Shown here piece by piece: positions 1-64,000 of a DNA stretch of 64,000 nucleotides. Source of the stretch: an uncultured delta proteobacterium (GTDB lineage: Bacteria; Desulfobacterota; RBG-13-43-22). Position numbers and translations under genes: made by a program. Under the pieces are notes generated by a model. It was not told the origin of the DNA. It did no database searches and saw nothing but the letters and a program-made list of their open reading frames with translations. The first letter of the stretch is position 1. Every line of letters begins with the position of its first letter. Location of the stretch: positions 117,477-181,476 of the forward strand of contig CAVUPH010000010.1 of the NCBI GenBank assembly GCA_963743305.1, given 5' to 3'.

Positions 1-1460
1 TTAAGCTTCTTCAGAATCCCGGCCTCCAGCCCGTCATCGGCCATCGGGATCCTAAAATCGTAGGGTTGCCGGTCTTGGGGGACCGTGATCTCCCGGCCGA
101 ACTTGTCGTTGCAGGTGAGCTCGAGGGCGCCTGGGGCTTTTTCCTGGACCGAAAAGATAAACGCCCCGCCGTCGGTGTAGCTTCCTCCCCGGGCGTTCCA
201 ATAGCGGTCAGCCACAGTTCCAAACCGGGGGTCCTCCCGGGCCAGGCTCTGGAGGGTGGCGTCAATGGCCTGTTTTTCCGAACAGATGAGCCCGATTTCC
301 ACCTCCCCTTTTTGTAGGGCAAAGACCTGGGGACGCAGCATAGCGGTGTCGGTAATCCCGATCAACTGATATTTCCGTTGGCCGGGCATGTTCCGGGCAA
401 TAATAAAGAACCAGGGACCATCCGGGGAACCATGGATCTGGGTAGCCTGGATCTGACGATAAACCTTTTGTTTTTCGGGTGACAACTGATCGAAGTCCAA
501 TTCCGTAGTGGGGGCCAGGGACTCGATAATGTATTCCAGAGGATACCCATAGACCCGGTTTAACAAATCGAAAACCTGGACCGAAACTTCGGTATCGGTC
601 AGAAACAGGGGGACCACGTTCCGCTGAAAAAGATATTCACTGACGGAATAGTAATTGGCAAAATCGCCGTTATGGACCAAGGCTTCGTCCATCCCGATAA
701 AGGGATGGGCCCCACCCGGGTGCCAGACCCTACCTTTGGTTGGATAACGCTGGTGGGCGATCCAGACATGGGCCTTAAAATCTTCCAGACGATAATACTG
801 GGTTACCTGTTCAGCGTAACCGACGATTTTCAGAATCATCATGTTCCGACCATGGGACAAGACAAAAGCCCGTTTGTCCCCCAGGGAACTGTAGTAACGC
901 TGATTAAGTTGAAAGGAGTTCTGGTAGATGAATTCCTCCTCAACTTTTCTGGCCGAAAGCTTGTCCAGACGGCGCTCTTTTTGAAAACGGGCCAGCACTT
1001 CGGGCCGGACGCGAACGAAATAGCGCTTGACCGCCGGGGGTTCCAATTCCAGACCGGGCACGTCCCGGTAGTCGTCCACGGTGGGCAGAAAAGCCTCGTG
1101 ATCCACCCGGAAGCAGGGGCGGATAAATTGTGCCTCCAATTCGGGCAGTACGGTTTTATCCAGCAGGGCAATCTGGTAAAGGAAATCCCCATCCAGGGTG
1201 CCCTGGTCCACCCCCAGCTTGGAAGCTTCCAGCCCCACGGCGGCGATACCTCCGCCTTTACCATTGCCGCGGTTGTGCATCTGCACCGAGGGTTCGAATA
1301 TATGACGGCCACTAACCGGAATGTTGCAGGCGAAACCGGTGACCCCGCATCCGCCTTCTTCGGCCTCCGGCCGACGGGGTAAACGCCGTGCCGGATCAAG
1401 TTTTTCCAATAAATGAGCCCGCGAATGAATCAGGGCCTGTGCGCTTGACTGATAGTTCAT
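1..1460 (-). CDS. Glutamate synthase amidotransferase (Ntn-GATase) subunit of split/archaeal-type GOGAT; runs off the left edge
   Basis: Not in the ORF track because it is open at the edge. Manual translation from ATG at 1460 gives MNYQSSAQ...EAEEGGCGVTGF...MHNRGNGKGGG...HGSPDGPWFFII...ITDTAMLRP...SEKQAI, the Ntn Cys-Gly-Val motif. Start and end are in the same frame. Confidence 0.85.
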   Translation of the reverse strand, partial: MNYQSSAQALIHSRAHLLEKLDPARRLPRRPEAEEGGCGVTGFACNIPVSGRHIFEPSVQMHNRGNGKGGGIAAVGLEASKLGVDQGTLDGDFLYQIALLDKTVLPELEAQFIRPCFRVDHEAFLPTVDDYRDVPGLELEPPAVKRYFVRVRPEVLARFQKERRLDKLSARKVEEEFIYQNSFQLNQRYYSSLGDKRAFVLSHGRNMMILKIVGYAEQVTQYYRLEDFKAHVWIAHQRYPTKGRVWHPGGAHPFIGMDEALVHNGDFANYYSVSEYLFQRNVVPLFLTDTEVSVQVFDLLNRVYGYPLEYIIESLAPTTELDFDQLSPEKQKVYRQIQATQIHGSPDGPWFFIIARNMPGQRKYQLIGITDTAMLRPQVFALQKGEVEIGLICSEKQAIDATLQSLAREDPRFGTVADRYWNARGGSYTDGGAFIFSVQEKAPGALELTCNDKFGREITVPQDRQPYDFRIPMADDGLEAGILKKL

Positions 1461-1484
1461 GGTCCTTCCCGATAGTTTTTAAGT

Positions 1485-2999
1485 TTAGTCGATAACTCCG
1501 GTCAGCTCTTCCGGACGAATATAATCCAAATGCACCAATAAGTCCCAGCGACCCACCAGGTCCTGGATACGGGTCAATCCCAACCGGCGGAGCAAAAAAC
1601 GCCATTGTTTCATCCAGGCGGTATAGGAATTTATAATCCGCTGGGTACCCCAATCTTGGGTGATCAGCTTGGACAATTCGGGATCGGTGGTGGCGATCCC
1701 CCGGGCGCAGCCGCGGCCGGATTCGCAGTTGTGGCAACGCAGGCATTCCAGGGACACCATGTCCAGCGTGCCCAAACAGATGCCATTGGCGCCCAGGGCG
1801 ATGATTTTGGCGGCATCGTAAGCCGTCCGGATCCCTCCGCTGGCAATGATGGTGATTTTATCCCTGATCCCTTCGTCCTTCAGGAACCGGTGAACTTTGG
1901 GCACGGCGTACTCCAGGGGCATGGCGATATTTTTCTTGGCAATGTCCGGGGCGGCGCCGGTTCCGCCATAACTGCCGTCCAACTGCAGAATATGGGCCCC
2001 GGCAAAATAGCTGCCCACGGCCACCATGTCCACGTCGTTGGGGGTAGACACTTTGACGGAAACCAAAGCTCGGGGATTGATCTCTTTGATCCAATCGATG
2101 TGCTTTTTATGGTCCTCTACCGAGTACACGCTATGAAAGGGAAAAGGAGAAAAAAGGGAACTTCCGACCACGGCCTCCCGCATCCGGGCCACCTCCGGGG
2201 TGACTTTATCCCCCAGCAGGTGGCCGCCCAACCCCGGTTTAGCGCCCTGGGCGTATTTAAACTCCACAATGCGGACCCGTTTAATGGTTTCTTCCCGAAC
2301 CCCGAAGAGCCCGGTGGCCACCTGGGTAATGACGTGATCGTCATAAGGGATTAAGTCGTCCGGGAATCCCCCTTCACCGGTACAGCAAAAGGTTCCCCAG
2401 GCGGTTGCGGCCCGAACCCGGGAAAGCATGGAATGGATGCTGACGGAGCCGAAGGACATACCGCCCAAATAAAAGGGAACGGGCAAAGCGACTTGGGGGC
2501 GCTCATCCCCGGTCCGGTTGAGCTCGATACCCAGGGAGATATCTTCCTCCGGAATCTCCCGGGGGGGAACGACGGGGAGCCGAAACCGGATTTTGTCGAA
2601 GCCGCCGCCCGAATCTCCGGTTTTATAGTTGATATCCTGATAAGGGATCTCCCCGGTTTCGGCCATGTACCAGGTGCTGGCCAATAAATCGGAAGTCCAG
2701 CGCTTATCCCCCAGAACCTCAAAAGAAGGGTTGAGATTCAGGCGAATGGCGTCCCGAGGACAGCGGGACAAACAATAGAATTCATTTTTTTGGCAGGAAG
2801 GACCCAGACAGCGATATTCCTGGGCCACCCGGGGGCGCCGGCTGCCTTTCTGATAAACGCCGTAAGGACAAAGGGTAACACAGAGACCGCAATTATCGCA
2901 GTCCGGGGTGATGGTGATCCGGTACTTGCTTAAGGCCTGTCGGAAGCGGGAAGGCGTCCGTTTTACTTCAGGGGGAATAAACGGAACGGGGGTGTTCAT
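1485..2999 (-). CDS. Glutamate synthase FMN-binding subunit with N-terminal 4Fe-4S domain
   Basis: CDNCGLCVTLCP ferredoxin motif; GGMSFGS, TGEGG, QVATGLFGV, EFKYAQGAKPGLGGHL, GGTGAA, CLRCHNCESGRGC. Confidence 0.92.
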   Translation of the reverse strand: MNTPVPFIPPEVKRTPSRFRQALSKYRITITPDCDNCGLCVTLCPYGVYQKGSRRPRVAQEYRCLGPSCQKNEFYCLSRCPRDAIRLNLNPSFEVLGDKRWTSDLLASTWYMAETGEIPYQDINYKTGDSGGGFDKIRFRLPVVPPREIPEEDISLGIELNRTGDERPQVALPVPFYLGGMSFGSVSIHSMLSRVRAATAWGTFCCTGEGGFPDDLIPYDDHVITQVATGLFGVREETIKRVRIVEFKYAQGAKPGLGGHLLGDKVTPEVARMREAVVGSSLFSPFPFHSVYSVEDHKKHIDWIKEINPRALVSVKVSTPNDVDMVAVGSYFAGAHILQLDGSYGGTGAAPDIAKKNIAMPLEYAVPKVHRFLKDEGIRDKITIIASGGIRTAYDAAKIIALGANGICLGTLDMVSLECLRCHNCESGRGCARGIATTDPELSKLITQDWGTQRIINSYTAWMKQWRFLLRRLGLTRIQDLVGRWDLLVHLDYIRPEELTGVID

Positions 3000-4384
3000 G
3001 AGGCAACTCCTTTTCCCAGGGAGGCAAAAACATCCGCCTCCAGGTCTTCAAAAAACATGGCCCGGCCCATCTCCCCCCGCAGGCGACGGGCTTCCCGAAT
3101 TCCCATGGCTCCCATGATCTCCAGCAGTTGGTTATGCCAGCCGGCCATTAAATTCCTGATCCGGGCTTCCCCCCGAGGCGGATAGATCTGATCGATAGTC
3201 ACCGGGCAGGGGATGCCGGCGGCGCAGCGACGGCAAACCCGGCATTCCAGGGCGATCAACAACGGGATGTCCACGGCCACGGCATCGGCCCCGCAGAGGA
3301 TCAGTTTGGCCAGGTGTTCCGCCATGGAGATTCCGCCCCCGGCAATGACGGTAATCTGGTCGCGGACTCCAAAGCGAACCAAGTGGAGGTGGATTTCTTT
3401 GATCCGGTCTTTGATATACCAGGGATCCTCTCCCTGTTCCCGCCCCAGTTCATTGGCTATGAAATGGAGGATTTCTATCCCGTCTTGGGCCAGTTCCAAG
3501 GCCCGTTCGCTGGAACGGGCCGAGAGGGGTAACCGGACCGCGATGACCGCTTGGGCGTTGATAGCCTTCAATTTCCGCAGGCGTTCCAGGACCCGGGGGC
3601 CGTCGGGGATTTCGATCAGACGCAATTTCTTGATCAATTCCGGGTCCACGGTTTCCACCGCCTGATTGATATAGAGCAGGACATGGTCCAGGTATTGTTT
3701 CAGGCTGGGTTCCCATTCCTGCTGGGAGATCACCGCAAAGGAGCCGATGCCCCGGGCCCCCCGAAGCAGGGTATGATTGATGCGGTCCCGGGGAGGCGAC
3801 CAGGGCAGGAGATCGAAAATAATCGGCAAGGGGATTTCCACCAGGGATTGGGTCGGTGACAGCAGGTTTCCCCGGTCATCGAACTCCAGCGACATCCATT
3901 TGCGCCCCAGATCCACTTGGGTACTGATATACTCCCGGCCGTGAATCCCGTCCCGGGTCGGCCGGACAATTTCCGACATATCCGTCCACATGGCATCAAA
4001 GCCCGGACCGGAGAAAGTCCCTCCATACCCGGCCCCGGAAACGGGGATCCTTCCGGTTTCCGCCTGAAACCATAAGGTGGAGATGATTTCGGGGGTCCAA
4101 TAGGCATCCCCCAGCTTCTTATATTCCGGGTTCAGGGATTTGTGGATCAACCGATTGGGGCAGTTCTGGACACAGCGGAAACAGTCTTTACAGAGGCTGT
4201 CCAGAGAATCCACCATCAGGCGGGCATCGAGATTTTTTTTGTCATAAACGCCGTAGACGCAATCCCGCTTCACGCAGCGAGGGCATTTGAGGCAGCCTTC
4301 TTCCCAGGCGATCACCCCGGAACGGGTGATGGTCGGGTAGCGGTTGGGGACGTTGGCCGTTTGAATATGGTACTTCGCTGGCAT
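2996..4384 (-). CDS. Second, degenerate glutamate synthase FMN-domain protein with ferredoxin domain
   Basis: CKDCFRCVQNCP, GAGYGG..SGPGFD, IAGGGI, GADAV, CRVCRRCAAGIPCP present; lacks MSFG and GAKPGxGG; 4-nt overlap with the next gene. Confidence 0.8.
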   Translation of the reverse strand: MPAKYHIQTANVPNRYPTITRSGVIAWEEGCLKCPRCVKRDCVYGVYDKKNLDARLMVDSLDSLCKDCFRCVQNCPNRLIHKSLNPEYKKLGDAYWTPEIISTLWFQAETGRIPVSGAGYGGTFSGPGFDAMWTDMSEIVRPTRDGIHGREYISTQVDLGRKWMSLEFDDRGNLLSPTQSLVEIPLPIIFDLLPWSPPRDRINHTLLRGARGIGSFAVISQQEWEPSLKQYLDHVLLYINQAVETVDPELIKKLRLIEIPDGPRVLERLRKLKAINAQAVIAVRLPLSARSSERALELAQDGIEILHFIANELGREQGEDPWYIKDRIKEIHLHLVRFGVRDQITVIAGGGISMAEHLAKLILCGADAVAVDIPLLIALECRVCRRCAAGIPCPVTIDQIYPPRGEARIRNLMAGWHNQLLEIMGAMGIREARRLRGEMGRAMFFEDLEADVFASLGKGVAS

Positions 4385-4414
4385 AACTTAATCCTTTAAA
4401 AGCGGTCTTTATTA

Positions 4415-4445
4415 TAGCCAAAAATATTGCAAATATTTTTGGCTA
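4415..4445. promoter_or_regulatory. Perfect 14-bp AT-rich inverted repeat between metF and the glutamate synthase genes (operator or hairpin)
   Basis: tagccaaaaatatt-gca-aatatttttggcta; overlaps the metF stop and a TATAAT on the minus strand. Confidence 0.55.
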
Positions 4446-5366
4446 GAGGTTCGGTCGGGGGAAAAGGCCCGCGCCTTCCACTATCGGGGGAACGACCTCC
4501 TCCCATTCAATGGCCATGATATGGACCCCGTGCACGCCCTTCATTTCTTTCAGGGCCTGGATGGTTTCGATACTTATCTTCACGCCCTCCCGACGCTGTT
4601 CCTTGGCCGGAACGGCCTTCATCCGTCGAATGACTTCCTCGGGGATATCCATTCCGGCCACCTTACTATTCATATATTCGGCCATCTTGGACGATTTCAA
4701 GGGGGTGATCCCGCCTAAAATATAGACCTCACGGTCCAGATTGCGCTCCCGCACTTTATCCATCCACTCGGAGAAGCGGGCCAGGTTATAGATGCATTGG
4801 GTTTGGATGAACTCCGCCCCGGCCTTAACCTTTTTGGCCAACCGCAGGACCCGGTACAAAAAAGGGTCGGCAAAGGGATTGGCCGCCGCTCCGATAAACA
4901 GGTCCGGGGACACGGTCAGAGGCTCTCCTCCCAGGACCTGGCCCTGGTCCCGCATCTGCCGGGCGGTGCTGATCAACTGGAGGGAGTCCAGATCGAAGAC
5001 TCCTCTGGCCTGGGGCTGATTGCCGAAGGATTGATGGTCCCCGCTCAGGCAGAGGACATTGCGAATTCCCAAGGCCGAGGCCCCCAGGAGGTCCGACTGC
5101 AGGGCGATTCGATTCCGGTCCCGGGTGACCATCTGCAGCACCGGGTCCAGCCCGGCCTGGCGAAGCAGGGTGCAGGCCGCCAGGCTGCTGAGGCGCACCA
5201 CCCCGGTTTGGTTATCGGTGACGTTGACGCTGTCCGCGTATCCGGCCAGCAGTTTTCCTTTTTTAAGGATGGCCTCGGGGTCGGCGCCTTTAGGAGGCCC
5301 GCACTCGGCGGTGACGGCGAAATGATCGGCGGCTAAGACTTTTTTTAACTGGCTTTCCGTTTTCAA
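4443..5366 (-). CDS. metF: Methylenetetrahydrofolate reductase MetF
   Basis: TAECGPPKG, NVTDNQ, RDRNRIALQSDLLGA, LSGDH, KKVKAGAEFIQTQ. Likely TTG start at 5366 overlapping the metV stop; the ORF-track start at 5651 is over-extended. Confidence 0.9.
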   Translation of the reverse strand: MKTESQLKKVLAADHFAVTAECGPPKGADPEAILKKGKLLAGYADSVNVTDNQTGVVRLSSLAACTLLRQAGLDPVLQMVTRDRNRIALQSDLLGASALGIRNVLCLSGDHQSFGNQPQARGVFDLDSLQLISTARQMRDQGQVLGGEPLTVSPDLFIGAAANPFADPFLYRVLRLAKKVKAGAEFIQTQCIYNLARFSEWMDKVRERNLDREVYILGGITPLKSSKMAEYMNSKVAGMDIPEEVIRRMKAVPAKEQRREGVKISIETIQALKEMKGVHGVHIMAIEWEEVVPPIVEGAGLFPRPNL

Positions 5367-6031
5367 TTCCTTTGGTCCTCCCTGATGATTTTTCTGGGAC
5401 CGGTTCCCTGTTGACGCGACCAGTCCGCGGGGGGGTAAACCGTTTCCAGTTGCGAAAGTCGCCCCGATTCTTCCAGGCGGTCCACAATGAGCTGCCAGGC
5501 GCAGGGGACTTCGGGGTCCACTTCGCATTGGCCGTTCTGAGAGCCCCCGCACGGTCCGTTGAATAATTGCTTGGCACAGCGGGTAATGGGGCAGATATCC
5601 CCGAAAAGATGCACCCGGCAGTGGCCGCAGCCGCGGCAATTCTCCAGCCAAAGTCCCGGCTCCTTGGTTTGTCCTAAAAAGGTGGTGTTCAGGGCCGGCA
5701 GAATAGGGATTTTGGGAAAGACTTCGGCTACGGCTTGTACCCCGGCCCCGCAGGCCAAAGACAGGACGGCCTCGTACTGATCTACCAGACCGGTCAGTTG
5801 ATCGATGAACTCATAAACGCACTGGCGTTCCAGGGTCATTTCCCTGGTTTCCAAATCCCGGTTGGTCATGCGGGCTTCCATGCGCAGGGCGGAGGCCAAC
5901 AACCCGGTTTCCCGCTCGCCGCCGGCGGCGCATTCGGCCACGCAACTGCCGCAGCCGACCACCAAGATTTTTTGGTAGGGGGAAATCATGGCCAGGATCT
6001 CTTCCATGGGTTTTCGTTCGGCGGTAATCAT
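5363..6031 (-). CDS. metV: MetV (Cys-rich MTHFR partner subunit)
   Basis: GCGSCVAEC, ERQC, ACGAGVQ, CRGCGHC, CPITRCAKQLFNGPCGGSQNGQCEVDPEVPCAW. Confidence 0.9.
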   Translation of the reverse strand: MITAERKPMEEILAMISPYQKILVVGCGSCVAECAAGGERETGLLASALRMEARMTNRDLETREMTLERQCVYEFIDQLTGLVDQYEAVLSLACGAGVQAVAEVFPKIPILPALNTTFLGQTKEPGLWLENCRGCGHCRVHLFGDICPITRCAKQLFNGPCGGSQNGQCEVDPEVPCAWQLIVDRLEESGRLSQLETVYPPADWSRQQGTGPRKIIREDQRN

Positions 6032-6069
6032 GCTCGGGCTCCAATCAAAAAGATAAAATAGTAAAAAAA

Positions 6070-6489
6070 CTACAACCGGCGCAGGAGCGAATGCCCCTTA
6101 ACCGGTATCCGGGTCAGGAGTTCCCGGGTGAGTTGATCGATGGCTTGGGGCAGGGGCGGGCGGGTCATTACCAAAACCAGTCGCTCGGGATCCATTCCGA
6201 TTTCCTGAATCAACTTTTGGGCGTATTGAATCCGCTTCCGGGCGCGGGTGTTGCCTTGCTGGTAGCGGCAGGCTTTTTCAGGGCAGGTGATCAGAAAGAC
6301 CAGATCCGCCCCCGACTCCATGGCCCGCAGGAAATGAAGCGATTCAATGCGTCCGCTGCAGGGGAGTGGGAAAAATTTGATTCGCGGGCCCAGTTCTTTT
6401 TCTATCACCCGGCGGTTAAGGTCTTGAGCCGGATCGATCTGCTGGCAGAAAAAAATATCGATTTTCATATCGGACGGATTAGTACTCAT
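6070..6489 (-). CDS. mvhD: MvhD-like [2Fe-2S] electron-transfer subunit
   Basis: FFC...LPCSGRI...GADLV..TCPEKACRYQQGNTRARKR...EIGMDPERL. Confidence 0.85.
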   Translation of the reverse strand: MSTNPSDMKIDIFFCQQIDPAQDLNRRVIEKELGPRIKFFPLPCSGRIESLHFLRAMESGADLVFLITCPEKACRYQQGNTRARKRIQYAQKLIQEIGMDPERLVLVMTRPPLPQAIDQLTRELLTRIPVKGHSLLRRL

Positions 6490-6639
6490 AAAAAATACCC
6501 ATCAAAAATTATTTATAATTAAATAGTCGCTTTATTTATTTTGATCAAAAAGGAAAACTTATAATTAATCATATTTTTTAATAAAAAGCAATAAAAAATT
6601 GTCTTTATCCTGAGGGCCAAAGGTTCAAGGCAGCTAGAG

Positions 6640-7968
6640 CTATAAAATCGGAAGATATTTTTCAAGCTCATAGCGGCTAACATGGGTCCGGTAACGATCC
6701 CACTCAATTTCTTTATTCTCGATAAATTTTTCAAAAATATGGTCTCCGAGGGCCTCCCGGACCAGGGTGCTTTTCTTCACTTCCTGAAGGGCCTCATAGA
6801 GATTTCCGGGAAGCGAGTGAATTCCTCGGGCCTCCCGTTCTTTCTGATTCATTTCATAAATATCTTCTTCAATGGGGTCCGGGATGGGGTACTTGCCCTC
6901 GATACCGGCCATTCCGGCGGCCAACTGGACGGCGAAAGAAAGATAAGGATTGCAGGCCGGATCGGGCGAGCGGAATTCAATCCGGGTGGCCTGTTCTTTG
7001 CCCGGCTTATACATGGGGACCCGGATCATGGTGGACCGGTTGCGCCGGGCCCAGGAAACGTAGACCGGGGCCTCGTAACCCGGCACCAGGCGTTTATAGG
7101 AATTGACCCATTGGTTGTTGATGGCCGTCATCTCCCGGGCATGGCGCATCAGCCCGGCGATATAGCCCTTGGCAGTCTCTGAAAGATGAAAAGGATCCCC
7201 TGGATTAAAAAAGGCATTTTTAGAGCCCAGAAACAAGGACTGATGGGTGTGCATGCCGCTGCCGTTGATCCCGAATACGGGTTTGGGCATGAAGGTGGCG
7301 TACACCCCATGGCTGCGGGCGATCTCCTTGACCACGATCCGGTAGGTCATGGTCATGTCGGCCATCTTCAGTCCTTCGGCGTAGCGGAGATCGATTTCAT
7401 GCTGGCTGGGAGCGACCTCATGGTGGCTGTACTCTACTCGGATATCCATGGACTGGAGGGCGAAAATCGTGTCTCGCCGCAGGTCACTTCCCAAGTCTAT
7501 CGGACGGGAGTCAAAGTACCCGCCCGCGTCCAGAAACCGGGGTTCCCCGTTGTCGGCGAAATAAAAATACTCCAGTTCGGGCCCCACAAAAAACGTATAG
7601 CCTTTTTCCATGGCCCGGGCCAGCAGGCGCTTAAAGGCGAAGCGGGTGTCGCCCGGATAGGGCGTGCCATCGGGCTGCAGAATATCACAGAATAGACGGG
7701 CCACCGGCCTCTCTCCCTGACGCCAGGGGACTAATTGAAAGGTGGTCGGGTCTGGTTTAGCGATCATATCGGACTCTTCGATGCGGGCAAACCCTTCGAT
7801 CGAAGAGCCGTCAAAGCCCATACCCTCGATCATCCCCTCCTCCAATTCCGAGGGGGTGACGGCAAAACTTTTCAAAAGGCCCAGGATATCGGTAAACCAG
7901 AACTGAATGAAACTGATGTTTTTGTCCCGAACCAGGCGAAGCACATCTTCGGGTGTTTGACTAAGCAT
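6640..7968 (-). CDS. glnA: Glutamine synthetase, type I-alpha (short form)
   Basis: [54 protein letters not shown]; lacks the I-beta insertion; AAGGAGG precedes ATG at 7968. Confidence 0.93.
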   Translation of the reverse strand: MLSQTPEDVLRLVRDKNISFIQFWFTDILGLLKSFAVTPSELEEGMIEGMGFDGSSIEGFARIEESDMIAKPDPTTFQLVPWRQGERPVARLFCDILQPDGTPYPGDTRFAFKRLLARAMEKGYTFFVGPELEYFYFADNGEPRFLDAGGYFDSRPIDLGSDLRRDTIFALQSMDIRVEYSHHEVAPSQHEIDLRYAEGLKMADMTMTYRIVVKEIARSHGVYATFMPKPVFGINGSGMHTHQSLFLGSKNAFFNPGDPFHLSETAKGYIAGLMRHAREMTAINNQWVNSYKRLVPGYEAPVYVSWARRNRSTMIRVPMYKPGKEQATRIEFRSPDPACNPYLSFAVQLAAGMAGIEGKYPIPDPIEEDIYEMNQKEREARGIHSLPGNLYEALQEVKKSTLVREALGDHIFEKFIENKEIEWDRYRTHVSRYELEKYLPIL

Positions 7969-8012
7969 GCGGTAGTCCTCCTTAGGCACTAAATTTTTTC
8001 CCGATAAGGAGG

Positions 8013-10948
8013 TCATATTAGCTCACCGGATACCGAGGATCTACCTTTTTTACGGGTCGGATTGAAAATCTTCTGAAAATGGAGGCGAATATTTTGGGTC
8101 ACCTTGCGATAATGCCGGTAAAGATCCCAGGAAAGGATCGGCACCCGAGGTGCCTGGCCCAAGCCCATTAAATCCAGTTTTTCCAGTCGCTTGATCTCTT
8201 CCGGGAGGTAGGTCCGCGGCTCTTCCCGCCGGTCCAGGAGGAGCTGTAACCCGTGATCCAGGGAGCACAAAAACTGATGTCCGTCCCGCAAAATTAGATA
8301 GGTCTCTTCCGTCAGGCCCCCCGTATCCCGCAGGGCCTGTAAAACTTTCAAGGTGTTGGTTTGGCGGACCTCGGGAACCTGGAGGCCGTGGAGCCGCTGT
8401 AAATATTGGGTGATAAATTCAACGTCGCTCATGCCCCCATAGCCCAATTTGGGGTTGACCCGTTCGCTCCCTTCCCCGGACCGCTCCACTTCCATACGTT
8501 TGCGAAAATACGCCATTTCTTCCCGAATACCCGCGGGGGCAGGCGTTTGATAGAGAAGCCTCTGAATTTCCTCCCGGATTTTCTGGGCCAGGGGTTCCGG
8601 CCCGGCGATCACCCGGGCCTTGAGCAGCATTTGCAGTTCCCAATTCTGGGCCTGGTGACGGTAATACTCCCGAAAAGATTCCAGGGAAACGACCAGGGGC
8701 CCAAAGGTCCCGGAAGGCCTTAACCGGGTATCCACCCCATAACCCGGACCTTCCTTGAGGGGCAGAGAGATATATGAAATCAAGCGCTGGGCCAACCGGA
8801 CCAGATATTCACTCCAGGTTATCCAGGGACGAGACTCTTTTGACCGAGTGGCCCGCGAAGCGGATTGGGCCTCATCGGGAAAGACGGTCTTTAAGGAATA
8901 AACGAACATCAGGTCCAGGTCGGAGGCATAGCCGAGGTCCTGACCTCCCAATTTCCCCAACCCTAGAATGCAGAAAGGGGCCAAGGGGCGGGCCTTGGAA
9001 GATCGGGGATAAATGGGATGAATCACTTCCCGACTGAGGGTATCTTCGGCGACCCGGGCGGTTTCCACAATCACTTGGTCCGCCAATAGAGACAATCGTT
9101 CGGAGGCCTCGGAGGGATTCAGCCTCCCGGCCATTTCCTCCAGGGCGATTTCCAGAAAATGCTCGTTTTTCCAGCGGCGCAGCCGGGAGAGGTTGTCTTC
9201 CAGGTCCGGGTGCGCCGGTCGTTTAACCGGCAAGGGACTGGGCCAGTCGGAATAAAAGGAAAAGCCGCTTTCCCGGCGCAGGGCCAGACGATCAACCAGC
9301 TCGGGATTCTGGATAAAGAACCGGGACAGCAGGGTGCTTCGGGCAAACAAATGGAGGATTTCCGTTAACAGGGTGGTCCGTTCCAGGAGCATGGACAATA
9401 TCCCGGTCCGCCCGCCGAGGCTCCTCAAAAAAAGGTCCAAAAAATGAAGGGTTTGATCCGGGTCAGGGGTTTGAATAACCCCGTGGAGCAGCGCGGGAAC
9501 TATTCGGATCAACAATTCTTTTTCTCTTTGGGCCCGTTGGGAAGAGGCCATGCGTTTTTTCCAAGAAACGAGAATTTCCCGGGCTGCGGCCCATTGGTGA
9601 AACCCCAAGGCCGTAAGCGAGGTTTTCCAATCTTCGGGTTCTTGCGGCTCAAAGAGACGCGAAACTTCCCGGGGAGAAACCGAGTACGGCGCCAGCAGCA
9701 GTTGAGCGAAGGTCTGTTGTACCCCTTCCCGGATCTGGGCCAGTTCGCGAAGCCAGCTTTCCAGGCTCAAGGGTTCCGTTGATTTCCGTCGAGGCATGGA
9801 CCGGGCCACCTGGTGCAAGGGTCCGGGTTCCTTGGGCAGGCTATGGGTTTGTCGTTGGTGACGCATTTGGAGACGATGTTCCAAGGTTCGCAAATAGGTA
9901 TAAGCCTTTACCAGGTGGCGATATTCTTCTTTGGGCAGCAGACGGGTCTGATACAGCCGGCGCAGGGCCGCCAAGGTATTTCTTTCTCTAATCGCCGGGA
10001 GTCGGCCCCCAAAAACCAACTGCAGGGCCTGGACGATAAATTCGATTTCCCGAATCCCCCCGGGTCCGAGTTTAATGTTGTTGTCGGCCAGCAGATGGGA
10101 ACGGGCTTCCTGGAGTATTCGTTCCTTAAGTCCCCGGATATCCTCCAGAACACTGTAGTCCATTACCCGGCGGTAAACGACCGGTTGGATTCCCTCCAGA
10201 AAACGTCGTCCCAAGTCCAGGTTTCCGGCCACCACTCGGGATTTGATCAAGGCCATCCGTTCCCAGGTCTTAGCCTCCGACTGGTAATATTCCAAGGCAT
10301 TTTCCAGGCTGAGGGCCAACTCGGAATCTTTCCCGCCGGGACGGAGGTTTAAATCCACCCGAAAAACCAAATCGCCGTTCATCAGGGCGGCCATGGACTG
10401 GGTGATACGCCGGGTCAGGAGTTGGTAAAATTCCCTTTGCTCGCCAAAAGAAAAGGGAAGGTCCGCCAGGGGTTGATAAAGGAAGATCAGATCGATGTCG
10501 GAACTGAAATTCAGTTCCTCCCCCCGAATTTTCCCAACCCCAGAACTACCAGCCCTTTTTGTTCCAGCAAAATAGGGTTCCAGCTTTTTCCTTTGACCAG
10601 TTCCCGGTAGCTAAAGGCTGTGGCCATCTCCAAGCAAACTTGGGCCAGGTTGGTCAACTCCTGGGTACAGTCCCTTAAGGAAATCCGGCCTCCCAAGTCA
10701 CGGGCGGCAATACGCAGGATCTCCGCCTGTTTGAAGCGCCGCAAGGAGAGGCCGAAGGCCTGAAAATCCTCCCGGCCGTCCAATTGATTCCGCAACATCT
10801 GGCCCAACTGGTTTCGAGACAACCGGGAATGGTATCCTTCCCGGAGAAAGATCTCCTCGGCCAACGAAGGCTGCTGCTGAAGGACCTGGCTCAGGTAAGG
10901 GGAAAAAAGCCGAATTTCATCTAAAAGGGACTGGCCATCGGGGGACAT
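8013..10948 (-). CDS. glnE: Bifunctional GS adenylyltransferase/adenylyl-removing enzyme; one frameshift near 10520
   Basis: Two NT motifs: GLGKFGG-EELNFSSDIDL (restored by adding one G to a G-run) and GLGKLGGQDLGYASDLDL; RVDLNLRP, WERMALIK, KLGPGGIREIEF. Confidence 0.9.
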
Positions 10949-10994
10949 GGTTTTTAATCAGCGGGTTCTGAACTGGTTAGGGGTTAACGTTGGG

Positions 10995-11047
10995 GACGGT
11001 GGACGGCGAAGCCCTCCGATTTAAGGATAGATTCGCCGCCCGCCGCC
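10995..11047 (-). terminator. GC-rich stem-loop between glnA(I-beta) and glnE; possible mRNA stabiliser or partial terminator
   Basis: gacggtggacggcgaa ... ttcgccgcccgccgcc imperfect inverted repeat; no U-tract. Confidence 0.4.
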
Positions 11048-11083
11048 GATACGTTGACCTTTCTGCTCGTGCCTCAAGATCGT

Positions 11084-12497
11084 TTAGATATCAAAATAAA
11101 GCATGAATTCATGAGGATGGGGACGAAGCCGCACCGGGTTTACTTCCCCCTCGGTCTTGTACTCGATCCATTTCTCGATCACATCCGGGGTAAAGACATC
11201 GCCGCGCAGCAAAAATTCATGATCTTCCTTCAGGGCGTTCAGGGATTCTTCCAAAGATCCGGGAGCCGAAGGCACATTGGCCAATTCCTCCGGGCTGAGG
11301 CCGTAAATGTCCTTGTCTAAAGGTTCTCCGGGGTCGAGACGGTTTTCAATCCCGTCGAGCACGGCCATCAGAATGGCCGAAAAGGCCAGATAGCCGTTGC
11401 AGGAAGGATCGGGGGTCCGGAATTCAAGCCTTTTGGCCTTAGGAGAAGGAGAATACATGGGGATGCGGATGGCGGCGCTGCGGTTTCGGCTGGAATAGGC
11501 CAGATTGACCGGGGCTTCAAATCCGGGGACCAGACGTTTATAGGAGTTGGTGGTCGGGTTGGTGAAGGCGCACAGGGCCCGAGCATGTTTCAGTATCCCG
11601 CCGGCGGCATACAGGGCCTGCTGGCTGAGACCGGCATACTTGTCCCCGGCGAAGAGGGGGTTGCCGCCCTTCCACAGGCTGACGTGGGTGTGCATGCCCG
11701 ACCCGTTGTCGGCGAAAAGCGGTTTGGGCATGAAGGTAACGGTCTTGTTGTTCCTTTTGGCCACGTTCTTGATGACATATTTGAACCACATGAGTTGGTC
11801 GCCCATCTTGACCAGGGGCTGAAACTTCATGTCGATTTCCGCCTGCCCGGCCGTAGCCACCTCGTGATGCTGACATTCGATTTCCATGCCGAGCTGTTCC
11901 ATGACCAGGACCATTTCCGTGCGCAGGTCCTGCTGGCTGTCGGTGGGGGAAACCGGGAAATAGCCTTCTTTGTGGCGGGGTTTATAGCCCAGGTTGGGAT
12001 TTTCTTCCGCGGCCGCTGTTCCAGACCCCCTCCACCGAATCGATCTGATAAAAGGCGAAATTGGATCCTCCGTCGTAGCGGATGTCATCGAAGATGAAAA
12101 ATTCGGCTTCCGGACCAAAGAAAGCCGTATCGGCCAACCCGGTAAACTTCAAGTAGTTCTCCGCCTTATGGGCAATATTGCGCGGGTCCCGGCTATAGGC
12201 TTCCTTGGTTATGGGGTCGGCTACGTTGCAGATCAGGCTTAAGGTGGGGACGGCCATAAAGGGGTCCATGACGGCTGTATCCGGATCCGGGATAACCAGC
12301 ATGTCGCTGGCGTGAATGGGCTGCCAGCCCCGGATGCTCGAACCGTCAAAACCGAAGCCCCCCTCAAAGGAACCTTCGTCCAGTTCATGGAGCGGGACGC
12401 TGAAGTGCTGCCAGATGCCGGGGAAATCCAGGAACTTCAAATCCACCATCTTGGTCTTGTTCTTTTGGGCGAACGCTAAAACTTCTTTCGGGGTCAT
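11084..12497 (-). CDS. glnA: Glutamine synthetase, type I-beta; one frameshift near 12008
   Basis: [41 protein letters not shown] insertion, [13 protein letters not shown], adenylylation loop [10 protein letters not shown]; two ORFs join by removing one base. Confidence 0.93.
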
Positions 12498-12569
12498 TTT
12501 CTTAATCCTCCTTAGATTTGGGTGATGGTTGTTAAAACAAATTTGATTTACCTGTAAATTATTATCTGG

Positions 12570-15161
12570 TTATTGGTCCAGGGCGAAGTATATGGCTTTC
12601 TTGATCTCCTCGATCTGCTCTTCATCCCGTATCTTTTGTCCATCCAGATCGGCCACATAAAAAACGTCCACTACCTGGTCCACCTTGGTGGAAATCTTGG
12701 CAAAGTGAATATTAAGTTCCGCCTCGTAAAGGGCCTTAGAGATATTGTAGAGCAGCCCCAATCGGTCCTGGGAGAAAATTTCCAGGATAGTGAAAAAGTC
12801 AGAGCCATGGTTGTCGACCACGACCTTGCTTTCGGAGTGAATACCTGCCCCCGATGACAGCAGGGGGCTGGGTTTTTTCTGGGCCAGACGATAATCCAGG
12901 GCCAGTTTCCCCTGGACGGCCTTGAGTAACTGCGTGTGCACCTTTTCCCAGGTTTCTTCCTCAAAAAGGGGATCCAGGGGCGGCTGGACCTGAAAGATAT
13001 CCAGGGCGATATGGTCGGTTCGGGTGAAAATTTGAGCTCCCAAGATATTAATGTTGTTGATGCTTAAAACCCCGGTGAGTCGGGAGAAGAGCCCCGGGCG
13101 GTCCGGACAGCAGATGAACAGGTCGACTATGCCATCCTGCTTTTTTACGGACCAGGCTAAGGGGTTTTCATTCAACTGTCGGAGCAATTCAAGATGATGG
13201 ACCGCCTTTTCCGGGGGGACGGAGAGGAGGTAGGTGGCCGGCATGCCCTCCAATAGTGCCCGGGCTTCCTGGGCCGTCATCTCCGGCCCGATCAGACGCA
13301 GGATCTCGAGACGGGCCGATTTAAGAGTTTCCCGGGCCTGGCCGGTTGCCATCTCTCCCTGCTCCAGGACTCGCAGCAGTTTGAAAAACAACTCCCGGAT
13401 CAGCATGGATTTCCAGTTGTTCCAAGCTCGAAAACCCGTAGCCAGTGAGTCGGCATAGGTCAATAAGTAAAGCATCTTCAGCCGGCCGGGGTCCTGAATA
13501 ATTTGAGCGCAGCGGATTATCAATTCTTCGTCATTCAGATCGCGGCGCAGGGCCGTATCGGCCAGCAGCAGGTGGTGATCGACTAAAAATTGGATGGTTT
13601 CCGCGGTGACGGCGGATAAATCCAATCGTTCGGCAATTGGAGGAATCAGCAGCGCCCCCTGGTGGGCGTGATTTTTACCGACCCCCTTGCCGATATCGTG
13701 GAGTAAGGCCGCCAGGAAAAGGGCCGGGAAGTCCGGAACTTCCCCCCAGAGGCCATAAAGGAGCGGTTCCTCTTTCAGATAGACCCCCTCGCCGATTTTT
13801 TTCAATTCCGTCAGGGTCAGGAGGAGATGAACATCGACCGTATAGACGTGATAGGTGTCAAATTGGGTGTGGCAGCGGATAGGTTCCAGCTCGGGGATAT
13901 AGCGGGTTAATAGGCCGGTTTGCAGCAGGACTTCCAGCAGAGAACGGGAAGTCTTCAGGTCGCTGACCAGATCCACAAAGAGCTGAGAAACTTCCGGGGA
14001 ACGCTGGAATGATTCGTCGACCAGGAAAAGGCATTGTTTGATCAGACGGATGGTCTCCTGGCTTAAGGGAACGTTTTCCTTGACCGCCTGTCGGAAAAGT
14101 TTCATCAGCATAGTCGGGTGGTCGATAAGCACCCGGGCGGATTCGACGTACAGACGGTCCCCTTCCAGGTAAAGGCCGGGTTCCAGAACCCGACGAGGCC
14201 GGGCGCCGCCTGTTTGCAGTTCGGCCAGGCGTTCAAAAAAGTTCTGATGGATGGTGTGGACATCCTGGAGGTGCTGGTAAACCTCACGCATGAATATTTC
14301 CACGGGAAGCGTATTGCCCCGACCGGCGACCCCCTGCCATTCCGCCAGGGCTTCCTGGGTTTCAAAGGAAAGGCGGTCATTCTTGCGACCGGTCTGGTAA
14401 TGGAGCTGATGCCGGAGCCGCAACAAGAAATTCTGGGCGGCCGCCAGAATGCGCCGATCATCCCAGGTTAATAGACCGACCTTCTCCAGGGAGTAAAAGT
14501 CCGGGGCGTCGAAGAGGGCCTTGCCGATCCAGAGCAGGAGGTGAAGATCCCGGAGACCCCCCAGCCCCTCTTTCAGGTGTGGTTCCAGAAAAAAGGCCGA
14601 ATCGCCGTAGCGCAAATGCCGCTTTTCCCTCTCGGCGATCACCCATTCCTGCCACCTCCGTCCCAGGTCTTGTTTGAGCAGGGCCTTAATCTGCGTCTTC
14701 AGTGTTTGGGCCAAGGGTGGATTGCCGGTTATGCGGCGTAGATCCAGCAGGGCGGTCAGAAAAGAAAGGTCCGAGCCGGCCATCTCCAAGCACTCGCCCA
14801 GGGACTGGACGGTATACCCTACTTCATAACCCACGTCCCAGAAGGGGTAGAGGATTTTGCGGATGATTTCTTCGGCCGGGGATTCGATGGGTCCCGGGAA
14901 AAGAAAGAGCAGATCGATATCCGAGAAGGGGGACAATTCCTTGCGGCCGTACCCTCCCAATCCCAGGACCACGCATTCAGTCTCCTCGCGTCCCTGACTT
15001 AATTGGCCTCGGATTTCCAGGCTGTTAAACACCGAGATAATGAAGACATCGATAAAGGAGGCATGCCAACCGGCAACCGCCAGTCCGGTTTCCCCTCGGG
15101 CTTGTCTTTCCTGCAACTTTAGCCGTTGCTCGGTCAAATATTTTTTGTGGAGCGGTTCCAT
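12570..15161 (-). CDS. glnD: PII uridylyltransferase/uridylyl-removing enzyme
   Basis: GGYGRKELSPFSDIDL, EPHLKEGLGGLRD, HVYTVDVH, LLHDIGKG (HD domain), two ACT domains (DRPGLF, DRLGLL); likely start MEPLH at 15161. Confidence 0.93.
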   Translation of the reverse strand: MEPLHKKYLTEQRLKLQERQARGETGLAVAGWHASFIDVFIISVFNSLEIRGQLSQGREETECVVLGLGGYGRKELSPFSDIDLLFLFPGPIESPAEEIIRKILYPFWDVGYEVGYTVQSLGECLEMAGSDLSFLTALLDLRRITGNPPLAQTLKTQIKALLKQDLGRRWQEWVIAEREKRHLRYGDSAFFLEPHLKEGLGGLRDLHLLLWIGKALFDAPDFYSLEKVGLLTWDDRRILAAAQNFLLRLRHQLHYQTGRKNDRLSFETQEALAEWQGVAGRGNTLPVEIFMREVYQHLQDVHTIHQNFFERLAELQTGGARPRRVLEPGLYLEGDRLYVESARVLIDHPTMLMKLFRQAVKENVPLSQETIRLIKQCLFLVDESFQRSPEVSQLFVDLVSDLKTSRSLLEVLLQTGLLTRYIPELEPIRCHTQFDTYHVYTVDVHLLLTLTELKKIGEGVYLKEEPLLYGLWGEVPDFPALFLAALLHDIGKGVGKNHAHQGALLIPPIAERLDLSAVTAETIQFLVDHHLLLADTALRRDLNDEELIIRCAQIIQDPGRLKMLYLLTYADSLATGFRAWNNWKSMLIRELFFKLLRVLEQGEMATGQARETLKSARLEILRLIGPEMTAQEARALLEGMPATYLLSVPPEKAVHHLELLRQLNENPLAWSVKKQDGIVDLFICCPDRPGLFSRLTGVLSINNINILGAQIFTRTDHIALDIFQVQPPLDPLFEEETWEKVHTQLLKAVQGKLALDYRLAQKKPSPLLSSGAGIHSESKVVVDNHGSDFFTILEIFSQDRLGLLYNISKALYEAELNIHFAKISTKVDQVVDVFYVADLDGQKIRDEEQIEEIKKAIYFALDQ

Positions 15162-15201
15162 TTCCCTAATAAAGGAGTTCTTTGAAGGCCGTCGATCAAA
15201 A

Positions 15202-15555
<354 letters not shown>

Positions 15556-15609
15556 CTACCTGTCCGGACGCGTCTGGATTAATTGAATTTGTGGAATAAT
15601 TTATATTAA

Positions 15610-15625
15610 AGCAATCCCTGTGCCA
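15610..15625 (-). promoter_or_regulatory. Sigma54 -24/-12 promoter of the glnB-glnD-glnA-glnE-glnA operon
   Basis: Minus strand TGGCAC-AGGGA-TTGCT, full consensus match. Confidence 0.85.
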
Positions 15626-15784
15626 TTCCCCAAAAATATATAAAAAAACAGTAATAACAATGGGCTAAAAAAAATAGACCTCGGAGATCCTCGGATTATA
15701 ATTATACAATATAGTAATTAATTTACCTAATAATTATACATTATTGTAATACAAACCAATAAAATTGAAAAAACGTTTTTTATA

Positions 15785-16519
15785 TTAATGAACGGATTTT
15801 CCTTTTGTTTCCAGGAGCTGGAGGTAGCCCAGTAAAACCCGCCGGGCCTGGGCCTGAAGACGCTCCAGATAAATAGCGGCGTCCCGAAGAATATCCTGGG
15901 CCGTGTTCGGTTGGGGGCGGGCCTTTCGAATGTCTTCCCCCCAAGAGGCCAGCCAGGTCTCCAGCATGGGTTGGGTGATTTCCAGGTGGAATTGAAACCC
16001 GTAGGCCATCGTCCCCCAGCGGAAGGCCTGGTGAGGATAGGCGGGGTTGCCGGCCAGGCAGTCCGCCCCGGGAGGGAGGTCGAAGGTCTCTCCATGCCAC
16101 TGGAAGACCATGAAATAAGGATCCAACTGGGAAAAAAGGGGATCGTTTCGCGCCGAAGGGGTCTGGTTCAGCCAGTACCAGCCTATTTCCTTATGAGGTC
16201 CGGGATAGACCCTGGCCCCTAGGGCCTTGGCCATAAGTTGGGCCCCCAGGCAGATTCCCAAGACCGGCTCCTCCGTTTTCAGGGCCTTCCGGAGAAAGGG
16301 TATTTCTTTTTTGAGATAGGGATAGGCCTTTTCCTGATTGGCGCTCATGGGTCCGCCCATGACCAGAGTCAGACCAAACCCGTAAGGGGAGGCGGGGAGA
16401 TCCGCTCCGGCAAAGAGAGGCAGGATCTCCAAGCCCCATCCCAGTTCCAGAAGGATTTCTTCAAACAGGCCTCCCCGTTCTTCGGCAGTATGCTGGAGAA
16501 TGAGAGCCGTTTTGTTCAT
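15785..16519 (-). CDS. Class I glutamine amidotransferase (GMP-synthase-like, stand-alone)
   Basis: VMGGPMS, LGICLGAQL (catalytic Cys), QWHGETF, FQFHLE (His-x-Glu). Confidence 0.88.
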   Translation of the reverse strand: MNKTALILQHTAEERGGLFEEILLELGWGLEILPLFAGADLPASPYGFGLTLVMGGPMSANQEKAYPYLKKEIPFLRKALKTEEPVLGICLGAQLMAKALGARVYPGPHKEIGWYWLNQTPSARNDPLFSQLDPYFMVFQWHGETFDLPPGADCLAGNPAYPHQAFRWGTMAYGFQFHLEITQPMLETWLASWGEDIRKARPQPNTAQDILRDAAIYLERLQAQARRVLLGYLQLLETKGKSVH

Positions 16520-16539
16520 TACCCGCCTCGTCACGCCTT

Positions 16540-16890
<351 letters not shown>

Positions 16891-18121
16891 CTATAGGGTG
16901 TAGCCCACTTCACTGTGTTGACTGATATCCAGTCCGGCCCTCTCCTCTTCAGTTTCCACTCGCAGGCCCATGGTCCAGTCCAGGACCTTGAGGATGATCA
17001 GGGTCATCACAAAGGAGTAAATCAAGGTGACTCCTACGGCGAGGGCCTGGGTGCCCAGGAGCGCCGGATTGCCGAAAAACAGGCCATTGTTGCCGGCCTC
17101 GTTGATGGCCTTGCTGGCGAATAGACCGGTGGCCAGGGCGCCGAAGGTCCCACCGACCCCATGGACGCCGACTACGTCCAGGGCATCATCGTAGCCGAGT
17201 TTATGTTTTAAGAAAATAGCAAAATAACAGAGACAGCCGGCCGCCAAGCCGATAATAATGGCCGATAGGGGGCCCACGAAACCGGCGGCCGGGGTAATTG
17301 CCACCAGGCCGGCCACGCAACCGCTGGCGGCCCCCAGGGCTGGTAGGCTTGCCCCGGTAGAGCCATTCGGTAAAGGTCCAGGAGAGGGTCGCGGCCGCGG
17401 CGGCGATATGGGTGGCCACAAAGGCCGAGACCGCCAAGCCGTTGGCCGCCAGGGCGCTGCCGGCATTGAAGCCGAACCAGCCGAACCAGAGGATGGAGGC
17501 GCCCAGGATGGTCATGGGCAGGTTGTGGGGATGGAACGGCTCATGACCGTATCCCTTGCGTTTGCCGATGACGATGGCGGCCGCCAAGGCGGCGATCCCG
17601 GAATTAATATGCACTACGGTGCCGCCGGCAAAATCCAGGGCCCCCAGGTCGCGGATCCACCCGCCGATGCCCCAAACCCAATGGGCCACCGGGTTATAAA
17701 CCAACGTTGCCCAAAGGAGCGTGAAGACCAAGAAGGTGGAGAATTTCATGCGTTCCGCAAAGGTTCCGGTAATCAAGGCCGGCGTGATGACCGCAAACAT
17801 CAGTTGAAATGCCATAAAAGCCTGGTGCGGAATGGTGGCCGAATAATCCTTGAAAGGCGCCGTTCCCACCCCGGCCAGTCCGAACCAATCCAGGCTGCCG
17901 ACGATCCCTCCCAGGTCGGGCCCGAAGGCGTTGCTGTAGCCCCAAAGGACCCATTCGACCGAGATTAGCCCTAAGATAATAAAACTGTGCATGATGGTTC
18001 CTAGGACGTTTTTGCTCCGGACCATGCCGCCGTAAAACAAGGCCAGGCCTGGGGTCATGAACATCACTAATGCGGCCGAGATCAATATGAAGGCCGTGTC
18101 CCCCGTGTTGATTGCATCCAT
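16891..18121 (-). CDS. amtB: Ammonium transporter; one frameshift near 17341
   Basis: PGLALFYGG, DFAGGTVVH, LWFGWFGFNAGS, GLVAITP, DDALDVVGVHG; two ORFs join by removing one base. Confidence 0.92.
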
Positions 18122-18176
18122 GGTTGTTTCCTCCCCCTGTAAAAAGAAATTTTTTCAAATCGTTGCCGATTGTAGA

Positions 18177-18192
18177 GGCAGGAAATGTGCCA
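18177..18192 (-). promoter_or_regulatory. Sigma54 promoter of amtB-glnK-GATase
   Basis: Minus strand TGGCAC-ATTTC-CTGCC. Confidence 0.75.
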
Positions 18193-18322
18193 AAAGGTAT
18201 TTTTATATTTTTTTTAATAAAATTTCGATAGGTTATATAAATATTTCCCCATAACGGGCCGTTTCATGTTAATCCAAAATTGTATTATTTTTTTTATTTT
18301 TAGACAATTTTGTTATGTATTG

Positions 18323-18361
18323 GATTGGGGAGGGAGGGGGAGAGGACCCTCCCTCCCAATC
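18323..18361 (-). terminator. Stem-loop downstream of the second glnK
   Basis: gattggggagggaggg...ccctccctcccaatc inverted repeat. Confidence 0.6.
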
Positions 18362-18399
18362 CGCGACCTCATCAAGCAATTCAAGGGTTTCTACGTCCG

Positions 18400-20425
<2,026 letters not shown>

Positions 20426-20685
20426 GGTTTCCTCCTAAAAATTTAATATTTCCTTCAAAGGTAGTTTTCTGAAACCGTTAAACCCTTTGAAGAACAGTTT
20501 GAGATTAGTTCCTGATGATCAATCGTTATCGTTGATGCCCGGCGCGAGGCCCCCCGGGCTATGCTCCTTCCAGGTTCTTGTTCAACAATTTCTTCTTCAT
20601 CCCCTTCCCCTTTCTTCTTCGCTCCTTAAAACAATATGGATGAATTATTGGTTTCCGGATCCAACAAATCTCATTTCTGGACTAA

Positions 20686-20701
20686 AGCAGGAATCATGCC
20701 A
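20686..20701 (-). promoter_or_regulatory. Sigma54 promoter of amt-glnK
   Basis: Minus strand TGGCAT-GATTC-CTGCT. Confidence 0.72.
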
Positions 20702-20932
20702 TCCAGATTAAATAAATTTAATTAGTTATTCCAATATATTATGTTTAATACCGAGAATTTTGACAGACTGATTATAATTTCGAAAATGTAATCTTTTTTT
20801 TATTTATTCCATTTTTGTATTTTATGAGTCGTTCGCTCTATCTTTCATTTTTCATCTTCCGCGCTGAAAGGTGGCCATATCCGGAACCCGTCCCTTGTCT
20901 GCCGGCACTGCCCAAAACGCCTCCTGTTCCCC

Positions 20933-21256
20933 CTAGCGGCCAAGGTCCTCCTTGCCGGTCATTTCCTCAATCTCGATCCGGACGACGGCGTCAAGGCCAG
21001 TTGGTCTTCCGACAATTCTTTTTTCCTGGAGATAATAAAGGGCCGTTCCGGCGGCTATTCCGATGAGACAGCCGTAGGGAAGACAGACGGCGGCCAGGGC
21101 TACCAGAACCGTTATTACAAAATTGTCTTTGGACGGGGCCATATCCCTCATTCCGATAATCAGAGGAAGGTCGGTGCCGATGTCCCCGAAGGCCCCGGAG
21201 AGTTCGCTGCGGTCAAACCGTATCCGTGCTCGAATAAAATTCGTGATCGTTTTCAG
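20933..21256 (-). pseudogene. Internally deleted MOT1-family molybdate transporter relic
   Basis: Manual translation IRFDRSELSGAFGDIGTDLPLIIGM (MOT1 N-terminal signature) runs directly in frame into the C-terminal helices RDMAPSK...LPYGCLIGIAAGTALYY; only ~108 codons. Confidence 0.7.
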
Positions 21257-21299
21257 GCGATCCTTACACCCTGTTGGCCCGGAATGACGAAAAGGGTAA

Positions 21300-21608
21300 T
21301 CACCCGATCAAGTACGTCCGAGCCGGCTTTCCTTCTTCCAGCGCCTCGATGATCTCATCGATGGCCGATTCGGTTTCAACCCGGCCGTACCACCAGTTCT
21401 CCGGATAAACGACCAGAGAAGGTCCCGTATCACAGATCTTGAGACATCCGGTGCTGGAAACAACCACGTCGGTTAAACCACGGTCCGAGAGTTCTTGTTC
21501 CAGGTACTGGAGCAGATCCATAGAATTCTTTTTGTGGCAGACCCCCTGAGGTGCGCCGCCGGCCCGAAAACTTCCGCAGACAAAGATATGATGCTTAGGT
21601 TTTTTCAT
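21300..21608 (-). CDS. Thioredoxin-like [2Fe-2S] ferredoxin, nif-associated
   Basis: HHIFVC..GVC...STGCLKICDTGP..VVYPENWWYG. Confidence 0.88.
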   Translation of the reverse strand: MKKPKHHIFVCGSFRAGGAPQGVCHKKNSMDLLQYLEQELSDRGLTDVVVSSTGCLKICDTGPSLVVYPENWWYGRVETESAIDEIIEALEEGKPARTYLIG

Positions 21609-21729
21609 TCTTCCCTCCGTTCTTTTGAATGGCTCCAATCGTTACCCTTCAGACCTCGTCTATCACCCTCGAAGTCGATGAGGATGTTTTCGCCGGACGC
21701 CGAACGCTTAACGCCCAACGTGCGGCTTC

Positions 21730-22989
21730 TTACCCGCACCCGGTGCCGGTCCCGCTGCACTGTTGGCCGATTCCACAGCGCCCCGGTGTACGCAAAAGTA
21801 TTTTGGGTATCTCTTTATCCAACAGCGCCGCCTCCACCCCTTCAGCGGCCATTCCTTCCATCACCACTACCCGGATATCGGCCTGTTCCAGGACCTGTTG
21901 GGGGGAAGACCCTATACCGCTGACCAGGACGGAATTGCAATCGTGTAGCAAATTGACCATCTCCGCCCAACGCTCGGGGCCGTTTCCTGAGGAAGGTGTG
22001 AAACGTCGCTCCAGCAATTCACCTTTTGCGTCCCGAATCCCGAATATCCATAATTCCGTTGCCTCACCGAGATGCTGGTTGACGAAGATGCCCTCCCTGC
22101 TGGCCACTGCCGCATAAGGCCGACCACCCGCCATTTTGGGTTCCGCAGCCTTTTTCAGCAACTCCATTACTTCCTTGCCCTGGGGGTGTCCGATCAGCCC
22201 GGCGGCGTCGGCCCGGCAACGGTTGCAGTGTCCCATCAGCGGCATAAAGCGTTTAATTTTTTCTTTGATGGCCGCCATCTCGGCTACCGACGGAGATTTT
22301 TTGTCCGCAAAAGGAGTCCCGGCTACAGGGTAAAGGGGTATGCCATTCATGATATCGGCTTTCAAGTCCGCCATGGTTCGGGCGACGGCCTCGACATGAC
22401 CGTCATTGATACCGGGGATGATCACCGTGTTGATCTTCACCACAATCCCCCTGTCCTTGAGGAGTTTTATACCCTCAAGCTGTTTTTCCAGGATGATCCG
22501 AGCGGCATCCAAGCCCCGGTACATCTTCTGGTTTACCCTGGCCCAGTCGTAGATAGGACGGCTGATTTCCGGGTCCACGGCATTGACCGTGACCGTTACG
22601 TGGCTGATCTTTAATGTTTCCAGATCGTCAAGGTAGTCGGCCAGGGCCAGCCCATTGGTGGCCAGGCAGAGCATCATCTCCGGATGTCTTTTCCGGACCA
22701 ACCGCAGGGTCTCGACGGTCTCCTTCCCGTTGGCGAAGGGATCACCGGGTCCGGCAATACCGACGACGGCGATGTTTTCGATCTTTGCTAAAACCGCGTC
22801 CAGATAATCGGCCGCCTGCCGAGGCGTCAGAACGGTCCTGGTCACACCGGGCCGGGATTCGTTGACGCATTCAAAATCCCGGTTGCAATAATTGCATTGC
22901 ATATTGCATTTCGGCGCCACCGGCAGGTGGATCCTTCCATATTTATGCTTGGCCCCCTCGCTGAAACAGGGATGATGTTCGAAATTCAT
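21730..22989 (-). CDS. nifB: FeMo-cofactor biosynthesis radical SAM protein with C-terminal NifX-like domain
   Basis: HPC, RIHLPVAPKCNMQCNYC, ECVNESRPG, GIAGPGDP, CNRCRADA, VNQHLG. Confidence 0.95.
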   Translation of the reverse strand: MNFEHHPCFSEGAKHKYGRIHLPVAPKCNMQCNYCNRDFECVNESRPGVTRTVLTPRQAADYLDAVLAKIENIAVVGIAGPGDPFANGKETVETLRLVRKRHPEMMLCLATNGLALADYLDDLETLKISHVTVTVNAVDPEISRPIYDWARVNQKMYRGLDAARIILEKQLEGIKLLKDRGIVVKINTVIIPGINDGHVEAVARTMADLKADIMNGIPLYPVAGTPFADKKSPSVAEMAAIKEKIKRFMPLMGHCNRCRADAAGLIGHPQGKEVMELLKKAAEPKMAGGRPYAAVASREGIFVNQHLGEATELWIFGIRDAKGELLERRFTPSSGNGPERWAEMVNLLHDCNSVLVSGIGSSPQQVLEQADIRVVVMEGMAAEGVEAALLDKEIPKILLRTPGRCGIGQQCSGTGTGCG

Positions 22990-23000
22990 TAGCACCTCCA

Positions 23001-24392
23001 TCAAATGTAACTGTATCCCACTGCTGAACGTTCTTGGCTCGTTTCAATCAGGGCATTGACCACCCGGTCGAAGAGCTGCTGGGCGCCCCGATAGCCCAGA
23101 TGAAGGATGCGCTGCCCGCCGATTCGGTCATGGATGGGAAAGCCCACTCGCACTAAGGGAACTCCGAGTTTCCTGGAGAGAAAATAGCCTTTACTGTGAC
23201 CCAGGACGAAATCGACCCCGAGGCCTTGGCAGGTCTCCAGCATGGTGGCAAAATCGGTATCTTCGCAGATCAAAGGTTCTTCCCGCCAATTCTTAAGACC
23301 GGACCGGACGGCCTCCTTAAATTTTCCGGTGCAGGCCCCGGTGGCGCACAAGACGGGAACAATACCGATTTCGTCGAGCCAGAAGGCCAGGGCCGCCACA
23401 AAATCCGCTTCTCCATAAACCACCGCCCGTTTCCCGAAGACATACTTATGTCCGTCAATATAGGCGTCGATCAAACGGCCCCGTTCTTTTTCGTATTTTT
23501 GGGGCAGGGTCGCCCCGGACACTTCCTGAAGGGTCTTCAAAAATATATCCGTCTCCCTGATGCCCACTGGGATCCCCAGGGTCATGGCCGGCACTTTAAA
23601 TTTTTCTTCCAAAAAGGCCGCTCCGGTTTTAAGCCCCTTAAGGCTATTCCCGAATTCGATTGTGGCCTGGGCCCGGCCCATATCTCTGATGGCCTTAATC
23701 GGCGTACCGCCTGCGGAAAGCTTTTGGTATTCGGCCCACGATTCTCCGTCCAGGGTCTCCGAGTAATCCGGAAGCAGGGTAAAGGCCAGGCCGAAATCAC
23801 TCAGGATCTCTTTGAGATGGCGCAGATCCTCGGCCGAGAGAAAACCGGGCAGGATATTGATATTTTTGCCCCGGGGTCCGCCGGCGGCCAGGGCCTTGAC
23901 GGTGGCCCGCACGGCCTCCTGAAAACCCTCCAGGTGAGTCCCCCGATAACTAGGGGTAGAGGCAGGGATGAGGACTGGGAGGTCTTGGCCTTTTTTCTCT
24001 TTGACGTACTCGTTGAGATAAAGACCGACGTCATCCCCGATCGTCTCCGAGAGGCAGGTCGTGGCGATCCCAATGGCTTCGGGGCGATATTGCCGAATGA
24101 GGTTGTCCAGGGCTTTCTTCAGATTATCGCCGCCGCCGAAGATGGCACTCTGTTCGCTGAAGTTGGAGGAGGCGATATCAATCGGCTCCTTAAAATGGCT
24201 GATGACATACCGCCGAATATAGGTGGAGCAGCCCTGAGAGCCATGGATCAAGGGGATGCAGCCCTCTATACCTCTGAAGGCGATGCCGGCCCCTAGGGGG
24301 GCGCATAGTTTGCAGGCATTCCGCGTGGCCGTAAAGTTCCGCGAGATTATCTCAGGATAGGACGACTCTTTTGTTTCTTTCACTTCTATCAT
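23001..24392 (-). CDS. nifN: FeMo-cofactor scaffold beta subunit
   Basis: NACKLCAPLG, HGSQGCSTY, TTCLSETIGDD; lies after nifE. Confidence 0.88.
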   Translation of the reverse strand: MIEVKETKESSYPEIISRNFTATRNACKLCAPLGAGIAFRGIEGCIPLIHGSQGCSTYIRRYVISHFKEPIDIASSNFSEQSAIFGGGDNLKKALDNLIRQYRPEAIGIATTCLSETIGDDVGLYLNEYVKEKKGQDLPVLIPASTPSYRGTHLEGFQEAVRATVKALAAGGPRGKNINILPGFLSAEDLRHLKEILSDFGLAFTLLPDYSETLDGESWAEYQKLSAGGTPIKAIRDMGRAQATIEFGNSLKGLKTGAAFLEEKFKVPAMTLGIPVGIRETDIFLKTLQEVSGATLPQKYEKERGRLIDAYIDGHKYVFGKRAVVYGEADFVAALAFWLDEIGIVPVLCATGACTGKFKEAVRSGLKNWREEPLICEDTDFATMLETCQGLGVDFVLGHSKGYFLSRKLGVPLVRVGFPIHDRIGGQRILHLGYRGAQQLFDRVVNALIETSQERSAVGYSYI

Positions 24393-25762
24393 CTTCCACC
24401 TTCCTTAAGGATGACCGCTTTTGCCGGGCCGGAGAAAATTGCCAGACCGGACTCATTATGGAGCCATAGACTTCCCGGCAAAAATGGAGCATGCCTTCAA
24501 ACCCGGCCAGGGCTATCTTTCGTTCATGGTTATGGTCGCAGAAGGCCGACCCCCATTTTATAGGCGATGGGCCTTTCCTTGACGCCGCCGATCAGGAGAT
24601 CGACGTCCTTTTCCATCATGAACCGCGACAATTCCAGCGGATTGGTATCATCGACGATGATGGTGCCTTCGTCACATATTTCCTTCAGATATTCATAATC
24701 TTCCGGGTTGCCGGTCTGGGAGCCGACGATGGCCGTCTGGATGCCCAGGTGGCGCAGGGCCTTGACCAAGGAGAAGGCCTTGAAAGAACCGCCCACGTAA
24801 ATGGCCGCCCTTTTCCCCTCCAGGGCCTTCCGGTAGCGCTGCACCTCGGGATAGATGCGGTTTACTTCGGTTCTGACCAGTTCTTCCGTCTTTCGCATCA
24901 CTGTAGGATCGTTAAAATGACGGGCCACGCTGTAGAGGGCCTCGGCCGTGTCCTCGATGCCGAAATAGGAGACCCTCTTGAAGGGAATGCCGTACGTCTC
25001 TTCCATCATCTTGGCCAGTTGGGTCATGGACCCGGAACACTGGACCACGTTGAGACCGGCCCGATGGGAGGCCCGTATTTCATCCACTCGGCCGTCCCCG
25101 GTGATACAGGAGATGACCTGTATCCCCATCTGCCGGTAATATTCTTTAATCAGCCAGGTCTCTCCGGCCAGGTTAAAGTCCCCCAGGATGTTGATGCTCA
25201 GAGGCAGCCTGGGCTGCTCACCGCCTTCGCCGACCAGTCGGAAGAGGGCCTCACAGGCGGCCCGGTAGCCGTCCTTTTTGGTCCCCCGGAACCCTTCCGA
25301 ATGTACCGGGATGACCGGAATACCCTGCTCAGCCTGCACCCTTTTACAGACCGCCTGGACGTCGTCGCCGATCAGTCCGATGATACAGGTGGCATAGACG
25401 AAAGCCGCCTTAGGGGCATAGGTCGTGATCAGTTCCGTCAGGGCGGCATACAGCTTCTTCTCCCCGCCGTAAATGACTTCTTCCTCCCGGAGGTCCGTGG
25501 AAAAGCTCAACCGATGGAGTTCCGGGCCGGAGGAAAGAGAACCTCGGATGTCCCAGGTATAGGCCGCGCAACCCACCGGGCCATGGACCAGGTGGAGGGC
25601 GTCGGCTATGGGATAAAGGACCACCCGGGAGCCGCAAAAGACGCAGGCCCGCTGGCTCACGGAGCCGGCCAGACTGGCTTTTTCACACACAATGCTCCGG
25701 TCTGCCTCTTCCGCCCCTTTTTGAAACACCTGGTTTCTTCTCTCCTTAAGAATTTCAATCAT
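24352..25762 (-). CDS. nifE: FeMo-cofactor scaffold alpha subunit; one frameshift near 24544
   Basis: SQRACVFCG, HGPVGC, TCIIGLIGDD, VQCSGS; C-terminus FCDHNHERK..AGFEG..SPVW restored by removing one C. Confidence 0.92.
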
Positions 25763-25797
25763 TTTTCTTTCCTTTATCCTCGATCTTGGTGTTCTTC

Positions 25798-27174
25798 TTA
25801 CATCACCAATTCAAAGCTCTCCTCGGGCGCATCGCGGTCCTGCCTGTCCAGGAGGGCATTGAGTATCTTTTCCAGGAGCCGCAGGGCCCCACGGTATCCG
25901 GTAATCGGAAAATACTGGTGCCCCACCCGGTCGTAGATGGGGAAGCCGAAGCGGACCAGGGGGATGTCTTCATCCCGGGCTATATACTTGACATAGGTAT
26001 TACCGAAGAGGAGGTCCGGTCTCTCCTTTTTGACGAGTTGATGGAACTGAAACATATCCACACCCAGACCCTCTTTGACCACAGCGTTCTCTCCGACAAA
26101 CTCCCGGATACGCCGCACAAACTTCGGCCCGGCCGGGGTTCCCGTAACGATGAGACGCACGTCCATATCCAAATCGGTCAGAAATTGAGCCAGCGATATC
26201 AGGTGGTCCGGGTCACCGATCAGGGCCGCTTTTTTTCCGTAGAAATATTGGTGCATATCGGTCAGCACATCGACCACCTGGCCCCGCTCCACCATGAGGG
26301 TCTCCGGTACGTTGACCCCGGCCGTTTTCCTCAATAGATCGACAAAGCTATCGGTGGCCCGCAACCCGATCGGCAGATCCAGGCACTCGAAGGGGACCTT
26401 GCACTTCGTATCCAGGAGTTTGGCTGCCGGGAGCGAAGCGGTCCTTCCCAAGGCCAGGGTAAAAGAATTGTCGCCGGCGCTCTTGATCTCTTTCGTCGTG
26501 GCGCCTCCTTTGGGAAATAGGTGGAACTTGCCATCCAAAGGACCGTTCACCACCCCGGAGGTGTCGGGAAACAGCAGGGCCTTAACCCCCATTTCCGCGG
26601 CGATCCGTCTGATTTCGGCCATATCGGAAGGTTCCACATAACCCGGAATGATGTTGAGCTGATGGGTCTTTTTCCCCGTCTGTTCCGCCAGATACTGGAC
26701 CATGGCCGCAGTCATGTTGGCAAAACCGGTTACGTGGGAGCCCTTGAAACTGGGGGTGTTGGCGTGGATGACCGTTTTCCCCGTGGGTATCTTTCCGTCG
26801 GCCCGGGCCTTGTTGATGATCTGGGGCAGATCGTCGCCGATGACCTCTGATAGACAGGTGGTATTGACGGCAATCACTTCCGGGTTGTAGAGGGTAAAGA
26901 TATTGTTGATCGATTCCACCAGATTGGCCTGGCCGCCGAAAACGGAGGCCCCTTCCGTGAAGGAACTGGTCGTGGCCATGATGGGGTCCTTATAATGCCG
27001 GGTCAGGGCGCTGCGATGGTAGGCGCAGCACCCTTGCGACCCATGACTATGGGGAAGACAATTATGGATGCCCAGGGCCGCGTACATGGCCCCCACGGGC
27101 TGACAGGTTTTGGCCGGGTTGACGGTCAAAGCCGTTCTTTCCGTCAGGGCTTCCGGTGTATGTCGCAACAGCAT
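25798..27174 (-). CDS. nifK: Nitrogenase MoFe protein beta chain
   Basis: NPAKTCQP, HGSQGCCAYHR, TTCLSEVIGDD. Confidence 0.95.
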   Translation of the reverse strand: MLLRHTPEALTERTALTVNPAKTCQPVGAMYAALGIHNCLPHSHGSQGCCAYHRSALTRHYKDPIMATTSSFTEGASVFGGQANLVESINNIFTLYNPEVIAVNTTCLSEVIGDDLPQIINKARADGKIPTGKTVIHANTPSFKGSHVTGFANMTAAMVQYLAEQTGKKTHQLNIIPGYVEPSDMAEIRRIAAEMGVKALLFPDTSGVVNGPLDGKFHLFPKGGATTKEIKSAGDNSFTLALGRTASLPAAKLLDTKCKVPFECLDLPIGLRATDSFVDLLRKTAGVNVPETLMVERGQVVDVLTDMHQYFYGKKAALIGDPDHLISLAQFLTDLDMDVRLIVTGTPAGPKFVRRIREFVGENAVVKEGLGVDMFQFHQLVKKERPDLLFGNTYVKYIARDEDIPLVRFGFPIYDRVGHQYFPITGYRGALRLLEKILNALLDRQDRDAPEESFELVM

Positions 27175-27189
27175 AACGTTCTCCTTTTC

Positions 27190-28842
27190 TTATTCATTCC
27201 ATCCGTAGGAGCCGGCCAGCTCGGGGTTTTCCTGCCACGGGGCCTTGACCAATCGAAAAACCTTGGAATTGACCATTCGATCCATTTCCCGATAAAAATT
27301 GACGGCCCCCTGGAAACCGGCATACGGCCCGCTGTAATCGTAGCTGTGGAGCTGTTTCAGCGGAATACCGGCCTTCTGAACGACATATTTTTCTTTGATA
27401 CCGGCGCAGAAAATATCCGGTTTGTATTTCTCAATGAGCACTTCGGTTTCGTAATGGTTCAGGTCATCGATCACCAGGCTGTTGTCGGCCATGAGCGGCA
27501 TCATCCCCTCATACTCATTAAACCGGATGCCCTCCTGACGAAGCCTATCGATCTCGGCCGAGTCTTTCCGCGGCCGGAAGCGGAGATCGTCGGGCCCGAC
27601 GGTCAATTCCTCGATATTGCGCGTATCGGCATCGACGGTAATATGGGGGATGACCTTCCGGCCTTCGTAATCATCCCGGTGGGCGAATTCGTATCCCGCC
27701 GAAACGGTCCGCATGCCTATCTCCTTGAAAAGCTCCTGATAGTGATGGGCCCGGGAGCCGCCGACGAAAAGCATGGCCAGTTTCCCCTCACAGCGGGCCC
27801 TGACCTTCAGGCGGACCTTCTCCACCTCGGGCAGCTCTTCGGCGATCACCGTTTCCACCCTTTCCATCAGGGTCTGGTCACCGAAATAGGCGGCGATCTT
27901 GCGCAGGGATTTGGCCGTGGCCTGGGCTCCCACGAAATTGATCTTGAACCAGGGGATGCCGTAACGCTTCTCCATCATCTCGGCCAGGTAATTAATGGAC
28001 CGATGGCACATGACCACGTTCAGGTCGGCCGTATGGGCGCTGGCGAATTCGTCATATTCCGAATTACCGCTGAAGGTGGAGTGGACGGTGAGGCCGCATT
28101 TTTCGGTGATCCGCTCGATCTCAAAGGCGTCGCCTCCGATGTTATACTCGCCCAGGATATTAAGCCGGAAGGCCCCCTCCTTCGGGGCTTCGAGCTGACC
28201 CACGACGTCTGTGAAGACTTTATTGTTGGCGATATGATGGCCGGCCGATTGGCTCACCCCTTTATAACCTTCACAACTGAAACCGAAAATATTGACGCCT
28301 GGATATTTTTCTTCCATCTCCCGGGCCACGGCGTGCACATCGTCGCCGATGAGTCCCACGGGACAGGTGGAGAATATACCGATGGCCTTGGGGTGAAAGA
28401 GTTCAATCGCCTCCTGGACAGCCTTTTTCAGCTTTTTCTCGCCGCCGAAGATAATCTCTTCTTCCTGCATGTCGGTGGACAGGGCATAGGGCATATAATT
28501 CGGATCGGTCAGGGTTTTCGGCCTGGTCTGATTACGCCGGGTCAGCCAACTGTAAAAACCACAGCCGATAGGACCGTGGGTAATCTGCAGGATGTCCCGG
28601 GTGGGACCGAGGACCACTCCCTTGCACCCGGCATAGGCGCAGCCCCGCATGGACAGGATTCCGGGAATCGTCCGGGTATTGGCCTGAATTTCCGGCACCG
28701 CTTCTGCTGGCTCGACTTGGTTGATCACGATCTGTCTCGCGCGTTTGCGGGCAACTTTGACCGGATATTTTTTCAGGATTTCCTTTTTGACCTCTAAAGG
28801 ATCGATGGCCAGTATCTTGGCGGTGTCTGTGTTTGTGCTCAT
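27190..28842 (-). CDS. nifD: Nitrogenase MoFe protein alpha chain (clostridial/group II type with internal insertion)
   Basis: RGCAYAGCKG, HGPIGC, CEGYKGVSQSAGHH, MCHRS, GGSRAHH, GYEFAH, LHSYDYSGPY; start MSTNTD at 28842. Confidence 0.95.
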   Translation of the reverse strand: MSTNTDTAKILAIDPLEVKKEILKKYPVKVARKRARQIVINQVEPAEAVPEIQANTRTIPGILSMRGCAYAGCKGVVLGPTRDILQITHGPIGCGFYSWLTRRNQTRPKTLTDPNYMPYALSTDMQEEEIIFGGEKKLKKAVQEAIELFHPKAIGIFSTCPVGLIGDDVHAVAREMEEKYPGVNIFGFSCEGYKGVSQSAGHHIANNKVFTDVVGQLEAPKEGAFRLNILGEYNIGGDAFEIERITEKCGLTVHSTFSGNSEYDEFASAHTADLNVVMCHRSINYLAEMMEKRYGIPWFKINFVGAQATAKSLRKIAAYFGDQTLMERVETVIAEELPEVEKVRLKVRARCEGKLAMLFVGGSRAHHYQELFKEIGMRTVSAGYEFAHRDDYEGRKVIPHITVDADTRNIEELTVGPDDLRFRPRKDSAEIDRLRQEGIRFNEYEGMMPLMADNSLVIDDLNHYETEVLIEKYKPDIFCAGIKEKYVVQKAGIPLKQLHSYDYSGPYAGFQGAVNFYREMDRMVNSKVFRLVKAPWQENPELAGSYGWNE

Positions 28843-28864
28843 AATTTTCTCTCCTTCAGCCTTT

Positions 28865-29245
28865 TCACCCTTCATCCAGGGCGTCATCACCGGTCTCCCC
28901 GGTCCGAAGGCGAACGACATCTAAAACGGGCAGGACAAAGATCTTGCCGTCCCCCGGCTTGTTGGTGCGATTCACGGAGACAATCGTGGAAACGGTTTTT
29001 TCAACCAGCTTATCGGGGACAATGATCGAGATCATCCTCTTGGGAATCAGCCGCTGGCTGTTTCCGAGTTGGGCAATGGCCTCTTCATAACCCTGCTCCG
29101 CCCCTTTAAGCAGGTCCAGGTCCACCAGGCCTTTGCCGCGGCCCAGGCATTCCCGGGCATGCATGGAGGATATGCCGGCTTCGACCAGAGACTTCTTGGT
29201 TTGGTTGACCTTATTCATCCGGATAACAGCCAGGACCTCTTTCAT
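28865..29245 (-). CDS. nifI2: Nitrogenase regulatory PII protein NifI2
   Basis: IRMNKVNQTK, GRGKG, RLIPKR, PGDGKIFV; between nifH and nifD. Confidence 0.92.
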   Translation of the reverse strand: MKEVLAVIRMNKVNQTKKSLVEAGISSMHARECLGRGKGLVDLDLLKGAEQGYEEAIAQLGNSQRLIPKRMISIIVPDKLVEKTVSTIVSVNRTNKPGDGKIFVLPVLDVVRLRTGETGDDALDEG

Positions 29246-29595
29246 AGCGTAACCTCCTCCGATCCTGCCGTCGTCTCCTTGATTCCCGAGCTGACGGTGT
29301 AGACTTCATCTACCGGCGACACGAAAATTTTGCCGTCTCCGAAAGCCCCCTTGTCGCCGGTCCGGGCGGCGCTGAGGACGGTTTTGATTACCAGGTCCTT
29401 ATCGGCCTCCGGAACGACCATCAGCAACAATTCCTTGGGTATTTCATCGTAGGTAATGTCGCCGATTTTGATGCCCCGCTGCTTGCCGCGGCCGGAAACA
29501 CTCATCCGGGTTACGGCCGGAAAACCTTCGGCCATCAAATGCTCCAGAACGGTATCCACTCTCTCCGGCCTGACTATGGCTCTAATCATCAACAT
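29242..29595 (-). CDS. nifI1: Nitrogenase regulatory PII protein NifI1
   Basis: MIRAIVRPE, GRGKQRG..YDEIPK, GAFGDGKIFVSPV. Confidence 0.92.
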   Translation of the reverse strand: MLMIRAIVRPERVDTVLEHLMAEGFPAVTRMSVSGRGKQRGIKIGDITYDEIPKELLLMVVPEADKDLVIKTVLSAARTGDKGAFGDGKIFVSPVDEVYTVSSGIKETTAGSEEVTL

Positions 29596-29632
29596 GGTTG
29601 TTCCTCCTTCTTTACCGGCATCCTGTGCCTGA

Positions 29633-30479
<847 letters not shown>

Positions 30480-30501
30480 TCATTCAGTCGTAACGTTATA
30501 A

Positions 30502-30517
30502 GGCAAGTTAGATGCCA
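30502..30517 (-). promoter_or_regulatory. Sigma54 promoter of the nif operon
   Basis: Minus strand TGGCAT-CTAAC-TTGCC, about 45 nt upstream of nifH. Confidence 0.8.
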
Positions 30518-30913
30518 ACAGGTAAATGTGCGAGGGCCAGGGCTGGGGATAAAAGGAAAACCCGTTTGAAAACCAAGGGGATGAGGGTGATTCTTTTTTT
30601 AAAGGAGATGGTTCGGAAAGCAATCACGACACCGATGCCGCCGAGGTGAAAGCCACCTGGAAGTAGGATTTTCGTTCAGAGGCCACCGAATGGTAGGGCT
30701 TTGATATTTAGGCTAGGAATGATTGGGATGTTGGAGTGAGGGGTGGATCAACGCTATCGGTGTTTATAGGGTTATTATCGCGGCCGGTAGAGGATAACAA
30801 TAACACCGTCCGGGGAAATAACCCCTCCGATGAGGTCAAATCGATCCAGTGGAATTTTTGCGACTTGCCAATCCAAGAATAAGGAATTCGCCCTCAAACA
30901 AACTAAAAACCAT

Positions 30914-32458
30914 TCATTTAAATTGTCTGGGCTCGATTCCGTATTTGGCGACTCGCAGCCCAATCATCCGCTCGGTCATACCCAAGGCGCGGGCGGCCTT
31001 GGCCAGGTTGCCCCGGGAACGTTTCAATTCTTCAGCGAGGATTTCCTTTTCCATACCGTGGATCATCGCCTTGAACGAACCGCCGCTCCCCCCGCCCCCG
31101 TTCGAGTCGCTCCGCTGCAGGTTCGGCGGGAGAAGATAGCCGTGAATAACGCCATCAGTGCATAAAATAGTCGCCCGTTCCAGGCAGTTTTCCAACTCCC
31201 GCACATTACCCGGCCAGTGATAGTTCATCAACATGTCGGTGGCCGTCGTCGATATCCGGGTTATTTTCTTCCCGTGCTCCTTCCCGTATTTTTCTAGAAA
31301 ATAACTAGCCAGGAGCGTAATATCGGTCTTCCGTTGCCGCAGGGGCGGGACCATAATGGGAAAAGTGCTTAGCCGGTAATAGAGATCCTCCCGAAACTTC
31401 CCTTTTCCCATGAGTTCTTCCAGATTCCGGTTGGTGGCGGTAATGATGCGTACGTCAACCTTGAGGGTGGTGTTGCCGCCGATGCGCTCAAATTCCTTTT
31501 CCTGAAGGACGCGCAAGAGTTTGGTCTGGACCAAGGTGGGCAGGTCACCGATCTCGTCGAGAAAAATCGTTCCCTGGTGGGCCAGCTCAAAACGTCCCTG
31601 GCGAGCTCCGGTCGCGCCGGTGAAGGCCCCTTTCTCATGGCCGAATAGCTCGCTTTCCGCGAGCGATTCGGGAAGGACCGCACAATTGACTTTAATGAAA
31701 GGCTTATCGGCCCGGTTGGAGTTGTAATGAATGGCCTGGGCCACCCGCTCTTTACCCACCCCGCTTTCACCGAGGATCAACACCGTGGCGTTGGTCCGGC
31801 AGACCTGTTCGATCAGGGAATAGACGGTCTCCATGGCCTTGGAATTCCCCACGATGGTCTTCGGCTTATACCGGCTCTTCAACGCCTCCTGAAGACGCTG
31901 ATTTTCTTCCCTAACCTTTTCGAGCTCTTCCTGGGCCTGTTGACGCAACCGGACAGCTTGGGAAATACTGGAGGCAATGATGGCTAAAAGGCGGGCATCC
32001 TCTTCCAGGGCCTCTTTTTCAGTGGACAAACGGTCCGCCGAGAGGGTCCCGATCACCTCGCTTCCGATTTTTATGGGGACGCAGATAAAGGCGATGTCCC
32101 TCTTATCCAGTTTTCTTCTCGAACCGGTCCGGTCGAGGAAGAGAGGCTCTTCGGAAATTCTGGGAATAATGGCCGGTTGTCCGGTCTCGAAGACCTTGCC
32201 GGTGATCCCTTCTCCCCGGCGATACTTGCCCTTGGCCTGTTCCTCCGGCCGCAGGCCGTAGGCCTCTTCAATGACGATTTCCCCTTTCTTCCGGTTCAGA
32301 ATGGTCAGGGAGCTCCGGAGGAGACCCAGGTACTCCGTGGTCATTTGGAGGATGGGTTGCAGGACCGTCTGCAGGTCGAGGGCCTCGCTCAACTTGGTGC
32401 TGATATCAAAAAGGAGCGTGAGCTCTTTTATTTCGCGTAATGCTTTTGTCTCCGGCAT
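30914..32458 (-). CDS. nifA: NifA-like sigma54 activator (GAF-AAA+-HTH)
   Basis: N-terminal GAF (GEGITG, AFICVPI), [34 protein letters not shown]-terminal HTH; adjacent to nifH. Confidence 0.88.
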
Positions 32459-32468
32459 CCGCGCCCCT

Positions 32469-32843
32469 TCAGGTTCCTCCCCCTAAACCGGGATATTCGG
32501 CGCCTCCCAAGGTTTCAAGGGAAATCACCTCTTCAACGGGCAGAACAGAAATCCAAGTCTCTCGGTCCCGGTGGGCCCCATCGGCTTCTTGGATGGCTTC
32601 TATGACCTCCCGGGCCATTTCCTGATCCACCACCATTTCAAGCCTAATGGCGGATAAATAGTCTGTCGCCCGTTCCTTTCCCCGGAAGATCATCGCCGGA
32701 CCTTTTTGTGGGGCGAAATCGTTGCATGAAGAAATGATCACCCCTTTAATGCCCAATTCCTCCAGGGCGACTTGGACTTCATCCAGATGAAAGGAATCGA
32801 TCAAGGCTTTTATTTTTTTGAACATGACCTTCTCCCGGTCCAA
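32469..32843 (-). CDS. Divergent PII-like protein
   Basis: KKIKALI..FHLDEV..AL..LGIKG and VLPVEEVI recognisable; T-loop Tyr and B-loop motifs lost. Confidence 0.75.
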
Positions 32844-32918
32844 TCGTCGGCCCTGTTAATTATCGCTAAAAATGTCGTTTTTTCTTTAGGATTCAAGTCG
32901 AAAGGCTTGGTTGAGATA

Positions 32919-32965
32919 GGCCAGACCCCGGTCCGGTTTTTAAACGGAATTTCCAGGGTCTGGCC
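32919..32965 (-). terminator. Stem-loop between the outer-membrane gene and the PII-like gene
   Basis: ggccagaccc...gggtctggcc inverted repeat. Confidence 0.45.
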
Positions 32966-32981
32966 TTCGGTGCTGTCTCCT

Positions 32982-33776
32982 CTAGAAGGCGGCGGTCAGG
33001 ATAACCCCGCCGTAAATAAAGTCGTTATTGTCGCTCAGGCTGGTGCCCCGGATGCGGTTTTTGGCGTCATCCGACAGGGCCACCGAGTAGCTGATCACCG
33101 GTTTGACCGAAAAATACTTGCCGAAGGGAACGGTCAGCCCCACCGAAAAATTTCCGTCGTGGAGGGCGTTGTATTTGTCGGCGGTCGGCAGCCGATTGGA
33201 ATCATACTTCAGGATTTTATCGGTGTCGGAAATCTGGTAGCCGATCCCCGCCCCCAGGTCCAAGGTGATTTCCTTGGTCAGGTTAAAGGAGTGACTGACG
33301 CCCAGGTTCAGGTACCAGCCTGGATAGTTGGCGACTTCCCGATAAATGGACAGGGTGGGGGAGAGCAGGAAATTCCCCCCGATCTTTAAGAACACTTCCT
33401 GGGAGTCCTCCACCCCTTCAAGGGCATAGTAGATATATCCGCCGGTCAGTTTTACCGGGCCCAGATCATGGGTATAGGACAAGGTCAGGTCCGTCTCGTT
33501 CCATTTGGCCTTTTCGGCCCCGGTGAATTTGTCATTGGTGTCCAGGTTGCCCCAGAGGTTGGCTTCAAAGCCCCGGTAGCCGACCGTGATCGAGGGTTGG
33601 ATGACCAGGCTGTCCTTGCTCAATTCGTAGCCGCGCCAGACATACTTGCTGAGGAAGGCGGCGGAAACACTGGAATAGGGCTTAGGCTCCTCCTTTTTTT
33701 CTTCAGCCAGGGCCGGCAGGCTAAAGACCATCAGCAGGAACATGGAAATCAGCAGGCTTAGTAAACGTTTTCTCAT
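32982..33776 (-). CDS. Outer-membrane beta-barrel, TorF/TIGR02001-like putative porin
   Basis: Signal peptide, SKYVWRG, QPSIT, ETDLTLSY, GYIYY, terminal Phe; this family is often found beside glnK-amtB. Confidence 0.75.
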   Translation of the reverse strand: MRKRLLSLLISMFLLMVFSLPALAEEKKEEPKPYSSVSAAFLSKYVWRGYELSKDSLVIQPSITVGYRGFEANLWGNLDTNDKFTGAEKAKWNETDLTLSYTHDLGPVKLTGGYIYYALEGVEDSQEVFLKIGGNFLLSPTLSIYREVANYPGWYLNLGVSHSFNLTKEITLDLGAGIGYQISDTDKILKYDSNRLPTADKYNALHDGNFSVGLTVPFGKYFSVKPVISYSVALSDDAKNRIRGTSLSDNNDFIYGGVILTAAF

Positions 33777-33860
33777 TTTCTTTTTCTCCTTAGGGTTGCT
33801 TTAGATTTTTTTTAAACGTCGTTGGGGATCCGGATCCAACGTTTGCTGATTGGCAGAGAA

Positions 33861-33876
33861 TGCAGGGATCGTGCCA
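33861..33876 (-). promoter_or_regulatory. Sigma54 promoter of the porin-PII-nifA operon
   Basis: Minus strand TGGCAC-GATCC-CTGCA. Confidence 0.78.
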
Positions 33877-34065
33877 TAAAGGGGAAAGTTGATTATATGT
33901 CTATTATTCAATGGGTTATTCGATTTATGGGCGGGAATGGTCTCGGAAGATATAATCCAAAAATGTAAATACAATTTATAAATTTACATTATTGTAATTA
34001 ATCAGCGAGTAGGCGGAGGGGAGAATGGAAGAGCTGTTTTTTTTTCGAAAAAGTTCGGAAGAGGG

Positions 34066-35277
34066 TTAAACCTTGAGCGGTTTTATGCGGCGAATGAGGA
34101 AGGAAGAGATCAAAGCGAAACAACCCAGGTAGGTAAAGACCAGTGAGAAGTTGCCCCCACTGGAGTCCAACAGGTAACCGCTCAGGGAAGGTCCGATCAG
34201 GCCGGCCACGAAACCGTAGGCGGTGAAGACCAGACCGAAGATGGCCCCGAAATGTCTTAGCCCAAAGCAGTCCACGGCCAGGGGGGCGGAGACCGCAAAG
34301 AGGGTCCCGAAAGCGAAGCCGATAACCGCGGCCAAAAGGGCCGCCGTACCCCATCCGTTGACGTGCGGCAGCAGAAGATACGCACACCCGGCCGACAGGA
34401 AGGTCAAACTCATTCCGGCCGTGCGGCTGATTTTATCGGAAAGATATCCCATGATCAGGCGGCTGAAGCCGTTGGTCAGGTTGAAGGCCGTCAGGATTAT
34501 CACAGCCGAAGGGGGGCCAACTCCTCGGGAAAGACCGAAAGGGACGGCCAGGGAGACCATGGCGATACCCGCCGCGCCCATCAGCGCCCAAGTCAACCAG
34601 AGAAACCAGAAAGATCCTGATCGGATGGCTTCCCGAACGGACACCACCGCACCGGGTAAGGGGACTGGCGCTGGACCCTCCTCGGCTTGCCTTTCAAAAG
34701 GTTTTTCAACCCGTTCCGGTACTTCAGTCATCTGAGCAAAGGCCAGACCCATAATGAGTGCGCTCCAGCCCAGAATCAGGTTCATGGAAACATATCCCCA
34801 GCGTTGTAGCAGGGTGCCGAACAGGGGGGCCATGATCGCCGCCGAGAGACCGAAAACCAGGTTGACAATGCCGGACACCAACCCCCTCCGGGCCGGGAAC
34901 CAGCGCTGCACGGTGGTCAGGCCCGGGATATAAATAAAGCAAGAGGCGGCGCCGTTGAAAAAAGCCCAAAGGTAGACCAGCCAGAGGCGATCGGCATAGG
35001 CGATCAGAAAAGTGTTCAGGCCGCAAAGCAGGGCGCCGAGCGTGATCAGTTTGCGGGTGCCCCAATGCTCCTGCCAGCGCCCGACGAAAAACATGAAAAA
35101 GCCCACGGCAGCCAGGACAAAAAAGAGGGTGTTCCCAATCGCCCCCCGACCGACACCGAACTTCTGCTGCCATAAGGGGCCCATGACCCCGGGGTACCCG
35201 AAGATGAAGGCCCCGGGCCAAAAGATGGCCGCCGCGCTGCCGGTTACCGCTAAAATTCCCCGGGTTTTGTGTTTCAA
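34066..35277 (-). CDS. MFS transporter (OFA/oxalate-formate antiporter-like)
   Basis: About 12 hydrophobic segments; GRWQEHWG, RWFPARRGLVSG, GYLSDKISR. Confidence 0.85.
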   Translation of the reverse strand: MKHKTRGILAVTGSAAAIFWPGAFIFGYPGVMGPLWQQKFGVGRGAIGNTLFFVLAAVGFFMFFVGRWQEHWGTRKLITLGALLCGLNTFLIAYADRLWLVYLWAFFNGAASCFIYIPGLTTVQRWFPARRGLVSGIVNLVFGLSAAIMAPLFGTLLQRWGYVSMNLILGWSALIMGLAFAQMTEVPERVEKPFERQAEEGPAPVPLPGAVVSVREAIRSGSFWFLWLTWALMGAAGIAMVSLAVPFGLSRGVGPPSAVIILTAFNLTNGFSRLIMGYLSDKISRTAGMSLTFLSAGCAYLLLPHVNGWGTAALLAAVIGFAFGTLFAVSAPLAVDCFGLRHFGAIFGLVFTAYGFVAGLIGPSLSGYLLDSSGGNFSLVFTYLGCFALISSFLIRRIKPLKV

Positions 35278-35351
35278 CGCACCCCTCAGAACTTAATAGT
35301 ATTTCGTTTTCCCTTCGGACACTAGACCGTGGGGCTTGACCCTCAGTCCCC

Positions 35352-35990
35352 TCACATAACCGTTCGTTGCCCCAAACCGGCCTCCTGAATCAGAAAGTCC
35401 GCCAATAGCCACCCTAGGATAGCCAGGCATTCCATGTCCAGAAATTTTTCCGCCCGGCGTTGAAACAGCAGGCTGCATTGGGCCGGGAAGTCCTCGTCCT
35501 CGTCGTTGAACAGCAGCAGGAGGGGTACCCGGGACAGGGCCTCGAAACGGGCGGAAAACTGGTAAGACAATTCCAGGTCCGGGGGAAGCGCCCCCAGTTG
35601 TTCGGCCGCTGCCCGCAGCGGACTAAGGCGGTTGGTAAAGTTCCGGGCGATGGCGCGCTCGCTGTTGTTGACAAAGCCGGTGACGAAAGGGGCGGCATCC
35701 TTGAAGTCCTTGTAGGACACCCAGTCTTCTCCGCCTGGAGGAACCTGTCCGGGTGAGAGGATGAGGTATTTCAAAAGGACCACGCTGACGGCATGCATGG
35801 GTTCCAGGCCCGAAGGATTGAAAATCCCCCGGGGCGAGACCCGGTAGACTCGCCTGAAAAAAGGGATGAAGGCTTCCCCCTGTTCTACCCGGAGACCCAG
35901 GAGCTCGGCAATTCGGCCCAGATCGAGTTGAGCCACTTGGTTCAGGTAATTTCGGACCGTTTCCTCGAAAATCGGCGCTTGGTTGCTCAT
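35352..35990 (-). CDS. DUF3786-family protein
   Basis: LLKYL, WVSYKDF, ALSRVPL...DEDEDFPAQCSLLF. Confidence 0.75.
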   Translation of the reverse strand: MSNQAPIFEETVRNYLNQVAQLDLGRIAELLGLRVEQGEAFIPFFRRVYRVSPRGIFNPSGLEPMHAVSVVLLKYLILSPGQVPPGGEDWVSYKDFKDAAPFVTGFVNNSERAIARNFTNRLSPLRAAAEQLGALPPDLELSYQFSARFEALSRVPLLLLFNDEDEDFPAQCSLLFQRRAEKFLDMECLAILGWLLADFLIQEAGLGQRTVM

Positions 35991-36004
35991 CGACGGCTCC
36001 TAAG

Positions 36005-36979
36005 TTACTTTCTTTTTGCTTTTTGAAAAGGCTCTTCCCGATGGAAATCAGGAAAGTATACCTCGGAACTGTCCAAATCCTGAATGTACACTTCCGCGAA
36101 ACCAAATCTCTCGACCAGATCCAAAGCCTTTTGATATTCCCTTTTATTGAGCGATCGGGAAAGCGGGGGATGATCCCCGGCCTGGTGGATGGGCCGGTAT
36201 TGGGCCATGAGACTGAGTGGAATCCGCGGGGAGATTTCCAATAAGTCCTGGAGCACGACCGAGGTGCCGGAAAGATTCCCCGGGAGCACCAGGTGCCGAA
36301 CCAACAACCCCCGGAAGGCCAGGCCCTCTCCATCTGTTTTCAGGGGGCCGGTCTGGGCGAACATTTCGCGAACGGCCTGCCGGTTTAGGGAAGTATAGCC
36401 GGGGGCCTGGGAGAGTTGTTCTGCCGTTTCATCGGTCCCGTATTTCATATCCGGCAGGTAGATATCGACGATGCCGTCCAGCAATTTCAGCAAGGGGAGT
36501 GACAGGTAGCCATGGGTATTATAGACAATAGGTAAAATAAGCCCCCGGGGAATGGCGACTTCCAGGGCCTCCAGAATAAAAGGCCAATGGGGCGTGGGAG
36601 ACACCAGGTCCAGGTTATGGCAACCGCGTTGCTGCAGATCCAGAAAAATGTCCGCCAGGGCGACCGCGGACACTTCCTCTCCCAGGCCTTCCTGACTGAT
36701 CTGGTAGTTCTGGCAATAGAGACAGCGTAGGGCGCAACCGGTAAAAAAAACCGTGCCCGCACCACGGCTGCCCGTCAGCGGCGGTTCCTCTCCGAAATGG
36801 GGCAGGGCCTTGGCCACCCGGGCCCCGGCCCCTTGGCCGCAAAACCCGGTTTGGCCGGAGAGACGGTCGACGCGGCATTCCCGGGGGCACAACCGGCAAG
36901 AGTCCAGGAGGTCCCCGGCCTTTTTTACCCGTTCAGAAAAGGCCCCGGTTTCCCAGAGGCGCAGATAGGATGGTTCCAT
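36005..36979 (-). CDS. Radical SAM protein, PflX-like
   Basis: CRLCPRECRVDR, HFGEEPP, CALRCLYCQN, DIYLPDMKY, LVRHLVLP. Confidence 0.88.
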   Translation of the reverse strand: MEPSYLRLWETGAFSERVKKAGDLLDSCRLCPRECRVDRLSGQTGFCGQGAGARVAKALPHFGEEPPLTGSRGAGTVFFTGCALRCLYCQNYQISQEGLGEEVSAVALADIFLDLQQRGCHNLDLVSPTPHWPFILEALEVAIPRGLILPIVYNTHGYLSLPLLKLLDGIVDIYLPDMKYGTDETAEQLSQAPGYTSLNRQAVREMFAQTGPLKTDGEGLAFRGLLVRHLVLPGNLSGTSVVLQDLLEISPRIPLSLMAQYRPIHQAGDHPPLSRSLNKREYQKALDLVERFGFAEVYIQDLDSSEVYFPDFHREEPFQKAKRK

Positions 36980-36981
36980 AT

Positions 36982-37350
36982 CTAGTAACGATTGTCGCCG
37001 TCGAGCAGCCCACCCAGGCTTCCCAGGATAGAACCCTCTTCTCTTCTCCCCCCTTTCTGCGGGGCGGCCTGGAGCATCCGGCCGGCCAGTCTGGAGAAGG
37101 GCAGCGATTGGAGCCAGATCCTCCCGGGGCCTCTCAGGGATGCGAAGAAGAGACCTTCCCCGCCGAAGAGGGCCGTTTTGATCCCTCCGGCCTGCTGAAT
37201 GTCGAAATCCACCGTGGATATGGGAACCCAGGAGTCAAATCCTTCCCTCCAGGCGTAACCGTGAGGATTCTGCCTCGCCTGCGCCGAGGCCTGGGCCTGG
37301 TCCAGGGGACCGAGTTGCTTGCCGTCGTAGTTCAAATACCACATGGCCAT
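36982..37350 (-). pseudogene. Internally deleted GYF_2 (DUF4339) plus AIM24/TIGR00266 protein
   Basis: GYF_2 start (WY..GKQLGP...WREGFDSW) fused directly to the AIM24 C-terminus ([34 protein letters not shown]); the middle is missing. Confidence 0.7.
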
Positions 37351-37657
37351 TCATCATCCTCCCGTCGTCTTGGCCATTTAAACGTTGGCCTGAGGGAGCG
37401 GCTTCATCCTCCGCTCCCGATGTATCCTATCAATGGGTGCCGCGTTAAGACCGAACCTGCCGTCGAGGACCTCGGAGAAAGCCGCCCGTGAAATCGCCGC
37501 ACGATGGGCCGGCTGGTGCAGTTACGCCGCGTTTTACCTGTGGATGATCCTCCAGAGTCGGGCACTGTAGTCCCGGTGCCTGATTATCGGATCATGTTCT
37601 TATTATCCGGAAAGGTGTTGGCCGGGGGGGTGGAACCACCGGCCTTCATGCTCCTGC

Positions 37658-37936
37658 TCAGCCCAGTGGCCCGACCAGAAGAAACAAGGGCGAAACCAGG
37701 ATCAAGGTCGAAACGATCCACCACTGGGCTTCCTCGGCATTTCCCTTCTTTTTTTCGCCGATCGCCTTGATTGCCGTGGCGATGGCGGCACCCAGGGCGA
37801 TGAAGACGACCGCCAAGGCCAGGTAGCCTCGGTTCGCGCAGCCAAAAACATATTTCGGGGTAAAGTAAAGACCGACAAGCAAAGCCGGCGCCAGCGAGGG
37901 GTGGAGCAAATGTCTGATTAATTTTTTCTTCAACAT
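37658..37936 (-). CDS. Small membrane protein, about 3 TM helices
   Basis: Hydrophobic segments; ATG at 37936 after GAGG. Confidence 0.55.
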   Translation of the reverse strand: MLKKKLIRHLLHPSLAPALLVGLYFTPKYVFGCANRGYLALAVVFIALGAAIATAIKAIGEKKKGNAEEAQWWIVSTLILVSPLFLLVGPLG

Positions 37937-38007
37937 CGAAAAGCCCTCATTAATTGGCGGAGGGTCGGACCAATCCCGCTCAGAAGCTTCCGGTTCCCCC
38001 CCCATTT

Positions 38008-39226
38008 TCACTTGGGCATCGCCCTGGCCAGCCAATCAAACATGCGCTGATCGTAAAGAGCGCGGGCCTTGGGCTGGCAATGCCAATTGGCCCCTTCTTC
38101 AGCCGTGAAGCGTACGATGGTCTTGGGGCAAACCAGCGCGTCATAGACTTCTTGGGACTGCCCGGGCCAGAACTGCTCATCCTCGGGATCGGCGATGAAC
38201 ATAGGGCAATGTATTTGCCGGATGACGTCCCGGGCGTTGTATTGCCGCACCTTTTTGAACATTTGATAGAAGCTCCGGGTCTGGTACGGTTTCATCCGCC
38301 AGACAACGTTCTGGCGCACCGCCTCCCCGGCCTGTCGGAGACCCTCCTCCATGAACGCGTTGAATTCCTTTTCCGCCCCGGCCTCAAGCAGTTCCCTCAT
38401 CTCCGAGGGAAGTTCCCGAAAAAAAGTCACGGAAACATCCATTACCCCCGGGTCGACCATACCGGCCGCGATCCGGTGTTCGAAGGCCAGGGCGCGCAGG
38501 ACCCAGTAGCCGGCCTGGCTGATTCCTGAAAGGGCAATCCGCCGGGGGTCGACGTCTTCGCGCTTTAGGAGGAAGTCCACGACCGGCGTGATGACTTTTT
38601 CCCAGTCAGGACGAAAAGGAATATTCTGGAGCCACAACAGGGCGTTCTGACCGGGGCCGTCAAAAACCAAGGCGGCATATCCCCGCTCCAACGCCCCGGC
38701 CACGCCGCAGGTCCACATTCCGGCGGTAGGGCCGTCACTGCCGTTATTAAAGATAATCGTGGCCCAGGGGCCGCCGGATTGGGCGGGAAGGAATAAGTAA
38801 CCAGGTAACGAGAGTCCTTCGTAGGGGATTCTGACCAGTTCGGCCGGTGGGGTCAAGCAGGAACAGAACCGCTCCCAGCAGTTCAGATGTCTGCTTCCAG
38901 GCCGGTAGGCCTCTCGCCGGGTCCTTGGTCCCGTCTATAAAAATAGCCGAGGCTGAAAAATAGGTTGCGGCCCGCAGGAAGGCCTTCCTCGCGCTTACCG
39001 AATGGCCCGCGGAGGCGCATTGTTCGGCTATTCCCTGAAGGCGCTCGGCCAGAGCAAACCACTCCTGATACCATTGCTCGAAATCCCCCGACGGGATGCG
39101 TTCAACCGCCGCCAGAATTTCCCCGGCATCCGCCGCCCCGTAGTGGCAACAACCGAGGAGGATCTGGGTTTCAAAGTCCATCTGTTCATGTTCCAGGAAA
39201 TAGTGTTTAGGTTTTATAACGCGCAT
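38008..39226 (-). CDS. Alpha/beta hydrolase (FrsA/dihydroxypseudooxynicotine hydrolase-like); frameshift near 38890
   Basis: LRAATY, IPYEG, NNGSDG, DGPGQ, GISQAG nucleophile elbow, EEGANWHCQ. Confidence 0.8.
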
Positions 39227-39372
39227 GGTGTTCAGCCTTTCTAACTTACGGGCCTAGCGAATTTCACTTTGTCGCCCCTCTGGCCGAGTGCTACAGCGCT
39301 TCGACTGGAAAATGCCGGGTGCATTTGTTTACCATCCGATCTTAACTTGAATTGATTTGGCTTTCAAAAAAA

Positions 39373-39864
39373 TTAGTCTAAATCCAGCTTGGCCTTGCAC
39401 TGGTTACAGACCACAACGCCCCGGAAAACTTGATGGCCGCAGTCGGGACAAACGTAGCGGGCTTCTTCATCCTGAATCCATTTTTCAGTTCCAACCTCCC
39501 GCCAATAGGGGATAGCCCGCAAAATAACCTTTTTGCCGATCGTCATGGGAAAACTCATAATGTGTGGGCAGGGAAATTCCTCGCACTGATGGCATCCAGT
39601 GAAGCCTTTTCCTTGGGCGCAATCCCTGATCTCGCACTGCCGGCAATGCATAAATCGTTCATCGGACAAGCAGCCGCGGCACTTGATATCTTCTATGGAA
39701 AGGCTTTCACTATTGGGAAGAGTGCCCTTGCCGGATATTTCTCCCTGATACAGTTTCACCAACCGCTCTTTGAATTTAAGATTGTTATCCCGGTGGGCCA
39801 TATAAATAGCACAAACTCCGCAATAAAGGCCGCAGGGGGAAACAAAATCCGGATTTATAGTCAT
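39373..39864 (-). CDS. DUF3795-family Cys-rich protein
   Basis: PCGLYCGVC, CRGC, CEIRDC..KG..CHQCEEFPC, CPDCG..CNQC. Confidence 0.8.
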   Translation of the reverse strand: MTINPDFVSPCGLYCGVCAIYMAHRDNNLKFKERLVKLYQGEISGKGTLPNSESLSIEDIKCRGCLSDERFMHCRQCEIRDCAQGKGFTGCHQCEEFPCPHIMSFPMTIGKKVILRAIPYWREVGTEKWIQDEEARYVCPDCGHQVFRGVVVCNQCKAKLDLD

Positions 39865-40003
39865 TATTCAGGCCTCCAATTTATCATTTTGACGCTTCGC
39901 CCTTTCGGGTGGGTAGACCCTCCTATGTGGAATGGACGAAGGGTATCGGCGAAAGGGTATGCCCAATTGCTTTTTGGGTTCCAAGCCGGCCCTCGGATTT
40001 CCT

Positions 40004-40975
40004 TCACGGCCTAATGGCTTCCAACTCCTCTTCTATCACGGCCTGCAGTAAGGGAACTTTATAGCCGTTTTTTGACAGGGGTTCGGCCTTTTGGACGGCT
40101 GCCGCTCCGGCCCTGGCGATCGTTTCCGCTGTTAATTCCCGGCCGGTTATTTCTTCTTCTGCTTCCTGCGCCCGCCAGGGAACCGGTGCGACTCCGCTCA
40201 GGAATATCCGCGACTTGGCCACCCGGACGCCGTCAAAGGTCAGGGCCAGGGCGACGCCGGTCAGAGCAAAATCCCATGAGCGGCGGGCGCGGATTTTCCG
40301 GTAAGAGCTTTTCAACCCGGGCGGAGGCGTGGGGATCAGAATCTCGGTGACCATTTCATCAGGCCCGATCACTGTCTCCCGGGTCGGGTCAACGGCCGGA
40401 AGTACAAAAAACTCCTCCACTTTCACCATCCTGGCTCCTTGCGGGCCGGTCACGCCCACCCGGGCCTCAAGCGCTGCCAGGACCGGGGCCGTATCGGAGG
40501 GGTGAACGATGTAGCAGCCGTCGCCGCCGAAGAGGCAATGGTACTGGTTCTCCCCCGAATAAGCAAAACAGGTCCCGCCGCCTTTCCGGGTGCAATGAAA
40601 TTCACCGCGGTAGTACCAGCAACGGGGTTTCTGGCAGAGGTTGCCGCCGATGGTGCCCTGGTTGCGCAAAGGGGGGCTGGCCACCTCTCCTGCCGCCCGG
40701 GCCAGGCCGGGGAAAAGCCTCTTGATCTGCGGGTTTTCGGTCACCTCTGTAATCGTAGTCAGCGCTCCGATCCTGAGGGCGCCGCCTTTCTCGCTGATGC
40801 CCTTCAGATCCTTGATGCCGTTGATACTGACCACTTTTTTCACAGGAAAGATCCGTTCCCGGAGGCATCCGAGAAGATCCGTTCCTCCGGCATGTATTTT
40901 CGATCCCGGAGTCGAAAGCTGTTTGACCCCGTCTTCAACCCGTTTAACGCTGATATACTGGAAAGATTGGATCAT
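40004..40975 (-). CDS. Xanthine dehydrogenase family FAD-binding subunit (PaoB/YagS-like)
   Basis: AGGTDLL, RIGAL, LRNQGTIGGNLCQKPRCWYYR, HPSDTAP. Confidence 0.9.
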   Translation of the reverse strand: MIQSFQYISVKRVEDGVKQLSTPGSKIHAGGTDLLGCLRERIFPVKKVVSINGIKDLKGISEKGGALRIGALTTITEVTENPQIKRLFPGLARAAGEVASPPLRNQGTIGGNLCQKPRCWYYRGEFHCTRKGGGTCFAYSGENQYHCLFGGDGCYIVHPSDTAPVLAALEARVGVTGPQGARMVKVEEFFVLPAVDPTRETVIGPDEMVTEILIPTPPPGLKSSYRKIRARRSWDFALTGVALALTFDGVRVAKSRIFLSGVAPVPWRAQEAEEEITGRELTAETIARAGAAAVQKAEPLSKNGYKVPLLQAVIEEELEAIRP

Positions 40976-40979
40976 CGTC

Positions 40980-43310
40980 TCAGACCTCCTTCCGGACCTT
41001 GGCCAGTTTTTCGCAGAGGGTGACGGGATTGATGGGGCTGACCGTCATTCTCAGGCCCGTGGCGTGGTAGACGGCATTGGCAATGGCCGCGGCCGTGGGG
41101 ATCGTCACCGGTTCCCCTAAACCTTTGCTGCCCGTCGAGTTGGCCTCGTCATCGGGCCTGTCTATGGGCAGGGAGACGATCCGGCCGGGCACGTCGAGGG
41201 CCGTGGGCAGCTTGTAATCATGCCAATTTCTGTTGACCATCTTCCCGGTCTGTTCGGCGTCAAGGACTCTCATTTCCGTCAGGGCCAGGCCCACCCCCAT
41301 GGTGATGCCTCCTCCCACCTGATTGTCATAGGTGAGCCGGTCCATGACCCGACCGCTATCGTTGGCGCTGAGGAAGCGGATAATCCGGACTTCGCCCGTC
41401 CTCATATCGCACTCCACCTCGCAGAACTGGGCGCAAAAGGGGTTGACAAATTTGTTCTTGGGATTGGGTCCCCGGTGGCCGATGCCGACAACCACCCCCT
41501 GGGCCTTGAGCCCCGGTATATCGGTTATATTGATCTTCTTGGAGGGATCTTTTCCATCCAAGACCGCCCCCTGCCTGATCGTCAGGGCCGACGGATCGGT
41601 CTTCAGCTCCTCCGCCGCCAACTCCAGGATCTGACGCTTTACGTCGATGGCCGCCGCCCGCACGGCCGGCGACTCGGTCGGCACGGTCTTGCTGCCTCCA
41701 CTGGCGGTGGCATATTGGGTGGTTCCCGTATCGGCATGCTCGATCTGGATGGACTCAGGCTTAATGCCCAGTTCTTCGGCCACAACCAGGGCCATGACGG
41801 TCTTCGTACCGGTCCCGATATCGCTGGCCCCCATGTTCAGGTTGACGCTGCCGTCGGAGAAGAGCCTGACAATGACGGTGGAAGGCGGTCCGCCTCCGCC
41901 GACAAACCAGGTGGAGCCGGCCATGCCCACTCCCCGGCGTATCATGACGTTCTTGGGGGTCCGGGCGATTTCTTTACGCGCCTGGTCCCAGCCGAAGGCC
42001 TTGGCTCCTTCTTCGAGACACTCTTTTAAGCCCGTAGTCGTATACTCCGGATTCCCATTCCTGGTCTGGCTGAAGGTCGGGATGTTTTTGAGACGCAGCT
42101 CCACCGGGTCCATCCCGATATCCTCGGCCAGGGCATCCAGCATCTGTTCCAGTGCCCAGGCCCCCTGAGGATGGCCGGGCGCCCGAAACGGCCGGGCCGG
42201 GCCGGCATGGACATATACGTCCGAAAGCTCGGTTCGGACATTCGGGCAGAGGTACAACTCTTTGATGAGCCAGTCTACCAGGGCGGTTCCGCCCGCCGGA
42301 AAGGCGCCTCCCGTGCCGGTACAAGTAAAATGCAGGGCTGTGAGGGTGCCGTCTTTCTTCACCCCGGCCTTCAGCTTCATGTTCGCCGCGGGCCGGTTGC
42401 CCACGGCCAGATAGGTCTCCTCTCTGGTCAAAAAGAGCTTTACCGGCCGGCCCGTCTTTTTGGCCAGAAGGGCGGCAATAATCGTATATTTGTCGGCCTG
42501 GAGTTTGCTGCCGAATCCTCCTCCCATGTAATGGCCGATGACCCGGACCTTCGAAAGAGGCAGACCGAGGACCTCGGCAACCCGGGCCTGAACCGGGTAA
42601 ACCCCCTGAGTCGATTCCCAGATGGTTAGGAGGTTCCGCTCCCAGCGGGCCACGCAGCCATGCAGTTCCAGGGGAGTATGGAGTTCGCACTCCGTCCGAT
42701 AAGTCTGCTCCAGGACCATGTCGGCCAGGGCAAACCCTTTGGCCGTATCCCCCCGTTCGTAGATCTCGACCGGTTTGACCCGGTTCCCTTCCGGCTGGAC
42801 CGGTGGGGCCTTCGGATCAAGCGCTTTCCGCTCGTCGACGACGAAGGGGAGAATTTCGTAGTCCACCTGGATGGCCCGCACGGCATCCCAGGCCTGATAG
42901 GGCGTTTCCGCGGCTACAGCGGCGATCGTCTCGCCCTCGTACCGGCACTCGGGGTCAAAGAGTTTAACCTTTTTTATTTTGGTGTAAGGCCAGGTAACCC
43001 CCGCTTCCCCGGTAGAGGCGCTGATCACCGCCCGAACTCCTTTAATCTTTTCCGCCGCAGTCGTGTCTATTTTTTTCACCCGGGCATGGGGATAGGGGGA
43101 GCGGAGGATAGCCCCGTAAAGCATCCGGGGTAGTGAAAGGTCCGAGGGATAAACGGCCCGGCCGCTGACCCGTTCGTAGGCATCGACCCGCGGTATGGAT
43201 TTACCTACGACCTGGGTTTTCTTCCAGGGGGCCGGCGCCTTTCCCGGCAGAGGGTTTTCGGGAACGGGAATGTCGGTCTGATAGTAAAGGCTTTTATCCT
43301 CGGCGTTCAT
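40980..43310 (-). CDS. Xanthine dehydrogenase family molybdopterin subunit (PaoC/YagR-like)
   Basis: MGGGFGSK, FRAPGHP, DIGTG, SGGS, KGLGEP. Confidence 0.92.
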   Translation of the reverse strand: MNAEDKSLYYQTDIPVPENPLPGKAPAPWKKTQVVGKSIPRVDAYERVSGRAVYPSDLSLPRMLYGAILRSPYPHARVKKIDTTAAEKIKGVRAVISASTGEAGVTWPYTKIKKVKLFDPECRYEGETIAAVAAETPYQAWDAVRAIQVDYEILPFVVDERKALDPKAPPVQPEGNRVKPVEIYERGDTAKGFALADMVLEQTYRTECELHTPLELHGCVARWERNLLTIWESTQGVYPVQARVAEVLGLPLSKVRVIGHYMGGGFGSKLQADKYTIIAALLAKKTGRPVKLFLTREETYLAVGNRPAANMKLKAGVKKDGTLTALHFTCTGTGGAFPAGGTALVDWLIKELYLCPNVRTELSDVYVHAGPARPFRAPGHPQGAWALEQMLDALAEDIGMDPVELRLKNIPTFSQTRNGNPEYTTTGLKECLEEGAKAFGWDQARKEIARTPKNVMIRRGVGMAGSTWFVGGGGPPSTVIVRLFSDGSVNLNMGASDIGTGTKTVMALVVAEELGIKPESIQIEHADTGTTQYATASGGSKTVPTESPAVRAAAIDVKRQILELAAEELKTDPSALTIRQGAVLDGKDPSKKINITDIPGLKAQGVVVGIGHRGPNPKNKFVNPFCAQFCEVECDMRTGEVRIIRFLSANDSGRVMDRLTYDNQVGGGITMGVGLALTEMRVLDAEQTGKMVNRNWHDYKLPTALDVPGRIVSLPIDRPDDEANSTGSKGLGEPVTIPTAAAIANAVYHATGLRMTVSPINPVTLCEKLAKVRKEV

Positions 43311-43951
43311 ACCCGGCCTCCTCTCCCGTTTCTAAGAGCGGCGGCCCGCTCGACGGCCTTGAATATATGATCGTAGGCCCCGCAGCGGCAAAGGTTGCCG
43401 CTCATGGCCCTCCGAATCTCTTCAGGGGAGGGCTTCGGTCTGGACCGGAGCAGCCCCTCGGCCGCCATGATCTGCCCCGGCGTGCAATAGCCGCACTGGA
43501 AGGCATCCTCTTCCACAAAAGCCTGCTGGACCGGACCCAATTCGTCGCCGGCCATCAGGCCCTCCAGGGTCGTGATCTTGACCCCCTGGGCCTCTACGGC
43601 CAGGATCAGGCAGGCATAACGAGGCACATCATCGATGAGGACCGTGCAAGCCCCGCATTCACCCCGTTCGCAGCCTACCTTGGTGCCGGTCAGCCCGAGC
43701 TTCTCCCTCAGTACATAGAGGAGCGACCACCGGGACTCGACCAGCAGATGGTGGCGGCGGCCGTTGATCGAGAGGGATATTTTTGCCGTTTCATTGGCTT
43801 TTAAAGCTTCGGGCTCCCGGGCGGTCTCGGCAGCGAGCTGCCCCGTTGCCGCCACCACCGCCGCTCCCGTCCCTAAAGAGGTAAGGAAATGGCGCCTGCT
43901 GATGCCCTCTGTTTGGCCTGAATCGTTCTTGCCGATCTTTTTCTTTTTCAT
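43307..43951 (-). CDS. 2Fe-2S subunit with Tat signal (PaoA/YagT-like)
   Basis: ISRRHFL twin-arginine motif; GTKVGCERGECGACT, QCGYCTPG, GNLCRC. Confidence 0.92.
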   Translation of the reverse strand: MKKKKIGKNDSGQTEGISRRHFLTSLGTGAAVVAATGQLAAETAREPEALKANETAKISLSINGRRHHLLVESRWSLLYVLREKLGLTGTKVGCERGECGACTVLIDDVPRYACLILAVEAQGVKITTLEGLMAGDELGPVQQAFVEEDAFQCGYCTPGQIMAAEGLLRSRPKPSPEEIRRAMSGNLCRCGAYDHIFKAVERAAALRNGRGGRV

Positions 43952-43969
43952 GAAGACCTCCGAATGATT

Positions 43970-44143
43970 ACAGACGGTTTTTCCTTTGATTATACTACCG
44001 ACCGGTCCTCTTGGCTATTAGTTGCATGGACTTGGGAATGGCCTCTTGATCGTCGTCGCCGGAAACCAGGAGGTGGACATGATTGGAGGTGACCATATAA
44101 TCCAATACGGGCAACCCGATCATTTCTTGGCTTCAAAAAGCCA
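43970..44143 (-). mobile_element. Fragment of a REP-associated/Y1 HUH tyrosine transposase (RAYT)
   Basis: Manual translation WLFEAKK*/GLPVLDYMVTSNHVHLLV...IPKSMQLIAKRTGR*YNQRKNR shows the HUH motif, two stops and a frameshift. Confidence 0.7.
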
Positions 44144-44269
44144 CCCTGACCCCTAATGCCTTCCGAATTTCTTTTATAAAGGCCTTCCCCCTTCAAGCGC
44201 AGGCGGTTTTGAACATCGAGTGCCAAATAGGAACACGTTGCATCAGGTGCCGGCTATCGTTGAACCACC

Positions 44270-44614
44270 CTAGCCAGAATATTCTGCTAATATTCTTTCA
44301 ACCTGACCTTTCAGGACTGGTAAATCTTCGATTGCGGTCAGCCAGACCTGGTCGATATCAACGCCAAAATAGTCGTGGATGAGTTTATCGCGCATGCCGG
44401 CGATATCTTCCCAAGGAGTCTCGGAGTGCCGGTTGCGGAGCGAACGTGAAAGACGTTTGGTGGCCTCGCCAATGATCTCGATCTGTCGGATCACTCCATC
44501 TTGAATAAGGCCGGCATGTCGAAAGGCAGTTTCATCCACGCCCTGGACGTATGTCTCGATTTTTGCAATCGCATCCAGAATGTGTCGCAGATAGACAGTT
44601 TCATCAGATTTCAT
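44270..44614 (-). CDS. HepT-like (DUF86/HEPN) toxin
   Basis: [30 protein letters not shown] (Rx4H). Confidence 0.9.
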
Positions 44615-44915
44615 AAATGATATGAAGATCCCTTAAGATGCCTTCACGGAGATAAGGGCTGATGGCGGCTTCCGTCAGCAAATCGACTTTCTGCCCAAGA
44701 GCAGTGGCGATCTGACGCTCTATTTTGACCATGGCTAATAGGCTCTTGGGTTTGGCAAACTCAACCAAAAGATCGATGTCGCTTTGTTCGGTGGCTTCTC
44801 CACGAGCCATAGACCCGAAGGTCCCGACTCTTTTAATGTCATTTTGTCGACAGATTTCGATTAGCTTGTTTATGTCAAAAGAAAGGTTCATCGTCATCGC
44901 CTGGGCATTCATCAA
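44604..44915 (-). CDS. MNT minimal nucleotidyltransferase antitoxin
   Basis: FGSMARGE...[13 protein letters not shown]. Confidence 0.9.
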
Positions 44916-45032
44916 GTTTGGCCGTCATTTTTGATTCAAGTCACGAAAACAACTTTATCCTACTTAAATCACTTAAAAAGTCAACAAATCATTAATAAAT
45001 TAAATACGACTCGGGGCTGACCCTTGCGACGA

Positions 45033-45240
45033 TTGTCTCCCTGTGAACCTCGGTGGCCGTTTTTCCATCCGGGCCGTCAAGGCCTCGAAAAAATCCTCGC
45101 TGCCGAAGGCCTGGTTCAATCCCAGGTTCTCCTGATCCAGGGCGGCGGAAATCTCCGCGATCAGGGGCTGGTGAAAGACCCGCTTGGCCAGGCGCAGGGC
45201 CAGGGCGGCGCCTCCTCCCCAGGCGGGGCAAGTTGCTCCG
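45033..45240 (-). repeat. Diverged duplicate of the 3' end of the enoyl-CoA hydratase gene (46926-47130)
   Basis: Shared blocks such as ttttccatccgggccgtca, aaatcctcgctgccgaaggcctg and gcgcagggccagggcggc-like sequence. Confidence 0.85.
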
Positions 45241-45253
45241 ACCCGTCCCTATG

Positions 45254-46180
45254 CTACTGACCGCCTGTTTTCCATGGTCCACCGGGCTGCCAGACAGAAT
45301 TCGAGATTTCGTTTCGAGAGGCGGATTGGAATACAGGCTCCAGAAATTTAGCCAATGTTTCCAAGACGGTTTCCAGATCTTCCGGTATTGAGGATAGATG
45401 ATTCTTCCGCAGGAAGCCGGCCCATTGGGTTCGCTTGTCAGGTATTTGAGCAAAAGCCGGCGTCAGCGCCGTCGGAAGACCGTCCGGAATCGCGGTCCGG
45501 CGGCGCTCAAAGGTTGCACGGATCGCCGCCACCAGCATTTCAATGCCGAAGGATTCCCGCTGGGCGAGCATATATACGTCAAAGAAGTCGCGCATACGAC
45601 TGTTATTCGTTCCGAGTTGGACCATGGCCTGGGTCTTTTCGGCGATCACTGTCTCGGGCCGGTACGCGCGCAAGCGTGGACGCGGCAGGTCCAACAGGCT
45701 GGGATAATCAAGCCACTCGGGCTCGGGAACGGAGGCATCCCCCAAGCCGACATCCACCTGAAGGTGTATGCGCGCTGATCCTAAGCGGGCCAGAAGGGTT
45801 ACTCGTCTTCCGCCATAGATATCTTCGGGACGAATAGCCGACACTCGGATCGTGGAGGCTTCAAAGGTTATTCCATCGGGCTCTACCTCGATGGCGCAGG
45901 TTTCTTCGAGAATCTTTGTCAGAGCGTCGTCCGAAAGATCTCCCAAGGCGAGGAGGTCCGCATCCCGGGTGGGCCGGAAGGTCTCTCCAAACCAGACGAG
46001 CAAGAGCAGCGCCCCTTTCAATACGAAACGTTTAGAGTGGCGGGAGCAGGACAGTCGGTATAGGAATCGCTCAATGGCAAAGCGGGTCAGCACGAAATTC
46101 GAATCCAGGCCCAAGGACTGAGCGTGCCGAATCAAACGGGTATGCACGGAATGCGGTAAGCCGCTCGCGGCAACACTCAT
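45254..46180 (-). CDS. AbiEii/AbiGii nucleotidyltransferase toxin (type IV TA)
   Basis: ERFLYRL, FVLKGA, RPTRDAD, IAEK, NSRMRDFFD. Confidence 0.9.
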   Translation of the reverse strand: MSVAASGLPHSVHTRLIRHAQSLGLDSNFVLTRFAIERFLYRLSCSRHSKRFVLKGALLLLVWFGETFRPTRDADLLALGDLSDDALTKILEETCAIEVEPDGITFEASTIRVSAIRPEDIYGGRRVTLLARLGSARIHLQVDVGLGDASVPEPEWLDYPSLLDLPRPRLRAYRPETVIAEKTQAMVQLGTNNSRMRDFFDVYMLAQRESFGIEMLVAAIRATFERRRTAIPDGLPTALTPAFAQIPDKRTQWAGFLRKNHLSSIPEDLETVLETLAKFLEPVFQSASRNEISNSVWQPGGPWKTGGQ

Positions 46181-46782
46181 GCGACCAAAGCCTCCAGATA
46201 GGGCCTCATGACGCGGCGCACACGGCAGATTTGGGCGTAGCGATCCAGCTCGTCCATGGTAAAGCGCCGCTCTCTCCAGGCTTCCCGCAGGGCTTCGAGG
46301 GCCACATCGAGCCCAACTTTATTTCGATATTTGAAAAGATCGGCCAGGGTCTTGGCGACGCTGTACATTCTCACCGGTTGTCCTTCCAACCGGTGAACTT
46401 CGATTCCGGAAGAGAAGGCTTCTCCACTGAAGCGAACCACCCGCAGCGGAGGATAATGGAGCCGCGGTTGCGGGGCCGAGCGTTCCAATGCCACCCAGAT
46501 CTTGGCCGGCAGTTGCGTGCCGATACCATGAAAACTCAATACCGAGAGCAGACAAATCACGCCATCCGGGACTGCACGGGAAACGATGGTGAGGGTGTGG
46601 TGCTCGGTGATCGGATGATCCGGGAAGCGGTATTGCCCGCGAGCTATGCGTTCCAGATCGCCTTGGCGTACCAGCCGCGTAAGGAGCTGACTATGAATCC
46701 CCAATCGTGCGGCTTCCCTGGCCGTGATGACGCCCAGCCGGCGAGCCTGGTCCAACAGGTTTTTACGGGGTGAACCTTCCAT
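46177..46782 (-). CDS. AbiEi antitoxin / transcriptional regulator
   Basis: wHTH LERIARGQY, GVICLLS, KTLADLFKYRNKVG. Confidence 0.9.
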   Translation of the reverse strand: MEGSPRKNLLDQARRLGVITAREAARLGIHSQLLTRLVRQGDLERIARGQYRFPDHPITEHHTLTIVSRAVPDGVICLLSVLSFHGIGTQLPAKIWVALERSAPQPRLHYPPLRVVRFSGEAFSSGIEVHRLEGQPVRMYSVAKTLADLFKYRNKVGLDVALEALREAWRERRFTMDELDRYAQICRVRRVMRPYLEALVA

Positions 46783-46830
46783 GTGTAGAATTATCTACAT
46801 TTATATTTATTTGTCAACACTTTCACACAT
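46781..46830 (-). promoter_or_regulatory. Sigma70-type promoter with inverted repeats upstream of abiEi
   Basis: TTGACA-N16-GATAAT ending 7 nt before the ATG; inverted repeats tgtaga-atta-tctaca and atgtg...cacat. Confidence 0.55.
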
Positions 46831-46925
46831 AAATTTTTTTCTGGTATCCGAACCATATCCTGTTCAACCGCTTACTTCTCGATCTGCTTCCAAAGGAATG
46901 GGCGGGATATTCTTTAAACCTCCCC

Positions 46926-47750
46926 TTATCTCCCCTTGAACCGCGCCGGCCTCTTTTCCATCCGGGCCGTCAGGGCCTCGAAGAAATCCTCGCTGCCGAA
47001 GGCCTGATTCAATCCCTGGTTTTCCTGGTCCAGGGCGGCGGTAATCTCTGCGATCAGGGGTTTATGGAAAGCCTGCTTGGCCAGACGCAGGGCCAGGGCG
47101 GCCCCTTGAGGCGGGACCAATTGCCGGGCCTTTTCCCGGACGAAGGGCAGCAGTTCGGCTTCAGGGAGCACCCCATTGATCAGCCCCAGCTCCAGGGCCC
47201 GGGCGGCCGAAATCTTTTCGGGGAAAAACAACAGCTCCTTGGCCTTCTGAAATCCGAGCAGCCGGGGCAGCAGATAGGAGCAGGCGAATTCCTGGATAAC
47301 GCCGATTTGGGTAAAGGGGAACCGCAGGTAGGCCTCCTCGGCCATGTAGATCAGGTCGGCGCAGGCCAGGGGCAGGGTGAAACCGGCGCCAATGGCCAGG
47401 CCGTTGACGGCGGCGATGACCGGCTTGTCGAATTCCCAGAATTGCAGGCACAGTTTTTTCTGGGCGATGTCGGTAACATCGATTTGGCTAAGCTGCTCCG
47501 GGGTCAGGCTCTGCATGAAGTTCAGGTTGAAATAGCCCCCGGAGGAAAAGGCCTCTCCCCGGCCGGTCAGGATCAGGGCCCGGGCCTCCGGGTCCTTTTC
47601 TATCGCCTCCAGGGCAGATCCCAATTCCAGGAAGGTGATCAGGCTCAAGGCATTTTTTCGTTCCGGCTGGTTGAAGGTGATGGTGACTATTCCCGTTTCC
47701 GGCTCCTTCTCGTACAGAATGTCCTGAAAGTCGTCGAATCCCATCTCCAC
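46926..47750 (-). CDS. Enoyl-CoA hydratase/isomerase family protein
   Basis: NQPERKNAL, AFSSGG, KPVIAAVNGLAIGAG, LACADL. Confidence 0.9.
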   Translation of the reverse strand: MEMGFDDFQDILYEKEPETGIVTITFNQPERKNALSLITFLELGSALEAIEKDPEARALILTGRGEAFSSGGYFNLNFMQSLTPEQLSQIDVTDIAQKKLCLQFWEFDKPVIAAVNGLAIGAGFTLPLACADLIYMAEEAYLRFPFTQIGVIQEFACSYLLPRLLGFQKAKELLFFPEKISAARALELGLINGVLPEAELLPFVREKARQLVPPQGAALALRLAKQAFHKPLIAEITAALDQENQGLNQAFGSEDFFEALTARMEKRPARFKGR

Positions 47751-48060
47751 CCTCCTTTTTTTTAAAACTCCGATTTATTCGATAAGGTCAGTCACGGTGT
47801 TTATGACTTACCATAAACCACATGCGGAAAAGAATTAAAATCGAGAAAACTCCTTCTAGCCCGAAGGCATTTTTCGTCTCCATAGCTTAGCCAACCATTT
47901 GCTGTAAAGGAATCCCCATATTCGGACAGTCCGGAAGGCCAAGAGCTCGCTTGACTTTTGAAATTATCCGCGTTTAGTATGAAAATAAAAACGAATATCA
48001 AACACCGAATATCGAGTGACGAAGTGGTCTTTCGTCGCGGCGACTCCGTCACGCCTCAGT

Positions 48061-48084
48061 GACAGGCGGGGGCGCCTGCCCTAC
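48061..48084 (-). repeat. GTAG-type REP-like hairpin
   Basis: Minus strand GTAG-GGCAGGCG-CCCC-CGCCTGTC. Confidence 0.55.
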
Positions 48085-48101
48085 GAAAAGCATAGAAGGA
48101 G

Positions 48102-48788
48102 ATGCCCATGCCTCGTGGCAAACAATCAAAAGGATCATGCGGATACTGCGAAAAGGAAATAGTCAAGGGCGGTGTGACCAAGCATTTGTCGGTCTGCCCC
48201 CAGCGCCGGATCGTCATCGAGAAGGCTGAACAGGGGAAGGCCAAAACGGAGACGCTCTATCATCTTCGGGTCCAGGATGCCTGGCAGCCTTACTACTGGC
48301 TGGATCTGGAAATGCGCGAATCCGGCACTTTAAAGGACCTGGATTCTTACTTGCGGCACATCTGGTTGGAGTGCTGCGGTCATATGAGTCAATTTTCGTT
48401 CGGGGGTTGGCATGGAGACGAGATCTCTATGCGGCGGAAGATACGCGAAGTCTTTCTGGAGGGAGACGAACTCACCCATATCTACGATTTCGGAACTTCA
48501 TCTGAAACGGTAATCAAGGTGGTCGGCACCCGGGAGGGAAAGCCGACCACCGCTCGGCCGATCGCCCTGATGGCGCGCAATCTGCCGCCGGAAAGCGTAT
48601 GTATGGAATGCGGCAGTCCGGCCGCCTGGATTTGTGTGGAGTGTCTTGAAGAGGACCTAACCGGGGCTTTATGCGCTGAACATGCCCGGACCCATCCGCA
48701 TGACAACTACGGGGAACCTATACCCGTGGTCAATTCACCCCGAATGGGTATGTGTGGGTACACCGGTCCGGCCGAACCTCCTTACTAA
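48102..48788 (+). CDS. pRiA4b ORF-3-like domain protein with Zn-finger motifs
   Basis: TLKDLDSYLRHIWLECCGHMSQF, HIYDFG, CxxC pairs. Confidence 0.65.
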   Translation: MPMPRGKQSKGSCGYCEKEIVKGGVTKHLSVCPQRRIVIEKAEQGKAKTETLYHLRVQDAWQPYYWLDLEMRESGTLKDLDSYLRHIWLECCGHMSQFSFGGWHGDEISMRRKIREVFLEGDELTHIYDFGTSSETVIKVVGTREGKPTTARPIALMARNLPPESVCMECGSPAAWICVECLEEDLTGALCAEHARTHPHDNYGEPIPVVNSPRMGMCGYTGPAEPPY

Positions 48789-48833
48789 GGCGGACAGGAA
48801 AGGATATATCCCAATTCAATAAGGAGAAGGTAT

Positions 48834-49469
48834 ATGCCAACCACAGCGGCCTTGAAGGCCGCCGAAATCCTGCGCGACGGGAGCTTGTTTCAGTGGTACG
48901 TGATCACTCTTTTTGCCTTGGTGGTCTACGTCTACGCCGTGGAGGTCGAGCGGAAAAACTGGGACCTGTTCTTTGCCGGTCTGGCCTTCTGGGGGATGGA
49001 CTGGTTCAACGAAATCTGGAACGGCCTCGTTTTCCATTTTACCAATTACGCCCCGGTCTGGAGAGCCCCCGGCAAGACCGCTTATCTGATTCTGATTGGG
49101 CTTAATATTGAAATTTGCTTTATGTTTGCCATCGCTGGAATCGCCTTTGGGAAAACACTTCCCGCTGATAAAAATCTTAAGATCCTCGGAGTACCCAACC
49201 GGATCTTCCTGGCTATAGTAAATTCCGCCTTCTGTGTCCTGGTGGAGGTTGGGCTCAATAAAATCAATGCCTTGACCTGGGACTATTCCTGGTGGAGTGC
49301 CAGTGCCCCGTGGCTCATTTTCCTGATCGGATACCTGCCATTTTTCCTGGTTTCCTTCTGGGTCCACGATCTGGAAAGCGTGAGCCGCAAGGCGTTCGTT
49401 TCAGGTGGAATCCTGGCTTTCGATCTGGCGGCCCTGGCCATCTTTGGAGGGATCTTAAGGTGGATTTAA
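48834..49469 (+). CDS. Conserved membrane protein of unknown function
   Basis: Multiple TM segments; AAGGAG RBS. Confidence 0.7.
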   Translation: MPTTAALKAAEILRDGSLFQWYVITLFALVVYVYAVEVERKNWDLFFAGLAFWGMDWFNEIWNGLVFHFTNYAPVWRAPGKTAYLILIGLNIEICFMFAIAGIAFGKTLPADKNLKILGVPNRIFLAIVNSAFCVLVEVGLNKINALTWDYSWWSASAPWLIFLIGYLPFFLVSFWVHDLESVSRKAFVSGGILAFDLAALAIFGGILRWI

Positions 49470-49557
49470 GTCATCGACTTTCCGCAGAACGGGAGATATG
49501 TTTTTCTTATAATGTTCCATGGTTAGAGCCGTCTAAAAACAGGAATGGCACCTACAG

Positions 49558-50228
49558 ATGACTATGGAAAAGATAGCGATCATCGGTGCAGGGGCCGTAG
49601 GATGCGGATTAGGGTTTCTGTTGAGCCGAGCCGGACGGGAAGTAACCCTGATCGGTCGGGCCGACCAGGTGGAGGTCCTTCGAACCAAGGGGCTTCGGGT
49701 GGAAGGGTACGCCGGAGAGCATCAGGTTAAAATTCCGGCGGCTGAAAGGCTGGATTTCAAACCTGACCTGGTGCTGCTGGCGGTGAAGACCCAGGATGTG
49801 GTCGGCGCCCTTCACGAGAACCTGCCTTTCTGGCCTCCCTGGCCATCCGGATCATGCGTGAAGGGTTGAAAACGGCTCAAAAGGCCGGCATCCGTCTGGA
49901 ATCCCTTCCGGACGTATCGGTCGGCCTCACCCGCCTGATCAATTTTCTGCCGGTCAAACTGGCGGCCAAGGTGGCGGCGGCCAGGGTCGATCGGATGAAG
50001 ACCCCCTGGCCCCTGCTGGGCTCCACCCTGCAGAGTCTGCGCCGGAACCGGCCCACGGAAATCGATTACCTGAATGGGGAGGTGGTGGAGCTGGGGAAAA
50101 AGAATGATGTTCCCACGCCACTGAACGCCAAGATCGTCGAATTGGTTCACCAGGTGGAGCAGACCGGGACGTTTTTCAACGTGGATGAAGTCCGCCGGAA
50201 GTTTTTGTATCTGGAGCGGGTGGGTTGA
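49558..50228 (+). pseudogene. Ketopantoate reductase (PanE/ApbA family) with central deletion
   Basis: IIGAGAVG and LLAVKTQD at the N-terminus join directly to STLQSL...TEIDYLNGEVV..PTPLN at the C-terminus; the central QNG and catalytic Lys region is absent. Confidence 0.75.
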
Positions 50229-50639
50229 CCAAGATTAACCTAAAGAGGCCTCAAAAAACCGAAAAATCGTCGGAAATTTTTACAATTTTGGATTATCAGC
50301 GGACGCACTTCAATAACCTTTTGATCTTTTTATGTTTTAAATAAACAGACGGAAGATAACTTGAAGAAAATTTCACGGATTGTCGATTTTGATTACGGTT
50401 TAATTCGAACCCCGGCCAAGGGACCTGTAGAAATTAGCACCGGCAGCCAGGGTTCGAAACCGGGGGAAATAGACTATTTTATTTAGCAAAATTGGTAAGT
50501 TAATGTCCTTTCTTTCTGATTGGTGAGCAATGCGTAAACAGCAAATAGTTGACCTAAATATTCATTGGCCCGAAATTTGAATAAAAAAATTAGTATAATA
50601 CGCCAATTACAGGACTATCCTCCAACCAAGACGCGCACT

Positions 50640-50939
50640 ATGGTCAACAAACCGGAAAAAAGAACCCTTGAACGGAACATCTTCCCTTATCCGGTAGATT
50701 TTGAGATGACCGTCCTCGGACCGGAACAAACCAAAGCGATTACCTTAACCGGCGACGCGGTGGACATCAGCTCCAACGGCCTCGGGATGTGGACTACAGC
50801 CCCCTTGAACCGGGGTGATGTGGTTAAACTCTACATCCCCGTCCCGTCCCAGAACACCGTCCTTCCCTCCTTTTCAGAGGTTCGCTGGGTCGAACCCGGC
50901 AGCAGCCATAATCGCGTCGGCCTTCAATTTTTAGCCTGA
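50640..50939 (+). CDS. Stand-alone PilZ domain protein
   Basis: RTLER (RxxxR), DISSNG (DxSxxG), EVRW...VGLQF. Confidence 0.8.
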   Translation: MVNKPEKRTLERNIFPYPVDFEMTVLGPEQTKAITLTGDAVDISSNGLGMWTTAPLNRGDVVKLYIPVPSQNTVLPSFSEVRWVEPGSSHNRVGLQFLA

Positions 50940-51112
50940 GAAATTTTTTCATATCCATTCCGCCCCATCGTCTCTCTTCTCCCTCTTGCAGTCTCTTCCA
51001 TCTTCCTCTTTCCCGCGCCTGTCACTCTGAGTGAAACGAAGAGTCTCGTCCTCGGCTTGAAAGGAAGGCCGCCTGGGATAGCCTCCGGTCAAAACGAATG
51101 AACAGGAAATCT

Positions 51113-51539
51113 CTATGGAAGGCAGCGAAAAACACGCTGCCGTTGGGGGCCAAAGCGATAGGTCAAAAAATGGGCATCAAAGGCAAAAGCTTCGTTGATG
51201 GCCAATCGTTCCATCAGGACAAAACTGGCGCAGTCGACAAAACTGAAGGTTTGATCGGGAAAGGCCTGGGTAATTCGCCAGGCGGCTTCCAGGTCGACCG
51301 GATCTATGGTTAAAATGGGAGTCCTCGTTTCCCGCAGGGTTTCCCAGAAGGTAACCGCCGCATGATCTTCCCAGATGGGAATTCAGCAGGGTCCAGGTTT
51401 CGGCCAAGATGAGATCGGTCGTTACCAAGGTGTTCTTCCGTTCGGATAGTTCTGGTCCAACTAGAAACGATGGCTTCCGGATGATGCCTGTCCGCTGTCG
51501 GCCACCGTACCAGGCCCCGGTATCAACGAGTATGCTCAC
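51113..51539 (-). pseudogene. VapC PIN-domain toxin, multiply frameshifted
   Basis: ILVDTGAW, TTDLILAETWTL, FSFVDCASF..ME, AFAFDAHF lie in different frames. Confidence 0.75.
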
Positions 51540-51550
51540 GGCGGAGGGCC

Positions 51551-51784
51551 TCACCCAGATAGTGATCGTGTTTTTCGGAAATATCCTTTTCCCGCTTGGT
51601 ATACCCAGCCCGACCATTTTGAGAAAGGCCTCCCTGGGGGTGCTTTGACCCCCTGGTCCCTGGTCAAATGATCCTTCACCAGACGCCGCATGAGTTCCGC
51701 AAGGGAGATCCTTTGCTTTCTGGCTTCCGACCGTAAAGATTGAAGCTGTTCGGGTTCAAGATAAACCATGGTCCTGGATTTCAT
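51551..51784 (-). CDS. RHH/CopG antitoxin
   Basis: RTMVYL...LRSEARKQRISLAELMRRLV; directly upstream of the PIN gene. Confidence 0.75.
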   Translation of the reverse strand: MKSRTMVYLEPEQLQSLRSEARKQRISLAELMRRLVKDHLTRDQGVKAPPGRPFSKWSGWVYQAGKGYFRKTRSLSG

Positions 51785-52044
51785 AGTACTCCTTCTTAAT
51801 ATTATAATAGTGTCATTATAATGCCATTGCGGAGGAAGGTAAATAGAAATTTCTGTTGGGGTCCGGCAAGATAGGTCCGGAGGGTCTTGGCGGGCTTGAA
51901 GGGCAGCGGATGTTTAGAGAGGAGGGCGAGTTCCCTGGAAAATCGTTTTTTCCGAGGGGCCGCTTTCTTCCAGGGCACCAAAGTATCCGTCCTTCTGAAT
52001 AATTTTCTCCATTAAGTACGAAGAGGGCTCCGCCGGACGGTCCA

Positions 52045-52065
52045 GCAGCGAGGTCGCTGCCCTAC
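52045..52065 (-). repeat. GTAG-type REP-like hairpin
   Basis: Minus strand GTAG-GGCAGCG-ACCT-CGCTGC. Confidence 0.55.
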
Positions 52066-52135
52066 GTCTAAACGAGCATCAAATATACTCAAAATCATAG
52101 TGGATGGCCGATTCGTTTTCAATATTCTTTTTCCC

Positions 52136-52165
52136 TTGACCTCGCATTTTTCTGAGTCTTATACT
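52136..52165 (+). promoter_or_regulatory. Possible sigma70 promoter of the lipase gene
   Basis: TTGACC-N18-TATACT. Confidence 0.4.
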
Positions 52166-52248
52166 TCCAATAGAATATCAATAATTTGCCTGAAACGAAG
52201 CGGATTGAATCTTTGGGGTAATACTTCCAGGTCTAACGGGGGAACAAC

Positions 52249-53178
52249 ATGAAAAAAATCCTGGTGGCAGTTTTGGTCGTAATTGCCGCAGCCTTTGCCG
52301 GCTACTATATTTTTCCTGAAAAGATCGCGGGCTATTTAATTCGATCCGCCAGGAGCAAAGCCGGCCTAACCAGAAAAGAAGTCAAAATTGACGATCATAC
52401 TATCGTTTATCTCGAAGGAGGCCGGGGGCCGACCGTATTACTTTTACACGGCTACACCGGCAATAAAGACAACTGGATCCGCTTTGCGCCTTACCTGACT
52501 AAAACCTACCATGTGGTTATCCCGGATGTCCCCGGCTACGGTGAAAGCTCCAAACCGGCCGAGGCTTCTTATGATTTATCCAGTCAGATTTCTCGTTTGC
52601 ACCAATTCACCCAAACCATAGATTTAAAGAAATTCAACATAGTGGGGAACTCGATGGGCGGCTTTTTTGCCGGGATTTATACCGTTCGTTATCCCGATGA
52701 AATTTTAAGCCTGGGGCTATTTAACGGCGCCGGGGTGAAATCGTTACAAGATTCAAAGGTGATGAAAATGAGGGAAAAAGGGGAGAATCCCTTGCTTCTG
52801 AAAGACAAGAACGACTTTCCCCGGTTAATGGGAATTTTTTTCGTTCAACCGCCCGGTTTACCTTATCCTCTTAAAAAGGTGATGGTCCGGACAGCCTTAG
52901 CCAATCGCGGTCTCTATGAAAAGGAACTAAAGGATATCGCCCCTGATTTACTTTCCCTGGAAAAAGAATTGCCTACCATCAAGGCCCCGACATTAATTCT
53001 CTGGGGCGATCGGGACCAGGTCCTTGATGTTTCCAGCGTCCCGGTTTTTGAAACGGGTTTGAAAAATCATCAAACCGTGATTATTAAAGATTGCGGCCAT
53101 CTGCCCATGCTGGAAAAGCCGAAGGAAACCGCGGAAAAATATTTAAGTTTTCTTAAAGGTCTAGCCAAAAAAAATTAA
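52249..53178 (+). CDS. Alpha/beta hydrolase (lipase/esterase) with N-terminal membrane anchor
   Basis: LLHGY, DVPGYGES, GNSMGG, WGDRD, CGHLP. Confidence 0.9.
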   Translation: MKKILVAVLVVIAAAFAGYYIFPEKIAGYLIRSARSKAGLTRKEVKIDDHTIVYLEGGRGPTVLLLHGYTGNKDNWIRFAPYLTKTYHVVIPDVPGYGESSKPAEASYDLSSQISRLHQFTQTIDLKKFNIVGNSMGGFFAGIYTVRYPDEILSLGLFNGAGVKSLQDSKVMKMREKGENPLLLKDKNDFPRLMGIFFVQPPGLPYPLKKVMVRTALANRGLYEKELKDIAPDLLSLEKELPTIKAPTLILWGDRDQVLDVSSVPVFETGLKNHQTVIIKDCGHLPMLEKPKETAEKYLSFLKGLAKKN

Positions 53179-53237
53179 TTTTTCTTGGCTGGAATAAAAA
53201 CCACTTTAATTAACAGATCTGCAAGAAAGGAAAGCGC

Positions 53238-53807
53238 ATGAAAGTTTTAGCCTTCAATGGGAGTCCTAGGAAAGATGGTAATACCGCCATCCTTATTAAC
53301 CATATTCTTCGCGAGCTTGAAAATGAGGGTGTGGAAACCGAGTTGGTCCAGTTCTCCGGGAAGAAAATTCATGGCTGCATTGCCTGTTACCAGTGTTTCG
53401 ACAATAAGGATCAGCGCTGTTCCGTCAAAGATGACCAGGCCAACGAATGGATTGAAAAAATGATTGCTGCCGACGGGATTATTCTGGGATCGCCGGTCTA
53501 TTTCGCCGACGTTACCGCCGAGATGAAAGCCCTGATCGATCGGGCCGGATTCGTCTCCATAGCCAACGGCGGCCTGTATAAGAATAAAGTCGGGGCTTCC
53601 GTCGTCGCTTTGCGTCGGACCGGGGGAATCCATACCCTTGATTCGATGAACCACTTTTTTCTGGCCGGGCAAATGGTCATCGTCGGGAGAGGGATCGGGA
53701 TCGGCAGGAATATAGGGGATGTTGAAAAGGATGAAGAAGGAATTCAAATGGTAAAAACGCTGGGGCAACGAATGGCCTGGCTGCTTAAAAAGGTGGCCGA
53801 AGGCTAA
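53238..53807 (+). CDS. Iron-sulfur flavoprotein / flavodoxin family protein
   Basis: GSPRKDGNT, CIACYQC...C, GSPVYF, KALIDR. Confidence 0.9.
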   Translation: MKVLAFNGSPRKDGNTAILINHILRELENEGVETELVQFSGKKIHGCIACYQCFDNKDQRCSVKDDQANEWIEKMIAADGIILGSPVYFADVTAEMKALIDRAGFVSIANGGLYKNKVGASVVALRRTGGIHTLDSMNHFFLAGQMVIVGRGIGIGRNIGDVEKDEEGIQMVKTLGQRMAWLLKKVAEG

Positions 53808-54000
53808 GCGCGGGACGAAGTCAGCGCCGCGATCCCTCGCTACGCAGCCACGCGGAACGCGATGATCACTCTGAACCCTTCCCTTGGGGCAATGGGTGGG
53901 ATCAGATTGTGAACCCAGGTCTTGGCCTGCTTGTAACGATTACCGCAGCAACATAAGCACATAAAGGGACCATAAGTCGGGCGGCATAAAAATCTTCTTT

Positions 54001-56225
54001 CTACTTGACCACCAGAGGCAGGGCCAGTTTATAGGCCGAAAAAAACACTGTCACCCGGTTATCCGCCGGGCGGCCGACGATCAAATGATCTCTTGGTTCG
54101 TCGTATGCCCAATTCATGGAGGCGCCGCCGGCGGCCGCCGTTCCGCGGACGGTATTCTGAACGGTAGGAAGACCGACGGTCGTACCGCCCTTGCCGTCCC
54201 CCCGGGTGATGCCCCCTGCATCCGCTGTTCCATTGTTGTCCAGGGAGGGAGTCCGGACCAGATAGTCTCCCTGGGGAAGTACTGTTATCCCGCCGCTGCC
54301 TATCTGATTTCCCGCTGCGCCGCCCACCAGGCTATTGGCCGGGCTCACCGGACCGGTACAAGGGGCGGCCGTCCCTCCGCACCAGGTGACCGCCCCGACG
54401 TGGGCGGCGGAACCGTTGGACCAATTGGACATCTTGACCACATAGCCCCCCTGGGCAGCCCGTAGGTCCACATCCCCTGCCCGTCATCGGTCGTGGAGCC
54501 CACCAGGCTGTTGGCGGCGCTCACCGGACCGCTGCAGCCGGCGGTACCGCTGCACCAGGTGGCCCGCCCGCCCCCGTTGGCCAACAGGCTATTGTGCACT
54601 ACAAAATTCCCATCGTCCAGTATGGACAGGCCGCCGCCGACCACCATGGAATCTCCGGCGCCGACCCGATCCCCCGCCTGGGACCCCACCAGGCTGTTGT
54701 CGGGGGTAGCCACACCCGCGCAGCCGACAGTGCCGCTGCACCAGGTGACCGCCCCGGCGCCGGCCAGGGAGCCGTTTTTCCAGCAGGGATTGCGAACCAC
54801 GTAGTTGCCATTGGGTAGGCCCTCCACATGCAAATAGAAAGTGGAGAATTCGGTCTTCGTGTTGCCCACCAGGCTATTGGTCGCGCTCACCGGGCCCGTA
54901 CAGCCGCCGAGGCCGCTGCACCAGGTGGCCGCTCCAGCGTCATCGATGGCCCCATTTTTCCAATTCAGACTGGTGACGACATAGTTGCCGTTAGCCAGGG
55001 TCGTCACCCCGAAGTTCCCGACCCAATCGTCGGACTGGCTGCCCACCAGGCTGTTGGCAGCCGAGACGACCATGTTTTTGCACCCGGTGGCCCCGTCGCA
55101 CCAAGTGACCGCCCCGGCGGTGGGAGTACCGCCGTTTTTCCAGGCTCCACTGCAGACGACATAATGGCCGTTGGTAAGCAAGTGGACGCCTTCATTTAAA
55201 TAGTTACTGCGGCCGATCAGGTCCCCGGCCTGGGATCCGGTAAGGCTGTCGGCCGGATTGACCGGACCCGGGGTGCAGCCGGACGTTCCGCTGCACCAGA
55301 CGACTGCCCCGGCATCCACTATAGACCCTTTATCCCAATAAGGTGCCTGGACTACGTAGTTTCCGTTCGACAGGGCCTTGGTATATCCCCAGCCCACCGC
55401 ATCACCGGTTTTGGAACCTACCAGGCTGTTGGCGGCGCTCACCGGACCGCTGCAGCCGGTGCTGCCGCTGCACCAGGTAACCGCCCCGGCCTCCGAAGCC
55501 GCCCCATTGTCCCAGCCACGGCTGCTGACCACATAGTTTCCAGTGGTCAAAATGGTAACCACCCACCCTACCTGATCTTCGGCCTGAGAGCCCACCAGGC
55601 TGTTGGAAGCCGAAATAGTCCCCACGCAGCCGGAGGTTCCGTTGCAGAAGGTCACCGCCCCGGCGTTGGCTGCGGCGCCGTTGGCCCAATAGGGGTTGGG
55701 GGCCAGATAGTTGCCGTTCGGGAGCGGCACCGCTCCGATATCCGTTCCGCCGCCGCCGATGAATTCATTGGGCTGCGTGCCCACCAGGCTGTTGGCGGCG
55801 CTCACCGGGCCCCGGCAACCGGAAGAGCCGAGGCAGAAGGACAGGGCCCCCCGGGTGCCGGCCCAGTAGGGGCTGTTCACCAGGTAATTTCCGTTGCTCA
55901 AAGTAATCACTTGATTGAAAAAGGTGATGCCATATCCGACCCAGTCGTCGGTCTGGGTGCCCACCAGGCTGTTGTCCGGACTCACCGGACCGGTGCAACC
56001 CCCGTTCTTGCTGCACCAGGTCACCGCCCCGGCTTTAAGGGCGGCGCCGTTCGCCCAATCCACACTGACCACCACGAAGTCGCCTCCGGGCAGGGGCCAG
56101 ACGCTGTTCCAGCCGTCGCCGCCGACTTTGTCCCCTGCCTGAGACCCGACCAGACTGTTGGCGGCGCTCACCACCCCCTCGCAGCCGTTCGTCTTACTGC
56201 ACCAGGTGACCGCTCCGGCTTTCGT
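54001..56225 (-). CDS. Extracellular repeat protein (DUF5650-like, about 12 repeats); 5'-truncated, frameshift near 54450
   Basis: Repeats of AGAVTWCx5C.GPVSAANSLVG...L.NGNYVV; C-terminus KLALPLVVK. Confidence 0.75.
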
Positions 56226-56491
56226 CTGGATCATGTCGGCCACGCCCTTCACCTGCACGGCGAGGCGCTTCTCGGGGTCGAAGATGCCCACCGCCACTTT
56301 GCTGTTGAAGAGCAGATTGCTCCCGGGTCTTCTTGGAGAAGATGTCGGCAAAATAGATCGTGCTCGTCGTCGAGGAGGGCACCGCTGCCCTTGATAGCCA
56401 CGTTCGGCCATCCGTCCTCTCCGATGGTGGCCACCCAGACGTTGTGCCCCCCCTGCAGGATCTCTTTTACGTTGTCAGGCAGCTTGGCCAT
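56226..56491 (-). pseudogene. Pyridoxamine 5'-phosphate oxidase-like FMN-binding protein, frameshifted and 3'-truncated at the junction
   Basis: VWVATIGEDGWPNVAIKGS / YFADIFSKKTRE / NLLFNSKVAV...QVKG across three frames. Confidence 0.7.
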
Positions 56492-56494
56492 ACG

Positions 56495-57506
56495 TCACGT
56501 CTCCTTCGCTTGGATTGATCTGATGTCCTCGGGCCGCGAAATGAGCACGAGCCGGTCACCGACCCCGCGTCTCGGCGCCGGCCCGTCGTACGGCACAATA
56601 GTCCAGTTCCCATTCACCAGGTTGAATAACCGAAACTCGCCGTCGAGATCGCACGAGGCCCTTGGCCCGTACCAGCCGGGACGGAAGCGACGCGAGCCAC
56701 TTCTTGAAACCGGCTTCAGTGCCCGGGGGCCACTCGAGCACGTACGAAAGCAGCCGATCGGGCGGCGTGACCTGAGCCGCCTCGTCGTTCAGAAGGTCGT
56801 CGATGTAGCCGTCGAGTTGCTCCTCGGTCATGTCGACGGGTGCACCCGCTGCGCTCCGGCCGCGTCGCCGGAGGCGCATCACGCACCCTGCCGCTCAACC
56901 CTCCCTGGCGGAAAAGATCCCCGAACGGCACCTCTGCATAGGTGGCTTCGTAGAAGACCGGATCGGGGTTGAAGCTCTCGACGATGGCTCGTATCTCGTC
57001 CACCACCTCGGGCGTGACGAGATCGACCTTGTTGATGATGAACACGTCGGAGGACGGCAAGCTGCTTCTCGATGGCCAGGAACGACTCGTACGTGTCCAG
57101 GAAGTTCTCCGCGTCGACCAGGCAGAACTTGTCGCGCAACTGGAAGGCTCCCCCGAATATGGGCAGCTTCAGATCTCGGTCGAGGTCGCTCGGATTCGGC
57201 CACGCCGGTGGTCTCTATCAGCATGATGTCGGGCCGCACGGTCTTCGCCAGCGCGTGCAGCGCCTTGATGAAATCGGTCTTCACGCAGGCACAGAATATG
57301 GAGCCCTTGCTGATCTCGAGCATGTCGACGTCGTCGCCCTCGATCAAGGTGCCGTCCAACCCCACCTCGCCGAACTCGTTCATCAGGATGAGGAAGGTGA
57401 GATCCTCGGGCACGACTGTGATCAGACGATTGAGAAAGGTCGTCTTGCCGCTGCCCAGGAAGCCCGAGATCAGGTAGACGTCGATCGTGCCGTCGGCACG
57501 GGCCAT
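56495..57506 (-). CDS. CobW/COG0523 metallochaperone GTPase, multiply frameshifted
   Basis: SGFLGSGKTT, NEFGEVGLDG, GSIFCAC, IETTGVA, IINKVDL, RAKG. Confidence 0.85.
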
Positions 57507-57525
57507 GACGATCCCTGTTCCCCTC

Positions 57526-57768
57526 TCAGGCGCGATCTTGGATCAACCGGGCGATCTCGGCGGCGGGGATGACCCGCCCGGACGACACCACCTCATCGTC
57601 GATCACCAAGGCGGGGGTCACCATCACGCCCAGCCGCAGGAAGACGTCTACGTCGTCGACTTTCTCCACCGTGTAGGGGCCGCCCTGCAACCCGTCGACG
57701 GCCTGGCGGGCGTTGTCGTAGAGGTCGTTGCACTTCTTGCACCCCGATCCCAGAACCTGCACGCGCAT
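57526..57768 (-). CDS. Small thioredoxin-family redox disulfide protein
   Basis: VLGSGCKKC, GVMVTPALVID. Confidence 0.88.
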   Translation of the reverse strand: MRVQVLGSGCKKCNDLYDNARQAVDGLQGGPYTVEKVDDVDVFLRLGVMVTPALVIDDEVVSSGRVIPAAEIARLIQDRA

Positions 57769-57931
57769 GTCGACTCCCCTGGTCGCGAAGAGTTTCAGCT
57801 ATGTCTTCGCATTGTACAGCACGACTCTGAGCGCCCGGCTCGAGCGATGCCATATACTTCGAATAGCATCCACGAGCGCGGGGAGCTACTCCCACCGGTA
57901 GCAAGGGCGGCCACGAAAGGGGATCTGAGCC

Positions 57932-59280
57932 ATGACCGACATCCAGACGAACTTCGGCGTCCCTCGGGACAAGCAACGGGCCACATACGAACGCGCTACC
58001 CGGGTGCTCCCCGGCGGCACGGACTCCAACTGGCGCGCCTGGGGCGCGACACCGTGTACGTCGACCGGGGCAAAGGCGGACTGGTCTGGGACATGGACGG
58101 CAACGAGTTCGTCGACCTGCGCATGGGCTACGGTCCGGTCATCCTGGGTCATGCCGACTCCGCGGGTGGACGACTACGTCAATGAGCGGATGCGCCACGG
58201 CGTGAGCTTCTCCCTGACCAGCGAGGACGAGATCTGCGTGGCCGAGCTCATCACCGAGCTCACGTTCTGCGACATGGCGCGCATGACCGTCTCGGGCACC
58301 GAAGCCACCATGCACGCCATACGGCTGGCGCGGGGTTTCACGGGGCGCACCAAGATCGTCAAGTTCGAAGGTCAGTACCACGGGGTGCACGACTACGCGC
58401 TGATCAGCGTCATCCCCAACGACGTGACGGAACTCGGCGACCGTGACAATCCCGTGCGCCTCACCTTCGGCCGGGGGATCCCGCAGGTGATCACCGAGAC
58501 CGTGATCCCGGTGCCCTTCAACGATCTCGCTACCCTGCGCCGGGTGTTCGAGCGCGATGGGGATGACATCGCCGGCGTGATCATCGAACCCATCCTGGGG
58601 AACGCTCAGGGCATCCTGCCCAGCCCGGGTTTCCATGCGGGCGTGCGGGCCATGACCGAGGAGTTCGGCGACCCTGCTCATCTTCGATGAAGTCAAGACC
58701 GGCTTCCGCGTGGCCCGCGGCGGCGCCGCCGAGCTGTTCGGCGTGACGCCCGACCTCGCCACCTATGCCAAGGCCATGGGCAACGGCTATCCGGCGGCGG
58801 CCTTCGGCGGCAAACGGACGGTCATGAGCCTGCTGCCCGATGAAGTGAGCCACGGAGGAACCTATGCCGGCAACCGGGTGGCGGCCGCGGCGGCCACCAA
58901 GGTCCTCTCGATCCTGAAGGACACCGACGCCCTCGAGACGATCAAGAAGACCGGCGGACGTGATCCAGACCGCCCTGGCCGACGTCATCGCCGCCCGCGG
59001 CCTGCCCCACTCCTTCACCGGCCACCCGGCCATGTTCGGCGTGGTCTTCAACGAGACCGTTCCGACCGAGTACCGCGAGTGGGTCAACATGGACAACGAA
59101 CTCTACGACGCCGTGGCCGTGGGCATGTGGGCCCGGGGCGCCATGCCGGAACCCGACTCCCGTGAACCCTGGTTCATATGCGAGGCCCACGCGGAAGGCG
59201 ACCACGTGGACCGCGTGGTGTCGGCCTTCGCCGGCGCCCTCGACGATGCCCTGGAGGCCCGGGCGCACGACAAAGGGTAG
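57932..59280 (+). CDS. Class III aminotransferase, glutamate-1-semialdehyde aminomutase (HemL)-like, multiply frameshifted
   Basis: LPGGTDSNWR, DMDGNEFVD, SGTEATM, KFEGQYHG, IFDEVKTGFR, YAKAMGNG, HGGTYAGN. Confidence 0.85.
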
Positions 59281-59431
59281 GATCAGAAGCCGGTGGTAAT
59301 CCGCCTGGTGGCGGGCGGAGGCGGAGTAGCTGATTCTGCGCACAATCGAGCACAGCGGCGACGGGGCAACGTCAGTCGGCCTCGCGGCGCAGGTCGTTGC
59401 GTTCATATGGCCCCCGCAGTTGCGCGAAGGC

Positions 59432-60088
59432 TCAATCAGGAACGAGGGCCTCTTCCAGTGCACCCGCAGATGACGCTTGGACCGAATCCCGGCTGAGCAG
59501 GACCTCGTGCTCGGGAGTGGCGGCAACGAGCCGCCGCGTGACGATGCGGACGACCTCCGAGGCTGAGACCCACTTCTCCCGGAACCGGAGCCCTGTCGCC
59601 CGGTCCACGTAGATCAAGGCGTAGTCGGCCGTCATCTCGTCGCCCCTGTCCGGAAACTCCACCCGGTAGACATCCGCAGGTCGCTCGTCGACACTCATCT
59701 CGCTCTCCCTGGTGACGGGCAGACCGGCGAGGAAGTCGTGCGATCTCTCATACTCGTCGAAGGTCCGGGCGTGCTCCCGTATCGAGGAACCGAACGTAGA
59801 CAGGCTCTTCGTGCTGCCACCCTCGTTGACGTCGAGGAAACGGAGCGCACCACCGACGTATCCCTCAAAGCGCATTCTCTGTCCGCTGTAGTCGATCAGA
59901 TAGCGATGGTCGGACTGCGGGAGGGAAGGGCTCGCCATCCGCTCTGTCTCCTCCAGCATCGTGCCCGTCGAAGCGACTGCCGCCAGCGGCGGAAGATGGG
60001 TGAGAGCGGCACCGTGAGATTGAGTGCTATCGGTGACTGCGCCAAGACTGGTCATAGGGTCCGCGCGTCCCGCACGAGGCAACGGCAA
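59432..60088 (-). CDS. Hypothetical protein (LolA-like fold possible)
   Basis: Long ORF; IYVDRATGL motif; boundaries uncertain. Confidence 0.35.
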   Translation of the reverse strand: MPLPRAGRADPMTSLGAVTDSTQSHGAALTHLPPLAAVASTGTMLEETERMASPSLPQSDHRYLIDYSGQRMRFEGYVGGALRFLDVNEGGSTKSLSTFGSSIREHARTFDEYERSHDFLAGLPVTRESEMSVDERPADVYRVEFPDRGDEMTADYALIYVDRATGLRFREKWVSASEVVRIVTRRLVAATPEHEVLLSRDSVQASSAGALEEALVPD

Positions 60089-60474
60089 GCAGAGCGAGAA
60101 GCACTAGGAGCGCCCCGAACAACTGCAACAACCCACGGTGTTGCATCTTCGAACGCATCTAGTGCGCCAGCCATGAGATGAAGAAGTACACGACCACACC
60201 GATGATTACGATCGCGACGCCGTAGAGTGCGACCGGTCCCGCACAGCAGCCTGTCAACTGGTTCCAAGACGCCGACCAGGGCCAGGTCATGAGCCAGGTC
60301 ATTCTCTGCCACTCGGGCCACGCCTGTTTGCGGCGAGGCTTCTCGTCATCCATGGTTTCATCATACTCCCGGCACTTTCAGGTCCGTTTCCGGCCGCGCG
60401 ACGCCGAAACCACCGTGTGTGAAACTATGGTAATTTGCAGCCATTTTCGTGCGGCTGGCGGCACCAGCAGCCAC

Positions 60475-62440
60475 CTACGCCACTGCCACCTCGGGCTGGG
60501 CTTCCTGGCTCAGGAACTGCCGGGCGTAGAGGAGGCGTACACACCGCCGACGGCCAACAGTTCCTCGTGGGTGCCGCGCTCGACGATGCGGCCGTCCTCG
60601 AGCACCAGGATCTGGTCGGCCCGGCGCACCGTCGAGAGCCGGTGGGCGACGACCAGGGTGGTCCGTCCCCTCCATCAGCGTCTCGAGGGCGTGCTGGATC
60701 AGGGCTTCCGTGCGCGTGTCCACGGACGCGGTGGCCTCATCGAGCACCAGGATGCAGGGGTTGCGCACCACGGCCCGAGCAAGTGCCACCAGCTGGCGTT
60801 GGCCCTGACTGAGGCCTCCGCCGCGCTCCCCCACCTGGTGGTCGTAGCCGTCGTCGAACCCAGTCACGAAACGGTCCACACCGGCGAGGCGGGCGGCGGC
60901 TTCGATCTCTTCGGGGTCGGCGTCCATCCGGCCGTAGCGGATGTTGTCGGACACGCTGCCCGAGAACAGGAACGGCTCCTGGAGCACCAGGCCCATGTGC
61001 TCGCGCAGAGACGCCTGCGTGACCGAGCGGACGTCGACACCGTCGATCGCCACCACGCCCTCCTCGGCTTCGTAGAAACGCAGGAGAAGGTTGATCACCG
61101 TAGTCTTGCCCGCGCCTGTAGACCCCACGAGGGCGACCGTCTGTCCCGGCAGCACGTCGAAGCTCACCCGGTCGAGTATGCGCCGGCCGGGCAGATAGCC
61201 GAACGAGACGTCCTGGAACGTGATGCCGCCGCTCACGACGCCGCATCGCGGCACGAACACCTCACTCGCGCAGGCGGCCGTCCGGACCGGCGCCAGGCGT
61301 GTCGCGGGCGGCCGCAACGGGGCCGGTCGCCGGGGGTGACTCGCCGTACCTATCGCCTCGATCGCGGCCATCACCGCCTCGTCGAGCGACGGGCGCGCCG
61401 GGCGCGTCCACGACCCCGGGCTCGCGGTCGAGGAGCTGGAAGATGCGCTCCGCGGCGGCCATGGCCGCCTGCGCCTGGGCGTAGAAGGTGGAGAGCAGCT
61501 GGATCGGACGGAAGAACTGCTGCACGTAGGTGAGGAAGGCCACCACCACGCCCACGGTCACGAGGGGCGGCGTCTGCAGGGCGAGCCACCCTCCGAAGAG
61601 GGCCACGATGGCCGTGGCGAGCGTGGCGAGGACGTCCATGACCGGCGTGAAGGCGCTGGTGACGCCCACGGCGCCCACGTTCGCGTCCCGGTTCGCGGCG
61701 TTGCGCTCACGGAAGCGTTCGGTGTTCGCCTTCGTGCGGTTGAAGGCCTGAGCCACCTTGACCCCGGAGATGTCCTCCTGGATGTTGGCGCTCACGTCAC
61801 CGATGGATTCCCGGGTGCGCCGGAACGCCCGCCGGGCGAGTCGGGCGAACAGGCGTGGTCGCGAGCAGCATCAAGGGGATGACCACGAAGGAGGCCAACG
61901 CCAGGCGCCATTCCAGCGGCGAGCATGGCCACCACGATCCCCACCAACCCGACGACGCTGCCCAACGTCTGCACCAGACCCTGGGAGAGCAGCTGGTTCA
62001 GCACCTCCACGTCGTTGACCACCCGGCTCATGAGGTCGCCGGCCTCGTTACGGTCGAAGAAGCCCTTGTCCAGCCGCTGGAGGGCCGTGAAGATGCGCAT
62101 CCGGTAGTCGGCCAGCACGACCTGAGACACCCGGCCGATCACGCGGAACTGCCCCGAGGTCGCGACGAACCCGACGAGGTAGGTGACCAACAGCGCCACC
62201 ATGATGCGGGCCAGGCTCGGCCCTGTCGCCTTGAGTATGGCTTGGTCGATCGCCCGGCCGATGAGGTAGGGGCCGGCGGCCATGGCCACCGCCCCCAGGA
62301 CGACCAGCAGCCCGACCACGAGGAACTGGGGCCAGTAGCCCTTGACCGAGACGGCGAACCGGCGGATCACCGCCCACGTGTCGGCCGGGGCTTCCTTGTC
62401 GCGTGCCAGGGCCTCCAGACTGCCGGGGTGTCCCGCTCAT
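60475..62440 (-). CDS. ABC exporter (TM+NBD), second half of a heterodimer, frameshifted
   Basis: [32 protein letters not shown]. Confidence 0.88.
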
Positions 62441-64000
62441 GCCGCCACCTCTCCGGACTCAGCCGTCACGTCGAGCTGGGAATCGACGATCTCGCCGTAG
62501 AGCGGACTGGTGCGCAGCAGCTCGTCGTGGGTGCCGTGGGCGACGAGACGTCCTCCGTCGACCAGCAGGACCGCGTCGGCCTGACGCACCGTCGACATCC
62601 GCTGGGCGATGATGAAGCTGGTGCGGCCCCGCATGAGCCGGCGCAGAGCCACCTGCATCTGGTACTCGGTCTCCGCGTCGACGGAGCTGGTGGCGTCGTC
62701 GAGCAGCAGGATCCGCGGATCGACCAGACAGCGTGCGGGCGATGGACACGCGCTGGCGCTGGCCGCCCGACAGGGTCACGCCCCGCTCGCCGATCACGGA
62801 GTCGTAGCCGTCGGGCAGGGCGGCGATGAACTCGTGGGCCTGGGCGGCGCGCGCCGCCGCCTCGATCTCGTCCTGGGTGGCGTCAGGCCGGCCGAAGGCG
62901 ATGTTCTCGCGGACGGTGCCCCCGAACAGCACGGACTCCTGAAGCACGATACCGATGTGGGCCCGCAGGCTCTCCAAGCGTACATCGCGCACATCGGTGC
63001 CGTCGATGCGCACCGCTCCGGCCGTGACGTCGTAGAAGCGGGGGATCAGGTTGAGCACCGTCGACTTGCCGGCCCCGGTCGTGCCCAGCAGGGCGACGGT
63101 CTGCCCCGGTTCGGCCACGAAACTGACGTCGTCGAGCACCATGGTCTCCTGGCCCACGTAGCGGAAGCCGACGTGGTCGAACTCCACCCGGCCCTCGATG
63201 CCTTCCAGATCGCGGGCGCCGGGCCGGTCCTTGATCTCGATCTCGGCGTCGATGACCTCGAACGACCCGGTGCGCGCTCGCCCCCGCCCGCGACATCGCC
63301 CCGACGATGAACCCGAGCTGGAGGATCGGCATGAGCAGGAAGCTCAGGTAGGTGTTGAAGGCCACCAGGTCGCCCAGGCTCAGGCTTCCGCCGATGACCA
63401 TGTCTACCGCCCAGCCAGACCACGGCCAGGGTACCCAGGTTGGCCACCAGGAATATGGCCGGGAAGGACGCGGAGAGCGCGCGCACCACCCGCAGGTTCT
63501 CGGCGAGCAACTCCTGGTTCGCGGCCCCATATCGCTCATGCTCGTACGGCTCCCGTGCGAACGCCTTGACCACCGCTACCCCGGTCAGGTTCTCCTGCAG
63601 CACCGTGTTGAGGTTGCCGAGTTTGGCCTGGATGATCCGGAACCGGGGCAGGACCCGGGTGATGAACACGCCCATGATCGCGAAGATGACCGGCACGATG
63701 GCAAGGACTGCCAGGGCCAGACGCCAATCGGTCAAGAAGAGAACCACCGCGGTGCCGACGAGGGTCACCGATGCCGAGATGAAGACCAAGAAGCCCTGGC
63801 CGGCGAACATGCGCACGTTCTCCACGTCGGAGGTGACCCGGGTCATCAGCTGCCCGGTCTGGGCCTTGTCGTGATAGCTGAACGAAAGATTGTGGATCTT
63901 CTCGTAGATGACGTTGCGCAGATCGAAGGCCACCCCTTGGCCCGCCCGCTCGGAGAGGTAGCCCTGCAGGAACGTGAAGACGCCCCGCACGACGGCAACC
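62437..64000 (-). CDS. ABC exporter (TM+NBD), first half of a heterodimer, frameshifted, 5' end off window
   Basis: TGQLMTR, GTTGAGKST, LSGGQRQR, LLDDATS (degenerate Walker B), IIAQR. Confidence 0.88.

What the first reader, a model, noticed from the sequence alone, without database searches (positions are those of the whole stretch)
1..6489. mvhD-metV-metF placed directly before a split glutamate synthase: candidate folate- or Fe-S-coupled GOGAT module
Seen: mvhD, metV and metF are tightly packed (39-nt gap, then a 4-nt overlap). They are followed 58 nt later by two ferredoxin-FMN glutamate synthase subunits and a separate Ntn amidotransferase, at the end of the gln operon. No NAD(P)H-binding GltD lies upstream within the window. 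Established: in acetogens such as Moorella, MetVF pairs with MvhD/Hdr as an electron-transfer complex, and the physiological donor of archaeal-type GltS is poorly defined. Inference: this MetVF-MvhD copy may be dedicated to nitrogen assimilation, passing electrons from methyl-THF oxidation or an Hdr-like bifurcating partner to GOGAT. That would link C1 metabolism to ammonium assimilation.
Basis: partly seen in the sequence, partly recalled or inferred. Interest (0 to 1): 0.8.

Follow-up and report, generated by a model that had tools for sequence, protein, structure and literature searches.

The report
Glutamate synthase wired to MetVF
Six same-strand genes at the end of a nitrogen-assimilation gene island join a split, iron-sulfur-rich glutamate synthase to a methyl-folate enzyme (MetVF) and a small iron-sulfur adaptor (MvhD); many anaerobes keep this pairing, which probably lets them pay for nitrogen assimilation with electrons from one-carbon metabolism.

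Summary
On the minus strand lie glnA, mvhD, metV, metF, a degenerate Glu_synthase paralog (GltA462), a full FMN/Fe-S synthase subunit (GltB504) and an 875-aa amidotransferase+GXGXG protein that runs off the left edge. No gltD follows.

The linkage is not unique. GltA462 relatives occur in at least 576 species-level genomes. 67 of the 80 best loci carry metV and/or metF in the cluster, and mvhD is present in 73 of 73 loci with enough upstream DNA. In a phylum sample, 91 of 301 genomes have the ortholog.

MetF entered the cluster several times: an AU test rejects one clade (p 1e-47). The glt-linked MvhD forms its own subfamily and is predicted to bind GltA462 (score 0.66, best control 0.00). In other lineages a GlcD-like FAD/Fe-S dehydrogenase stands in place of mvhD-metVF, either as a separate gene or fused.

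Best reading: one complex, a glutamine-dependent glutamate synthase with plug-in electron-donor modules, here methyl-THF oxidation by MetVF. No biochemistry exists. Seven literature searches found no description. The scan noted this module earlier on at least 7 other genomes.

The parts
6070..6489 (-). mvhD: small [2Fe-2S]-type adaptor of the glt-linked subfamily
   Evidence: PF02662, 80.5 bits. Cys15, 44, 69 and 74 are invariant in 26 orthologs. It forms its own branch apart from Hdr-linked MvhD. It is predicted to bind GltA462.
5363..6031 (-). metV: Fe-S subunit of MetVF-type methylene-THF reductase
   Evidence: PF12225, 122.5 bits. It is 50-54% identical to the three other MetV copies of the genome.
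4443..5366 (-). metF: flavin subunit, methylene-THF reductase / methyl-THF dehydrogenase
   Evidence: PF02219, 134 bits. The catalytic Glu, Asp and Gln positions align to Thermus MTHFR and are kept in at least 95% of 52 glt-linked copies. The TTG start overlaps the metV stop.
4417..4443 (.). 27-nt perfect palindrome in the metF-gltA spacer; one copy of a dispersed REP-like element
   Evidence: 22 copies with at most 4 substitutions in the genome. It is absent in G003 and G007. It has no U-tail and was not flagged as a terminator.
2996..4384 (-). GltA462: 2x[4Fe-4S] ferredoxin-like N-terminus, a hyperconserved motif block, and a TIM barrel with a 4-Cys cluster. It is a degenerate paralog of the synthase subunit, possibly the counterpart of the GltS central domain.
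1485..2999 (-). GltB504: ferredoxin-like N-terminus plus the FMN/Fe-S glutamate synthase domain
   Evidence: PF01645, 290.6 bits. It aligns to Azospirillum GltB 848-1169 with the AQGAKPG..GG block and the cluster cysteines.
1..1460 (-). 5' part of the 875-aa GATase(class II)+GXGXG gene; it continues 1167 nt beyond the left edge (L001:16309-18936)
   Evidence: Cys38 sits in GGCGVTGF after a leader of about 37 aa and is kept in 98% of 59 orthologs.
6490..6639 (.). 150-nt AT-rich (GC 0.24) glnA-mvhD spacer
   Evidence: One RNA-library contig of a relative joins glnA to mvhD without it.
6640..8016 (-). glnA: type I glutamine synthetase, directly upstream
   Evidence: Pfam 410 bits. TIGR00653, 511.5 bits, above its cut-off.
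8013..10948 (-). glnE: GS adenylyltransferase, read as two ORFs (10948-10511 and 10394-8013)
11084..12497 (-). A second glnA, read as two overlapping ORFs
12570..15266 (-). glnD: PII uridylyltransferase
15202..15543 (-). 113-aa ORF that I recognise as PII (GlnB/K); no family search was run on it
   Evidence: translation only; the name is recalled.
15611..15625 (-). Exact sigma-54 consensus at the head of the co-directional gln/glt array
   Evidence: 1 match in the window, 0.08 expected by chance. The consensus itself is recalled.

Best explanation
The six genes encode one soluble flavin/iron-sulfur enzyme. It is a glutamine-dependent glutamate synthase (GOGAT) that has no NAD(P)H subunit. Instead it carries a plug-in electron-donor module.

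The proposed core is GltB504, GltA462, the GATase+GXGXG protein and MvhD.
- The amidotransferase releases ammonia from glutamine after its leader is removed to expose Cys38.
- GltB504 reduces 2-iminoglutarate at its FMN.
- GltA462 is a non-catalytic paralog that carries three Fe-S clusters.
- MvhD docks on GltA462's ferredoxin-like domain and 4-Cys cluster.

In this window the donor module is MetVF. MetF oxidises 5-methyl-THF to 5,10-methylene-THF, and the electrons travel MetF flavin -> MetV Fe-S -> MvhD [2Fe-2S] -> GltA462 Fe-S -> GltB504 Fe-S/FMN.

Shown: the gene content, the conserved catalytic residues, the conserved and repeatedly re-invented linkage, the nitrogen-island context and a predicted MvhD-GltA462 interface.
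Inferred: that all six proteins form one complex, that MetV touches MvhD or GltA/B, and the direction of electron flow.
For: 1. Anatomy. A complete GOGAT parts list is present with catalytic features intact. GltB504 aligns to Azospirillum GltB 848-1169. The GATase Cys38, HQRYPT and HNGDFANY motifs are conserved in 59 orthologs. GXGXG scores 56.2 bits. The MetF catalytic Glu/Asp/Gln are kept, and only 2 positions discriminate it from Hdr-linked sisters.

2. Linkage.
- 67 of 80 best loci have metV and/or metF in the cluster. 43 have the full six-gene order. Only 3 loci that are complete on both sides lack metVF.
- Of 41 kin genomes, 26 have the GltA ortholog. 18 have metF directly upstream, 2 have it downstream behind HdrL, 1 has a GlcD-like gene and 5 are cut by contig ends.
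- Of 20 loci taken one per further family, 13 have metF in the cluster, 2 have metV only, 3 have mvhD only and 2 have GlcD-like.

3. Repeated recruitment. Upstream, downstream and Dehalococcoidales glt-linked MetF lie in different MetF lineages. The AU test rejects one clade for all 60 (delta lnL 360, p 1e-47).

4. MvhD is a core subunit. It is present in 73 of 73 loci with at least 1.1 kb upstream. The 20 Hdr-linked MvhD sit on one side of a branch (SH-aLRT 92) from the 75 glt-linked ones. Predicted binding to GltA462 scores 0.66 (runs 0.69, 0.41, 0.66) against a best control of 0.00. That mark was reached by 58 of 80 solved complexes and 2 of 110 mismatched pairs. Partner pLDDT is at least 79 and contact agreement at least 71%. 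The interface lies at GltA462 residues 23-90 and 384-392, next to its cluster cysteines.

5. Rosetta-stone analogy. A GlcD-like FAD/Fe-S dehydrogenase takes the place of mvhD-metVF directly upstream of gltA. It is fused to the whole Glt module in a protein of about 2530 aa, found in 146 protein clusters.

6. Context. The array follows nif, amtB, PII, glnD, glnA, glnE and glnA, behind a sigma-54 consensus.

7. Energetics. Methylene/methyl-THF is taken as -200 mV (PMC8760232, section 15). The GOGAT acceptor couple is more positive by my own recalled estimate of about -70 mV, so the flow is downhill.
Against: - No biochemical, transcript-level or structural datum exists for any member.
- Only MvhD-GltA462 was modelled. 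MetV-MvhD and MetV-Glt contacts are untested.
- The complex score is a model's confidence obtained with my own alignments.
- 3 complete loci, 3 of 20 family representatives and the metV-only forms show that the core works without MetF. MetF may therefore be accessory.
- With cellular glutamate pools, my rough estimate brings the GOGAT couple near -200 mV. That would leave little driving force from methyl-THF.
- Variants with HdrL beside the cluster fit an NAD(P)H/Hdr input at least as well.
- This genome has a second split GltS-like cluster with a Pyr_redox_2 partner, and a GDH. The window's module is therefore not demonstrably the only route to glutamate.
- A REP-like hairpin and a perfect TATAAT lie in the metF-gltA spacer, so a separate promoter for gltA cannot be excluded here.
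- The main glt-linked MetF group has only moderate support (SH-aLRT 84).
Confidence: 0.45

Rival explanations
1. The complex is the same, but electrons enter from a low-potential or bifurcating source. That source would be reduced ferredoxin docking on the ferredoxin-like domains, or an HdrL/HdrA module encoded elsewhere and docking through MvhD. MetF and GltB504 would then both be acceptors. Methylene-THF reduction and glutamate synthesis would share one input, possibly as the exergonic branch of a flavin-based bifurcation.
For: - Purified MetVF takes electrons from reduced ferredoxin and not from NAD(P)H in vitro, and its physiological partner is open (PMC8760232, abstract and section 15).
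- MvhD is the classical HdrA adaptor, and Moorella-type MetFV works with HdrABC-MvhD (passages in PMC5736913, and PMC7483475).
- Several lineages place HdrL-mvhD-metVF directly before or after the glt genes (G039, G005, G016, G058, G080; HdrL lies 1.5 kb downstream in Dehalococcoidales).
- This genome has three HdrL/HdrA-linked MetVF sets and 14 MvhD hits.
- HdrL carries a GltD-like NAD(P)H module.
Against: - No Hdr gene is conserved in the flanks of the 80 best loci.
- The glt-linked MvhD is a separate subfamily from the Hdr-linked one.
- Where Hdr is present, a second MvhD comes with it.
- Both acceptors are 'high-potential', so joining them gives no obvious energetic gain.
- The GlcD-like replacement looks like a substrate dehydrogenase, which is a donor.
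Confidence: 0.2
2. These are two co-regulated but physically separate enzymes. One is an MvhD-containing ferredoxin-type GOGAT. The other is a MetVF that adjusts methyl-THF supply (methionine, SAM, C1 balance) when nitrogen is assimilated. They stay neighbours because they share a nitrogen-controlled promoter.
For: - The core occurs without metF in part of the loci.
- The metF-gltA spacer is variable (15 to about 160 nt) and here holds a hairpin and a TATAAT.
- Gene neighbourhood alone often does not mean binding.
- The glt-linked MetF is almost indistinguishable from catabolic copies at conserved positions.
Against: - Different MetF lineages were recruited independently into the same cluster in different orders.
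- metVF is inserted between mvhD and gltA, which are adjacent partners elsewhere and are predicted to bind.
- metV occurs alone in the same slot (7 of 80 and 2 of 20 loci).
- Spacers are as tight as 15-17 nt in kin.
- The genome already has a canonical MetF and three other MetVF sets for housekeeping and catabolic needs.
Confidence: 0.2
3. The Glt-like proteins are not a glutamate synthase. They would catalyse a related amide-transfer/flavin reaction (N-methylglutamate-synthase-like, GlxBCD-like) that uses a folate-bound C1 unit.
For: - N-methylglutamate synthase is built from the same three domain types and works beside a GS-like enzyme and folate-dependent steps (recalled, no call).
- GltA462 has a hyperconserved block of unknown role.
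- No curated NCBIfam model names GltA462 or MetV.
Against: - The neighbour is a type I GlnA above its equivalog cut-off, with GlnE, GlnD, PII, amtB and nif.
- GltB504 keeps the 2-oxoglutarate/FMN block of true GltB.
- The genome's other cluster (C32: GS-like + GATase + GXGXG + Glu_synthase) is the better candidate for that chemistry.
Confidence: 0.05

Closest known systems
Split ('archaeal-type') glutamate synthase: separate amidotransferase, ferredoxin-fused FMN subunit and GXGXG protein. The type is recalled. Putative F420-dependent forms are mentioned in PMC9012536 (passage read).
   Same: The same three catalytic/structural domains sit on separate genes. The FMN subunit has an N-terminal 2x[4Fe-4S] domain. 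There is no GltD. The physiological donor is undefined.
   Different: Here there is an extra degenerate paralog (GltA462) with three clusters, a dedicated MvhD, a GATase fused to GXGXG, and MetVF (or GlcD-like, or HdrL) modules in the operon.
MetFV-HdrABC-MvhD methylene-THF reductase of Moorella thermoacetica, as summarised in PMC5736913 and PMC7483475 (passages read)
   Same: The mvhD-metV-metF gene trio. MetF and MetV are of the same families. The window's own genome has three such Hdr-linked sets.
   Different: There is no HdrABC in this cluster, and Glt proteins stand where Hdr would be. The MvhD belongs to a different subfamily.
MetVF-type (type II) methylene-THF reductase of Clostridium ljungdahlii (PMC8760232; abstract and section 15 read)
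   Same: A MetV+MetF heterodimer with FMN and Fe-S, with no NAD(P)H use. The physiological redox partner is unknown, and MetV is discussed as a docking module.
   Different: That enzyme stands alone and is proposed to dock to Rnf/Ech. Here the suggested partner is a glutamate synthase, and the suggested direction is methyl-THF oxidation.
NADPH-GOGAT GltBD (Azospirillum brasilense, PDB 2VDC/6S6S) and ferredoxin-GOGAT (Synechocystis, PDB 1LLW/1OFD)
   Same: GltB504 aligns to the FMN domain (E 5.5e-48). The GXGXG and Ntn-GATase domains are present. A leader precedes the catalytic Cys, as in bacterial GltB (the GltB leader is recalled).
   Different: The domains are split over three genes. There are four cysteines rather than three at the cluster site. 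There is no GltD. The central domain is possibly replaced by the Fe-S-bearing GltA462.
GlcD-like-FAD/Fe-S + Glt fusion proteins of about 2530 aa ('glutamate synthase-related protein' / 'FAD-binding protein' in source records)
   Same: The same GltA-GltB-GATase-GXGXG core beside glnA.
   Different: The donor module is a FAD-linked oxidase domain instead of MvhD+MetVF. Everything sits on one polypeptide. It is uncharacterised as far as my searches show.

Membership tests
Glutamate synthase (GOGAT), split type | FMN/synthase domain (PF01645) with the 2-oxoglutarate/FMN block | tested here: met
   GltB504 scores 290.6 bits against a cut-off of 20.4. It aligns to Azospirillum GltB 848-1169 with the AQGAKPG..GG block.
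Glutamate synthase (GOGAT), split type | Class II (Ntn) amidotransferase with a catalytic N-terminal Cys | tested here: met
   Cys38 in GGCGVTGF is kept in 98% of 59 orthologs, and HQRYPT and HNGDFANY are conserved. The Pfam GATase_6 hit is below its cut-off (23.9 vs 27). Leader removal is inferred.
Glutamate synthase (GOGAT), split type | GXGXG beta-helix domain | tested here: met
   PF01493 scores 56.2 bits against a cut-off of 32.5.
Glutamate synthase (GOGAT), split type | Fe-S cluster cysteines next to the FMN site | tested here: met
   The three GltB cluster cysteines align, and there is one extra Cys (CxxCxxCx5C).
Glutamate synthase (GOGAT), split type | Glutamine- and 2-oxoglutarate-dependent glutamate formation | not testable with these tools
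   This needs an enzyme assay.
NADPH-GOGAT (GltBD) | A GltD-type NAD(P)H/FAD subunit (PF14691+Pyr_redox_2) encoded with the large subunit | tested here: not met
   There is none in the window or beside any Glu_synthase gene. The PF14691 hits lie in HdrL fusions and a gene I read, by its place beside the FTHFS/HdrL locus, as Nfn-like (that gene was not scanned).
MetVF-type methylene-THF reductase | MetF (PF02219) with the catalytic Glu/Asp/Gln | tested here: met
   134 bits. The residues align to Thermus MTHFR and are kept in at least 95% of 52 glt-linked copies.
MetVF-type methylene-THF reductase | MetV (PF12225) encoded directly upstream and translationally coupled | tested here: met
   122.5 bits. 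There is a 4-nt TTGA overlap.
Moorella-type MetFV-HdrABC-MvhD complex | hdrA/hdrB/hdrC in the same cluster | tested here: not met
   There is no Hdr gene in the window's cluster, and none is conserved in the 80 loci. Hdr is present in other arrangements.
MvhD/FlpD family | PF02662 with four cluster cysteines | tested here: met
   80.5 bits against a cut-off of 22.3. Cys15, 44, 69 and 74 are invariant. It scores lowest of the 11 full-length PF02662 hits of the genome; only three partial or weaker hits score less.
N-methylglutamate synthase / GlxBCD-like | GS-like (type III/GMAS) partner, no ferredoxin domains, amine substrate | tested here: inconclusive
   The partner here is type I GlnA above its equivalog cut-off, and the Glt subunits carry ferredoxin-like domains. 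The substrate cannot be tested.

The most novel reading that the evidence does not exclude
There is a whole family of glutamate synthases with exchangeable, directly wired donor dehydrogenases: methyl-THF (MetVF), a 2-hydroxyacid-type FAD enzyme (GlcD-like, separate or fused), and NAD(P)H/HdrL. These let energy-limited anaerobes spend 'stranded' electrons of about -200 mV, which cannot reduce NAD+, on nitrogen assimilation. In the Hdr-linked versions the GOGAT reaction would serve as the high-potential acceptor of a bifurcating complex, so that assimilating ammonium yields reduced ferredoxin.
Probability: 0.2. Interest if true: 0.9.

Novelty: new variant of a known kind. Interest (0 to 1): 0.78.

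Why it matters
Two long-standing gaps would close at once if this reading holds.

1. The electron donor of ferredoxin-domain ('archaeal-type') glutamate synthases has never been defined.
2. The physiological redox partner of MetVF-type methylene-THF reductases is an acknowledged open problem (PMC8760232).

A direct wire between them would link the Wood-Ljungdahl methyl branch to ammonium assimilation. The module occurs in a large share of Desulfobacterota-like genomes (91 of 301 sampled). Record titles also place it in Nitrospirota, Dehalococcoidales, Latescibacterota and others. Metabolic models of syntrophs, sulfate reducers and dehalogenators would have to draw nitrogen and C1 budgets differently.

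The comparative pattern (MvhD core; MetVF, GlcD-like or HdrL modules) gives concrete, testable constructs.

Tried and rejected
- **Sigma-54 promoter upstream of mvhD.** None is in the 150-nt spacer. The only exact consensus in the window is at 15611-15625.
- **Rfam.** The gathering scan of 1-20000 gave no match, so there is no known riboswitch or leader.
- **Terminator scan.** The 4417-4443 hairpin is not terminator-like because it has no T run. I rejected it as a conserved operon break because it is a dispersed repeat and is absent in kin.
- **Metatranscriptomes.** Two runs from one study hold contigs that are mostly 90-95% alike, so they come from relatives. They touch 28 of 30 and 26 of 30 bins and bridge metV/metF. 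Contigs cannot show a single transcript, and DNA may be present in such libraries, so uncovered bins mean nothing.
- **AF2 model of GltA462.** Mean pLDDT is 66.7, and residues 1-152, including the hyperconserved block, are below 50. Only the barrel could be compared.
- **NCBIfam.** There is no family for MetV or GltA462.
- **Literature.** The phrase search 'archaeal-type glutamate synthase' gave 0 papers. The other six searches returned only papers that mention the terms separately. Papers I looked into gave nothing on the linkage: PMC5736913, PMC7325909, PMC9012536 and its bioRxiv version, PMC2702500, PMC7483475 and PMC5606693 by passages, and PMC8760232 by abstract and section 15. Supplements were closed and may hold gene tables that list such clusters.
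- **Hdr genes in the flanks of the 80 best loci.** No conserved family was found.
- **N-methylglutamate reading.** I considered it and gave it low weight (see rivals).
- **Protein Atlas.** It returned only automatically named 'glutamate synthase (NADPH) family / related' clusters and added nothing.
- **** was my own slip, a reference of zero length. It was corrected.

Full report
**What is there.**
The window is G000:C10:117477-181476. All genes of the finding lie on the minus strand. In order of transcription they are:
- glnA (8016-6640);
- a 150-nt AT-rich spacer;
- mvhD (6489-6070; PF02662, 80.5 bits);
- metV (6031-5363; PF12225, 122.5 bits);
- metF (5366-4443; PF02219, 134 bits), whose TTG start sits in a TTGA overlap with the metV stop and has GGAGG upstream;
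- a 58-nt spacer;
- GltA462 (4384-2996);
- GltB504 (2999-1485; PF01645, 290.6 bits);
- a gene starting at 1460 that leaves the window.

I read on in the genome. That last gene is 875 aa long. It has a class II amidotransferase part and a GXGXG domain (56.2 bits). It is followed by a convergent radical-SAM/B12 gene, not by gltD.

**The parts look functional.**
- GltB504 aligns to the FMN/synthase domain of Azospirillum GltB (848-1169, E 5.5e-48). It keeps the AQGAKPG..GG block and the three cluster cysteines, plus a fourth.
- The amidotransferase keeps Cys38 in GGCGVTGF after a leader of about 37 residues (98% of 59 orthologs). It also keeps the HQRYPT and HNGDFANY blocks. Bacterial GltB is likewise made with a leader that is cut off (recalled).
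- MetF keeps the Glu, Asp and Gln that align with Thermus MTHFR. These are kept in at least 95% of 52 glt-linked copies. Only two positions separate the glt-linked group from its Hdr-linked sisters.
- MvhD has four invariant cysteines.
- GltA462 is the odd one.
  - It is 25% identical to GltB504 over its whole length.
  - It has eight invariant N-terminal cysteines in two ferredoxin-type motifs and a 4-Cys motif at 381-393.
  - It has a hyperconserved block at about 105-155.
  - It lacks the substrate block and hits only the last third of PF01645 (42.3 bits).
  - Its confident model region is an FMN-type barrel.
  - Weak matches point to the central domain of GltS.
  - It is fused head-to-tail with GltB in a 1090-aa protein of a Latescibacterota record. 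It also sits in open frames of about 1000 aa in 11 genomes of the phylum sample.

**Context.**
Upstream on the same strand lie nifB-like and nitrogenase-type genes, ammonium transporters, a class I GATase, a 113-aa ORF that I recognise as PII, glnD, a second glnA, glnE and glnA. An exact sigma-54 consensus sits 68 nt before the PII ORF. It is the only match in the window, against 0.08 expected.

The genome has no large GltB and no GltD next to a Glu_synthase gene. It does have a second split GltS-like cluster with a GS-like gene and a Pyr_redox_2 gene, and a GDH. It also has an acetyl-CoA synthase. There are three further mvhD-metV-metF sets behind HdrL/HdrA genes, one of them next to FTHFS, and a canonical MetF.

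**Is the linkage more than chance?**
I examined three samples.

Among the best 80, a sample biased towards the window's own type:
- 43 have the full order mvhD-metV-metF-gltA-gltB-GAT.
- 67 have metV and/or metF in the cluster.
- 13 have neither, and 10 of those are cut by a contig end on the relevant side.
- mvhD is present in 73 of 73 loci with at least 1.1 kb upstream.

(b) Among 41 kin genomes chosen by kinship, 26 have the ortholog:
- 18 have metF directly upstream (two of these carry stop codons in it).
- 2 have metF 9-11 kb downstream behind HdrL.
- 1 has a GlcD-like gene.
- 5 are undetermined because of contig ends.

(c) In an even sample of the phylum, 91 of 301 genomes have the ortholog (74 of 259 high-quality genomes; 56 of 200 genera). 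I fetched one locus from each of 19 further families, with two from f2. I picked them by family and contig length, not by content:
- 11 have mvhD-metV-metF-glt.
- 1 has HdrL-mvhD-metV-metF-mvhD-glt.
- 1 has mvhD-glt-HdrL-mvhD-metV-metF.
- 2 have metV only.
- 3 have mvhD only.
- 2 have a GlcD-like FAD/Fe-S gene in place of mvhD.

**Trees.**
I built a MetF tree of 116 rows. It held 60 glt-linked copies, 38 Hdr-linked copies and 18 others. Seventeen fragments or over-long ORFs were dropped. The method was quick IQ-TREE.
- 52 of 54 upstream glt-linked copies fall in one group (SH-aLRT 84, not starred).
- That group is sister to Hdr-linked copies that include the window genome's FTHFS-linked one (joint clade 97).
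- The Dehalococcoidales copies and the downstream copies lie elsewhere.
- Holding all 60 glt-linked copies together costs 360 log-likelihood units (p-AU 1e-47). I chose this test after seeing the tree.

MetF therefore joined the glt genes more than once.

In an MvhD tree of 96 rows and 139 columns, the 20 Hdr-linked copies sit on one side of a branch (SH-aLRT 92). The 75 glt-linked copies, with or without metVF, are interleaved on the other side. MvhD thus goes with the Glt core, and MetVF comes and goes.

**Predicted contact.**
I modelled MvhD against GltA462, each with about 25 orthologs. The median score was 0.66 (runs 0.69, 0.41, 0.66) and the best of three controls was 0.00. That mark was reached by 58 of 80 solved complexes and 2 of 110 mismatched pairs. 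Partner pLDDT was at least 79 and contact agreement at least 71%. The interface uses GltA462 residues 23-90 and 384-392, which are its ferredoxin-like domain and 4-Cys motif. The model supports binding; it does not show it. My own alignments were used.

**Exchangeable modules.**
- In G031 a single 2531-aa ORF beside glnA carries FAD_binding_4, Fer4_8/17, two Glu_synthase regions and GXGXG.
- 146 protein clusters of 1392-4430 aa match its first 700 residues. Most are about 2530 aa long and carry the same Pfam set plus FAD-oxidase_C.
- In G100 the same dehydrogenase is a separate 630-aa gene 42 nt before gltA. G198 and G021 have it too.

The slot before gltA is therefore filled by mvhD alone, by mvhD with metV, by mvhD with metVF, or by a FAD-linked substrate dehydrogenase. 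This is why I read MetVF as a donor module.

**Energetics.**
The methylene/methyl-THF couple is taken as -200 mV, NAD as -320 mV and ferredoxin as -450 mV (PMC8760232, section 15). From recalled standard values I estimate the 2-oxoglutarate+glutamine / 2 glutamate couple at about -70 mV. That is downhill from methyl-THF. High cellular glutamate would shrink the margin.

**The spacer and expression.**
- The 27-nt palindrome (4417-4443) folds at -14.9 kcal/mol for the 76-nt stretch. It has no U tail.
- It has 22 copies with at most 4 substitutions on many contigs.
- It is missing in G003 and G007, whose spacers are 15-17 nt. In G002 it is accompanied by about 100 further bases.
- I conclude that it is a REP-like insertion and not a conserved operon boundary.
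- Two metatranscriptome runs from one study hold contigs of relatives over most of the cluster. These include contigs across the metV/metF junction and one that joins glnA to mvhD without the AT-rich spacer. This shows presence in RNA libraries only.

**Literature and earlier notes.**
Seven full-text searches found no paper on a MetVF-glutamate synthase link. The library holds open-access papers and bioRxiv only, and supplements were closed.

The scan's own notebook lists the same module in at least 7 other genomes, plus Hdr-linked forms. I treated those notes as leads. I re-tested the linkage, the degenerate paralog, the N-terminal leader and the Hdr variants myself.

**Verdict.**
The finding is real and widespread. 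It is best explained as a glutamate synthase with a dedicated MvhD and an exchangeable donor module, here MetVF. The mechanism is inferred. The main rivals are a shared low-potential or Hdr input, and mere co-regulation.

Noticed in passing
window 4417-4443, and 21 other places in the genome (C4, C5, C6, C7, C8, C11, C13, C14, C18, C21, C30, C31, C39, C40, C42): A dispersed 27-nt palindrome family (GCCAAAAATATTT-N-AAATATTTTTGGC) has 22 copies with at most 4 substitutions. It is either a REP-like element or the operator of a global regulator.
   Followed up: partly
window 8013-10948, 11084-12497, 16891-18121: glnE, a second glnA and an amtB each read as two ORFs. These are possible frameshifts, pseudogenes or assembly errors in an otherwise intact nitrogen island.
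   Followed up: no
window 15202-15625: An exact sigma-54 consensus lies 68 nt upstream of a 113-aa PII-like ORF. It heads a co-directional array of about 16.8 kb: PII, glnD, glnA, glnE, glnA, mvhD, metVF and glt.
   Followed up: partly
window 21730-24392 and beyond: nifB-like (radical SAM + Nitro_FeMo-Co) and nitrogenase component 1-type genes lie upstream of the amt/gln genes, so the organism may fix nitrogen.
   Followed up: no
G000:C32:91707-97583 (L135): A second split GltS-like cluster holds a GS-like gene, a 299-aa GATase, a 234-aa GXGXG protein, a 419-aa Glu_synthase (356 bits) and a 409-aa Pyr_redox_2 protein, with a GDH about 4 kb away. It could be an NAD(P)H-type split GOGAT or a GlxBCD/N-methylglutamate-type system.
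   Followed up: partly
L205:7105-14700 (G031), P0001-P0120; L223:13988-15880: Giant proteins of about 2530 aa fuse a GlcD-like FAD-linked oxidase and Fe-S domain to GltA, GltB, GATase and GXGXG (146 clusters). The same dehydrogenase is a separate gene before gltA in other genomes. Its substrate is unknown.
   Followed up: partly
L123:1746-5018; 11 genomes with open frames of 975-1086 aa: Natural GltA-GltB fusions occur in the order central-like then FMN domain, as in canonical GltB.
   Followed up: partly
window 6490-6639: The 150-nt glnA-mvhD spacer has GC 0.24. One RNA-library contig of a relative joins glnA to mvhD with only 3 other bases between, so the spacer may be a recent insertion.
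   Followed up: no
G000:C8:53189-53557, C26:89424-89792, C33:65835-66206, C10:52162-52530: Several Hdr-linked MvhD hits of the genome contain one in-frame TGA or TAG. This may be selenocysteine or another read-through.
   Followed up: no
G012:C34:5925-6700; G014:C14:22837-25231: In two kin genomes the glt-linked metF (and gltA in G014) carry several stop codons. This is either decay of the module or sequencing error.
   Followed up: no
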